From contig NIVC01003091.1 in NCBI GenBank assembly GCA_002269645.1, positions 1-64,000 on the forward strand: DNA of 64,000 bases, written 5' to 3'. The notes under the pieces were generated by a model that was given only the letters and a program-made list of their open reading frames with translations, did not search any database and was not told the origin of the DNA. The position numbers and the translations under genes are program-made. The stretch comes from Macrostomum lignano. Taxonomy: Eukaryota. Shown piece after piece: positions 1 through 64,000 of the stretch (position 1 is its first letter; every line of letters begins with the position of its first letter).

Positions 1-1163
1 TATGTATTGTACTCTTGGCCTAAGCAGTCTTTTGGCACTTTATGTTCCTACTATTTTACTCCTCTAGAGATGTTCTCTCAGTCCTGGGCATTCCCTGGAT
101 CAGAGGGTCACAGCCTTTATGCAATTTCCTGCCTTGAAGCAATTCTTCTGCCCTGAGGTGACCTTTATGCTCTATAATGGTTAATGCCCTGAGGTGACTC
201 TCACTCTTTAGCAGTTTTGAATACTCAAAGGAAATGACTAAGTCCTTCAAACACTGCAAATAGCAATTTAGTAAAAAGACTAATTGGTTGTACTTGCAAA
301 ACTTGCAGAAGAAGAGGCAACAGATGAAACTGTCCAAGCTCCAAGTTGCTCAAGGGTTGCTCTTCTTGGCCTCTCCCTGGCCCTCTATTTATATTGCTTG
401 CATGGTATATTTAAAACAAAATTTATTTCATAAACTGTTATTTGCTTTTCACAACATTTAAACAAAAAGTATACTAATTTCTTTTTAGCGTAAATTCAAA
501 CACAGTTATTTTCTAAGAAAAAGTTTCATAAATGTAGTTAATATCTATACTGGACGGCATTCTATATTTATAAAATGTGGCATACTACATCAGTAGCAAT
601 GTGGGGATTTGAGAAAGAAAGGTCCAATTTACTAGGCCTATAGCTATACTGCAGCCAACCCAGATTCTAGAAGTTACATGTATGCTAGATTCCAGTGTAC
701 AAATGATCCCTTTCAAAGTTGGCATATAAATTCATGCATTTTTGGTATATAAATTTTGGCATACAAATCCATGCCAATTTTTTGCATACAAATTTTGGTA
801 AATAAATTCATGCCATGCATAAAAACAGTAATGCAAATTATGTATTTACATAAAATTGAGAAATTTTGTATAGTCTATAAAGTCAATGATAAACTTTTTG
901 CTTCTATGAATTAAATAGTAAATAAATGAGTAAATGAGTATGAGTAAATGAGTAAACAAAGTACTAAAATCTTGGTGTTGGTTACTGAAGTTGGGTTTAT
1001 TGCTTAGGTTGCATAGATTCTAAATATCTTCCATATTCTAGATAGATCATGTTGCAAGTTCGCTGACTACTCAAATAAAATAAGATTTTGTTAAGACTCA
1101 ACTCTTAACTTTATTGTTTCTGTAAGATATGATTATTTAATTAACAATTAAAACAAATTTTAG

Positions 1164-2112
1164 GCGAATCATGGAGCAGCGACCATGGAAAATGCCAAAC
1201 ATTTTTAACTGGGCCAGCAGCTTTGTACAAGGAGTTGTTATGTTGTAAGTATCTTTATTGCTCCTCTGTGTCCATTTTGTTTATTTATAGCATCTTGTAA
1301 AAGCTCTTTTAATACCTTATCTGAATTGTATTGCAGCTTCCAAACATTGATTCCTTTTGATGTGAGTACAAATTTATTTTATCGAATTCTTTCTACTATA
1401 GTTAATTAGAATTCAATTTATCAATTCACAAGTTAGATACAAAAATTTAATTTCCCATCAATCAGCTGACGAGCAGCGGCTCGCAGGCCAATCGCTACGG
1501 CTCAGACTATCGGCGCCATCGCGCTCTGCAGCACCTGGCGGAGCAGCTAATGGCAGTGCCCGACGCAGATTTGGCGGATTCAGAGGCAGTAAGAGATGTG
1601 ATATTGGTTTTAATAGTAGTTGCGCAGTAGTAGTAATAGTAGTAGTAGTAGTGGTAGTAGTAGTAGTAGTAGTATTAGTAGTAGTGTAGTAGTAGTAGTA
1701 GTAGTAGTAGCATTAGTGAGGTAGTAGTAGTAGTAGTAGTAGTAGAAATAGTAGTAGTAGTATTAGTAGTAGTAGTAGTAGTAGTAGTAGTAGCATTGGT
1801 GAGGTAGTAGTAGTAGTAGTAGTAGTAGTAGAAATAGTAGTAGTAGTATTAGTAGTAGTAGTAGTAGTAGTAGTAGTAGCATTGGTGAGGTAGTAGTAGT
1901 AGCATTGGTGAGGTAGTAGTAGTAGTAGTAGAAATAGTAGTAGTAGTATTAGTAGTAGTAGTAGTAGTAGAAATAGTAGTAGTATAGTAGTAGGTACATT
2001 TGCTGCCTAACTATAATAATTATATCTATTCTAGATCTTATTATAACAAATTTCTCAAATTTTAGCGGACGCTCCGAGCGCTCCGCCGTGCGTCGGTGGC
2101 GGATGAGGTTAA
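1164..2112 (+). CDS. SELENOK: Selenoprotein K (exons 1164-1244, 1337-1361, 1466 or 1477-1588, 2066-2112; first coding exon not located)
   Basis: Splice sites read directly (tttag|GCG, GTT|gtaagt, ttgcag|C, GAT|gtgagt, GCA|gtaaga, tttag|CG). Spliced protein RIMEQRPWKMPNIFNWASSFVQGVVMFFQTLIPFD...PGGAANGSARRRFGGFRGTDAPSAPPCVGGG-U-G*, with TGA at 2104-2106 then GGT TAA. Matches the SelK pattern (PW..F.G...FVVLFF.TL, Gly/Arg-rich tail, PPP..GGUG). Exon 3 needs the 1477 acceptor or a 1-nt indel. SECIS present downstream. Confidence 0.82.
1610..1992 (+). repeat. (TAG)n microsatellite in SELENOK intron
   Basis: Imperfect AGT/TAG run between donor 1589 and acceptor 2065. Confidence 0.95.
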
Positions 2113-2499
2113 TTGCGGCTCTCCCAGTTAAATCGGACCGCATCAGGTGGCTGGCTTTTTATTGTAGCTGCTGGTGAAAAGTTTTGTGCAACCTCGCCAG
2201 TTATGTTGCCATCCGCCTGTTGTCGCGGTTCAATTGGTTGAGAGCTGCAGTGTGTCTCTTGGAGTTTTCATTTTCAATTTCTTTACGAACTTTAATTTCC
2301 ATTGCGTTTCAGCTTCAGTTTTAAATAGAATTTACTTTATTCAGGTGACTAACGTTTTTGTACTACTACTAGTAGTAGTAATAATATCTTTAAAATTTGT
2401 GTTGAAATTTTCCTGGTGGTTTTAAGGTGGGCAGTTTTAATTAGTAAAGTTACGTATTAAAGTTTCATGGCAGTTATTAGTTAGTCTGATGAAAATAAA

Positions 2500-3465
2500 T
2501 CTACTCTCATGAGAATCGCCCTCAATCTATGAGTCTACTCTCATGAGAATCGCCCTCCAATCTATGAGTCTACTCTCATGAGAATCGCCTCCAATCTATG
2601 AGTCTACTCTCATGAGAATCGCCCTCCAATCTATGAGTCTACTCTCATGAGAATCGCCCTCCAATCTATGAGTCTACTCTCATGAGAATCGCCCTCCAAT
2701 CTATGAGTCTACTCTCATGAGAATCGCCCTCCAATCTATGAGTCTACTCTCATGAGAATCGCCCTCCAATCTATGAGTCTACTCTCATGAGAATCGCCTT
2801 CCAATCTATGAGTCTTCTCTCATGAGAATCGCCCTCCAATCTGAGTCTAGTCTCATGAGAATCGCCCTCCAATCTGAGTCTAGTCTCATGAGAATCGCCC
2901 TCCAATATATAAATCCACTCTCATGAGAATCGCCCTCCAATCTATAAGTCTTCTCTCATGAGAATCGCCCTCCAATCTGAGTCTACTCTCATGAGAATCG
3001 CCCTCCAGTCTATAAATATACTCTCATGAGAATCGCCCTCCAGTCTATAAATATACTCTCATGAGAATCGCCCTCCAATCTATAAATATACTCTCATGAG
3101 AATCGCCCTCCAGTCTATAAATATACTCTCATGAGAATCGCCCTCCAGTCTATAAATATACTCTCATGAGAATCGCCCTCCAATCTATAAATATACTCTC
3201 ATGAGAATCGCCTCCAGTCTATAAATATACTCTCATGAGAATCGCCTCCAGTCTATAAATATACTCTCATGAGAATCGCCCTCCAGTCTATAAATATACT
3301 CTCATGAGAATCGCCCTCCAGTCTATAAATATACTCTCATGAGAATCGCCCTCCAGTCATAAATATACTCTCATGAGAATCGCCCTCCAGTCTATAAATC
3401 CACTCTCATGAGAATCGCCCTCCAGTCTATAAATATACTTTCATGAAAATCGCCCTCGAATCTAT
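2500..3465 (+). repeat. 35-bp minisatellite, ~27 copies, core CTCTCATGAGAATCGCCCTCC
   Basis: Unit ctctcatgagaatcgccctccaatctatgagtcta with period 35 (2541 to 2576). The variant changes along the array to ...ccagtctataaatata. Confidence 0.95.
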
Positions 3466-3994
3466 CTAAATCTACTAAAATCAAGCCTAATAAAAGCATT
3501 GCTTTGTGCTGGTAATTTCCACTTTAAATTCACACCCTTGCCGCCCGGCTGTACACAGTTGACCAAGACAAAAGACTTTTTTTATTTTGTTTAAAACAAT
3601 ACAACCTATTTAATTCTGATTAATTGTTCAAATCTTTATCCGTTTTTAATAGTCATTTTGTTTAGTAAAGCCATGACTATTTCAAAATTTTGTTCTTATT
3701 TTTAAATATATATATAGCTGTCAATGTTTTTTCTGTTGTTGCTGACCAACTCGAGTCACAGTCTGTACACTGTCCGGGGGTTCCTATTCTCTCTAGTCCA
3801 GCGAATCTCACCGCGAAAAAAAAGTGGAAATTACATGCCGAAATTGCAATGACAATATTTATATTATGATTAAAAAGAAAATACGCTAGATATTCAGTTA
3901 ACACTACTGCCGCCACGGATTCAAGTAGTAAGATGAAAATCATTTTGTTTCGCATCATTAATAAAGTTTTTCCTATAATGGTTCGCGCTGCCTA

Positions 3995-4048
3995 ATGACG
4001 CCATCCGAGGTAAACGGAATCATTTGTTCCGGCTTGGATTTGGCTGAT
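3995..4048 (+). promoter_or_regulatory. SECIS element (form 2) for SELENOK
   Basis: ATGAC core 3995-3999; helix GCCATCCGAG 4000-4009 pairs with CTTGGA(TT)TGGC 4033-4044; unpaired AAA 4012-4014; mini-stem CGGAA/TTCCG; 3' core TGAT 4045-4048. Helix I is not clearly resolved by eye. Confidence 0.85.
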
Positions 4049-5453
4049 AACGAAAGAAAAGCTGCCGTTGAGCCCATTCTATTTTCTGTACCAATAATAT
4101 GTAATAATTTTGTTACGTAATCTTATTTTAAAAGTACACATTGTTATGTATAGTATATGCGATCTGCCTTAAATTTTCAGTAATTATCTCTATGAAGTTT
4201 CTTTAGTGAAATACTACTGAATAGTAGAGCTGACTGATTGCGATTGTCTAATCCTTATTTGAGTGTGATTTCCCGTAAATTTTGATTTTTAATTATCAAT
4301 TTTCAAGGTGATCTGAGTATTAAAAAATTAATGAGCAAATCAAATTTCAAACAAATAAATACTGCCAAATTAACGATTTTAAGCTGTCATTGGTCTTATT
4401 TAATAATCGTTTTCTTAAGTTTTATTTATTTATTTCCTACTTTTATACAGTTAGATCACTTTCATCAGTCAATAGATTCCTACGGGGTAAATTGTAATTA
4501 AGAGAGCTTTGCCGTGTATTGGGAGAAAGTTTAAGTGCGTTTGTTTTTTTAGTGTCTGTTGTCGAAGGACTTCAAATAGGCTTCTCACTTCCCTTGCCTA
4601 ATGTCTGCGGCCTTTAGTGTCTATGGTAGAAGTAGCTCTAACTGGCTTTGAAATGGCCGAAATATTATATACTTAACATTCCATTCAATGATTGTATCTA
4701 AACACTACACTGTGCTATTGTAGTACAACAAGCATTTTAACCCTTAGTGAAGGAATTAGGGTAATCAACCTGATAAAAATGCTTTTATCTACATGTCTAC
4801 ATTCTACATGGCCAGAAATGCTTTGAGAGGAGTTAAAAATGATCATGTTTGAAGTTCAGTTTCAATTCAACCTTTGAGTCCAGTTCTGCAATTATGAAAA
4901 TGAACATCTATGCCTAAAGACAGTAAATACTCGCAATTTGCAAGATGTACACTTTAAAATACGAACGCGTACTATTGCATGTGCGCATTCGTTTTTTGGT
5001 AGAGCCAAGGAATTTCCGTGGCTTACACATGGTAATGCCTTTATTGTTCTGCCGCATACGCACGTAGCGCGTGGTCAAAAAAGCTTAGTGTGCGGAGAGC
5101 AGACAGGAAGGCTTCTCTGAAAGCTTTTAAAACATTGACCACTAGCTAGCTCTCTCAAATAATAATCGAAAGCTTGAGTAAAACGGCTAGCTTGGTAAGT
5201 TAGCAATATTTTCGGGTTTTTTGTATCATCAGACTGTTCAATTTTAGTTCAATTGGCACTGTTGTGTCAAATTTTAGAACTGATAGAGCCCTTGAATTAA
5301 TTTGTTCAAGAGCCAAAAGATATATCTACCACAAACGACTAGCTTTTTTATACTTTCTAGATTCCTAAACTCCAGGGGAAATAAAAAATAATTGCAATAA
5401 TTATTAATAATTTATTTTCAACTTAGCCCATTTTTAGCGTGGCCTACATTAAA

Positions 5454-5911
5454 GGTCACTGGTCAGATCGTCATATTCCATTTCGTCATATTGGATGACG
5501 AAGTGACAAAAGCAAATTGTAGCTTGAAAAATGATATGACGAAGTGACCAAATATTTATTAGGGCCTATGTAGTTATGCTGGATACTTCGTCAATCGTCA
5601 TCAATCTGTGTGGGATTCGAGTTCGTGCAAATTTTTTTTTTGTTAATCACGATAAGCTGCTGCAAGCAGAACCGATCGATCGACAGGTTTTATCAATTAA
5701 GATGACAAAATGACTGGGATCATTAGGATTCCAAGATATGTTTGATTGTTACATTAATTCACTTGAAGTTGGAACTAATATGATCGGTGGATGACGAAAT
5801 GACTCTCTTCAGGTAGTGCATGTTAATTAAGATGACGAAGTGACCATAGTTGAGGTGAGCACCCCAGACACCCAGATGACGAAATGGCAGATGACGAAAT
5901 GACTAGGAACC
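5454..5911. mobile_element. MITE-like non-autonomous DNA element, 458 bp
   Basis: Left end GGTCACTGGTCAGATCGTCATATTCCATTTCGTCAT vs reverse complement of right end GGTTCCTAGTCATTTCGTCATCTGCCATTTCGTCAT. Internal GATGACGAA repeats. CATTAAA on both flanks (5447-5453, 5912-5918). Confidence 0.7.
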
Positions 5912-6510
5912 CATTAAAGTTGTAGTTGCAATTCCCGCGGTAACGCCATAGAAATGCCGTGGAATCGAATTAAAAAAAGTTTTCTAAAAATAGAAAAGTA
6001 AGTTTCACAAAGACACTATATGCCTCCAAAGGTTGAAATTTAACATTATCTTTAATATCAACTTAGTTAGACTAAAATTTCGAACCTTTGAAATGAGACA
6101 CATAAGTCTGCTCTTTAATACTTAAGTGTCTGTATCATTGATAATATTTATAAGAAATAAACTAGTCGATATAGTCAAGGTGGTCATAATGTTTCAATAA
6201 CTTAAGTCACAATAACACAAAATTGAAGCATTTAAGTGGCACTAACTGTTAATTCGAGGGGCCAATTTCAAATCTTCAACCGTATGACCCGAGAAAACTA
6301 ATTCAGTACTCGTGCTGTACTATAAAATAAGCCTAACAAGACGTCCCAAGATCAAGTTTGCGACTCGGGTATTGAAAATTGATTAAAGGGGGGATAAATA
6401 ACGTTTATATTAACAAATGGCCTCTTAAAAATAATTTCAGACTCGGTTCAGACGCGATCAGTGCTAGTAATCCGATAACACGTTACACGATTCGCTACCG
6501 ACAGATTTTA

Positions 6511-8472
6511 ATGGCTAATAACAGGTATAGATTTGTTAGATTGAATGCCTGGCAAGCTACATATCAGTCGTCCTCTTCATCGGAACCGGATCAAAGGCTT
6601 GAACGCATCGATCAAACTTTTCCGGCAAGTGACGTTCCATGCGCATCAACCAGATTTCAATGCGGTCAAAATTCTGCGAGAACCTCGCGTAACACTGACG
6701 CCACAGAATTTCAACTATTATTTAATCAATTACTAGCAATTGCAACTGACGGATTGTCCAGGCAGAGGGTCTTGCACTCTGACACTCAGCCCGAACAGTT
6801 AAAGTCTTTTAGTTCTCGATCACAGACTGGCAAGTGCAAGAAGTTGCGCTACTACAAAGCAGAAGCACATCTGACGGCAGAGTTTCGCCTGTGCCGCAGA
6901 CTCTGGACTTCCGCAATCAGCGATGGGACACGAGTGGAATGCCGGCCTCGATTCCCCAACACCTGTGGACATGAACGAGAAGAGAACAGGTGGCAGTCTT
7001 TCCATCTGCCAGATGCCAGCTTTACAGCGGCTCACCTGGTGTCAGTGACGGATCTGGCTGCTGACGGATTCTTCTACCTCCAGGAGACGGACAGAGTCAA
7101 GTGTGCATTCTGCAAGGGTGTGCTCAAGGGCTGGAAGGCTGGCGAACAGGTCCGAGAGGCTCACAGACGCCACTTCTCCACCTGTCCGTTTGTGCTATTC
7201 GTCGAGGTCGGCAACGTGCCTCGAGAGCACAGGGAGCCGGAAGGAGCCTCGAGGTCAGCAAAGCTGGTCGAGGCAGTGCAGTGCAGTGATCAGATCATAG
7301 ATGAAGCCGTAGTGATGGTGAACGGAGACTGGAGCATGAAGCTGGTCGCTGAGCTTCCACCGATTGAGGCCGCTGGGCTGAAAGAGTGGGCGCTGGCGAC
7401 ACGAGGACTTTGTAGTCCAACCTCTGCTGGTGCAGTACGCGTTGTTGATGACGAGCTGGTCGCAGTCGACCTGATAAAGCATCCTCAGCTACCAGTGTCG
7501 AGCGAGGTAGCGAGATCTGCGTGCTCCGAGAGAGCGCTCAGGGAACTGTCTGCTCTCCAGCACAGTCTTGAAAGTGAGCCATCGAGTGTGACTGCCAAAC
7601 ACGCAGATTTCGAGAGCTACCAAACGAGGTCGCAGTCTCTGCACTCGGCTTTCGTTCAGCAGCCAGTGTACTTGCTTGCAAAGGCGGGCTTCTTCTACTC
7701 GAAAGCCGAGAGAGCGACCTGCTGCTTCAGCTGTGGACTTCGCGTTAACGACTGGAGCTGCAGCGATGATGTGTGGATTGAGCACGCTAGATGGTCGCCT
7801 CGCTGTCCTCATGTGTTGTTGGAACGAGGCAGCGACTTTGTGCGGACAGTGCACCGACTGTCACCTCCCGTGCAGCACCCGACTTGTGCTGCCTCAGCTC
7901 GGCGTCGCACTGCACTGGTGCAGTCGGGCTCAACTGTATCAGCTAGTTTTGCGACTGTCGACGAGTCCGTTGCCCCTACTGCAGTCCGCAGCAGTCGCGT
8001 AGACCAGTCTCTCGCAGTCACACCTGGAGTCGAGTTCAGAGTCGAGGCCAAAGACATCAATGCCAGAGCCGACCTGCCCGTTTTGAGACTGCTCACTCAG
8101 CTCGGATTTTCTGCTCTGCAAGTGAAACTGTTCACAGAGCTGCATCTCAGACAGCGAGGCGATGACTTTGCAACATCGGAGCTGTTCCTCGACTTCATGC
8201 TCTCCGAGAGCCGCCGCATGCGCAAGCAGTCGCAGGATCCGGAGGCGTTCTTCGAGAGCAGGATGTCTCAGATTCGGGAGTCACTGAACCAACAGCCGAG
8301 ACACCGAGACACAATCGACTGGAAGACGTGCAAGGTGTGCATGGACAATGAGGTGAACGTCATGCTTCTGGACTGTGGTCATTTAAACATTTGCTCTCCT
8401 TGTGCCAACTCTGTGACCAGCTGCCCCATTTGCACAGCCTACATACGCGGTACTGTGTTGATCAAGATTTAG
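6511..8472 (+). CDS. Inhibitor of apoptosis protein: BIR-BIR-UBA-RING (~653 aa from first ATG)
   Basis: Two BIRs with exact C-x2-C-x16-H-x6-C spacing (CAFC...HRRHFSTC ~6970-7200; CFSC...HARWSPRC ~7600-7815). IAP-type UBA-like segment (LPVLRLLTQLGFSALQVK...GDDFATSELFLDFML). C-terminal RING CKVC...CGH..C..C......CPIC. True start uncertain because the track start is TTG. Confidence 0.93.
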   Translation: MANNRYRFVRLNAWQATYQSSSSSEPDQRLERIDQTFPASDVPCASTRFQCGQNSARTSRNTDATEFQLLFNQLLAIATDGLSRQRVLHSDTQPEQLKSFSSRSQTGKCKKLRYYKAEAHLTAEFRLCRRLWTSAISDGTRVECRPRFPNTCGHEREENRWQSFHLPDASFTAAHLVSVTDLAADGFFYLQETDRVKCAFCKGVLKGWKAGEQVREAHRRHFSTCPFVLFVEVGNVPREHREPEGASRSAKLVEAVQCSDQIIDEAVVMVNGDWSMKLVAELPPIEAAGLKEWALATRGLCSPTSAGAVRVVDDELVAVDLIKHPQLPVSSEVARSACSERALRELSALQHSLESEPSSVTAKHADFESYQTRSQSLHSAFVQQPVYLLAKAGFFYSKAERATCCFSCGLRVNDWSCSDDVWIEHARWSPRCPHVLLERGSDFVRTVHRLSPPVQHPTCAASARRRTALVQSGSTVSASFATVDESVAPTAVRSSRVDQSLAVTPGVEFRVEAKDINARADLPVLRLLTQLGFSALQVKLFTELHLRQRGDDFATSELFLDFMLSESRRMRKQSQDPEAFFESRMSQIRESLNQQPRHRDTIDWKTCKVCMDNEVNVMLLDCGHLNICSPCANSVTSCPICTAYIRGTVLIKI

Positions 8473-9444
8473 AAAAAGTAATTACTTTATACGAGCGTAT
8501 GACAATTTTTTATAGAGAATTTTTAGATAGTGCTGCAAGCTCATAGTTTATTTGTTTTTTAATAATGAAATACGAGACGTATTTATATAGCTATCATAAA
8601 TACGCATTACGTGTATATATGCGATGTCGGGTCGAGCTGCTTCCGTTGGACTCAGTGTAGCTCTGATACCGCAATATACCCTTAATTATTAAATTTAACA
8701 CCAGTTTTGATACTCGTAATTAGTTCGTTTTTTCAAAACACTAAGATAAACACGAATACGTGTATGAATTTCATCAGCTTGTGTTATTGACACTTTCGCC
8801 TTGATCTTGCAAGTGCATTGTATTGCATTCCCAGTGCGTCGTTTTCAGTATCTGTTTTTTACACATATTGATGCTCATCTATTTTTATCGCGTATGAAGA
8901 TATTTTTATCGAATTTAATAAATACATTTTTGTTAATGATCTAGTGCCTGACTTGTCTACTTGCCTATACAACCATTTAAATTTGATATAAATTGCAATT
9001 ATAGTAGTCCTTTCATTCTTTGAGATGTCTTCAGCCCCGTTCTGAGTATAAGCCACAAAATTGGTTTCACTACATGGCGTTGTGATGGCGTCAGTTTTAT
9101 TCAAAACTAGAAGGGTAAGCATATCGCATACTATATTAAATGTTTAATACTTCTTTTCACTGTAGTTCTCTTTTGCAAGTTTGTCTAACCGCAAAGCAGC
9201 GTACATGTCAAACAAATTCAAGCTGAATTCATCCGGCGCATATTAATCCTTTAGTTTACACATACTCCATGCGCGGTCGACCGAAAGCATCTAAAATTGT
9301 ACCTCGGGGTGGCAAAATTTAGTCACATTTGGCTGCACGAACAGCATCAAGGCCAGTGCAATGCTTGCAGTTAGTATAAAGTCAATCATGAAATAAACTG
9401 ACACAAATTGCCACTTGAAAAGCTACCAGAAGAAGCAGCGAATC

Positions 9445-11022
9445 ATGAATTCGGAAACCTCTTCTGACACTGAGCTGTGCGTCATCTGCGGCGAACCGGC
9501 TCTAGGCTTGGGTCCGTTCTCTCGCTGCCAACTGTGCGATCATCACCTCAAAATTGATTTAGCGGACGCCTACAAGCTGCAACAGTCTGTTGCTGATGAA
9601 CTCGACGCCTACTCGCAAGATGTCGCTAATGACTTGGCGGTGGAATCTGACGAACTTGAAAAACACCTGCTGGAGGTTCAGCTGACGCTCGCCTCTGTAC
9701 AGCGAGACGTGCAAGAGTACTGTACCCGATTGGCGGAGCAGTATCGGAAGCGCCTTGAGGCTGTTCACGTTTGCCAGCGGAACCTCGAGGATGTCTGCAG
9801 CTACACCGAGGAGGTGGCCGCAGCGGAGAAGGCGGACAGCATTGCCGAGGTGGTTCAGCTGGCCGAATCCATGCAGCTGTCGCTTCCAGATTTGAAGTCG
9901 GACTTTGAAGTTGCGAAGCGACTGCGTTCGAAGGCCGACGGCGCCGAGCTGCAGTTGCGACGCCTTCGGCAGCTCAAGCGACTGGTTGGCAACGCGCTAG
10001 CTGGCGCCGAGTTGATAGACGTTGCGACGGACACTTCGAGTGACTCTGAATCCGCAGTGGTGCCACTGAGAAAAAACTATTATCCTACCACAGATTCAAA
10101 GAGGCATGAGATTAATAAATCGACTGGTTCGATTATAATTACTCATATAGTGGAGCCAGACGGCTGGGTGCACTGGCTGGACGTGTGCAGCGACACCAGC
10201 GGATTCGTTGCTAACCGTTCAGGTCGCATTGTACCCGCCGAGTCAGCTGATTTTGGTAGTGAAGCTCTGTCCCAACAGTGTGTGTTTGCAGTCCTGTCTG
10301 ACAAAGAGTATTTGTTTGTCTTTTCGATGCATAGTTCGCGGTGTTTCCGATGCTATTGTCCGATTAATTGGAGAAAGCTTGTCTGGGGTCTGCACTGCGA
10401 CCGTCAGCAGTTGTTCATCGCTCAGCCAGATGTAGTGACTGTAGCAGACCTGAGCGGTCGGATTCGTTTTCAAATTAAGACAGACGTGAACAACTTTGGA
10501 GACGTCTGGGGCATCGGCGGCAACGCAGCCTTCGTGTTTGTATCCAGCGGCAACAAGATTGCTGCATTCGACAAGTTGCGATTCGAATTCCAGTTCATCA
10601 TTACGCTGAGGGAATTCCCCGACGCAGACTTGTACAACATGACATGCCTGCATGACTGCATTCTTGTGGCTGACAAGCATCACAACATGGTGCACCGAGT
10701 GTCCATTGAAAACAGACAGCTCGTGACATCCTTTCCGATTAAGGGTGCTAGCGGCATGGCTCAGTTTACTTATCCGTACGATGTGGTCGTCGACAGCAGA
10801 GGCCGCCTGTTCGTCAGCGAATTCCGCAGTCACTCAGTGCGAGTGGTGGACGCTGAAAGCGGCTCACTGCTGCAGACCCTAGGAGTGCCGGGCGAGAGCG
10901 GCAGCGGAGACGGCAAATTCTGCTGTCCATGCGGTCTAGCGGTGCTGACAGGAGGCACGCGCGACCAGCTGATGGTAGCTGATCGCAATAATAAGCGACT
11001 TCTAGTATTCAACATCGGGTGA
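9445..11022 (+). CDS. TRIM-NHL-like protein: Zn-binding N-terminus, coiled coil, NHL beta-propeller (525 aa), no RING seen
   Basis: CVIC-x12-CQLCDHH; long heptad region; NHL repeats FTYPYDVVVDSRGRLFVSEFRSHSVRVVD and FCCPCGLAV...LMVADRNNKRLLVF. Confidence 0.8.
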   Translation: MNSETSSDTELCVICGEPALGLGPFSRCQLCDHHLKIDLADAYKLQQSVADELDAYSQDVANDLAVESDELEKHLLEVQLTLASVQRDVQEYCTRLAEQYRKRLEAVHVCQRNLEDVCSYTEEVAAAEKADSIAEVVQLAESMQLSLPDLKSDFEVAKRLRSKADGAELQLRRLRQLKRLVGNALAGAELIDVATDTSSDSESAVVPLRKNYYPTTDSKRHEINKSTGSIIITHIVEPDGWVHWLDVCSDTSGFVANRSGRIVPAESADFGSEALSQQCVFAVLSDKEYLFVFSMHSSRCFRCYCPINWRKLVWGLHCDRQQLFIAQPDVVTVADLSGRIRFQIKTDVNNFGDVWGIGGNAAFVFVSSGNKIAAFDKLRFEFQFIITLREFPDADLYNMTCLHDCILVADKHHNMVHRVSIENRQLVTSFPIKGASGMAQFTYPYDVVVDSRGRLFVSEFRSHSVRVVDAESGSLLQTLGVPGESGSGDGKFCCPCGLAVLTGGTRDQLMVADRNNKRLLVFNIG

Positions 11023-11457
11023 AGTCAGACAACTAGCTACTGTACATTTTTGTATTATTGCTGATGCTGATACAAGACAATCAAGTTGATCAAATGGAGA
11101 TGCCAGCTTCATTTTTAATCAAAATTGTTAATAGCTAATCATTTTTATTCAACTATCAAGCATACAACTTATTGGCTATGTTGCCCATATGGTCGAGTGC
11201 TGCAGAAGTGAACGGGGATTGGTTATTAAACTTGACTGATGAAAGCAAATTAAAAGCCCCACTTCCAAAATAATATCCTTTAAAGCTGATGATTGTCACT
11301 TAATTTCTTGCTTCTTGTATACTTTTATTTATATTTATGGTGAAAATATTGGCAGGACGAAGCCGAATTCTAATTATTTCACTTTATGTTAATGGAACGT
11401 GTATAGCTACGAGTATATTATATTATAGATAAAACTCCTTACTTTAACCGCACAAAA

Positions 11458-11808
11458 AGGGGGGCCGTAGTCCAGCGGTAGCGCAGCTGCTCTGGTGTGC
11501 CAGCGACCCAGGCTCGATTCCAAGTGCAGTCACATTATTTTGGGGCTGAATTGGAATCTCGGCTTGGCTCTGCTCGTGCAATTAACGGCCTTGAGAGCCA
11601 ACCCCCCAAGGCGCAGTGAAGTGTACATGCCTAACGATAATATAAAGTTAGGGCCGCTGTACACTCCTGTGTGAGTGTGTGCCTGCGTACGTATCCGCGC
11701 GCTTGTATGCCTGCTCAGGGGAGTCGGCAGAATGGGCAGTAATGCCTCTCGCCGGTTGTGTGCCTATGTCGCTTAAAGTGCGCCAGGGTGCACACAATCT
11801 AATAAAAA
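11458..11808 (+). mobile_element. tRNA-derived SINE, ~350 bp, with 12-bp target-site duplication
   Basis: Head GGGGCCGTAGTCCAGCGGTAGCGC with A-box-like TAGTCCAGCGG and B-box-like GGCTCGATTCC. Ends AATAAAAAAA. AACCGCACAAAA on both sides (11446-11457, 11809-11820). Confidence 0.8.
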
Positions 11809-12809
11809 AACCGCACAAAAGTAAAAAAATCAGCCAAAGTGCCAATTGTTTATTATAGCTAGCTACATGTAGATAAACATGACCGTTAGTAAACAGGGAT
11901 TTGTCTCGGTAAGTAAAAACGGGGGAGACCATCGATCCAGTCAGATATATTAGCCAATAATTGAGCATAATTGAGCATTGAGTTTTAACTTTACAATAAT
12001 AAATATAGCTCGCATAGCCGTAGCTAAATATAAGACGAATACAATTTTTACAGTAAATAGACCACAACACATTCGATGGAATTAACAACAGAAATACGCA
12101 TCTATAGCAATCAGTGAATTTTTTCAATCAACGATTTAAACGACTTTAAGATATTTTAAGGCATTGACATAATTCATCGACTTTAGACAAAATTTTGTTA
12201 CAACTCGAAAATGAGGCTATATAAGGGGACGTTATCGAAAACCGAAATTATCATGCTAGCTAATTAGTAACAACTAGAAAATTTGAAAACAGTGTGAAAT
12301 TTGTAAAAATCTGAAAAGATTGAAAGTAAAAACAAGGAATTCACATTAAATAAAAAATAGCTAGCTAATCAAAATGTGCTAGCAATCCCGAAGGATATCC
12401 CAATGAAAGACCCTCTGTTAGGGAGAAACAAATTAATTTTAATTAGGAAGTTTTCAGTCCAAGGGACTGATGTGGTCGCCACACACCCTCACTAACCCAA
12501 GCTGTTGCTGGCACCCATTTTACAATTGAATTATAAATATCTTTACAGTACTTGTGGGGTCCCAGTTGCTGATTAACAATGAATTTACATAGCGAATTGC
12601 GTAAAACGCCATATTGCAAGCCTGAAAATCTGGCCACTGGACAAGATTTTTTATTTTAAACGTTTCTGGTGGGCAGTTGTGCGTTAAGCCTAAGCTACAT
12701 TTTTTTGTTTTTTTCAGGCTAAAATGTCAATATAATGTGGCAGTTAAACTCATGGACAACTACAATGCTCTTAAAAAGACGCTGCACACTCCTATAATCA
12801 ATAGCTAGA

Positions 12810-13695
12810 CTAGTCAATTGACTGGTATCGAAAAGAATCCTTAAACCAGACGTCACCTCTCAGTTGGTTAATCTCAGAGGGCAAGTTAAATATTGGTTCG
12901 AATTCCGGACCGTAGGCAAAAAACGGACGCCTGCCCAGCTCGTGTCTGACCATATTTAGCATGGCGCACAGATGGCTCCTTTCGTAGTTCCTTCTGATCA
13001 CATTGCACAGGGTTTGAATGTACGGGCTGCCTTTATCTGTGATCCGGATTGCCTTATCACCCTTGGTGACAGCGTACGCGATGAGAAAGTCCATTTTGCT
13101 TGAACTGACCCTGCCGTATTGGGAGCTACGGAGTAGCTGCACAGAACTTTGACTGCCGGAGGAACTCCTTGAGCCTTCGATTATTCGACATCCCTGGATA
13201 AAGAACAGCTTCGGCTTATTCTGGAGCGATCTGCAGTCGTAGAACGGGCTTATGACGTCATCCAGCTCGACATAGTTGCCATCTGAGCCCAACACTTTAT
13301 CGTATTTGCCGTGCGACATGATAAAGGCCACAAAGCAGTCAAATTTTGTGTGACGATCGCTGGTGGCGAGTTTCCGAACCAGAGCCAGAAGTTCGTTGGC
13401 GTTATTGTCTCTGTGCACCTGTACTTCAAAATTTAGCGTCTCTCTGAACAGGCTCTCCAGACGATTAACATCCTGCTGCGAGCCAGTGCGAGTTTGAGAG
13501 TCGTCGACAAACTTCTCGTTGTTGATAATGAGGCAGATCCCGCGAGGCTTGCTGCGCATCGTGTACTGATAGCCGCGTATCGGTGGCACCACACTTGAGT
13601 TCTGGCTCGAATAGTCCGGTTCGAATAGTTCAAAACGGCCTGAATGAGTACCTCCGAAATCGAAATCAAGCCTGCGTCCTCTGCGCGCTGGTCTA
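12810..13695 (-). CDS. Caspase domain exon (peptidase C14A, p20+p10)
   Basis: Y.M...PRGICLIINN, RTGSQQD, DCFVAFIMSHG (His codon 13313-13311), KPKLFFIQGCR (Cys codon 13190-13188), DFLIAYA, GSPYIQTLC. The frame is open but has no ATG back to the acceptor at 13696. Confidence 0.93.
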
Positions 13696-16600
13696 CTGGA
13701 GTAGGTAGTAGAAGTTTATTAAGCAATAGTAAACGACTTTAAAAGCCTCATTTCTATACGAGCTAGGGCCATTACCTTCGTTCAGCATAGAAAACACCAT
13801 GCATTAATTAAAGATTTCCACATGTCAACTATCAAAACTTCTGCACAAACACAACTCTGCTTAGCAGTCTTCCATCCTTAGAAGGCTCAAGTTTACTAGT
13901 GTTGTACTACACTCAATGGCACGGTCACAATAATTTTTCAACTTATTAATTTTGAAGACACATTTTAAAGTCCAAACCTTGTTGGAGCTGCATGGGCTGC
14001 CCAGGTACGACGCTTCTGGCTATCGAGCTGCAGCAGCACCTCAGTTGCGGCTGTCCGATTTGCCCGCATAGCAAGTTCCATTGCGTCGCCTTGGGAGCTT
14101 CTGTGGTAGATACTGGCCCCGTAGTTAGCCAGCAGTTTCAGCATGTCCGCATGGCCCTTGACGGCCGCTAGGGTAAACGCAGTGTTGCGGTTTTTTCTAG
14201 AGCTTGTCTCCAGCTCTAAATTGGCGTTGCGTTTAATCAACAGTTCGGCAAGCTCTTGAAGATTCTCCTGGGCGCAAAAGTGCAAAGCGCTAAATCCATC
14301 TGCCTCCTGGTTGTTGACGCTGGCCCTTCTATCCAGCAGAAGTATGGCGATAGCCCGACGATTCAACCAGGCGGCTCGAATCAACGGAGTCCGGCTGTCG
14401 GAGCTCTTGGCGTTGATGTCAATGGATGTCTGGTCCAGTAGGATCTTAGCGACTCGGCGGCTGTCCTGCTGCACCGCGATGTGCAACGCCGTGACGCCCA
14501 GATCCTGCTGCGCGACGTTGGGATCCGCGCCTCGATCCAGCAGCAGCCTGCAGGTGGCCTCGTCATCGTTCCAGGTGGCCGCCATCAGGACGGTCCAGCC
14601 CGGGTCCTGCCTAATCCGCTCGTTGATGCGTCGCTGTAGGGCGCCGCCGCTGGACTCGAGCAAGTAGCGCACCTTTCTCGTATTGCCGTCCATTGCAGCT
14701 TTGAAAACCTTCGATATGGTCAGCTCGTCGGTGTTTTGCGTCGATTTTGACCTGTTTGAAATAGATTCGAGTAAATGGTGGTTTTTTGGGATAAGATGGG
14801 TATTTCAGCATCTTGGTCAAGGTCTTTGTACAGTAGTATATAAAGTCTTTTCATTTCAGCAGGCTCTAGTTGGTGGTTCAAAATATTTAAGTTCTATTTT
14901 TTAAACGGGGTCGCTTCACAAGCTCGAAATTTGACAACCTCGAAAATTTTAGCAGCCGACTTCAAAAGCTCGAAATTTCACAACCTCGAAACCAGTTACT
15001 TTCATAAGCTCGAAATTTCACAAGCTCGAAATTTCACAACCTCGAAACCATTTTAGCAGCTTGTGAAATTGCTTTCACAAGCTCAAAACAAAACGAAACA
15101 CAAGCTTCACAAGGTTCTATGATTAAAACTACGGTCTATATGACTAAGCAATAAGGTAGGGTTAAAACTGGGTTCTATGGTAAAACTATGGTCTATGATT
15201 AAAACTAGGGTCTATGGTTAAAACTAGGGTCTATGATTAAAACTAGGTTCTATGGTAAAACTATGGTCTATGATTAAAACTAGGGTCTATGGTTAAAACT
15301 AGGGTCTATGATTAAAACTAGGGTCTATGGTAAAACTATGGTCTATGATTAAAACTAGGTTCTATGGTAAAACTATGGTCTATGATTAAAACTAGGGTCT
15401 ATGGTTAAAACTAGGGTCTATGATTAAAACTTGGGTCTATGGTAAAACTATGTTCTATGGTTAAAGCTAGAGTCTATGGTTAAAACTAGCCAGAGTCAGA
15501 GCTGAACCATTGCAACTAACAACTCCACCGCGCTAGCCTGTATACAGTCTCACATGAGCTCCAACACGACGTTAACCGCGTCTAACTGACGTGCCCGTTT
15601 GGCCTCGTCGCAGATCTGCGGCAGCCATTCGTTGCCGGCCCATTGAGCGTCCAACTGCAGAAGCCGTCTTAGCATTGGCCTCAGGACGTCGAGATGACCG
15701 CGGACAGCTGCGAGCTTGACCGGGCAGAGCGGACTGCCGTTGCGGCCGCCGCCGCCGCTGTTCATCAACTTGTTGAAGCCTGCCCGGCTGACAAGCAACT
15801 TGACCAACGGCCTTGCCGAGTCGAAATCTGCGCAGAAATGAAGCGGCGTCGAACCCCAGGCGTCTCTTATGGACAGCTTGGCGCCGGCGTGCAGCAGCTG
15901 GCTGACGCAGGCCTCGCTCCCGGCTTGGACTGCCGCGTGCAGGGCGGTCGTCTGGCTGGAATTCGTCGACCGAAGATTGACGTGCAAACTGGCGTTACTG
16001 CTGCGATCTCTTCTGATTGCTTCTAGAAGCAGTTTTAGCGCTTCCGGTTTATCCAATCCAGCTGCAAGCATCAGCGGTGTCTGACCCGTTGTCCGGTCCA
16101 TCGCGATCGCCTGATTGACGCCTTCGCCATCGTTCAGCAGGATGTTTCGAACTCGGTCGAGCCTGTCGCTTCGGATCGCTTTGATGAGGCTGAGTTGCTT
16201 GGATCGCTTTTGCCTATTTGTGGCGGTAAAAGGTGTAAATGAGGTCGTGCTGCTTGTTTTTAGATTTAAGTTTTTACACTTCCTAGTGAACTCCACCAGG
16301 GCCTTTTGCCCCTTCCGTATTCTTTTCATCAGGAGGCTCCTTGATGATTGACTCACCTCCCGCCAACAACTCTCCAGCTCTTCAACAGGCTGAGCAGTTC
16401 AGGCGAAGCCGGCACGCCTGCCATTTTCACTTGGTCCAAAGCTGTGCAACCCTCGCTATTTACCAGATTTGGATCAGCGCCGCTCGCGTGCAGCAGTCGC
16501 AGCATCTCAACGTGACCATTCAGAGCAGCTAAAGCAAACGCTGTGCTACTCTTGAACTCTGGCCTGGCTGTCCGATTGACCAGTTCATGTGGCGCTTTAG

Positions 16601-17219
16601 CCAGAATGCGCTTAGCAATCTCGCGTCTGTCCAGCTGGGCGCAAAGGTGCAACGCGGTGAAGCCGCTCTTTGAGGCCAGGTCAAGCCTGGCGCCACGATC
16701 GATGAGCAGGCAAGCCAGCTGGACGCTGTTCTCAAACACCGACTTCATCAGAGCGGTGAATCCTTGCTGGCTACTCTGCTGGTTCAACTGGATGTTCCTC
16801 TGGTCCAGCAGCAGTTTTGCTAGTTCGATGTGACCAAAATCGACGCAGATCATCAATGCGGTGACGTCATTCTTAGCCAACAAGTTCACATTGGCGCCAG
16901 CGTTCAACAGTAGTTTAGCGACGCTAAATAAATTCTGCCTGGCGCAGATGTGCAACGCGCCGAGCCCCGAGCTGTCGCGATGGTCCAGCGGAGACTTCAG
17001 TTCAGTCAGCAGCCGGCAGATGTTTACATTTTCGCCATTGGTTGAAGCCGCGGCAGCCATCAGTAGGCTCCTGTTGCGATCATTTTTGTTGATCCAGCCG
17101 GGTGACAAGCCCTCGCTAAGGTAGCCTCGAACTCTACTATAATCACCTTTTCCACAGGCTTCGTAAAGTTTGTAGTAGAGCCGTTCATTAGGTGCTTTGG
17201 ATGCGGATGCAGCTGCCAT
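12810..17219 (-). CDS. Ankyrin-repeat caspase, four exons (17219-16357, 16213-15554, 14751-13978, 13695-12810), predicted 1060 aa
   Basis: Three GT-AG introns, all phase 2 and all restoring frame: GGAG|gtgagt...caaatag|G, CAT|gtgaga...caaacag|G, AAG|gtttgg...ctccag|T. Exon lengths 863+660+774+886=3183 nt. Exons 1-3 hold ~20 ankyrin repeats and exon 4 a complete caspase domain. No transcript evidence available. Confidence 0.78.
13978..14751 (-). CDS. Ankyrin exon 3 (~7 repeats)
   Basis: GWTVLMAA, GVTALHIA, SRTPLIRAA, GFSALHFCA, NTAFTLAAVKGH. Symmetric phase 2-2 exon of 774 nt. Confidence 0.88.
14905..15490. repeat. Intronic repeats: TTCACAAGCTCGAAATT motifs (14905-15110) then a ~19-bp CTATGATTAAAACTAGGGT array (15115-15490)
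   Basis: Direct reading; inside intron 2 of the ankyrin-caspase gene. Confidence 0.85.
15554..16213 (-). CDS. Ankyrin exon 2 (~5 repeats)
   Basis: TGQTPLMLAA, QTTALHAAV, WGSTPLHFCA, CPVKLAAVRGH. Symmetric phase 2-2 exon of 660 nt. Confidence 0.85.
16357..17219 (-). CDS. Ankyrin exon 1 (~8 repeats)
   Basis: ATG at 17219; GLGALHICA, DVTALMIC, GFTALMKS, GFTALHLCA, STAFALAALNGH; consensus donor AG|GTGAGT at 16356. Confidence 0.88.
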
Positions 17220-17644
17220 CTTCTGGTCTTGCAGTGCGCAACAACCCTAGCTAGTCTGATTGTTTAGTCAACAGCTAAGCAAAAATATGCGTGTAAGCTT
17301 GGTTAGTTTTCTTAACTTAGACCTTGGCTGCAAGTCTCTATACCGCGAGATAAAGTCAGAGATGTACGAATATAAATTTCTTGGAATTACTTGGCCCTGC
17401 AGCTAAGTCGACACTAACAGAGAGAGACAGGGAAAGAGAGAGAGCGAGTGAGCAAAAGCTACCCTGGTATTTACATGTCAATCGTAATAGCGTCGCATTT
17501 ATACCGTTGCATTTGTATCGCTAGGCATATAGAAGTTCCCCTTTCTCAGTATTGCATGTACATGTATTGCTTGGAAATTCAAAGCATGATCTGCGATAGT
17601 TTATCAGTTAAATCAGCTTAACTATATACTTACAATGCGCAATT

Positions 17645-17913
<269 letters not shown>

Positions 17914-18346
17914 TTAATACAATTAGCATTAAAGTCATTAATCATTTTAACTGATACTGGGGCACAAGATGCAAACTGTAAATGTCTTTTACGATCGTGA
18001 GTACAACCTTTAGCTATGTTTATTTTGAAAGGAACTTCTGCTTGTAAATTTTGATTAGATTAAAATTGTACTTTGAAATGTGTAGTTTATTCCTCGTGTT
18101 TTTAATTGATGTCAGCGCACTTCAATTTTGCTTTGCTATAATTTTTGTTTAACTTTTTCATACCATTATTAAAGTGATAACTTTTGGCCCTAATCTGGAT
18201 TCTGATGAAACTCAGCTGCAATAGCTATTGATCTACTAGTTGACTAGGCTAAATTTAGCTCATTAGCTCACAGTGAGCGCACTATAGCTTGCAATCATGA
18301 TGCTATATTTAGCTTTGGCCAAGTACTTTCTTTATTGTCAGCAGTC

Positions 18347-19793
18347 ATGAATATGAAGCAGGAACTCGAAAGCAGTTGCTACTCCAATGAGTTTTCTCTT
18401 GACGACGGCTTCATGCGACATCAGCGACGTCTGAACGGTCGACGTTCAGGTGGAACTATTCGACAAAGTTACAATTGTGGCTCGAGATGTCGAAACCGGA
18501 TGTTTGTCCTTGACGACCCGTCGTCTGGCAGAGCCAATTTGGCCAATCATGGGCACTTCGAAACAAGTGAGTTCTGCAGCCAAGGCTACTCAACTATTTT
18601 AGTTTCTTGTGTGATTATTTCTTAAAGACGAATTACTAAAGTACACATATAGTACAATAATAATAGTACACATGCTTGTAACATCTTCGAGAGGAGATGA
18701 GAGTGGATAACAGGAGAGGAGAGGAGAGGAGAGGAGACGAGAGGAGAGGAGACGAGAGGAGAGGAGAGGAGAGGAGAGGAGAGGAGACGAGAGGAGAGGA
18801 GAGGAGACGAGAGGAGAGGAGACGAGAGGAGAGGAGACGAGAGGAGAGGAGACGAGAGGAGAGGAGAGGAGAGGAGAGGAGAGGAGAGGAGAGGAGACGA
18901 GAGGAGAGGAGACGAGAGGAGAGGAGACGAGAGGAGAGGAGACGAGAGGAGAGGAGAGGAGACGAGACGAGAGGAGAGGAGACGAGAGGAGAGGAGAGGA
19001 GAGTAGAGGAAAGGAGAGGAGAGGAGAGGAGACGAGAGGAGAGGAGACGAGAGGAGAGGAGACGAGAGGAGAGGAAAGGAGAGGAGACGAGAGGAGAGGA
19101 AAGGAGAGGAGAGGAGAGGAGAGGAGACGAGAGGAGAGGAGAGGAGAGGAGACGAGAGGAGAGGAGACGAGAGGAGAGGAGAGGAGAGGAGAGGAGAGGA
19201 GACGAGAGGAGAGGAGACGAGAGGAGAGGAGACGAGAGGAGAGGAGAGGAGACGAGAGGAGAGGAGAGGAGAGGAGACGAGAGGAGAGGAGAGGAGACGA
19301 GAGGAGAGGCGAGGAGAGGAGAGGAGAGGAGAGGAGGAGAAGAGAAGAAAAGAGAGGATGGTGCTGGCGCTCATTTAAATAAAATAGCGTCTCTTCAACT
19401 CTAAACTACGCATCTGTCAACACGATTTCAGCTTCTCCACTCAGGTAGCCTACTCGTTGAACAAAAAAGACCGCTGGAACTTATGGTCTGACGTTGCAGG
19501 GTCTCGCGGAGAAGATGCGCTGGGAGGATTGAGGCTTCAGCTACTCGACTCGAGCTACAACCGACCCCGGAGGCACTAGCGCAAGGACTAACAACAGCTC
19601 TAATTCCTCAGCGACAGGTAAAAATCGTGAGCACAATCAGAGGCAGAACAGCCGATACAACCTGGAGCTGCAGTTGGATCCAGGTTGCCATCCGAAATTG
19701 CATTTGGACAAACTGATGCTGGACTGTGCGCATCGGTGGCGACTGCGAGATCGAAGTCGGTCAATGAAATATCGCGATTATTTTAGAACTTGA
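18347..19793 (+). pseudogene. Degenerate or truncated paralog of the N-terminal region of the RBR ligase at 28.3 kb
   Basis: After acceptor tttcag| (19431) it reads FSTQVAYSLNKKDRWN (cf. FTSDVTYSLNKNQRWN). After a frame change it reads RYNLELQLDPGC (cf. RFEMEMQFDMDGC), stop at 19791. A putative upstream exon 18347-18566 has a GTGAGT donor of mismatched phase. No RING domains follow. Confidence 0.5.
18712..19352 (+). repeat. (GAGGA)n/(GACGA) purine pentanucleotide array
   Basis: Direct reading. Confidence 0.97.
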
Positions 19794-19841
19794 GCTGCTA
19801 GCATTCTTTAGATCAGGGGTCGGCAAACTTTGAATCGCGAC

Positions 19842-22800
19842 GCCTCTCTTCTATCTCTTTTCTCTCTATCTTCTCTCTCTTCTCTCTCTTCTCTCTCTTC
19901 TCTCTCTTCTCTCTCTTCTCTCTCTTCTCTCTCTCTTCTCTCTCTTCTCTCTCTCTTCTCTCTCTTCTCTCTCTTCTCTCTCTTCTCTCTCCTCTATCTC
20001 ACTTCTCTCTCTCTTCTCTCTCTTCTCTCTCTTCTCTCTCCTCTATCTCCTCTATCTCACTTCTCTCTCTCTTCTCTCTCTTCTTTCTCTTCTCTCTCCT
20101 CTATCTCTCTCCTCTATCTCTCTTCTCTCTCCTCTATCTCTTATCTCTCTCTTCTCTCTCTTCTCTCTCCTCTATCTCCTCTATCTCACTTCTCTCTCTC
20201 TTCTCTCTCTTCTCTCTCTTCTCTCTCTTCTCTCTCTTCTCTCTCTCTTCTCTCTCTTCTCTCTCTCTCTTCTCTCTCTTCTCTCCCTTCTCTCTCTTCT
20301 ATCTCTTTTCTCTCTCTTCTCTCTCTTCTCTCTCTTCTCTCTCTTTTCTCTTCTCTCCCTTCTCTCTCCTCTATCTCACTTCTCTCTCTCTTCTCTCTCT
20401 TCACTCTCTTCTCTCTCTTCTCTCTCTTCTCTCTCTCTTCTCTCTTCTCTCCCTTCTCTCTCCTCTATCTCACTTCTCTCTCTCTTCTCTCTCATCTCTC
20501 TCTTCTCTCCCTTCTCTCTCTTCTCTTCTCTCTCTCTTCTCTCTCTTTTCTCTCTTTTCTCTCTTCTCTCTCTTCTCTCTCTTTTCTCTCTTTTCTCTCT
20601 TCTCTCTCTTCTCTCTCTCTCTTCTCTCTCTTCTCTCCCTTCTCTCTCTTCTCTCTCTTTTCTCTCTCTTCTCTCTCTTCTCTCTCTTCTCTCTCTCTTC
20701 TCTCTTCTCTCCCTTCTCTCTCCTCTATCTCACTTCTCTCTCTCTTCTCTCTCTTCTCTCTCTTCTCTCCCTTCTCTCTCTTCTCTTCTCTCTCTCTTCT
20801 CTCTCTTTTCTCTCTTCTCTCTCTTCTCTCTCTTTTCTCTCTTTTCTCTCTTCTCTCTCTTCTCTCTCTCTCTTCTCTCTCTTCTCTCCCTTCTCTCTCT
20901 TCTATCTCTTTTCTCTCTCTTCTCTCTCTTCTCTCTCTTCTCTCTCTCTTCTCTCTCTCTTCTCTCTTCTCTCCCTTCTCTCTCCTCTATCTCACTTCTC
21001 TCTCTCTTCTCTCTCTTCTCTCTCTTCTCTCCCTTCTCTCTCTTCTCTTCTCTCTCTCTTCTCTCTCTTCTCTCTCTTTTCTCTCTTCTCTCTCTTCTCT
21101 CTCTTTTCTCTCTTTTCTCTCTTCTCTCTCTTCTCTCTCTCTCTTCTCTCTCTTCTCTCCCTTCTCTCTCTTCTATCTCTTTTCTCTCTCTTCTCTCTCT
21201 TCTCTCTCTTCTCTCTCTCTTCTCTCTTCTCTCCCTTCTTTCTCCTCTATCTCACTTCTCTCTCTCTTCTCTCTCTTCTCTCTCCTCTATCTCACTTCTC
21301 TCTCTCTTCTCTCTTCTCTCCCTTCTCTCTCCTCTATCTCACTTCTCTCCCTCTTCTCTCTCTCTCTTCTCTCTCTTCTCTCTCTTCTCTCTCTTTTCTC
21401 TCTTTTCTCTCTTCTCTCTCTTCTCTCTCTTTTCTCTCTTTTCTCTCTTCTCTCTCTTCTCTCTCTTTTCTCTCTTTTATCTCTTCTCTCTCTTCTCTCT
21501 CTCTCTTCTCTCTCTTCTCTCCCTTCTCTCTCTTCTATCTCTTTTCTCTCTCTTCTCTCTCTTCTCTCTCTTCTCTCTCTCTTCTCTCTCTCTTCTCTCT
21601 TCTCTCCCTTCTCTCTCCTCTATCTCACTTCTCTCTCTCTTCTCTCTCTTCTCTCTCTTCTCTCCCTTCTCTCTCTTCTCTTCTCTCTCTCTTCTCTCTC
21701 TTCTCTCTCTTTTCTCTCTTTTCTCTCTTCTCTCTCTTCTCTCTCTCTCTTCTCTCTCTTCTCTCCCTTCTCTCTATTCTATCTCTTTTCTCTCTCTTCT
21801 CTCTCTTCTCTCTCTTCTCTCTCTCTTCTCTCTTCTCTCCCTTCTTCCTCCTCTATCTCACTTCTCTCTCTCTTCTCTCTCTTCTCTCTCCTCTATCTCA
21901 CTTCTCTCTCTCTTCTCTCTTCTCTCCCTTCTCTCTCCTCTATCTCACTTCTCTCCCTCTTCTCTCTCTCTCTTCTCTCTCTTCTCTCTCTTCTCTCTCC
22001 TCTCTCTTCTCTCTCTTCTCTCCCTTCTCTCTCTTCTATCTCTTTTCTCTCTCTTTTCTCTCTTCTCTCTCTTCTCTCTCTCTTCTCTCTTCTCTCCCTT
22101 CTCTCTCCTTTATCTCACTTCTCTCTCTCTTCTCTCTCTTCTCTCTCTTCTCTCTTCTCTCCCTTCTCTCTCCTTTATCTCACTTCTCTCTCTCTTCTCT
22201 CTCTTCTCTCTCTTCTCTCCCTTCTCTCTCTTCTCTTCTCTCTCTCTTCTCTCTCTTTTCTCTATTTTCTCTCTTCTCTCTCTTCTCTCTCTTCTCTCTC
22301 TCTCTCTTCTCTCTCTTCTCTCCCTTCTCTCTCTTCTATCTCTTTTCTCTCTCTTTTCTCTCTTCTCTCTCTTCTCTCTCTCTTCTCTCTTCTCTCCCTT
22401 CTCTCTCCTCTATCTCACTTCTCTCTCTCTTCTCTCTCTTCTCTCCCTTCTCTCTCTTCTATCTCACTTCTCTCTCTCTTCTCTCTCTTCTCTCTCTTCT
22501 CTCCCTTCTCTCTCTTCTCTTCTCTCTCTCTTCTCTCTCTTCTCTCTCTTTTCTCTCTTCTCTCTCTTCTCTCTCTTTTCTCTCTTTTCTCTCTTCTCTC
22601 TCTTCTCTCTCTCTCTTCTCTCTCTTCTCTCCCTTCTCTCTCTTCTATCTCTTTTCTCTCTCTTCTCTCTCTTCTCTCTCTTCTCTCTCTCTTCTCTCTT
22701 CTCTCCCTTCTTTCTCTTCTATCTCACTTCTCTCTCTCTTCTCTCTCTTCTCTCTCCTCTATCTCACTTCTCTCTCTCTTCTCTCTTCTCTCCTTTCTCT

Positions 22801-23071
22801 CTCCTCTATCTCACTTCTCTCCCTCTTCTCTCTCTCTCTCTTCTCTCTCTTCTCTCTCCTCTCTCTTCTCTCTCTTCTCTCTCTTCTCTCTCTTCTCTCT
22901 CCTTTCTCTCCTCTCTCTTCTCTCTCTTCTCTCTCTTCTTTCTCTCTTCTCTCTCTCTTCTCTCTCTTCTCTCCCTTCTCTCTCCTCTATCTCACTTCTC
23001 TCTCTCTCTTCTCTCTCTTCTCTCTCTTCTCTCTCTCTCTCTTCTCTCTCTTCTCTCTCTTCTCTCTCTTT
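19842..23071 (+). repeat. 3.2-kb polypyrimidine (TC/TTC) complex microsatellite
   Basis: Almost pure C/T with recurring CCTCTATCTCAC landmarks; source of the spurious 1094-aa S/L/F ORF. Confidence 0.97.
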
Positions 23072-23744
23072 TGTTAGTACAGACTGTACTTTAGCATATC
23101 AGTCTATCGATTGACCCGATTGTCTTTAACGCAACAAACGACCTTGATTTGCTTTGTCATATCCAGAGCTTAATTTCTAAGTTTTTGGTTTATAGATTTT
23201 ATAAATAGTTCTTATTTTTTTGTTATTGTCGTAGCCTGACTTTTTCTCCAGCATTTTTCTACTATTTTCATCTGATGTGCCGATAGAAATAAATGCGAGC
23301 GTATATATTAGAGAATTTTTTAATCTGATAATAATATTCAGAAACTGTAATATTTGTTTTGTGTTTAGATGTATATAAGGAAATATATTTTTCTCAAAAA
23401 TTAACAGTTTTAATTAAGAATTTGTAGACTAAAAACTGAAATTGTCTTAGATAAATAATTTTTTTTATTTCAGTCGATAACTAATACTCTTTATAGTAGA
23501 TAGAGAGTAATATGGGATAATTATCTTAGAAACGATAGTCCTTATCTAGGCATTTTAAAGCCATTAAAGAATAACTCATTATAAGTGACATGAAATTTAG
23601 ATATAGATAGGTAGCTTGTGAGAATTAAGCTGAAAAAATTGAAGCATTTAATGAATAATAAATTAAAATCAATACAATATTTTCACCACAGTGAACAATT
23701 CCCATTAATGAAGAAATTCACTGTCGATATCAAATATCTTTGTT

Positions 23745-24370
23745 TCATCATCTCTCATCATCCCAGCTTCATCATCTTCATCGCCCTAGCTTCATCATCT
23801 CCCATCATCCCAGCTTCATCATCTTCATCATCCCAGCTTCATCATCTTCATCGTCCTAGCTTCATCATCCCTCATCATCCCAGCTTCATCATCTTCCATC
23901 ATCCCAGCTTCATCATTTCCCATCATCCCAGCTTCATCATCTCCCATCATCCCAGCTTCATCATCTTCATCATCCTAGCTTCATCATCTCCCATCATCCC
24001 AGCTTCATCATCTTCATCATCCTAGCTTCATCATCTCCCATCATCCCAGCTTCATCATCTTCATCGTCCTAGCTTCATCATCCCTCATCACCCCAGCTTC
24101 ATAATCTTCCATCATCCCAGCTTCATCATCTCCCATCATCCCAGCTTCATCATCTCTCCCATCTTCATCATCTCCCATCATCTTAGCTTCATCATCTCTC
24201 CCATCTTCATCATCTCCCATCATCTTAGCTTCATCATATCTCCCATCTTCATCTTCATCTTCATCAGAATTTCTAGCTCCACAAAATCTCTTATCTTTAT
24301 CATCCGCTCGTACCCTCCCAGCTTCATCTTTTTTTCTAGCTTCATCATATCTCCTCAGCTTCATCATACA
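23745..24370 (+). repeat. CATCAT/CCCAGCTTCATCAT degenerate repeat
   Basis: Direct reading; lies just 3' of the TRP channel stop codon. Confidence 0.9.
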
Positions 24371-24479
24371 TGTCCATGTATCTCCCAGCTTCACGATATT
24401 AGTTAGTTTCACCCCGTCCGAATCCTATAAGAAAAGGCTTCAAAACGTAAGTTATCGTTAATATTATAGCTTATAAACT

Positions 24480-27400
24480 TTAGAAGCTCATCTTCCTGCC
24501 TGTTGAACTGCTCAAAGCCTCAAGTTCGCTTTCAACCCTAGCAGTTCCAGCCGTTTTGCAGCGTCGGTACGCACCTATTGACGATTGAGCAGATTGTTCA
24601 ATCTGTCCTAGGGTCTCCAGCTGGATGCTTGACGTCGTCCCTTGCCGCTCGGCCTCAATATCGACCACCGTGCACAGGGTTGACGAATTCTCGGGTGCAT
24701 CCGAACCGGTCTTGGCGGTAAATGTTTTAGCCGACGTTTCCGTTGGCGGCAGGTGCAAATCCACCCAGCTGGCCTGGTTTCTGTCGCTGACTGTGGACCT
24801 CACCCGCAGGGTTCGCTTGCGTCGATCGCAAGCGATGAGGCGGCCCAGACGGCACAGTTTGTGCCAGAAGCCGTATCTGATTTTGTTGGCGCGTTGTACT
24901 CTGTGCAAAAAGTGCATGGTGGACTTGCTCTTGGCGACGCGATCGATAAAGCTGACTAGAACCGCGATGAGAAAGTTAAGAGTCAGTATAGCGAACATCA
25001 AGATGTAGACAAAGTGCAACACCTTGATCTCGGTCTTCTTGAACTCCATGGTCAGAGTGGAGTTGCCAAATCGTCGGGTGGTCGGGTCGAACAGGTTCAG
25101 CGAGGTGGTGAAGATCCGGTAGAACTCGCCAAGAAAGCTGGGCATGTCCATGCTGGCGAACTGGCCCATGTCGGCGCCCACCTGGTGCAAGATGCCGGCA
25201 GTCTGAGCCCAGAACAGATTGGCGAATATCACGATGCAGAAGATGTAGATTAGGCTAAGCTGCATGAAGCGCTCCAGCACTTGACGAAACATCATCACGG
25301 TTTCGCCAAACAATGGCGCACTCTCCATCATGTACAGAAACAGCAGGTTGACGCACAGGGCGCACATGTGCAAGAAGCAGCCGATGCCTTGAGAGATTGT
25401 GTCAAACTCTTGAGCGATGGTTTTCACGGATAGAATCGCTTCGCTCGATGTAAAATTGAGGCTAACTCGCTGAATAAGTGCGCAAGCGCTGAGCTGTACC
25501 AGCCCGAGTGAGCAGGAGTTGGTAAAACTGCTGTTGAAGTAGGTCGCCAGAAGCCAGTAGCAGATCCAGCAAAGCAGGCACACGATGAGCAGCAGATCGG
25601 TGCGCTGAGTGCGTCTCTCGTACAGATGGCGGTAGCGCACGCTGCGCCACTTCAGCTTGCAGTGGCTGATTGCGACGGATGCCAGCACGCGGAATGGGAA
25701 CAGCGCCGCTTTAACCAGAATCATCAGGGCGATGACTAAACCCACAATTTGCACCACCTTATGCCCGTCCGCTATGTCAATATAAAACGGCGTTGTCTCA
25801 TTGCAAAAGTTGTTGCGCATTTCAACTATCAGAGCGTCAAGCTTGCTGCTTTCGAGTCCCAGAACGTAGCGCAGCCTCTTCTCGACGTCCTCCTTCGCTA
25901 GCATGACGCCGGCGTGGATCGGCACCGTCACTGGCGGCCTGGCAACCGGGCTGCACTTCACCGCGGCCAGTGGGTCGGCTGCGGCAGCCGACTCGTGGAA
26001 GAAGCCGTACTGCATCGGCATGGGGATGTACAGCATGCACAAGCAGAGAATCCAGGGCAGCAGTTCGAAGGCTAAAACGATTTTAACGCTCCACGAGATG
26101 CCCATGCGCAGCAGGGCCGGCTGCTGCAGGAAGCCGGACTCCTGCAGGCGGGCGATCTGCTCTGGCGAGGTCAGCGAAGTCAGCAGAACCATTGGCGCTC
26201 GATGATACCTGTTGCGATGACTGCCAACGATGTACTCGTCCAACAGGTAGTTCTTAGTAACTAAGTTGCCATGCACGCTGGAGTGAACGTAGACACCCGG
26301 CAGTTCTAATAAGATCACCGCCAGCTCGTAGCACTCCAGGTAGATGGCTAATTCCAAACTGTTGAAGTCGAAGTCATCGGTTCGTCTGGCCGTTGCGCGG
26401 GTGACCGCCGCACCTCCGGACTCCAGGGCTGTCCGCAGGAACTCAGCGTAGGCGGCTGTGGGTTTCACCTGCCACATTTTTCAGATTGCGCAATTATTTT
26501 TCGAAGTAGTAGCTTTACAAGATTGCATCGCTATATCAAAAAGTTACGACTTTCCTACTCAAGTTTTACTTTTCCATGTTATGTGTACATATTCCTACTG
26601 AAAGTACGAGATAAAAGTCCAAAAATGTACTTTTGGGGAGATGGGAGATGGGAGGGGCGATTCTCTATGGGGGGAGATGGGAGGGGCGATTCTCTATGGG
26701 GGGGGAGATGGGAGGGGCGATTCTCTATGGTTGAGATTGGAGGGGTGATTCTCCATGGGGGGTCAATGGGGGAGATGGGAGGGGCGATTATCTCTATGGG
26801 GGGATGGGAGGGGCGATTCTATATGTGGATATGGGAGGGGCGATTCTCTATGGAGAGATGGGAGGGGCGATTCTCTATGGGGGGAGATGGGAGGGGCGAT
26901 TATCTCTATGGGGGGATGGGAGGGGCGATTCTATATGTGGATATGGGAGGGGCGATTCTCTATGGGGGGAGATGGGAGGGGCGATTCTCTATGGTTGAGA
27001 TTGGAGGGGTGATTCTCTATGGATTCTCTATGGGGAGATGGGAGGGGCGATTCTCTATGGGGGGAGATGGGAGGGGCGATTCTCTATGGGGGGAGATGGG
27101 AGGGGCGATTCTCTATGGGGAGATGGGAGGGGCGATTTTCTATGGGGGGAGATGGGAGGGGCGATTTCTATGTGGCAGATAGGAGGGGCGATTCTCTATG
27201 GGGAGATGGGAGGGGCGATTTCTATGTGGCAGATAGGAGGGGCGATTCTCTATGGGGAGATGGGAGGGGCGATTCTCTATGTGGCAGATAGGAGGGGCGA
27301 TTCTCTATGGGGAGATGGGAGGGGCGATTCTCTATGGGGGGATGGGAGGGGCGATTCTCTATGTGGGAGATGGGAGGGGCAATTCTCTATGTGGCAGATA

Positions 27401-30400
27401 GGAGGGGCGATTCTCTATGGGGAGATGGGAGGGGCGATTTCTATGTGGCAGATAGGAGGGGCGATTCTCTATGGGGAGATGGGAGGGGCGATTCTCTATG
27501 TGGCAGATAGGAGGGGCGATTCTCTATGGGGAGATAGGAGGGGCGATTCTCTATGGGGAGATGGGAGGGGCGATTCTCTATGGGGAGATAGGAGGGGCGA
27601 TTCTCTATGGGGAGATGGGAGGGGCGATTCTCTATGGGGAGATGGGAGATGTGAAGACAGTTAAAATTATATCATTCTACAAATTATTTAATAATTGGCA
27701 TTCATTTAGGATGATTCTTAGCTGTCAAATGATGACGATATAGCTAGTCTAAAAATAAGAGCAAAAAAGTGCAGACGTTATAGTGCAAAACAATCTCTCT
27801 GAAGCACAATGGACAAAAACTCAACTGTGCAATAGTTTAGGGTAACTAGGAAAACATTGACGCGGAATTGCACCACTTTCTATTAATAGATTGGCTGGAG
27901 GGGTAGCTCGCAAAAGCCTTAATTCTAATTGTACAGTGTACACTGAAATGCCTACATTTTAAACATTCTAGACCTAGCTACTAACAGTAGGTGAATAGCA
28001 TATTGCTAGATATTTTCACTGGCGGAGAGGCAGCGCTTGCGCTACATGGCGAGACAGTTGCGAGAACGGAGCTGCAGGAGAGAAAAGCCCAGTGCCAGTC
28101 AGTGTACACTCTCCGCGGGGATTGATGCTGTGCTATTTTTAGCTCAGTGAGTGACGCACAGCGAGTGACAACAAGCGGCGGGCGGGCGGGCGAGACAGCC
28201 ATTATAAATAGCGAACAGCCCGGGCTGTGGTGAAAATCAACTGAGAAAGCGGATTAAACAGTCCGTTTTATTGCTCCATACTCTACTACACTTTAGATAG
28301 ATTTTTTACTATTAATAAAAGAATTATCAATAATCATATCATGGGATTATCCGGTCGACGAAGAGCCAAGCCCATCAATCGTAGATCTGCAGCAGCAACA
28401 ACAAACTCATCGCCTGCTACAGAGGAGGATTTTCACGCTACTCATCGTATTCAGGAGAGCAAAGTCAGGCGCCTGGGTCACACGTATCGCAGAGTTCTGC
28501 ACGCCGAGGCCAGAGAGAGGAAGCACACTAATCTGCTGGCATTCCACACCAACAGAGGCTGGAGTAACAGCCTACTGCCTGCTGAGCAGGCCCGTCATCC
28601 AGATATTCAAGTGTCAACTAATGCTAATTTTTACAATCGGAAAATGATCAGGCTGATGGATAAAGAGTGAGTACTTTGTATTCGATGCTTCCTTGCCTTT
28701 TAGCTCAGGTACTGTATAGGCGCTCCTGTCTCTTGGTGGGCGCCCCTTACTCTTGTCTCTCAGGCCGATGGGTACCACGTCCAAGAGGTGGCAAAAGCTG
28801 AGTTAACAGCTTCCTCGTCATTGGAGCAGTGCCTGTTTTATTGGATAGCAATTTTCGTGGGGTGACAGTGACCCCTTCTGCCCCCGTACGCCGCTTAAGG
28901 CCCGTAGGCACCATTACTTATGAGACATGACATCTTATGAGCACCATGTATATCATATATCATCAACCAATTCCTTGCGCAGTTTCACTAGCGACGTGAC
29001 CTACTCTCTAAACAAGAATCAACGATGGAACTTCATCAAGCAACTGGTAGAAGAGTACGATGCCAACGAGGAGTTGAAGTCGCAGAACGTCTTCTTTACT
29101 GAAGCCGTCGCCAGAGGACACAGGGAAGCGTCAGCGAAGAAGTTGTTGACAAACGCAACTTACACGGTGAAGGCAGCGGACGAACTGAGACACCACAAGA
29201 AGGAGCTCAATAAAAAGATCGTTCGCGAGTCTGCAAAGCAGAAGAAGCTGAGTGCCGCGGTGCGAAATCAGCTAAAGCAGCAGGTGCTGAACAATGATAG
29301 ATTCCAGTTTAGCGACCAAGAGAAGAGCATGCAGACGGAGCGACCTCTGATTACCATTGGTTCAGCTAGCCGCGGCGGATCCGTGAACAAGGCCTCCATC
29401 CAGCGAACCTGCAACCTGTGGAATCACCTGTACAAAGTGTCACCCAATGCTGAGGAAGTCCGGGGTGACCTGCAGCGCGACTACGACAGTCGGATGAGCG
29501 TCAGCGTTGGCACCTGCGTGCCCTGCCCTGGCGTCGATGTTAAACGGTGCACCCAGTCGGAGAAGGAAACAAAGACTGTGAAGCGGTATGACCTTCGACG
29601 GCCAAGTCCAAGGAAGAGGGAACGGATGCTTCAGAAGCGGAGGCGATTTGAAATGGAGATGCAATTCGACATGGACGGATGCTGGCATCTGCCGGAGACA
29701 ACTGCATCTACCGAGGCGGACGAGGAGCTGGATGTCTGCCCTGACCGTCCGACCGAGTGCATCGCTCTAATTGAGTTTGCTCGACCGAAGATTTCGGCCA
29801 ATCGGGACAAGAAACTGGCGGCCAAGGAGCGCAAGCTGCGTCATCAGCAGCTGATGGAGAATAAGAGGAAGCAGCGTAGCAACAGCGACCAGACTTCCGG
29901 CGGAAGCTCCGGCTACGACTCAGGCGCGGAGGAGAGCGTGGAGAAGTTCGAAACTCAGATAGAAACGGTTAAAGAAGTTGATCAATTCGATATTCGGCTG
30001 GCTCAGTCGGTGGAGGCCAGTCTATGCTCTCCTCGACCAGTGGTTGCCGTGCCGCGAGTCGCAGCTCAGACCAGCCGCATTGCTGAGCTGTTTGCTGAGG
30101 CTTCGATCTCAAGCGCTCTGGCTATCTCTGCGTCTACACCAAGGAAGCTGGCTGTTATGCTGCATCCCGATCTCTCAGAGAGCATCGTTTTCGAAGAGAT
30201 GGACGAGACAGACTCCGACGGGACTCGGTTCTCGGTTCAGCACTTGCGTCGAAGCGATGCAGCGGCTCCGAGAACATCAGCAGCCGAAGTGGCTACTCAG
30301 GCTGATCCGTTTGACTTTCTGCGAAGACTTGCAGCTGACGCGGCCTCGAGTGAGCCGGCGGCTTGTGGGGCTCCCGAAAAGGCAGCTACCGCAGGGGCCA

Positions 30401-33400
30401 CGATCTTGGGCTGGAAGCCAGCAAAGGCGATCTCCGAGTCGGAGGCGCGGCTGGCCGCAATCCGAGCTCTGCCGATGTTCAATCCGCCATCGACTGTCGC
30501 TGTCGATGCCGAGCTGGTGCCCGCTCTAGACTGCGAGATCTGCTGCCAGCAGCTGCCTGTCGGCACCGCCGACTCCTTCGCCGATGGTGCTACAATGCTG
30601 GGCGAGTGCGGCCACCGCTTCTGCAACCCCTGCTGGCTGCAGCACGTCGCTAGCAGCGTCGCCCGAGGCCGCGCCGACGTCTCGTGTCCGGGCTTCCGGT
30701 GCGAGACGCCGCTGGACCCGGCCACGCTGCTGTGGTTCTGCCCGGCCGACCTCGTGTCGGCTCTGGCCGCAGCCGCCTTCCGATTGTGGCTGTCGGATCG
30801 AAGCGAGCAGCGGGTCCAGCGGCGGCTGTGCCCGCTGACGAACTGCGGCAGAGTATTGGAGAGCCCAACCGGAGTGAACGCCGTGTGCCAGTGCAGCGGC
30901 TGGGGCCTCTGCGTTGGGTGCGGCCAGGAGCCGCATTGGCCGAGCGACTGCGCCACCGCCTCTAAGTGAGTATCTCTGAATGCACGCACATGCTCTGGCG
31001 TCTGTCATCCGTAGCTTCAGTTGTTTATAAATAAACACACATTGATTCTCACTGTTTAGATATCGCGCCAAGATGAAGTCTCTCGGACACGAGAAGCTTC
31101 TGCTAAGCGATCTGAACGCCGAGACCGACGTGAACGCCAAGCAGTGCCCGTCCTGCTTCCTGCTGATGGAGAAGGGTGTCGGCTGCAATCACATGTCCTG
31201 TCCGTGCGGAGAGCACTTCTGCTGGTGGTGCGGCCAGACGATGCGCGACCACAAAAGCGGTCCCTGCTTTGGCGCCAAAGTCAAGACCCGGTCCGAGTTC
31301 CGCGTCCAACGCGTGTTCACCGCGCAGGACTCCTTCCTAGTGCCCAACAGCACCCAGTCCCGGGCCTATTGTGCCGCAGTTCGAGTTCGCCTCGGCCGAG
31401 CCAGCAGTAAGACTTCTCTCGGACTGAGCAACGTCACGGTCAAGAAGCTGGCGAGTCTGTTCGCGTCCAACTTGATTCGATTTCAGCGAGTCGCCTGGTC
31501 CGAGGCCGAACGTCGAGCTCGGGAGACGGCCAGCCGGCTGGTGCGAGCGACAGCGCACGCCAGCTACCTGGTGGAGTATTCGTACGCCTACCTGGACAAT
31601 CAGCGGGTTGAACGGCGTACTGGCACCGCCGTGCGAGCTCTGGGGAGTCACATTGTCCAGCTGGTTGACTCGATGTCTAGCGAAGCTAAAGTGCAAAGCA
31701 AAAGAGGATTCCAGGGGCCGAAGCAGACACGGCTGGCCTGTGAGCGGCTGCTGATGATGCTGAGCTGTCTGGAGAGCAAATGCCGGCTTCTGTACTGCAT
31801 CGTGGCCAATCAGCGAACTCAAGCAACTCGACTTGACCACAAAGGGAAGACTTTGAAGGCGTGAATCGTGACTGATGCTCTTTGCTCCATGAAATAATTG
31901 TCAGTTGTATTCAATCATACCAAAGTAGAATGGCTAATCAACTTCTCATGATGGCAATAATAAATAAACATCATGATTTATTTCTGGCTAAATTGTCCAA
32001 TAAATTTTTTTTAACTTTGAATCGCAAAGGACAGCTATTTTTTCTACGAAATCAACCTTTACTCACATTGGGACGCCTTCAGAAGATCATTTGGAGCGGG
32101 TGTCATTGTTATTACCATAAAATTTTTCTTAAGATTTCATGTAACAGTGCTATAAGTGCTACTGAAAGTAAGTAATATCCACATGGAATGACGAAACGCG
32201 TTAGACCCAGACATCACGCAGAAAGACACGGGGGCACCAAGCTTAAAGACACGGGGCACCAAGCTTAAAGACACGGGGCACCAAGCTTAAAGACACGGGG
32301 CACCAAGCTTAAAGACACGGGGCACCAAGCTTAAAGACACGGGGCACCAAGCTTAAAGACACGGGGCTTTAAGCTTGAAGACACGGGGACACTAAGCTTA
32401 AAGACACGGGGCACTAAGCTTAAAGACACGCGAGAACCAAGCTTAAAAACCCGGAGCACCAAGCTTAAAGACACGGGGCACCGAGCTTAAAGACACGGGG
32501 CACCAAGCTTAAAGACACGGGGGCACCAAGCTTTAAGACACGGGGGCACCAAGCTTAAAGACACGGGGCACTAAGCTTAAAGACACGGGGCACCAAGCTT
32601 AAAGACCCGGGGCACTAAGCTTAAAGACACGGGGGAACCAAGCTTAAAGACACGGGGCACCAAGCTCAAAGACACGGGGCACCAAGCTTAAAGACACGGG
32701 GGAACCAAGCTTAAAGACACGGGGGCACCAAGCTTAAAGACACGGGGGAACCAAGCTTAAAGACACGGGGCACTAAGCTTAAAGACACGGGGCACTAAGC
32801 TTAAAGACACGGGGCACTAAGCTTAAAGACCCGGGGAACTAAGCTTAAAGACACGGGGGAACCAAGCTTAAAGACACGGGGCACCAAGCTCAAAGACACG
32901 GGGCACTAAGCTTAAAGACCCGGGGCACTAAGCTTAAAGACACGGGGGCACTAAGCTTAAAGACACGGGGGCACCAAGCTTAAAGACCCGGGGCACTAAG
33001 CTTAAAGACCCGGGGCACCAAGCTTAAAGACACGGGGGCACCAAGCTTAAAGACCCGGGGCACTAAGCTTAAAGACACGGGGCACCAAGCTTAAAGACCC
33101 GGGGCACTAAGCTTAAAGACACGGGGCACCAAGCTTAAAGACACGGGGCACTAAGCCTAAAGACACACGGCACCAAGCTTAAAGACACGGGGCACCAAGC
33201 TTAAAGACACGGGGCACCAAGCTTAAAGACACGGGGGCACCAAGCTTAAAGACCCGGGGCACTAAGCTTAAAGACACGGGGCACCAAGCTTAAAGACCCG
33301 GGGCACTAAGCTTAAAGACACGGGGCACCAAGCTTAAAGACACGGGGCACTAAGCCTAAAGACACACGGCACCAAGCTTAAAGACACGGGGCACCAAGCT

Positions 33401-36400
33401 TAAAGACACGGGGCACCAAGCTTAAAGACACGAGACTGCAAGCTTAAAGACACGAGACTGCAAGCTTAAAGACACGGGCACTAAGCTTAAAGACACGAGA
33501 CTGCAAGCTTAAAGACACGAGACTCCAAGCTTAAAGACACGGGCACCAAGCTTAAAGACACGAGACTGCAAGCTTAAAGACACGGGCACCAAGCTTAAAG
33601 ACACGAGACTGCAAGCTTAAAGACACGGGCACCAAGCTTAAAGACACGAGACTGCAAGCTTAAAGACACGTACGGGCACCAAGCTTAAAGACACGAGACT
33701 GCAAGCTTAAAGACACGGGCACCAAGCTTAAAGACACGGGCACCAAGCTTAAAGACACGAGACTGCAAGCTTAAAGACACGGGCACCAAGCTTAAAGACA
33801 CGAGACTGCAAGCTTAAAGACACGTACGGGCACCAAGCTTAAAGACACGAGACTGCAAGCTTAAAGACCCGGGCACGAAGCTTAAAGACACGGGCACCAA
33901 GCTTAAAGACACGAGACTGCAAGCTTAAAGACACGGGCACCAAGCTTAAAGACACGAGACTGCAAGCTTAAAGACACGTACGGGCACCAAGCTTAAAGAC
34001 ACGAGACTGCAAGCTTAAAGACACGGGCACCAAGCTTAAAGACACGCGGCACCAAGCTTAAAGACACGAGACTGCAAGCTTAAAGACACGGGCACCAAGC
34101 TTAAAGACACGAGACTGCAAGCTTAAAGACACGAGACTGCAAGCTTAAAGACACGGGCACCAAGCTTAAAGACACGAGACTGCAAGCTTAAAAACACGGG
34201 CACCAAGCTTAAAGACACGGGCACCAAGCTTAAAGACACGAGACTGCAAGCTTAAAGACACGTACGGGCACCAAGCTTAAAGACACGAGACTGCAAGCTT
34301 AAAGACACGGGCACCAAGCTTAAAGACACGAGACTGCAAGCTTAAAGACACGGGCACCAAGCTTAAAGACACGAGACTGCAAGCTTAAAGACACGAGACT
34401 CCAAGCTTAAAGACACGGGGCACTAAGCTTAAAGACACGAAACTGCAAGCTTAAAGACACGGGCACCAAGCTTAAAGACACGGGCACCAAACTTAAAGAC
34501 ACGGGGCACTAAGCTTAAAGACACGGGCACCAAGCTTAAAGACACGAGACTGCAAGCTTAAAGACACGGGCACCAAGCTTAAAGACACGAGACTGCAAGC
34601 TTAAAGACACGGGCACTAAGCTTAAAGACACGAGACTGCAAGCTTAAAGACACGAGACTGCAAGCTTAAAGACACGGGGCACTAAGCTTAAAGACACGAG
34701 ACTGCAAGCTTAAAGACACGAGACTGCAAGCTTAAAGACACGGGGCACTAAGCTTAAAGACACGAGACTGCAAGCTTAAAGACACGAGACTGCAAGCTTA
34801 AAGACACGAGACTGCAAGCTTAAAGACACGAGACTGCAAGCTTAAAGACACGAGACTGCAAGCTTAAAGACACGAGACTCCAAGCTTAAAGACACGGGGC
34901 ACTAAGCTTAAAGACACGAGACTGCAAGCTTAAAGACACGAGACTGCAAGCTTAAAGACACGGGGCACTAAGCTTAAAGACACGGGGCACCAAGCTTAAA
35001 GACACGGGGGAACCAAGCTTAAAGACACGGGGCACCAAGCTTAAAGACATGGAAAGCAGTATATTCTGTAAAAGGTTGATCTAGCTATAACAATCTACCA
35101 GCTGCCCATAATGAATACGCATCAAATCATATTTGATAATTGCATTTCAGTCCGCCGCACTGAATCAGATAGCGGAGATCCAAGGGTTTAATTTAATTTG
35201 CCAAGGAGAGCAGCTTTGTGTGAATTGGCCCGCTGTATCAGCAAACATTGGCTGCTGTAGTAACCATGCTGACCTGCATTAGCATGGGAGCTTTTTGTCA
35301 CCGTGACGATAGCGCAATCAAATTAATTACAATCGCACTGGACTGACTATTTTTGAGTGTGTTGACTTTGCCAACCAATATACATTAGCTGAAGCTCTAG
35401 CTGATTCCGATTTTCGTTTTGAGAGCTGATTTTCAAAACAAATAAGAGAATCAATTAAGGATCAGGGCCAGAGAGTTGGAGGCCCCAAATTCGAAATGTT
35501 TAGTTGAGACGTTAGATCTGGAATCTGGGATTCGGAATCTAGTAGTTGGGACATTTGGAATCTGGAATCGGGACTTTGGGACTGGAATCGGGACTCTGGA
35601 ATCTGGAATTGGGACTTCGAAATCTAGAATCTGGACTTTGGAACCGGGACTTTGGGATCTAGCATCGGGACTTTGGAATCTGGAATCGGGACTTTAGAAT
35701 CTGGAATCGGGACTTTGGAATCTGGAATCGGGACTCTGGAATCTGGAATCGGGACTTTAGAATCTGGAATCGGGACTCTGAAAGCTGGAATCGGGACTTT
35801 GGAATCTGGAATCGGGACTTTAGGATCTGGAATCGGGACTTTGGAATCTGGAACCGGGACTTCAAAATCTAGAATCGGGATGCTGGAATCTGGAAACGGG
35901 ACTTTAGGATCTGGAATCGGGACTCTGGAATCTGGAATCGGGACTTTGGAATCTGGAACCGGGACTCTGGAATCTGGAACCGGGACTTCAAAATCTAGAA
36001 TCGAAGTCTGGAATCCAATCCATCCTCACCTGCTGATGGCAGCCCCAGCACAGGGCATGCAACAGGCTGCACATGTTCTTGTCCTCCAGACCGAAGATCC
36101 TGCCGGGCACCGCGGCGGCCTCAGCCTGCGACGCACTGGACTCTCTCGCCAGCTGAAACAGTCGCAGGAAGCAGCCTGAGGCCGCGTAAAATGCGCAGAG
36201 GTGAGCAACGTAGTGAAAGTCCATATCGGACGTGCTCCAGCTGTTGCAGCTGTCGTATTCGACTCGAAGGGAACAGATTGACGCCTGCTGATTGCCGTCG
36301 AGCTGGGATGACGTCATCGATGTAGCGTTGTCTGCATCCGGGTCGCTTAACTCGTCCTTCTGTTTATTGATATCGAAAATCGTATATCGTATATGATATC

Positions 36401-37760
36401 GTATTTCAATCTTAACGGGTATTTAACCAAGTAGATTAACAATAACCGATAATTTAATGCCAGTAGGTCAAGGTTGCTCATGTATTCAATTAATATAAAA
36501 TCTTTAAATATAACAAGGATCGATAATTAAAATAAATTATTAAAATTTAACAATAATCGATAATGGCAATGTTTTATCTATGATTAAGAATAGTTAATAA
36601 TTACAATAGGTTATTTTTAATTAATAACAATCGATTAATTACTAATAATTTATAATTAATAATTAATTACAGTCGGTTGTTGAAAGCTATAACAATAATC
36701 GATAGCTACAGTCGGTTCTTTAAATTTATTACCAATCATCGATAATTACAGTAGTTTTGAAACGCATAACCAATTAACCGCTAACTACAGTCGGCTGTTT
36801 AAAGTTATTAACAATAATCGATAACAACAGTCGGTTGTTTGATGCTATTAACAATAATCGATAACTACACTCGGTTGTTTGATGTTATTAACAATAATCA
36901 ATAACTACACTCGGTTTTTTATATTATTAACAATAATCGATAACTACAGTCGGTTTTTTAAACCCATTAACAATAATCGATAACTACAGTCGGTTTTTAA
37001 ATCCATTAACAATAATCGATAACTACAGTCGGTTTTTTAAACCCATTAACAATAATCGATAACTACAGTCGGTTTTTTAAACCCATTAACAATAATCGAT
37101 AACTACAGTCGGTTTTTTAAACCCATTAACAATAATCGAAAACTACAGCGGGCTGTTTGATGTTATTAACAATAATCTATAACTACAGCTAGTCGTTTGA
37201 TGTTATTGAAAATAATCGATAACTACAGTCGGCTGTTAAAAGTTAATAAAAATAATATATAACTACAGTCTTATTTCAATCTAACAAAAACGATATTTTA
37301 ATTACATGTCACAATCTACTATCTGAAACTAACAATTGATGACAATAAAACATGTTATTAGACTTGTTATTAAACAAACAAACAGAATCGAACTCTCCCT
37401 CACCAAGCTCATCAGCATGAGGCTGCGAAGGCACTCTTCAAACCTGTCCGGCCGATCATTTCGCATCGATTCAACTAATCGCCAGCTCTCGGCGTCGTTA
37501 GCAACCGCCGACGCGGGAATGACGTAACACCCGTTCAAGTCGTCGTCAGCAATTCTCAGAGCCGGTTTTGAAGAGGCCCTCAATCGAGAACCTGAAGTTG
37601 ACCCATCGGACAATGATGGAGCCACTTTGCCGTGACGCTTCAATTTAAATTGACGCATTATCGATTTTTTTATTGAAAATTTTGACGTTGGTCCGGCATC
37701 ATTGTCGCGATTCAGTTCTGTCGTTGAAGAAATTTGCTCAAACTTTTTTTTGGTCATCAT
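24480..37760 (-). CDS. TRPV-like cation channel, exons 37760-37404, 36359-36030, 26468-24480 (~891 aa)
   Basis: Phase-0 junctions TTG|gtgagg...aaacag|AAG and CAG|gtgagg...tggcag|GTG. The join gives ankyrin-like ..CSLLHALCWGCHQQ|VKPTAAY..FNSLELAIYL. Six hydrophobic segments, S4-S5 linker FGETVMMFRQV, pore FTTSLNLFD, and S6 ILTLNFLIAVL resembling TRPV LMLNLLIAMM. Start codon uncertain. Confidence 0.75.
26630..27650 (+). repeat. G-rich ~26-28-bp minisatellite GGGAGGGGCGATTCTCTATGGGG(G)AGAT
   Basis: Direct reading; inside the large TRP intron. Confidence 0.95.
28341..31864 (+). CDS. Ariadne-like RBR E3 ubiquitin ligase, exons 28341-28666, 28983-30965, 31060-31864 (~1037 aa)
   Basis: Phase-2 introns GA|gtgagt...gcgcag|T and AA|gtgagt...gtttag|A. 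RING1 CEICC...CGHRFCNPC...CPGFRC; IBR CPLTNC...C.C....C..C..EPHWPSDC; RING2 KQCPSC..MEK..GCNHMSC.CGEHFCWWC with catalytic Cys in GCNHM; helical C-terminus. Confidence 0.88.
32225..35050 (+). repeat. 21-22-bp satellite AAGCTTAAAGACACG(GGGCACC/AGACTGC), ~130 copies
   Basis: HindIII site in almost every unit; two variant tails; inside the TRP intron. Confidence 0.97.
35515..36005 (+). repeat. 21-bp repeat GGGACTTTGGAATCTGGAATC
   Basis: Direct reading; begins ~25 nt inside the donor of TRP exon 2. Confidence 0.93.
36690..37270 (+). repeat. 40-bp AT-rich repeat AACAATAATCGATAACTACAGTCGG...
   Basis: Direct reading; TRP intron 1. Confidence 0.9.
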
Positions 37761-37974
37761 TATCTTTATCGATTTTTATCGACAAATTTTACTCGCAAGA
37801 CTGACGTTGAATTTACTTTCAAAAGTGTGCTGTACCGTATTTATTGCAGATGATTTGCTGGGTCCATCTGCATTCGAACTCTTAGCGCTGATTGGTTTCA
37901 ATAGCGAGTGAACTCTCAGCCAATTGGGGGGGGGTAACATTTGGGGAACTGCCCTGTGAACTTCATTGCTATAG

Positions 37975-38545
37975 CACCCTGTAGCTTTTGAATGTGGCGC
38001 CCCGAAGCTTTTGAATGTGGCGCCCTGTAGCTTTTGAATGTGGCGCCCCGAAGCTTTTGAATGTGGCGACCCGTAGCTTTTGAATGTGGCGACCCGTAGC
38101 TTTTGAATGTGGCGCCCCGAAGCTTTTGAATGTGGCGCCCCGTAGCTTTTGAATGTGGCGCCCCGTAGCTTTGAATGTGGCGACCCGTAGCTTTTGAATG
38201 TGGCACCCCGAAGCTTTTGAATGTGGCACCCCGAAGCTTTTGAATGTGGCGCCCCGTAGCTTTTGAATGTGGCGCCCCGTAGCTTTTGAATGTGGCGCCC
38301 CGTAGCTTTTGAATGTGGCGCCCCGTAGCTTCTAGATTTGGCGCCCTGTATATTCTAGGTTTGGCGCCCCGTATAGTCTAGATGTGGCGCTCCGTATAGT
38401 CTAGATTTGGCGCCCGTATAGTCTAGATTTGGCGCCCCGTATATTCTAGATTTGGCGCCCCGTATATTCTAGATTTGGCGCCCCGTATAGTCTAGATTTG
38501 GCGCTCCGTATAGTCTAGATTTGGCGCCCCGTATAGTCTACGGGG
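37975..38545 (+). repeat. ~23-bp repeat GTAGCTTTTGAATGTGGCGCCCC grading into GTATAGTCTAGATTTGGCGCCCC
   Basis: Direct reading. Confidence 0.93.
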
Positions 38546-39084
38546 TAGACTATAAATTTTGGCGCCACTGGACATACTCATCCGGCAACTTGAAAGGGGA
38601 AATAATATTGTAAATCGGCTGTGCGGTCACGTGATAATCAACTATAATAAAAAGCATGATCGTCTTTTGTTAAATTGTTTGCGTAATACATGTATATAGC
38701 TCATATTTAGTGCCCTGCAACTGCTCCTCGACTGCATTACTCCCAGATAGGAAGGCTGTAGATGTACACGTGTAGGCACTAACAGTATTTACATGTCTGG
38801 CAGTCGATTTTATTGGCTAATTAATTAAGCGGTACGAACAGCACAAATAAAACTGTCTGTTTGCATTGGCATAGTTACAGCCATGGCATATAATAGTTTC
38901 AATAATCTGATCTACGAGTACTACGACTATATACTGGGCTGATACAGGACTATGCTGCAGTAGAAAAGCAAGTCTATAAGTCAACAAACTGAATCATATG
39001 GATTTTCATTGTTACTGGCGGATCAGACCGGCTAGATTGTGGAGGCGGATTGAGAAGCAAGGATTAAGTAAAGACAGATTAAAT

Positions 39085-39295
39085 TGGGCGAGTTAGGGAG
39101 GGTGGATTAGGAAGGGCGGATTAGGGAGGGCGGATTAGGGGGGCGGCTTAGAGAGGGCGGATTAGGGAGGGTAGATTAGGGAGGTTGGATTAAAGAGGGC
39201 GGATTAGGGGGGCGGCTTAGAGAGGGCGGATTAGGGAGGGTAGATTAGGGAGGGCGGATTAGGAAGGCTGGATTAGGGAGGCTGGATTAGGGTGG
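39085..39295 (+). repeat. G-rich GGCGGATTAGGGA repeat containing TTAGGG
   Basis: Direct reading. Confidence 0.85.
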
Positions 39296-39572
39296 ATCAA
39301 AGATATGAGGGCGTACTGAATAGGGAAGAGATTGAACAAGGCAGATTAGATCAGGCAGACCGAGAGTAAAGTCTTAAAAGATCGATCATAGAAGTTTGTT
39401 TTTCCTAAGTTACATGCTTAATAATAGTATAGACAACAGATGAGATACGTTACAAGTATGGTTAGTTATCTAGATATAAGAAATTTATTTGGAAATATTA
39501 ATAACACGTACGCGCCATGTCAAGCTACTAATAGTAGCTCTCACACGCTTATAAAGTTGACTTTTAATAAAA

Positions 39573-39854
39573 TCAGTGTCGATTTCTGTTGTACGTCTTT
39601 CGCCAGTACCACTTTTTGCTTGGCGGGCTGTCAGCCTCCTGCAGTTGATCCCGTTCAGCAATGGCATTGATCATCGCCTCCTGTCGCTCTTGGTCCAATT
39701 CGTCTTGGTCAGCGGCAGTTCTAGCCACTGCTGACAGTTCGTTGTCGTCGACAAAGTCATCGTCGACATTCGCAGTAAATGAGACGGACACTCGAGCCAA
39801 GGACGCCGCGATTAAGACAAACAGGAGCAGCGAAAAGATGACGGAGTTGTGCAT
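39573..39854 (-). CDS. Small secreted peptide precursor (93 aa)
   Basis: MHNSVIFSLLLFVLIAASLA signal-like N-terminus, Asp/Glu-rich middle, basic aromatic tail KKWYWRKTYNRNRH*. GC-richer than its flanks. Confidence 0.65.
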   Translation of the reverse strand: MHNSVIFSLLLFVLIAASLARVSVSFTANVDDDFVDDNELSAVARTAADQDELDQERQEAMINAIAERDQLQEADSPPSKKWYWRKTYNRNRH

Positions 39855-41814
39855 TTTACCGATGTCGAGAGGTACCTCTTTCTGCTGTGTAATGCGTTTA
39901 CCAAGCTGTGAGACTTGAAACTTTGTTTGACATAGACAGACAGAACCAGCAGGCTTAAATAGACTCAAGAAATCTGGGATCTGAGCAGACACGCTCAACA
40001 TTCCGGCAGAGAAGCCAATTAAGATAAAAATAGACACTGTAATTTAAACGCTAAATTCTTTGCAACAGACAGTTTTATTAATGTGAAAGCACATTGTGTG
40101 CTGTCCTCGGTGGCAGAAAGAGTTAAAGAAAAGAGAGTAAAGACTGGGCAGCACTACAATAGCAAAGCAACTTATAGAAGGCCTTCGTGTTAAAATTTAA
40201 AGGTAGCCTAAGACATTCTCCGTAGTAAGTTTAGGGTGGGTGTAAAGTTTAGTGTAATTTGGTTGAGCGGTTTGGGAGTCCATAGCGATCAAAATTGTCC
40301 ATAGACAGACAGACAGACAGACACAGAGTTTTGATTTTTATTTGTAGAGATAAAGCGCACAGTGTCTTTTTCTATACGAGTTACTAAAAATGATCGCGCT
40401 TTGTTCTATAGAATAATTTAGACGAGTAGCTATTGGCGCGCTTGTTGTTGTTGTTAAACGAGGTGGTCAGCCTGGGGGGCTCCCGTGGATCATCAGCCCA
40501 GGGAAGGGCTCTGCCGCTAGAGTACAGGGGCACATCTACCAGGGGCATATAGCCCGAGCAGCCCAGATTGGGACCTGACGTCGTGGCCAGGGAAAGAAAC
40601 CTTATTGGGGCTACTAGCCCAAGCCTATTGACTAAGACACCGCTGACCAACAGTGGAATCAGGGACGGTGCTAAGACCGAGTCCACCCAAGCCACCCCCA
40701 GCAGAAAATCCCGAGAGTGCGAAAAAAAGATTGGAAAAACTTTGAAAAAACTACTGAAAGCGGTCCCAGAGCGGGGAGACCCCGAAGTCTATGGTAAAGG
40801 CTTAATTTTGGAGCGAGTCTGGGCAGCTTATTTACCAAGGGCGAGTCTCCTATCAAGAGGTAGCACCAAACCCTCCTATAGGGCTGCAAGCCTCACCACC
40901 CAGCTCTAAACAATATTGGAGTATGTAATAAGCTCCAGAGCATGCGCCATCAGCGCTGGAATTGCATGACTTTTTTCAGACAAACTTTGCAAGCGGGTGG
41001 CCCATCTAGTCACTTGTACTTGAACATTTTTCCAAGCCCAAACTACTGACAGTAGTGTAAAAGCATTTCATTTAATCTAGAAAATGAATAAAACTGAAAA
41101 CAGCAAAATTCCGAAATATAGAATTTTCTATTATTAAAAAACCAACTTTGCAAATAAAACAATTAATAGACAAAAGTGCGTTTATTGCTCTGCAAAAAGA
41201 GAAAAACTGAGTTAGAAAATAAAACACAAACACACCGCAGCTCGTGTTCTAAAGTTCCATGTAATAAAAATAGTAAAACTATTTAGTATACTTAGATGTC
41301 AATAGAAATTTTTAAATAAAAACTTAAAAAAGGTAATTAAGGCTTTCAAATTAAAGCATACATCAAAGAGAAATAAACCAACTATCGCAGTGGAGAAATT
41401 GATAGACAAAATTATGGAAAGTACATGAAAGAAACCTATCACAAAGATTAGTGCTTAAAACACCAGTTTGGAATGTGTACAATGTGCACATATAAGGAGT
41501 GTCATGTTTTGTCTCTGGATTATTCACAATTTAAACCAGGTTTACGACAGTAGAAATTAAATATTAAATATACAGAGAGAGGCTAAACAATAATTGCCAT
41601 AAATAATAAATATAAATTACATTGTAATATATTAATTCTAAATTTAGGCACCATTTCTTAGAAAACAAACTAATATAGACAACAACAACAAAGGTGCACC
41701 TTCGACGACTTTATAGAGAATATATACAGAGGCAAGAATTTACAATGACAATTTAAAAAAACTATATGCAAGTCTTATATATCCACATACTCAAAATTGA
41801 AATATTCTTCAAAA

Positions 41815-43492
41815 TCAGCTTTGAGCGCACTGACTTTTAGGCCGATTATTAACCACATTGCCGTGACTGCCGCTAACACCTGACGACGCATTCAATGCTG
41901 TAGCAGACGATGACATCTGTGTCTGTTGCTGTCTTTTAGAAGCGGCTTTTGTTTTTGACACAACCGGCGAGGCCGAGCTCCGCCTCTGGCCGGGCACCGG
42001 AGCGGGAAAATTGGACGCCGCCGATACAACAGGCACTACTGGCTGATTATAACTATAAGGATTGTCAGTACTACTAACAGTAGTAGAAGCCGAACCAGAT
42101 ATTAGCGGAGCCTGCGGTCTGCGCAGATGATAGCCAGCATCGCTGGACAATATCAAATTGTCAGTAGTCAAATATGTTGGATCTAAATCAGCCGCAATGT
42201 TCCTGCTAGACTGATGATGCTGAGGTGCCGCTGCCGGAGGCTGGGCAAGCGCCTGCGGCTGTCTAGACGACATCAAAGGACTGTCGGCAAAATAGTAAGC
42301 AGACACGGGCCGCTGCGGTGGTTTCTGATGCTGAGGTCGACGAAGTGGCTGCTGCTGCTGCTGCTGCTGATAGTGAGTTACTCTGAAATAGAAAGCGAAA
42401 ATTTATAGTTCTATTAGGAGGGCACATCGTCCCGCATTCCCGTACCGTACACACGCTCACAGAGGGTGCACAGCGGCCCTGACTATCTAGCCGATTCGGG
42501 TCTCGGGTAACTTAGAGAGAAAAAAAGACCCAAACAAACCTGGATTGCAGCGGACGCTCCTCAATACCTGCTGCACCATTGACAGCCGGAACAGGGCCAG
42601 CTGCAGCCGCCGATGCTGTCACGGCCTGTCTCAACGATTGTCGAGAGTGAGCATAGCGCGACGGCGCCGCTGCCAACGCTAGCGGGTGTCCACCGCCGCC
42701 GTCGCCGCCTGCAGCAAACGGAGCGCTATTGGACGGATTGTCGTAGATTGGCGAGCCCGGAGCTACAACCGGCAGTCCAGCCTGACGCTGCTGGCCGCTG
42801 AGCAGATGAAACTCCTCATCAGCAGGGTTGCTGCGGTCTTCGTAGCCAGCCCGGCCAGTTTGCACCCAGGCATCGACGCTGCGCGATCTTCGTTGACGTT
42901 CGTCATTAGCATCCTCGTCTGCGTCTTCTTCCTCCTCCTCGCGTCTCCGTCGATGCCGTCGATGACGACGTCGACTACGCCGATGGCGTCGTTCGCTACG
43001 ACGCAGACGCCATCGACACTCGTCCAGTTCGGCGATGCACCTCGCCAAACTGGAATCGGCCAGCTCAGTCTCCGACATCACCTGGGCTAACTGAGCCTCA
43101 GCGTCCTGCATCCGTCTGGCCAGAGTGAAGTCTCCACCACCGCTGCCGACGCCTCCGTTGCCGCAGCGTCGACGTAGTCGATCGGCCTCTTCGGCTAATC
43201 GACTCAGGCGATCCTCTAGCTGACGACGCTGGCTAATCAGGGCAGCTTCGCGAGCTTCCAGCGAGTTGTCAGCGTCGTCGGTGACAGCCGGTTGGACGCC
43301 TCCTCGCTCATGATTGTCACCACCATGATCGTTGCCATCGTCTGCCCAGCGTCGGCCGAGCTGAGCAGCCAGATCGGCATCCTGGTCGCATAGCTCTCTG
43401 GTAGCCTGCACCTGGCGGAATCTGCCCAACTGCTGCTGTGTGATGGCCTGCAGTCGGATTCTCTGCTGCTGATGCTGTTGCTGATGCATCAT
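41815..43492 (-). CDS. Uncharacterised Gln-rich coiled-coil/low-complexity protein, exons 43492-42540 and 42382-41815 (~506 aa; may lack 5' exons)
   Basis: Phase-2 intron CCAG|gtttgt...tttcag|A joins two track ORFs in frame. Heptads EAREAALISQRRQLEDRLSRLAEEADRL and MQDAEAQLAQVMSE. Confidence 0.6.
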
Positions 43493-43684
43493 TTAGAGTG
43501 AAGTTTTACTATTGAAGCTACTGCCGATTTGTCTTGTAAGTAGCAAGCTTAGCGTGTTGGTCTCTTTTTTGGCGAATCTTTGTAGCCGTGGTCATGCATT
43601 AGATTTAACAAATAAGTGGCGATCAACTTTCTAGTAATAACAACGCATTCAAGAATCTTCACTAAAGTTTCCATCTTCTTGTAG

Positions 43685-44465
43685 GCACTAGAGGATCTGG
43701 GGAGGAATGGCAGGCCACTAGAGGATCTGGGGAGGGAATGGCAGGCCACTAGAGGATCTGGGGAGGAATGGCAGGCCACTAGAGGATCTGGGGAGGAATG
43801 GCAGGCCACTAGAGGATCTGGGGAGGAATGGCAGGCCACTAGAGGATCTGGGGAGGGAATGGCAGGCCACTAGAGGATCTGGGGAGGAATGGCAGGCCAC
43901 TAGAGGATCTGGGGAGGCCACTAGAGGATCTGGGGAGGAATTGCAGGCCACTAGAGAATCTGGGGAGGGAATGGCAGGACACTAGAGGATCTGGGGAGGG
44001 AATGGCAGGCCACTAGAGGATCTGGGGAGGAATGGCAGGCCATTAGAGGATCTGGGGAGGAATGGCAGGCCACTAGAGGATCTGGGGAGGGAATGGCAGG
44101 CCACTAGAGGATCTGGGGAGGCCACTAGAGGATCTGGGGAGGAATTGCAGGCCACTAGAGAATCTGGGGAGGGAATGGCAGGACACTAGAGGATCTGGGG
44201 AGGGAATGGCAGGCCACTAGAGGATCTGGGGAGGAATGGCAGGCCATTAGAGGATCTGGGGAGGAATGGCAGGCCACTAGAGGATCTGGGGAGGGAATGG
44301 CAGGCCACTAGAGGATCTGGGGAGGGAATGGCAGGCCACTAGAGGATCTGGGGAGGCCACTAGAGGATCTGGGGAGGAATTGCAGGCCACTAGAGAATCT
44401 GGGGAGGGAATGGCAGGACACTAGAGGATCTGGGGAGGAATGGCAGGCCATTAGAGGATCTGGGA
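43685..44465 (+). repeat. 30-31-bp minisatellite CTAGAGGATCTGGGGAGGAATGGCAGGCCA
   Basis: Direct reading. Confidence 0.95.
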
Positions 44466-45139
44466 GGGAAAAGAAAATAACTAAAAGGAAAGACTGAGAA
44501 AAATACAAGCCAATTGGTTTATGCATTTATTGAACTAATACGCGGACCGATGGTTATGTTTGAAACTAGAAGGTTTTGCAACTAACTAATAAAAATACAA
44601 GAAAGGTATTAAAATGCTTAACACTGCTACAGTTTAAATAGTAAAGCACACATATTTATTTACTGTAATTTTATTCAGCTAACAAATACATGATTTTTTA
44701 TGACAATACAGATTGTAACCGGATTAAAAGCCCTAAAATAGGGGCATAGTCTTATAACGCGACAAAATGCAACGCAAACACACATGCAGTTGGACAAATT
44801 AAATAACTTAAAGAGGAAATTAAATGAAACAACTACTTCAAGTAGTTTCATTATTTACGTTAAATATTAGCTTCCAGAATCGATGGATTAAAATAAAATT
44901 AGTGCCCAATTTAAATAACTTTCAAAAAAATAGAATACAAACTTAACCTAATTGAAAACAAATAGCAGTGAGTTACAAATTTTTCGCGACATATCGGCAC
45001 TTAGAAACAATATATTAGAACCAATACGTCTTAATTCATAAGACCATTTAGATTGTAACAGAAAATAGAAAATTGTTTAATCAGAAATGAGTTACACGAC
45101 TTTCGATACATATCGGTTCTTAAAAAATGACTAAATTTA

Positions 45140-45705
45140 ATATTTCTACCGACTTACAAAAGATGATACTTTGGTTAGAATTCAGCAGTGAGTTATATAT
45201 CTTTCGATACATATCGGTCCTTTAAAACTGACTAAACATTTCTATTGACTTACAAAAGCTTGTAGTTTGGCTAGAATTCAGCAGTGAGCTATATAACTTT
45301 CGATACATATCGGTCCTTTAAAACTGACTAAACATTTCTACTGACTTACAAAAGCTTGTAGTTTGGCTAGAATTCAGCAGTGAGTTATATAACTTTCGAT
45401 ACATATCGGTCCTTTAAAACTGACTAAACATTTCTATTGACTTACAAAAGCTTGTAGTTTGGCTAGAATTCAGCAGTGAGTTATATAACTTTCGATACAT
45501 ATCGGTCCTTTAAAACTGACTAAACATTTCTATTGACTTACAAAAGCTTGTAGTTTGGCTAGAATTCAGCAGTGAGCTATATAACTTTCGATACATATCG
45601 GTCCTTAAAAACTGACTGAATTTAACAATTTCTACCGACTTACAAAAGATGATACTTTGGTTAGCATTTAGCAGTGAGTTATATAACTTTCGATACATAT
45701 CGGTC
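45140..45705. repeat. 96-bp tandem repeat, ~5-6 copies, immediately 3' of the Nup133 stop
   Basis: GCAGTGAG recurs at 45281, 45377 and 45473. Confidence 0.92.
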
Positions 45706-45732
45706 AAGCCAACAAAACCTTTAAGAATATTT

Positions 45733-47455
45733 TCACGGCACCAGCAGCGGCGCAGCGCGTTCGTGCAGCACTTTAACGTGATATTCGAACTGCGGATTAG
45801 AGCGCAACTCGGGCGGCACAGCGGGACACTGCAACAGCTGATTGACAGTCGGCGGTCTGGCCAGGTTCAGTTCGCGACCATCCATTAGATCGGAGCAGAG
45901 CAGCTCAGCGGTGCGAATGAACACGCTGCCAGCCATGATATCGCCGGTCATGGACACGGAAGCATCGCCCCCATGCTGCTGCTGGCTCTCCTGCTGAGTG
46001 CGAGTCCAGTCAGTCAGGAGTGCCCGAGCCCACACCAGAGCTCGCAGGGCCTCCCGATCGTCCGACTCGGTCAGGTAGGCCAACAAGTCCAGCGCACGCT
46101 TAAATTCCAGCTCGGATTGATCAGCAAAGCTGTTAGCGGCGTGGCTGGTGAACTTGTCGATTAGTTCGGCGGCGGTGTACACCCGGGTGTACCGCTGACG
46201 ACGGTGCTGCTGGTTGCCCGGCTTGCTGCGCTTCGAGGAGTTAGCTTCAATATTGCCAGTCGCATCTGCAAGTAAAGCAAATAAATATGGAGTTTTACTC
46301 AGAGTGCTACTGACCTGATCTACTAAGTAGTGTGATAGGCGTATCATGCTGAGATACAATTTCAAGTGATAACAGACTTGGGTTAATCTGGAACTAGAAA
46401 ATTGAAGATCTGGGATGGCAGCCCAGCAACTGAGGATCTGGGAGGCTGGCCCAGCAACTGAGGATCTGGGAGGCTGGCCCAGTAACTGAGGATCTGGGAG
46501 GCTGGCCCAGCAACTGAGGATCTGGGAGGCTGGCCCAGCAACTGAGGATCTGGGAGGCTGGCCCAGCAACTGAGGATCTGGGAGGCTGGCCCAGCAACTG
46601 AGGATGTGGGAGGCTGGCGGTCTTACCTTCTCCATCCTCGGCATCGCTAATAGCCTCCTCCGGCAGGCAGTCCTGAAAATCCAGCAGTTCTAATCCGCGA
46701 TTAGCCGCTCTCAACGCTTCAGCGGCTCCGCCGCCGCTAGCCAAATAGGCGAGTTTGGCCATAGACAGCAGGCTGCGCTTCCGACTAGCCAGCCGTTTCT
46801 CGCTTCTAGCCAGAGCGGAGAGGGTGGCGCCGGCCCGACCAAACTGACCAGAGGCGACCTCTTGAAGCCAGGCCAGCGGCTGAGTATCCGGGTGATGATG
46901 CTGCTGCTGCTGGCTCTGCTGATTCTGCTGTTGCAATGCTGTCATTCTTAATAGGCAGCCGCGTTTACCTGTGCGCAAATAATAAGCGGCTAGGTGAGTT
47001 GAGAAGCCGGACAATTGCGCCTGGTATCTGGACAGCATCTGCTGCTGCTCCTGACTGTCCGGCAGGCTTTCGCAGACACGAATTAGTAGATCGAATTCGC
47101 GATATCGCTCGGCTAGGGCCACGGCTCTGTCCGGGGCGTCGCATTTCTCCCATAGGGCGAATAGAAGCTCGCGTCTGGTAGGGGAAAAGAGGGAGTGGCT
47201 GTTAGAGGATGACGCACAGATAATAGAATAACAGACAGACTGGCAGAGACAGATAGGCAGACAGACACTCACAGACAGGACACCAGACAGGCAGGCAGAC
47301 GGACACACAGACAGACAGACAGACAGACAGGCAGACAGACATACAGACAGGCAGACAGACAAAACAGCCAGACACAGACAGACACACAGAAAGACAGACA
47401 GGCAGACAGACAGACACACAGACAGACACACAGACAGACAGACAGACAGACACTA

Positions 47456-47498
<43 letters not shown>

Positions 47499-49279
47499 AA
47501 GACAGACAGACAGACAGACAGGCAGACAGACAGACAGACACACACACAGACAGGCAGACAGACAGACAGGCAGACAGACAGACAGACAGACAGGCAGACA
47601 GACAGACAGACAGAAAGACAGACAGACACACAGACAGGCAGGCAGACAGTCTCACCGAACAGCCTCAAACTGGCCCCCGCCGCTCAGGCTGGCCAGCAGC
47701 AGGTCCAAACAGTCGGCAGTGTCGGACAGCAGTTCGGCGCGTACTCGAGCCTCGGACACGCTCTGGCCAAGGTGGCCAATCAGCTGATTAGCGATGCCGT
47801 GCAGCCACTGGCCGGACCTATCGTAGTCTAGCCAGCGAGACTGCCGCTGCTGCTGCTTCACTCGTCCTTCGCCGCCCAGACGGTCGGTCGAGCGCCGATA
47901 GGACAGCAGGTCTCTGGCCAGGCCGGCCATGAGAGCACCGGCGTCTAAGAAAAATGAGTTGAGCTCGCGGGCGGTTCGATCAGCTGATTGACGGGCTTGC
48001 TCGAGCTGCTGGGCTAAGGCTGGGAACAGGTCCGGGATGCGACTAACCTGCGGATTAGGGGAGGGGGTCGAGAGGGGGAAGATTAAGAGGAGATTAGACT
48101 TAATTAGATAAGTACCACAACGCACTGAGGCATATCTCACACAATCCCATGGTATCTCAAACACAATCCCATGGTATCTCACACACAATCCCATGGTATC
48201 TCACACACAATCCCATGGTATCTCACACACAATCCCATGGTATCTCACACACAATTGCATGGTATCTCACACACCTCTCGATAGAACAGATCGCTAGCAG
48301 TCAGCGCCATGGCTCCAGGTTGAACCCCAACAGACGATGTTGCCAGACGATCGCCAACAACTCGACCGATGACGGAGTCGAACAGGGAGCCGCTGTTGCC
48401 GCTGCCGCCACCGCCTGTCCGTAGCAGCTGGGCGCATCGGACAGCTCTGGCGGCCAAGGCCATCTCGGCCAAATCGTGCAAATCGGCTAGCCGAAGTCCC
48501 GGCGGTGGACAGGCCAACAGGCCGGACTCGTTTAGAAATCGCAAATATTGATTAATCCATTGTCGCTTATCGTCTAGGACTCGTTCGATAATCACCGAGT
48601 TCGACGCGATTTGGCATAGTCGAAACTCGTCTACTGCTGAGCTGCTATCGTCGGAGTCGGCATCGGGGTCCGCTGGCCAGCGAGGATCGGCTGTTGGTGG
48701 CCGGTTCAATAAGTAGGCACCGAAGCTGAGCAGGGCCGCGGCCAGCTCGTGACGCGACTCTTCCAACTGTGCGTCGGACGAAGCGGCAACAGCCGACGCG
48801 AATAGCGACGTCAGCGAGTCGACACTTTGCCGATCCTGACGGGCGCCGCCGCTGACGAAATGGGCGCGAAATGCAGCGGCTAAAAGTGCGCGAGGGTTTT
48901 TTGGGTCGGATTGCTGCTGTTGCTGTTGATGGCGCTTCTGATGAGGCTGCTGCTGCTGTCTCGACGATGATGAGGATGCGGCTGCCGCCGCTGCTGCTGC
49001 AAGACTCTAAAGATAAAAAATTGGACTAATATTCTAGTCACTTGTTAGTTCGCGGGCACTGTTAGGGGGGTTGTTTGTTACTGCGTGCATGCTGGGGGGT
49101 GTATTCTTCATGAGCTTCATGCTTTTTGGTTACTCATTTTCAAAACCACGCTCTTACAATATTAATATATAATTCGGAATTCTAAAATAAAAAACGCATT
49201 GCATTAGATAAGAATACTTCAGTATGATTTTGTCAGCCTCTCTGTATGCAGCGTATGCTCCCTGTCCGTCCGTCCGTCC

Positions 49280-49339
<60 letters not shown>

Positions 49340-52300
49340 CCGTCTGTCTGTCTGTCTGTCTGCCTGCCTGTCTGTCTGTCTCTGTCTGTCTGTCTGTCTT
49401 TGTCCTAGTGTGTCTGTTCCTCTCATACTGCCTGTCCATCTATCTTTGTCCTAGTGTGTCTGTTCCTCTCATATTTCCTGTCTGTCCGTCTGTCTTTGTC
49501 CTAGTGTGTCTGTTCCTCTCATATTGCCTGTCTGTCCGTCTATCTTTGTCCTAGTGTGTCTGTCCCTCTCATATTGCCTGTCTGTCCGTCTGTCTTTGTC
49601 CTAGTGTGTCTGTCCCTCTCATATTGCCTGTCTGTCCGTCCCCCACTGACACAGAGTGAGCTCATCAGCACACGGTGGCCTCACCATGTTAGCCGAGGCC
49701 GACTGCAGACCTGCAGTCTGCTGGTGAGCATGATGCTGATGACTGATAGCCTGCAGTACGGCCACACCCTGCCGCCGAGTACAGAAATACGTGCCCTCCC
49801 CTGGTAGGCAGCCGACGCCAAGCAGGCGATCGCCAGTCTGCGACAGCATCAGCTTGGCGTGCAGCTGGCCAGTGAAGCCATCGATAGCCAGCAGGGCTGT
49901 CGGTGCGCACAGCAGCAGCACGGGACTCGCTAGCAGCTGGTCGGTAGCTCGAAGACAGGGCAACTGTTGATCGATGTCGCTTAGAAGCTGGTCGCCTAGT
50001 AACAACAAATGAGTCAGGGCGCCGCTTGACGGGTCGACCTGCGTGTGAGAAGATTGGATGGCTTATAAATTCAACTTTAAGGTTCATTTCTTTCACTGCA
50101 TCCTACTTGGTTAGTGTCCATAACCCGGACACTTAATTCCTATATATTTTAATGTCCATAGCTTGGACACCCACATACGTCCCCTAGATACATACTCCTG
50201 TCTTGTCCATAATTCAGACACTCAAAGATCGAGATCGATCCCCACAATACACATTCTTGGACATAGCTCGGACACTCACCGATCCCCAAAATACACATTC
50301 TTGGACATAGCTCGGACACTCACCGATCCCAAAAATACACATTCTTGGGCATAGCTCGGACACTCACCGATCCCCAAAATACACATTCTTGGACATAGCT
50401 CGGACACTCACCGATCCCAAAAATACACAATCTTGGGCATAGCTCGGACACTCACCGATTCCAAAAATACACATTCTTGGACATAGCTCGGACACTCACC
50501 GATCCCCAAAATACACATTCTTGGACATAGCTCGGACACTCACCGATCCCCAAAATACACATTCTTGGACATAGCTCGGACACTCACCGATCCCCAAAAT
50601 ACACATTCTTGGACATAGCTCGGACACTCACCGATCCCAAAAATACACATTCTTGGGCATAGCTCGGACACTCACCGATCCCAAAAATACACATTCTTGG
50701 ACATAGCTCGGACACTCACCGATCCCCAAAATACACATTCTTGGGCATAGCTCGGACACTCACCGATCCCAAAAATACACATTCTTGGGCATAGCTCGGA
50801 CACTCACCGATTCCAAAAATACACATTCTTGGACATAGCTCGGACACTCACCGATCCCCAAAATACACATTCTTGGACATAGCTCGGACACTCACCGATC
50901 CCCAAAATACACATTCTTGGACATAGCTCGGACACTCACCGATCCCCAAAATACACATTCTTGGACATAGCTCGGACACTCACCGATCCCCAAAATACAC
51001 ATTCTTGGGCATAGCTCGGACACTCACCGATCCCAAAAATACACATTCTTGGACATAGCTCGGACACTCACCGATCCCCAAAATACACATTCTTAGGCAT
51101 AGCTCGGACACTCACCGATCCCCAAAATACACATTCTTGGGCATAGCTCGGACACTCACCGATCCCCAAAATACACATTCTTGGACATAGCTCGGACACT
51201 CATTGATCCCCAAAATACACATTCTTGGGCATAGCTCGGACACTCACCGATCCCCAAATTACACATTCTTGGACATAGCTCGGACACTCACCGATCCCAA
51301 AAATACACATTCTTGGACATAGCTCGGACACTCACCGATCCCAAAAATACACATTCTTGGACATAGCTCGGACACTCACCGATCCCCAAAATACACATTC
51401 CCGGCCATAGCTCGGACACTCACCGATCCCCAAAATACACATTCTTGGACATAGCTCGGACACTCACCGATCCCCAAAATACACATTCTTGGACATAGCT
51501 CGGACACTCACCGATCCCAAAAATACACATTCTTGGACATAGCTCGGACACTCACCGATCCCCAAAATACACATTCCCGGCCATAGCTCGGACACTCACC
51601 GATCCCCAAAATACACATTCCCGGCCATAGCTCGGACACTCACCTGAACACAGACGATGGCATTATTACCAGAGTCGTTGCCAGACCCAATCGAAGCCGA
51701 ACAAGCCACCCACAGGTGGTTAGTGTCCTGGGTTATCTCTAAATCTAAAAGGTGCACAGACGAGCAGGCTAACTGTCGACTAGAAGCTAATTCGCTGGCA
51801 ACTAGCCTAGCAACTGGCAGGCTGCCAAGATGGGTCTCCGTGGGGGGCTGGCCGCCACCGCTGCCACCGCCGCCAAAGTCAAGACGCCAGCGCTCTACCT
51901 AGGGAGGGCGGAAAGGCGATTTTATGGGTGATTTTGGGGCGGTTCTTATAGGGTGACTTGGCGATTCTCGTGTAGTGAATGGGCGATTCTCAGAGTGAAT
52001 GGGCAATTCTTGTGTAGTGAATGGGCGATTCTCATGGAGTGAATGTGCGATTCTCATAGAGTGAATGGGCGATTCTCATAGAGTGAATGTGCGATTCTCA
52101 TGGAGTGAATGGGCGATTCTCATAGAGTGAATAGGCGATTCTCAGAGTGAATGTGCGATTCTCATAGAGTGAATAGGCGATTCTCAGAGTGAATGGGCGA
52201 TTCTCATGGAGTGAATGTGCGATTCTCAGAGTGAATAGGCGATTCTCAGAGTGAATGGGCGATTCTCATAGAGTGAATTGGCAATTCTCATGGAGTGAAT

Positions 52301-53348
52301 GGGCGATTCTCATAGAGTGAATTGGCAATTCTCATAGAGTGAATAGACAATTCTCATAGTGTGAATGGGCGATTCTCATGTAGTGAATGGGCGATTCTCA
52401 TGGAGTGAATGGGCGATTCTATTATAGTGAATGGGCGATTCTCATGGAGTGAATTGGCGATTCTATTATAGTGACTGGGTGATTCTCATGGAGTGAATTC
52501 GCGATTCTCGTGTAGTGAATGGGCGATTCCTAAAGAGTGAATGGTCGATTCTCATAGAGTGAATGGGCGATTCTCATAGAGCGAATGGGCGATTCTCATT
52601 GAGGGAATGGGTGATTATTCATGACTCAGCGACACTCACCTGCCCCCCGGTGCCCAAAAGGTGAACAAAACAGCGCGCCCCGCCGGCGCCACCGTCAAGC
52701 GGTTCAACGCTCAGCCGGAAAGCGCCAACGCCGGGTGCCGAAGCGGCCGGGTCGCCGAAACCGCCGGCAGCTCCGGCGCCGCCCCCAGTCCCGGCGCCGC
52801 TGCCGTACACAAAAGCGGACACTCTCCGACCAATGCCGGCCAGATAGGATCGACTCCGGACAAGCGACCGACAGGAGAGGCTGTCCGGCCGGCAGGATAC
52901 GAGATGAAGCGAACCGCCGGAGGCTGTGCTCAATAGGCAGTGTCGGCCCCAGACGTGCCTGCCATATTTACGTAGTTTCTACTGTTAGTAGTGCAGTTAA
53001 TAAACAAAATAATATCTACTTTTAAACTAAATTATATATTGATGTCTATCTATCTGTTTATCTATCAATCAATATATCTGTCTATCTGTCTGTCTGTCTA
53101 TCAATCAATCAATCAATCTATCTGTCTATCTGTCTATCAATCAATCAATCAATCTATCTATCTGTCAATCAATAAATCAATCAATTAATCAACCAACCAA
53201 GCTATCTGTCTATCTATCTATCTGTTTATCAATCAATCAACCAAGCTATCTAACAATCAATCAATCGATCAATCAATCAATTAAACTATCTCTCTATCTA
53301 CATGTATCTACCTATCTATCTATCTATCTATCTATCTATATATCTATA

Positions 53349-53390
<42 letters not shown>

Positions 53391-56300
53391 AGAAACCGTA
53401 CAATATAATAAAGACAATGAAAAGCCTAAAGGTGATAAAGCTATCAAAGCATGCCATGCGTTTGTCCCCGCCCTCACCTGAGCTGGGAGCACTGCTCGCC
53501 GCGCAGCTGCTGCATCTGATGCTCGCAGTAGCTGGCAGGCTGCCCGATTGACGGCCAGTAATACAGCAGGCCGCCAGGGCTGGCGGAGAGGCAGCCGGCG
53601 ATGGCTGCTGATGAATCTACGGCAGCTGCTGATGACGAGTCGGCCACGACTACTCCGCTGCTTGTCAGGGTTGGAGTCTGGGAGGGGGGGTCAAAGAGAG
53701 GTCAAAGATAGAGAAAGGATTATGCACGTATACCGTAATTAAATTAAAAACAGGCAACAATACACAATGAAAGGATGCAAAGAGAGAATAAGCACAAGAG
53801 TGGAGAATAAACACAAGAATGGAGAATAAACACAAGAATGGAGAATAAACACACAGACAGAATTAGGACAGAAAATGAACACATAAGCAAGAACGGGAGA
53901 ATAAACACACCAAGAACGGGAGAATAAACACACAATAACAGGGGAATAAACACACAAGAACGGGAGAATAAACACACAAGAACGGGAGAATAAACACACC
54001 AAGAACGGGAGAATAAACACACAATAACAGGGGAATAAACACACAAGAACGGGAGAATAAACACACAAGAACGGGAGAATAAACACACCAAGAACGGGAG
54101 AATAAACACACAATAACAGGGGAATAAACACACCAAGAACGGGAGAATAAACACCCCAAGAACGGGAGAATAAACACTGCAAGAACGGGAGAATAAACAC
54201 ACCAAGAACGGGAGAATAAACACACCAAGAACGGGAGAATTAACACACCAAGAACGGGAGAATAAACACACAATAACAGGGGAATAAACACACAAGAACG
54301 GGAGAATAAACACACAAGAACGGGAGAATAAACACACCAAGAACGGGAGAATAAACACACAATAACAGGGGAATAAACACACCAAGAACGGGAGAATAAA
54401 CACTGCATGAACAGGAGAATAAACACACAATAACAGGGGAATAAACACACCAAGAACGGGAGAATAAACACCCCAAGAACGGGAGAATAAACACTGCAAG
54501 AACGGGAGAATAAACACACCAAGAACGGGAGAATAAACACACCAAGAACGGGAGAATAAACACACCAAGAACGGGAGAATAAACACACCAAGAACGGGAG
54601 AATAAACACACCAAGAACGGGAGAATAAACACACAATAACAGGGGAATAAACACACCAAGAACGGGAGAATAAACACTGCATGAACGGGAGAATAAACAC
54701 ACAATAACAGGGGAATAAACACACCAAGAACGGGAGAATAAACACACCAAGAACGGGAGAATAAACACTGCAAGAACGGGAGAATAAACACACCAAGAAC
54801 GGGAGAATAAACACTGCAAGAACGGGAGAATAAACACACCAAGAACGGGAGAATAAACACACCAAGAACGGGAGAATAGACACACCAAGAACGGGAGAAT
54901 AAACACACCAAGAACGGGAGAATAAACATACCAAGAACGGGAGAATAAACACACAATAACAGGGGAATAAACACACCAAGAACGGGAGAATAAACACTGC
55001 ATGAACGGGAGAATAAACACACAATAACAGGGGAATAAACACACCAAGAACGGGAGAATAAACACACCAAGAACGGGAGAATAAACACTGCAAGAACGGG
55101 AGAATAAACACACCAAGAACGGGAGAATAAACACACCAAGAACGGGAGAATAAACACACCAAGAACGGGAGAATAAACACACAAGAACGGGAGAATAAAC
55201 ACACCAAGAACGGGAGAATAAACACACCAAGAACGGGAGAAAAAACACACCAAGAACGGGAGAAAAAACACACAAGAACGGGAGAATAAACACACAAGAA
55301 CGGGAGAATAAACACACAAGAACGGGAGAATAAACACACAAGAACGGGAGAATAAACACTGCAAGAACGGGAGAATAAACACACAATAACAGGAGAATAA
55401 ACACGCAAGAACGGGAGAATAAACACACCAAGAACGGGAGAATAAACACACTAAGAACGGGAGAATAAACACACCAAGAACGGGAGAATAAACACACAAT
55501 AACAGGGAAATAACACACCAAGAACGGGAGAAAAAACACACAAGAACGGGAGAATAAACACTGCAAGAACGGGAGAATAAACACACAAGAACGGGAGAAT
55601 AAACACACAAGAACGGGAGAATAAACACTGCAAGAACGGGAGAATAAACACACAATAACAGGGGAATAAACACACCAAGAACGGGAGAATAAACACACCA
55701 AGAACGGGAGAATAAACACACTAAGAACGGGAGAATAAACACACCAAGAACGGGAGAATAAACACACAATAACAGGAGAATAAACACTGCAAGAACGGGA
55801 GAATAAACACACCAAGAACGGGAGAATAAACACACTAAGAACGGGAGAATAAACACACCAATAACGGGAGAATAAACACACCAAGAACGGGAGAATAAAC
55901 ACACAATAACAGGGGAATAAACACACCAAGAACGGGAGAATAAACACACCAAGAACGGGAGAATAAACACACAATAACAGGGAAATAAACACACAAGAAC
56001 GGGAGAATAAAAACACCAAGAACGGGATAATAAACACACAATAACAGGAGAATAAACACACAATAACAGGGAAATAAACACCAAGAACGGGAGAATAAAC
56101 ACACAATAACAGGGAAATAAACACACAAGAACGGGAGAATAAACACTGCAAGAACCGGAGAATAAACACACTACTGTGAGAATAAACAATACAAAGAGAA
56201 GATAGACACAAAAGAACGGAATAATAAACACACGAGAGAAGAAATAGAAAAGTAACTAAGAAAAACAATATAGAAATACAATAGAATACAAAACAACAGT

Positions 56301-56708
56301 AGAAATACAATATCAATTAAAACGTAAAGCATAGCATAAACAAAATTAGAATAGCTGGGACCTCACCAGAAGCAAATCGACCAATTCAGCTCGATGAGCC
56401 AGATCAGACACGCACAGAGGCAACTCTCGACAGATGAGAGGTAGCGGCCGACTAGTAACCGATCCCGACACTGCAACAGTCTGCCTGCCGCGCCAGACGT
56501 ACAGACTGCGGCCAAGAACCATACTGGCCCAGCCGCGCCTGTGCAATCGAACACTGCACGGCTTGCCGCGATTCTCCGCTGAGCGAATCGCCTCGGCAAC
56601 TAATACGGGAAAACCGCTGCCGCTGCCGCCAGAAGTTGAGCCTGATGGCAACGCTTGCAATTGGCCAGAATCTTCTTCTAACATCTGGCTCAAGTTGGCT
56701 GATTGCAT
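45733..56708 (-). CDS. NUP133: Nucleoporin Nup133; exons 56708-56367, 53677-53478, 52958-52640, 51898-51644, 50038-49685, 49006-48275, 48047-47656, 47174-46627, 46265-45733 (~1224 aa)
   Basis: Eight GT-AG introns with matching phases (0,2,0,0,0,0,2,1); total 3675 nt. Nup133-like motifs [93 protein letters not shown] further 5' exon is possible. Confidence 0.88.
46405..46620. repeat. 28-bp repeat GCCCAGCAACTGAGGATCTGGGAGGCTG in last Nup133 intron
   Basis: Period 28 (46441 to 46469). Confidence 0.92.
47215..47650. repeat. (GACA)n microsatellite, Nup133 intron
   Basis: Direct reading; a related (TCTG)n tract lies at 49255-49640. Confidence 0.95.
48130..48274. repeat. 22-bp repeat TATCTCACACACAATCCCATGG starting at a Nup133 donor
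   Basis: On the minus strand the array begins at GAG|GTGTGTGAGATACC (48274). Confidence 0.9.
50255..51643. repeat. 44-bp minisatellite, ~31 copies, each containing GTGAGT on the minus strand
   Basis: Period 44 (50281 to 50325); the first unit starts at the donor CAG|GTGAGTGTCCGAGCTATG. Confidence 0.96.
51950..52615. repeat. ~20-22-bp repeat GGCGATTCTCATAGAGTGAATG
   Basis: Direct reading; fills Nup133 intron 3. Confidence 0.93.
53040..53390. repeat. (TCTA)/(TCAA) microsatellite
   Basis: Direct reading. Confidence 0.93.
53790..56170. repeat. 22-23-bp satellite AAGAACGGGAGAATAAACACACC, ~100 copies, Nup133 intron 1
   Basis: Direct reading; source of the spurious 560-817-aa [14 protein letters not shown] ORFs. 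Confidence 0.97.
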
Positions 56709-57241
56709 GGTTAAAGAAATTGAATGGCATAAATTAGCGTTTTAATAATTGGATATTTTAGGTAATGTATTAAAAATTGTAATGGGATTTTTTTAGCCAT
56801 AGTTGTAGCTCATGGATCATACATGCGCAACCCCCCTGATGTACACTGGCCGTGTGACTTACATTTTGACCCAAAATGCGACTTACCTATGAAAGAGGTA
56901 CCTAAATGCCACTTACCTAAACAAAATAAACGTAATCTTGGGTAAACGGCAGGAGTAAAAGTACTGTATTATTAAGGCTAAATTCCTCGTCATCTAATTA
57001 GTATTACGTTTGTAGTCTACCACAAAAAACCATCCAGTTGTCTCAGGAAAGCCTTTTTGTAACACAAGCAAGTCTACAAGTGTTTCCTCTGTTTTTCCTT
57101 TTTAACACATTTTTCTCCTATTCTATTCATTTATGTGCATGTGCAAGTATGTATAGAGTACTAGAGTATTAGTGTATACAATTCTACTGACACAATTAAA
57201 ACTCAAATTTTAGTAGAATTTCTGCCATTTAGCCTCTGAGG

Positions 57242-57476
57242 CATAGAAGACTGAATGCTTGTGCTGAACGAGGCCAGCTGCCCTTCTACCTTCTGAACTG
57301 GTTGCTTCATGAAGAGGACCATCTGGTCTTCATGGAAAGCAGACTGTTAGAACAAGGCGCTGCTTGACGAGTTGAATGACCAGCTTATCTTAAGTACCAG
57401 ATGAAGTTTGCTTCACTCTGGGCAGAGTACCAAAATTGGTCTGTGTACCACAACGCAGCTGCTACATGCCTGTAGC
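57242..57476 (+). mobile_element. Decayed Mutator-like (MULE) transposase C-terminal fragment
   Basis: HRRLNACAERGQLPFYLLNWLLHEEDHLV...YQMKFASLWAEY...TTTQLLHACS, with stops and a frameshift. Resembles the WHRRLN..LPFYLL..LLH.EA..W..Y..QLL.ACS tail of invertebrate MULE transposases (recalled from memory, not searched). Confidence 0.62.
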
Positions 57477-58558
57477 AAACTGAATGTGCTATGATGATTT
57501 CAGTAATAATGAATGTATACATGCTCTACCCAAAGAGCAATTGACAATCCATACTATTCATTTATGCTATACAAGCTTGTGTGTATATATGTAAAGGTCA
57601 AAAATTTATATATGCTATATACCTGCTACTCTACATGTACATATATATGTATACATGCATGTGCATGTAATTTTTCAAAACCAATAAAGTGCATATATAC
57701 TAAAGGCACAATTGTTTTCCTGATCTGACTTTGACTTTGTTTGTAAAGCAAAATTATAAGTAACTAACCATTTAGCTAGGTTTTCAATTAGAAAGTAGAC
57801 ATTTTAAGAATATATGATAGATGGGTATTTTTAAACTGTGTGAAGGATTTTAAATTTCCACCATTTCTATGGTAATGGTCATGGAGTTCTATACTAAAGA
57901 TTTGTTTGAATGTGCGGTGCACCTACTGTCCCCTCCTCTTATTGGTTTTGGTATAAATAGAAGCAAATTTTGCAGCCAGAGAGGCCAACTTCTTTTCTCT
58001 TTTCAACCAATCTTTTGGTTTAAAGTCAATTTGCCTAGAAAATTAAAGAGTTGTTTAGTCTTTTGCTGAAACTAAGAGTGAATGCTCATTGGACAGGTAG
58101 AAGTTACCAAGAGTACAAGATGAACAGTCTAACAGCCGATAGTGGACTTAAAAAGAGCAGAGGCATAATTTAGCCAATTGACAAGGGAGAAATATCCCAA
58201 TAGAACTATTCAAACTGAACAGCCAATGGGAAGTCATATGTGACCAGAGCAAATCTGTAAGAGGAAATTGAGATTCACTGGGCAACCTCAATCTATTGGA
58301 GGGCACTGCTTTAGGACTTAGTCACCTCTCCCTCTTCCCTAGCTAAATAATGTCTTGCTGCTCAGGCACTGCACGCTACTAGGGCAATCTGTGCTTATGT
58401 CAAAGCCTATAATCTCAAACTTGTGAAAACGTATCTTTACTATTACTAGTTTATAATAAATCTAATAGCTAATTTTGTGGAATTATAAAATTATAACAAT
58501 TGTTACCCTATAACAACTTAGTGTCAGCATTAAGATAAAAGTGTTTTAACTATACTAG

Positions 58559-58858
58559 CATACATGCGCAACAGTCGGCCAAGATGGTCGATCCGGCTGA
58601 CTGATTTGGTAGCCAACCAAGGAAGTCGCAAAAATGCCCACCTGAAAAAATACCCAAGTAATAAAACTAAGTAGCTGACAAGGCATTTTGGCTTAATAAG
58701 ACAGTCATAAATACTCCTGCCATTTATCCAAAGTTGCGTTAATTTTGCTTTAGGGTTTTTTTTACATGTAAGTCGCATTTTTGGCCAAAAACTACGTCGC
58801 ATTTTTGTTGAAACTAAATTGCATGGACAATCAAAATTTTGGAGGTTGCGCATGTATG
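58559..58858. mobile_element. 300-bp MITE with perfect 14-bp TIR and 8-bp TSD (hAT- or P-like)
   Basis: CATACATGCGCAAC ... GTTGCGCATGTATG; TATACTAG at 58551-58558 and 58859-58866. An identical terminus also occurs at 56818-56831. Confidence 0.9.
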
Positions 58859-59687
58859 TATACTAGACCAGTAACAACTTGGTAATTGCAGTGGAATTTA
58901 TAGAATAATAAACCCCCCCCTAGAACAACTTGGTGACACAGTGGGATAGAATACAATAATAGTAAAAAGGCCTACAACATATATATGTACATTTAATTTT
59001 GCTAGATGCATTTAAGGATTCTTAAAACTATTCCTATTTAAACTAAAGAAATAAGGTCTTCAGAATTCAATATCTGAAATACCTAGATAAAAAAACATGC
59101 TAACCTTTCCAACCAAGTCAAAAATATATTTCAATGGTTTGTTTTTTTTTCTTTGGTAATATATACTTAGTATCTTGGCATAGAACTCTAGCCATTGCCT
59201 AGGCCTAGTATCTTACGACTTACAGATTAGCTAAATATGAGATTATGGAATACAATTGAAATTCAATATGAATTAAAATATAATTTTGAACATACGAGTG
59301 GACTGACTAGGCCTAGGCCTATTCTGCATTAAGAAAATACAAAAAAGTTGCAATTTTAGTAATTTTAAGCACTTAATTTTTAGTTGTAGGTAGTAAGTAA
59401 AAACTAGGTCTAGGCCTATTAAAATTCAAATATATAAAGTTAAATAAACTATAGGCCTATTATATTATTCACTGAAGTGGTCATTGCATTTGCCAAAGTG
59501 GATTCTCTGAAATAGTCTTTTGCCAAAATGGCCTTTGCCATAGTGGGCTTTCGCCGAAATGGACTGAAACCCTATGACTAAAGAAAGTTTAAAAATTTAA
59601 AATTAGTAGAAAAAAATATACAAGTTTAAATGTTTCATAACAAACTTTACTAAAAAAGCTATACACTGTCAAGGTAGGCCTAGTCAA

Positions 59688-60527
59688 GGTATCCACACTT
59701 TTTGGTGCTTGTGCTTTTAGGTGCCTGTCATTTTGGTGCCCTGCCCCTAGCTTGCTTTTCAGTGCCCAAATTATACATTAGAATTGGACACAAAATATAG
59801 AGATTGAGCCCTAATTTAGCAGTAAGTGCTTTGTCTTTGCAGTACTTATTTACTTTAAAAAAAGGTATTAAGTATTTTTCATTTAGTTAAGCTGACCTGT
59901 TTTAATTCAAAAAATGGTTTTCGATTAGGCCTAGTTCGATTCGATTTACTTCCATGTCGCTATAGCCGCGCGTCTCAGCCGCGTCAAAATTTTAAACTAA
60001 TGTCCCAAATGCGCTTGTAATAAAATCTTATAGATTATGGTCCAATAGTTATGCCCAAAAAGATTTCAGTTCATTAAATAATACTCGCTTCATTTCCTTG
60101 GCAGTTTTATGAAATAAACATGATCGGGTGATTCAAAAAATCAATACTAACTAAAATACATGTCACATTGACTTGTCACACTTCATAATTTCGATCAAAA
60201 CTACATGTAGCATCATTAATGGATTTCAACTTTCCTAACTACGTCTTCATAGCACTAGAACGCTTGCTGAGTGCAGCCTTGTATTATACAGCAGGATACA
60301 GCAAATGTATGCAATTAAATTGAACGGACTTTTCCAATTTACAGAAAGGTGCCAGTTAAACAAAATTAATACTGCTTTTATTAGGAACATCAAACGTTTT
60401 GTAAAGTATTTATTATATTTGTTATAGGATTTCTTTTTTATTATAATCAGTTTGGCGTCATATAAACTGGGGCACCGAAAAGCGATCTGGGGCACCGAAA
60501 TGCCGGGCACCGAAATGCATGGAAACC
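59688..60527. mobile_element. Possible MITE with imperfect GGT(A/T)TCCA...GGTGCC termini
   Basis: Left GGTATCCACACTTTTTGGTGCTTGTGCTTTTAGGTGCC vs reverse-complemented right GGTTTCCATGCATTTCGGTGCCCGGCATTTCGGTGCC. No convincing TSD. Confidence 0.42.
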
Positions 60528-62797
60528 GGAGTCTTGAAACATTAGATTAAAGAGTCAAACATTTAATAACTTTAGTTTTACATCTATTGTACAGGGGTTT
60601 TAAAAGTCGAAACGATTTTTCACGATATTTAAACCACGTTAAGCTGCAGTTATATGACAAAACTTTTGTTGTTGAGCATGCATGATGAGTACACGATGAC
60701 GGTGTCGTCGCGAAATTTATTTTAATCGGACCTTTGTAACATTTGATCTCGCGCTCTTCACTCTTACTCTAAACAAATTCTATTTTTTTTAATTCAAACT
60801 TAATGCTTCGCGCTACTTCATATATTGTACAAACTTATGCTCAAGTGACGACGATGTCATATATTACCCTTTTAATCTTTTTCTGAAATTCGAATATGTT
60901 GAATAGCTTTGAGATGTTCCTTCAGATCACTACTTCCTTCTTAAAAACCTCATCAAAGGCAATTTTGTATGTACATTATTTTTTACAGTCGCCGTGTAAC
61001 CTTCCATGATTATGAACGATGTTAGGTCCTTGAGTATGACAGGGCCGTGAGAAATTTCTTAATTGATATTACTGCTACGAATTTGATTATTTAGTAAATT
61101 AAAAAACGATGGAAGTCTTGTCAGAGTATTTTCACACAATATTGGCCAACACGCAAGACGACGCAGTCTGACAGTTGATAGATATTTGTGCAGCAAAAAA
61201 TGATTTTTTTATTCGAATGGTCGACTTTAATGGCCATACAGGAGTGTTGGCTAAGCTAAAGTATGAATTTAGTTTGATAATAAAAAAACAATACAAGTAT
61301 AACATTTTTGATAAAGTTTTTAATAACAGCTGGGGACAGACACCAAGGAAATGATTATTGTAGAATATAATAATAGACAAAATTGAAACTGGGGTCTCGC
61401 GAATTACAGGGAGATAGAATCAAAAGGGGAGACAATAAATTATTTAATTTCGTACAACAGCTGCCAACAAGCGCAATGGGTATTGGGAGAAAACAGTATC
61501 TAACTCAGCGCAAATTAAACAAAAGAAACGAAATACAAGATATAGACGGAAACAACAGATATAGACATGTTATTTTGGTATTTTATATACGTTAATTTTA
61601 ACCTGTCTTCTCACTATAGTATCTAGCTAATTATCAACAACGAAAAATAGAAGTTTTAATTTAACAAAGATGCAAAAATACGAAATACCCTTTGTCCCTA
61701 AGTAATAATTAGTAATAACCAACAATATCAATAATTAAATTTTAAAGTAATTCTTAAATATGATCTTGTTTTGCGACAAGAAACATCCTTGTATAGCTTA
61801 CCCATATATGAACTCTATACTCGTATTAACAAACAACATGTACGCGGTTATCCTATACTAATACAGAATGAAAAAAGTAAAATACAAAAATTAACCGGGC
61901 CAGACAACTTATACAATATGTATTTTTTTTAATATTGGGCAGATTATAACCATATGCTACTGTTATGTAGTTAGGTATATCAAAACTGCATGGCTTTTAC
62001 CACTAAATGTTAACATTCTTACTTTAAGTAGGCAGAAAATTAACCAATATTTTTATTTGCATTTTAACTGCAACTTAATTTTTTAATGTATTTGTAGCAG
62101 AGCCTCACCAACTATTAAACTAAACCCAATCTTTGACGCGTCTTTTACTTTCTGATACATTTTTTTAATAAAGCAACAAAGAAAAAAGAAAAAATAACAT
62201 AAAGATGTAAACGCATAACAATATGACGCAAACACAATAAAATAGTAATAGAAGTTTAAAAAGAACCAAAAAACAAATAACTAGAATTAACCAAACTTCA
62301 TTGTTACGGTACAAATACGACCTACTTACAATATCTGACCATTTGAAAACAATAAACGCGTTAAAAAAACACTTTAAGAAAACGCATTATAACAAAGACG
62401 TGCTAATAATACTACCAAGATTAACTGGTTTGGGCTACTACTTTACTAAATATATTAAACCGCGTTGACAACAATATATTTTTAAATTAAATAGATCAGT
62501 TAACAAAAACTGGCTGTTAATACTCGCATGCTCAGACTACAGAAACAGAAGCAAACATAATAGTGCAGCTTGGCTCTACAGACCTAAACAGATTAAAATA
62601 TTAATCACTTAAAACCTTTTGTTTTTACAGAAAAGTACACAAATATAAGAAAACCGTGACAGAGCAGGACAGATGGATAGGACAACAATTTTTTTAAATA
62701 AATTAAAACAAACCCAAATTAAAGTGTTTTCCAAATTCTTAAGTTTTTTGCAAATCACTTTTCAAAGGTTGAAGTTGTTTGTCTAGATTGCTTTTAT

Positions 62798-63760
62798 TTA
62801 GTCGGTAGCCGCAGCAGCGACAGCAGCAGCGACAGGTAAGTCGACCTTCTTAGTCTCGACGCTGGCTCCAGCATTAACCTCAGGGTGTTCGCCTCCATTA
62901 TCGGTTCCGCCATTCAGACTTGACGAGATTGCCTTCTCAGCAGCTTTCGACTGCTGCTGGCCATTCACTGAGTCGCCAGTGTCGCTGGTTTTACCGTTGG
63001 ATTCGGGTAGCTTGACATTCGGCTCCTCGTTAATAACAACTGGCTGCTCTTTCAACATGACTGGTTTAGCTTCCTCTGTAGTGACTACTGGCTTCTCTGG
63101 TTTATCAGTAGTATTATTATCATCATTGTTACTAGCATTTGTAGCTATCTGTGGCATCATGTCTAGTTTAGTTACATTGTTGGCTATTGGCTCCGGTGCT
63201 GTTGGCGGCTTCTCTACTACGGGATTAGCGGTGGTAGCTTCCGGTTCCGGTTTTTTAGGTTCTTGTCCGGGTTCCTTAGCCTCCGGATCGGGTTTTTTAG
63301 CCTCCGGTTCGGGTTTTTTAGGCTCCGGATCGGGTTTTTTAGCCTCCGGTTCGGGTTTTTTAGGCTCCGGATCGGGTTCCTTAGCTTCCGGTACAGGTTT
63401 CTCAGTTTCCGGTTGTTCTTTAGCGACCTCTTCAATCTCTGTTGGTTTCTCTTCCGCCACTGGCTTGGCCTCAGTGGTGTCCATTTTCTCTTCCGGTTGC
63501 TCATTCCCATTGGATTGTTCAACAACACCAGGCTGGTTGTCTTCAATTTCATTCTGCTGCTGCGGTTTCTCCGGGCTCAACGAAGTTTTTGCCTTCTTAG
63601 TTGGCGATGCGCGCGATTTTTTCGGCGACGGTTCGCCAGCAGATGATGCGGCTGGAGCGGTAGACGCCTGCGGCGGCGCCTCCTCTTCTTTGGCAGCCAG
63701 ACGCGATGAACGGCGTCGGGGCTCGGTAGGCTCACCAGCTGATCGCTTACCACGGGGCAT
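62798..63760 (-). CDS. Acidic low-complexity nuclear protein with HMGN-like N-terminus (320 aa)
   Basis: ATG at 63760 after acceptor-like ttagacag|. MPRGKRSAGEPTEPRRRSSRLAAK, SPKK/SPTKK basic segment, heptapeptide repeats PE(A/P)KK(P/E)(D/E) at ~63240-63390, E/P/K-rich body. Confidence 0.8.
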   Translation of the reverse strand: MPRGKRSAGEPTEPRRRSSRLAAKEEEAPPQASTAPAASSAGEPSPKKSRASPTKKAKTSLSPEKPQQQNEIEDNQPGVVEQSNGNEQPEEKMDTTEAKPVAEEKPTEIEEVAKEQPETEKPVPEAKEPDPEPKKPEPEAKKPDPEPKKPEPEAKKPDPEAKEPGQEPKKPEPEATTANPVVEKPPTAPEPIANNVTKLDMMPQIATNASNNDDNNTTDKPEKPVVTTEEAKPVMLKEQPVVINEEPNVKLPESNGKTSDTGDSVNGQQQSKAAEKAISSSLNGGTDNGGEHPEVNAGASVETKKVDLPVAAAVAAAATD

Positions 63761-64000
63761 CGTGCAGCGCAACTGTCTAATATGTATTGAAAACCTGACT
63801 TTGATTGGTTTGGATTTTTAGATTTTTACTTAGTGTTGCTAAATCAGCTGGAATATCGATGAAGATTAAACTTGACTATCGAATTTTTAAAAACAAGAAA
63901 GCAAAATCAAAAAGGGTATAGCCTATTTAGTCTATGGTCAAGGCTGGCTTACTCTCAAATGTGACCATAATACTTGAGTTGAGAAACGAAGTCTAGTGCT

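Follow-up and report, generated by a model that had tools for sequence, protein, structure and literature searches.

A probable ANK caspase gene in the free-living flatworm Macrostomum lignano

Introduction

Caspases that carry an ankyrin pro-domain, the ANK caspases, have already been described (Lee et al. 2014, Trends Parasitol; Krasovec et al. 2024, Genome Biol Evol, PMC11463336). They were stated to be restricted to parasitic flatworms, they were read as probable initiators and as the sister group of the DED caspases, and for Macrostomum lignano only a kinase-prodomain caspase was reported (PMC11463336). In parasitic flatworms, long-prodomain caspases are of two types only, CARD and ANK, and those of the ANK type have been put forward as clade-specific drug-target candidates.

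We analysed a locus of M. lignano in which ankyrin repeats and a caspase domain are encoded close together. All positions given below are those of the window, that is the whole 64,000-nt stretch of DNA that was analysed, in which Rfam gave no match. We consider it likely that the locus is a M. lignano ANK caspase gene as set out here, including the mechanism that we propose for its product.

Results

Organization of the gene

Four ORFs are found on the minus strand between positions 12810 and 17219 (16353-17219, 15550-16356, 13965-14693 and 12810-13592 in the ORF listing). With high confidence, they belong to one four-exon gene with three introns, all GT..AG and all in phase 2, and with a single frame of 1060 codons. 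The spliced coding sequence of 3183 nt runs to a TAG stop at 12812-12810, and in the 1060-aa product about 21 ankyrin hairpins are followed by a disordered linker, and this in turn by a complete caspase domain. A preliminary description of this DNA had proposed introns at 16356-16214, 15553-14752 and 13977-13696; these exact coordinates were confirmed. The public model A0A1I8I0Q1 uses the same junctions, and the paralogues described below have three phase-2 introns at the same or neighbouring alignment columns. The open frame alone is no proof of the gene model, since dozens of frame-compatible GT..AG pairs occur by chance near the three boundaries (52, 38 and 19, respectively). The proof that the exons are joined lies in independent gene models and a paralogue.

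All the features that follow are on the minus strand, and a slash marks each splice boundary. Exon 1 (16357..17219, 863 nt) begins with the ATG at 17219-17217 and encodes ankyrin module 1 (residues 1-287, 8 helix hairpins). Its product is identical to residues 10-297 of A0A1I8I0Q1, and it is homologous to the 866-nt exon 1 of the paralogue. Intron 1 (16214..16356, 143 nt, phase 2, GC 0.43) has the donor GAG/GTGAGT and the acceptor CACAAATAG/G, which ends in ATAG; three alternative in-frame acceptors are available to this donor. The intron is open in the exon-2 frame, contains an ATG at 16329 and shows a mildly positive codon bias, and therefore an internal alternative start may exist within it. 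An intron of a neighbouring gene (30967-31061) has the same GTGAGT donor and an overlapping stop codon.

Exon 2 (15554..16213, 660 nt) and exon 3 (13978..14751, 774 nt) are both of symmetric 2-2 phase and encode ankyrin module 2 (residues 289-507, 6 hairpins) and ankyrin module 3 (residues 509-765, 7 hairpins), respectively. Between them lies intron 2 (14752..15553, 802 nt, phase 2, GC 0.36), with the donor CAT/GTGAGA, the acceptor TTTCAAACAG/G (ending in ACAG) and tandem repeats at 14915-15047 (16-nt unit) and 15112-15489 (19/75-nt units). The first in-frame ATG of exon 3, at 14693, falls within the conserved N-cap helix of its module. Intron 3 (13696..13977, 282 nt, phase 2, GC 0.36) has the donor AAG/GTTTGG and the acceptor CTACTCCAG/T (ending in CCAG), and 3 nt further downstream a tandem CAG/TAG provides an alternative. 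The branch-like CTTAAT reported earlier for this last acceptor is indeed present at 13723-13718 and is followed by a pyrimidine run. Altogether, the GC content of the exons is 0.50-0.60 as against 0.36-0.43 for the introns.

The 5' part of exon 4 (13545..13695, residues 766 to about 816) encodes the inter-domain linker, which is predicted to be disordered, has no in-frame ATG and ends in the conserved motif NSSVVPPIRGYQY. The 13 residues of this motif are identical in the paralogue and precede the first ATG of exon 4, which lies 7 residues before strand beta-1. The linker is followed by the Peptidase_C14 caspase domain (12933..13544, residues 817-1020) and by a C-terminal tail (12810..12932, residues 1021-1060) with a conserved GDVWFKD motif and the TAG stop. 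The caspase frame opens just 20 nt upstream of the exon 4 acceptor, and an AATAAA poly(A) signal (12650..12655) is located about 155 nt downstream of the stop.

The ankyrin prodomain

The domain search proposed in the preliminary description, Ank together with Peptidase_C14, returned both in Pfam: Ank/Ank_2 matched the spliced protein at 1.7e-74 and lay N-terminal to Peptidase_C14, which matched the full protein at 2.4e-44 (exon 4 alone, 1.9e-45). The ankyrin array thus occupies the usual place of a CARD or DED, as had been suggested. The earlier estimate of about 20 repeats was a fair one: a strict canonical-repeat HMM detected 13, and 21 helix hairpins (8+6+7 by exon) are present in the AlphaFold model. 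The alignment behind the full-length model was too shallow for ankyrin-caspase contacts to be read from it. The prodomain is long, with about 765 residues of ankyrin repeats plus the linker, or about 800 residues in total. Each of exons 1-3 corresponds to a self-contained ankyrin module, complete with N- and C-caps, and the modules are paralogous, with 29-33% identity. The phase symmetry of exons 2 and 3 fits tandem exon duplication as the route by which the prodomain grew.

The caspase domain

The PF00656 score was 155.8 bits for a cut-off of 21.4, and caspase-7, -8 and -3 were matched among PDB sequences with E around 1e-27. An AlphaFold2 model of the caspase domain, based on a 119-sequence alignment, reached a pLDDT of 88.2 and a pTM of 0.87. 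When compared by Foldseek with caspase-7, -3 and -8 (E = 2e-24, target-normalised TM 0.85-0.90), it showed the p20/p10 caspase/hemoglobinase fold. The preliminary description had called the caspase intact, and all the residues that it named are present. The catalytic dyad consists of His894 in SHG (13313-13311) and Cys935 in QGCR (13190-13188), both aligning with caspase-7 and with near-invariant columns of the family; Arg835 (13490-13488), Gln933 (13196-13194) and Arg983 (13046-13044) are the conserved residues of an Asp-type S1 pocket. Within the 119-sequence alignment every invariant or near-invariant family residue is kept, with the exception of the Gly of the pentapeptide.

This pentapeptide reads QGCRI instead of QACRG, and QACRP in the paralogue, so that neither corresponds to the canonical QACXG; the Gly is at least 90% conserved in the alignment and is replaced by Ile here and by Pro in the paralogue. 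The inter-subunit linker (residues 937-967) contains no Asp at which auto-processing could take place, and FEPD(793) in the inter-domain linker is a possible site of prodomain cleavage. The altered pentapeptide and the linker would both suit a gene that is organized as described but codes for something other than an activating protease. Candidates would be a catalytically weak or regulatory caspase-like protein, such as a cFLIP-like decoy or scaffold, or a protein whose ankyrin repeats serve localisation or substrate targeting; ankyrin arrays are common tethers of proteins to membranes or cytoskeleton. We nevertheless find this reading unlikely. The Cys, the His and the three S1 residues are conserved both here and in a long-diverged paralogue, the fold is predicted with high confidence, and the catalytic Cys is no longer present in decoys such as cFLIP. 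Moreover, initiator caspases do not need linker cleavage to be active. Judging from its residues and its modelled fold, the product is probably an active Asp-specific protease.

The identity of the caspase domain to all caspase classes is flat (33-36%). In a rough NJ tree, which is of qualitative use only, the genes fall outside the executioner and caspase-9 clades and near cnidarian and DED-type caspases; the executioner clade of the same tree includes a short M. lignano caspase. No neodermatan Ank+C14 protein was among the matches of the homology searches. The best flatworm match, the cestode protein P0277, was considered as an ANK caspase of the published type and rejected, as it lacks an Ank domain and is related to CASP3/7-like proteins. 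An ankyrin gene located upstream of it (locus L002) shows only weak, non-significant similarity.

Public gene models and paralogues

The gene had been described as hidden, a term that does not hold: the four exons are already joined in a UniProt model, and the architecture recurs in two GenBank paralogues. The former, A0A1I8I0Q1 (M. lignano, a UniRef entry), uses all three junctions and is identical to the product at 1045 of its 1060 residues. Its C-terminal half is a spurious antisense read-through. The model leaves the caspase exon at an internal GT (12857) and skips the conserved caspase tail. This only public model of the locus is chimeric at its 3' end, and the correct product has 1060 aa and ends at 12810.

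The paralogues, PAA92194.1 and PAA51086.1 (1067 aa), are transcript-derived and likewise consist of four exons with three phase-2 introns between them. The exons of PAA92194.1 measure 866, 630, 777 and 931 nt, and its introns occupy the same or neighbouring alignment columns (within 4 columns for intron 1, the identical column for the intron 2 junction). Our locus and this pair share about 62% protein identity and about 70-75% nucleotide identity, with a dS above 1. The dN/dS ratio is 0.13-0.19 in the ankyrin exons (0.19 for exon 2, 0.13 for exon 3), indicating purifying selection, and 0.74 for the linker residues 767-800. The paralogues were recovered by an exhaustive HMMER search with exon 3 and exon 4; when the caspase exon or a three-sequence profile served as the query in word-indexed homology searches, no M. 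lignano paralogue and no Ank+C14 protein came up.

An exact look-up of the 1060-aa product in the public protein collection, including the transcript-based GenBank set, found no entry. Given this absence, one may ask whether the architecture is real in the paralogues while the present copy is not one mRNA, the fusion being a prediction artefact here or the locus a silent or decaying duplicate. The M. lignano DV1 genome contains extensive duplicated sequence (PMC5730564), the sole public model is wrong in its second half, and the pentapeptide and the inter-subunit linker depart from the norm. Such a copy would hardly be expected to keep 1060 uninterrupted codons with canonical splice sites, together with all the catalytic and structural invariants, or to show purifying selection on every domain-coding exon since a paralogue split with dS above 1. 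As to the absence itself, transcripts that overlap repeats had been removed from the GenBank set, and this could account for it because intron 2 is rich in repeats. An artefact or a silent copy is thus very improbable.

In M. lignano about 30% of genes are trans-spliced and about 15% belong to operons, whose spacers are typically near 100 nt; the 35-nt spliced leader (SL) ends in ATG (PMC8629364). The four ORFs could accordingly be separate cistrons that are resolved by SL trans-splicing and start from the terminal ATG of the SL. Their stops lie 0-4 codons from the proposed donors and their spacers (143, 802 and 282 nt) are inside the operon range. A stop at this place is expected in any case, because a phase-2 GTGAG/GTAAG donor automatically makes one. 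At all three acceptors the ATG of the SL would be out of frame, and the resulting ORFs would have 55, 47 and 1 codons in this gene and 36, 2 and 6 codons in the paralogue, and exons 3 and 4 have conserved coding sequence upstream of their first in-frame ATG. Neither AATAAA nor ATTAAA is found within 400 nt past the stops of exons 1 and 2; intron 3 has one AATAAA, at 13720, which lies 245 nt beyond the exon 3 stop, with another 25 nt to the exon 4 acceptor. The GenBank BOX15_ models are derived from RNA-seq and were split wherever SL or poly(A) sites had been observed (PMC5730564), and TBONE, which cuts at these sites, kept the paralogue as one 1067-aa mRNA. The operon was rejected on the grounds of frame and poly(A) signals and is the least credible of the three alternatives.

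Discussion

The combination of ankyrin repeats and a caspase is not new, having been published under the name of ANK caspases (PMC11463336). As that work restricts them to parasitic species, it is the occurrence of one in a free-living flatworm that looks unreported. We hold it to be an evenly balanced proposition that ANK caspases are no innovation of parasitic flatworms. It states that M. lignano, a free-living and early-branching rhabditophoran, has at least two anciently diverged genes of this type (the present locus and the PAA92194.1/PAA51086.1 pair), with a prodomain of about 21 repeats built by exon duplication. If these genes and the neodermatan clade are orthologous, the ankyrin prodomain is older than parasitism and was lost in triclads, and the published association of ANK caspases with a parasitic lifestyle would be overturned. 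If they are not, caspases gained ankyrin prodomains at least twice within flatworms.

As to function, we tentatively favour an initiator-type role based on recruitment. The protein would act as an apical caspase whose ankyrin solenoid serves as a protein-binding surface in place of a CARD or DED death fold. Once the solenoid had gathered zymogens on a partner, the caspase domains would be switched on by proximity-induced dimerisation. Cleavage of the inter-subunit linker would probably not be required, because this linker lacks Asp, and release of the prodomain might take place at FEPD(793). The protein could then be seen, as the preliminary description put it, as a sensor wired to a protease without death-fold adaptors. 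The published reading of ANK caspases as probable initiators runs along the same lines but goes less far. A functional link to a neighbouring IAP gene was considered and rejected, IAP and NHL being absent within 10 kb of the paralogous locus.

M. lignano is amenable to transgenesis and RNAi, and a bona fide ANK caspase in this species would provide a tractable system in which to look for the partner of the prodomain. The evolutionary account in which the architecture is tied to parasitism would be corrected as well. For annotation purposes, the outcome is that A0A1I8I0Q1 is chimeric and that the correct product is the 1060-aa one ending at 12810.

Among known systems, the platyhelminth ANK caspases are the closest in kind: they too come from Platyhelminthes, combine an ankyrin pro-domain and p20/p10 in one polypeptide, lack CARD and DED, and are proposed initiators. 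The published clade is stated to be exclusively parasitic, whereas the macrostomorph that carries the present gene and its paralogues is free-living. The DED caspases (caspase-8/10) also place a long protein-interaction prodomain before the caspase domain and are among the best sequence and profile matches. However, they carry two 80-residue DEDs where the flatworm protein has about 800 residues of ankyrin solenoid and no death fold; the identity is only about 33-34%, and no FADD-type partner is implied here. The executioner caspases-3 and -7 are the best structural and PDB sequence matches, with identical catalytic and S1 residues, but they have a short prodomain and Asp sites in the inter-subunit linker, neither of which is found here. 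A caspase and a long ankyrin array are also combined in the caspase-STAND-ankyrin proteins of molluscs (Haliotis XP_048241358.1, Batillaria KAK7463151.1) and of a mayfly (Cloeon XP_065346539.1). In these unverified gene predictions, whose caspase domain is only about 35% identical to the flatworm one, a STAND/NACHT NTPase lies between or beside the two domains and the caspase is often N-terminal, in an NLR-like arrangement, whereas the flatworm protein has no NTPase. Finally, ankyrin repeats act in a caspase-activating context in Caiap, the CARD and ankyrin adaptor of the fish inflammasome. Caiap (PMC5662874) has a CARD but lacks a protease domain and works as an adaptor on its own, whereas in the M. 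lignano protein the ankyrin array is fused to the protease.

The ankyrin and caspase ORFs form a single spliced gene

On the minus strand between positions 12810 and 17219 we found four long ORFs, three of them ankyrin-rich and one caspase-like. As indicated in the preliminary description, they are joined by three phase-2 GT..AG introns, at 16356-16214 (143 nt, donor GAG/GTGAGT), 15553-14752 (802 nt, donor CAT/GTGAGA) and 13977-13696 (282 nt, donor AAG/GTTTGG). Splicing at these coordinates gave a 3183-nt frame of 1060 codons closed by a TAG at 12812-12810, and an AATAAA lies 155 nt beyond this final stop. The open frame alone is weak evidence for the splice model, since 52, 38 and 19 other GT..AG pairs near the three boundaries keep the frame by chance. 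The proposed sites are nevertheless favoured by base composition (GC 0.50-0.60 in exons versus 0.36-0.43 in introns), by codon bias, which in each exon is positive in the coding frame alone (intron 1 being ambiguous), by the repeats in intron 2, by the positions of the ATG codons and by the stops that overlap the donors. Indeed, the caspase frame opens merely 20 nt 5' of the exon 4 acceptor, the first ATG of exon 4 is 7 residues ahead of the first beta strand, that of exon 3 falls within the N-cap helix, and the stop ending ORFs 1 and 2 is in each case the TGA within the phase-2 GTGAG donor. All three acceptors follow pyrimidine-rich stretches, and the branch-like CTTAAT noted earlier in intron 3 was found at 13723-13718.

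Intron 2 is mostly filled by two tandem-repeat arrays (14915-15489, minus strand), one made of about 9 copies of a 16-nt unit and the other of 19/56/75-nt units, with about 20 copies of the 19-mer. The acceptor of intron 3 is a tandem CAG/TAG (13693-13697, minus strand), and splicing to the downstream AG at 13693 would shorten the protein by one residue without a frameshift. The exon 2 frame stays open through intron 1, which carries an ATG at 16329 (minus strand; MKRIRKGQ...); a transcript beginning there could code for a protein truncated at its N-terminus to two ankyrin modules plus the caspase.

We then compared the model with public sequences. Exon 3 plus exon 4 served as the query of an exhaustive HMMER search over 1.84 billion representatives; the two best matches, both from the free-living flatworm Macrostomum lignano, spanned the ankyrin-caspase junction contiguously and at the predicted position. 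The public model of the locus, UniRef A0A1I8I0Q1 (2049 aa), is identical to the spliced model from the Met at 1045 of 1060 residues, all three junctions included. The fusion is real, but it was not hidden as had been supposed, since this entry covers the same junctions. A0A1I8I0Q1 departs from the caspase exon at an internal GT (12857) and jumps, GT..AG, to about 10980. Its C-terminal ~1000 residues (7164-12857, minus strand) are the antisense of an NHL gene (10979-9574) and of an IAP gene (8369-7164), and it misses the C-terminal GDVWFKD motif that is conserved in the paralogues. Because of this antisense read-through and the skipped motif, the second half of A0A1I8I0Q1 is spurious, an annotation error in a public proteome. 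An exact look-up of the 1060-aa product in the protein collection returned no entry. The gene model is right, and its 3' end is better than that of the sole public model of the locus.

Two M. lignano paralogues, PAA92194.1 and PAA51086.1 (1067 aa each), share about 62% protein identity and 70-75% exon nucleotide identity with the gene. On its own contig PAA92194.1 is split by three phase-2 GT-AG introns into four exons (866/630/777/931 nt); junction 2 shares its alignment column with that of our gene, and junctions 1 and 3 are 3-4 columns off at most, in gappy linker segments. GenBank models of this assembly derive from RNA-seq together with a de novo transcriptome, their boundaries being cut where spliced leader (SL) and poly(A) sites were experimentally observed (PMC5730564), so that a single ankyrin-caspase mRNA is transcript-supported for the paralogue. 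The two paralogues lie on separate contigs, NIVC01000059.1 and NIVC01003507.1, with near-identical upstream sequence, as would fit the large-scale duplication known from the DV1 line. Against the paralogue, dN/dS was 0.17, 0.19 and 0.13 for ankyrin exons 1, 2 and 3 and 0.74 for the 34-residue linker; the caspase domain gave a pN of 0.29 and a saturated pS of 0.74.

About 30% of M. lignano genes are trans-spliced and about 15% lie in operons, and the SL ends in ATG (PMC8629364), so the four ORFs might be taken for four operon cistrons resolved by trans-splicing. However, joining the SL to the three acceptors yielded out-of-frame ORFs of 55, 47 and 1 codons, and of 36, 2 and 6 codons in the paralogue. 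Moreover, no poly(A) signal is present in the 400 nt that follow the stop of exon 1 or of exon 2, and the sole AATAAA past the exon 3 stop (13720) is in intron 3. The four-cistron reading therefore fails, and the single spliced gene is retained.

Ankyrin prodomain and caspase domain

In the Pfam scan several ankyrin families matched (Ank_2, 1.7e-74), along with a single Peptidase_C14 domain (1.9e-45). The ankyrin exons are three modules paralogous to one another (29-33% identity), each with an N- and a C-cap. Exons 2 and 3 are each symmetric in phase, in line with an origin by tandem duplication of exons. The canonical-repeat HMM scored 13 repeats; the estimate of about 20 agrees with the 21 helix hairpins (8+6+7 per exon) of a full-length AlphaFold model built on a 4-sequence alignment; this model has a pLDDT of 60-85 over the ankyrin region, and its residues 758-819 form a disordered linker. 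FEPD(793) in this inter-domain linker is a possible candidate for prodomain cleavage.

The caspase-domain model (119-sequence alignment; pLDDT 88, pTM 0.87) aligns structurally with caspase-7, -3 and -8 (target-normalised TM 0.85-0.90). The domain was claimed to be intact, and the catalytic dyad (His894, Cys935) and Arg835, Gln933 and Arg983 are all in place. The pentapeptide is QGCRI, with Ile where Gly is >=90% conserved; the paralogue has Pro there. Since the inter-subunit linker (937-967) contains no Asp, auto-processing there is unlikely; judged from the sequence, this linker would fit an initiator-like enzyme active as an uncleaved dimer.

Neighbouring genes in the window

The window is eukaryotic DNA that contains microsatellites and short introns; no Rfam family matched in it. 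An IAP-type apoptosis inhibitor (6379-8472, plus strand; 697-aa ORF, two BIR domains, RING at the C-terminus) runs convergently to the caspase gene, about 4.3 kb from the caspase stop. At the paralogous locus on NIVC01000059.1 the two genes are not neighbours, so their proximity here may be coincidental. Between the two lies a TRIM-NHL-like ORF (9415-11022, plus strand; 535 aa, NHL repeat and Cys-rich N-terminus). An RBR-type E3 ligase gene (28927-31864, plus strand; RING and two IBR matches) is interrupted by a phase-2 intron of 95 nt (30967-31061) whose GTGAGT donor overlaps a TGA, as in ORFs 1 and 2. The minus strand also carries a 665-aa multi-pass membrane ORF with no Pfam match (24480-26477), a charged low-complexity ORF (42512-43492) and several exons of a nucleoporin, with a weak Nucleoporin_C match (45733-48766). 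Very long microsatellite or low-complexity arrays such as (CTGT)n (17647-17914, 18622-23114, 26523-27664, 53739-56316) give rise on both strands to spurious ORFs as long as 1094 aa, and also cause extreme GC and AT skew.

Comparison with known caspases

The architecture, whose novelty had been left open, is already known, since ANK caspases are published (PMC11463336). These proteins, which Lee et al. 2014 first spotted in Schistosoma, group with maximal support into one platyhelminth clade, whose sister group is the DED caspases. Krasovec et al. suggested that they are initiators, with no activator identified (PMC11463336). They were said to be limited to parasitic platyhelminths and missing in free-living species; what was reported from M. 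lignano was limited to a caspase whose pro-domain is kinase-like and which is sister to the ANK clade, and no other unexpected pro-domains were reported in platyhelminths (PMC11463336). At the architecture level, the M. lignano ANK caspase genes contradict the parasite-only statement. The consequence is modest: an ANK caspase exists in a free-living, experimentally tractable flatworm.

No neodermatan protein combining Ank and C14 was present among the homology-search matches. In a rough NJ tree, without usable support values and with identities flat at 33-36%, the two M. lignano ANK caspases share a long branch to themselves. It lies among cnidarian and DED-type caspases, outside caspase-9 and the executioner clade, which holds a short M. 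lignano caspase. In the cestode Sparganum proliferum (AP044638.1; locus segments 1-4774 and 10001-15803), a CASP3/7-like caspase is preceded on the same strand by an Ank_2 gene. Among flatworm proteins, this caspase is the one that the M. lignano profile matched best; the ankyrin part of the Ank_2 gene has weak similarity to the M. lignano protein (E = 0.008). In metagenome-derived proteins (P0015, P0052, P0059, P0035), a caspase domain (about 35-38% identical) is fused to MORN or TPR repeats.

A sensor wired directly to a protease is a possible mechanism for such proteins, suggested in the preliminary description as in the literature. Predicted STAND-type proteins (P0129, P0152, P0239, P0194) include abalone caspase-nSTAND3-ANK, mud snail nSTAND3-ANK-ZU5-caspase and mayfly caspase-NACHT-ANK. 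These unverified gene models combine a STAND NTPase, a caspase and long ankyrin arrays in an NLR-like layout, which is nearer to a sensor wired to a protease than is the flatworm gene.
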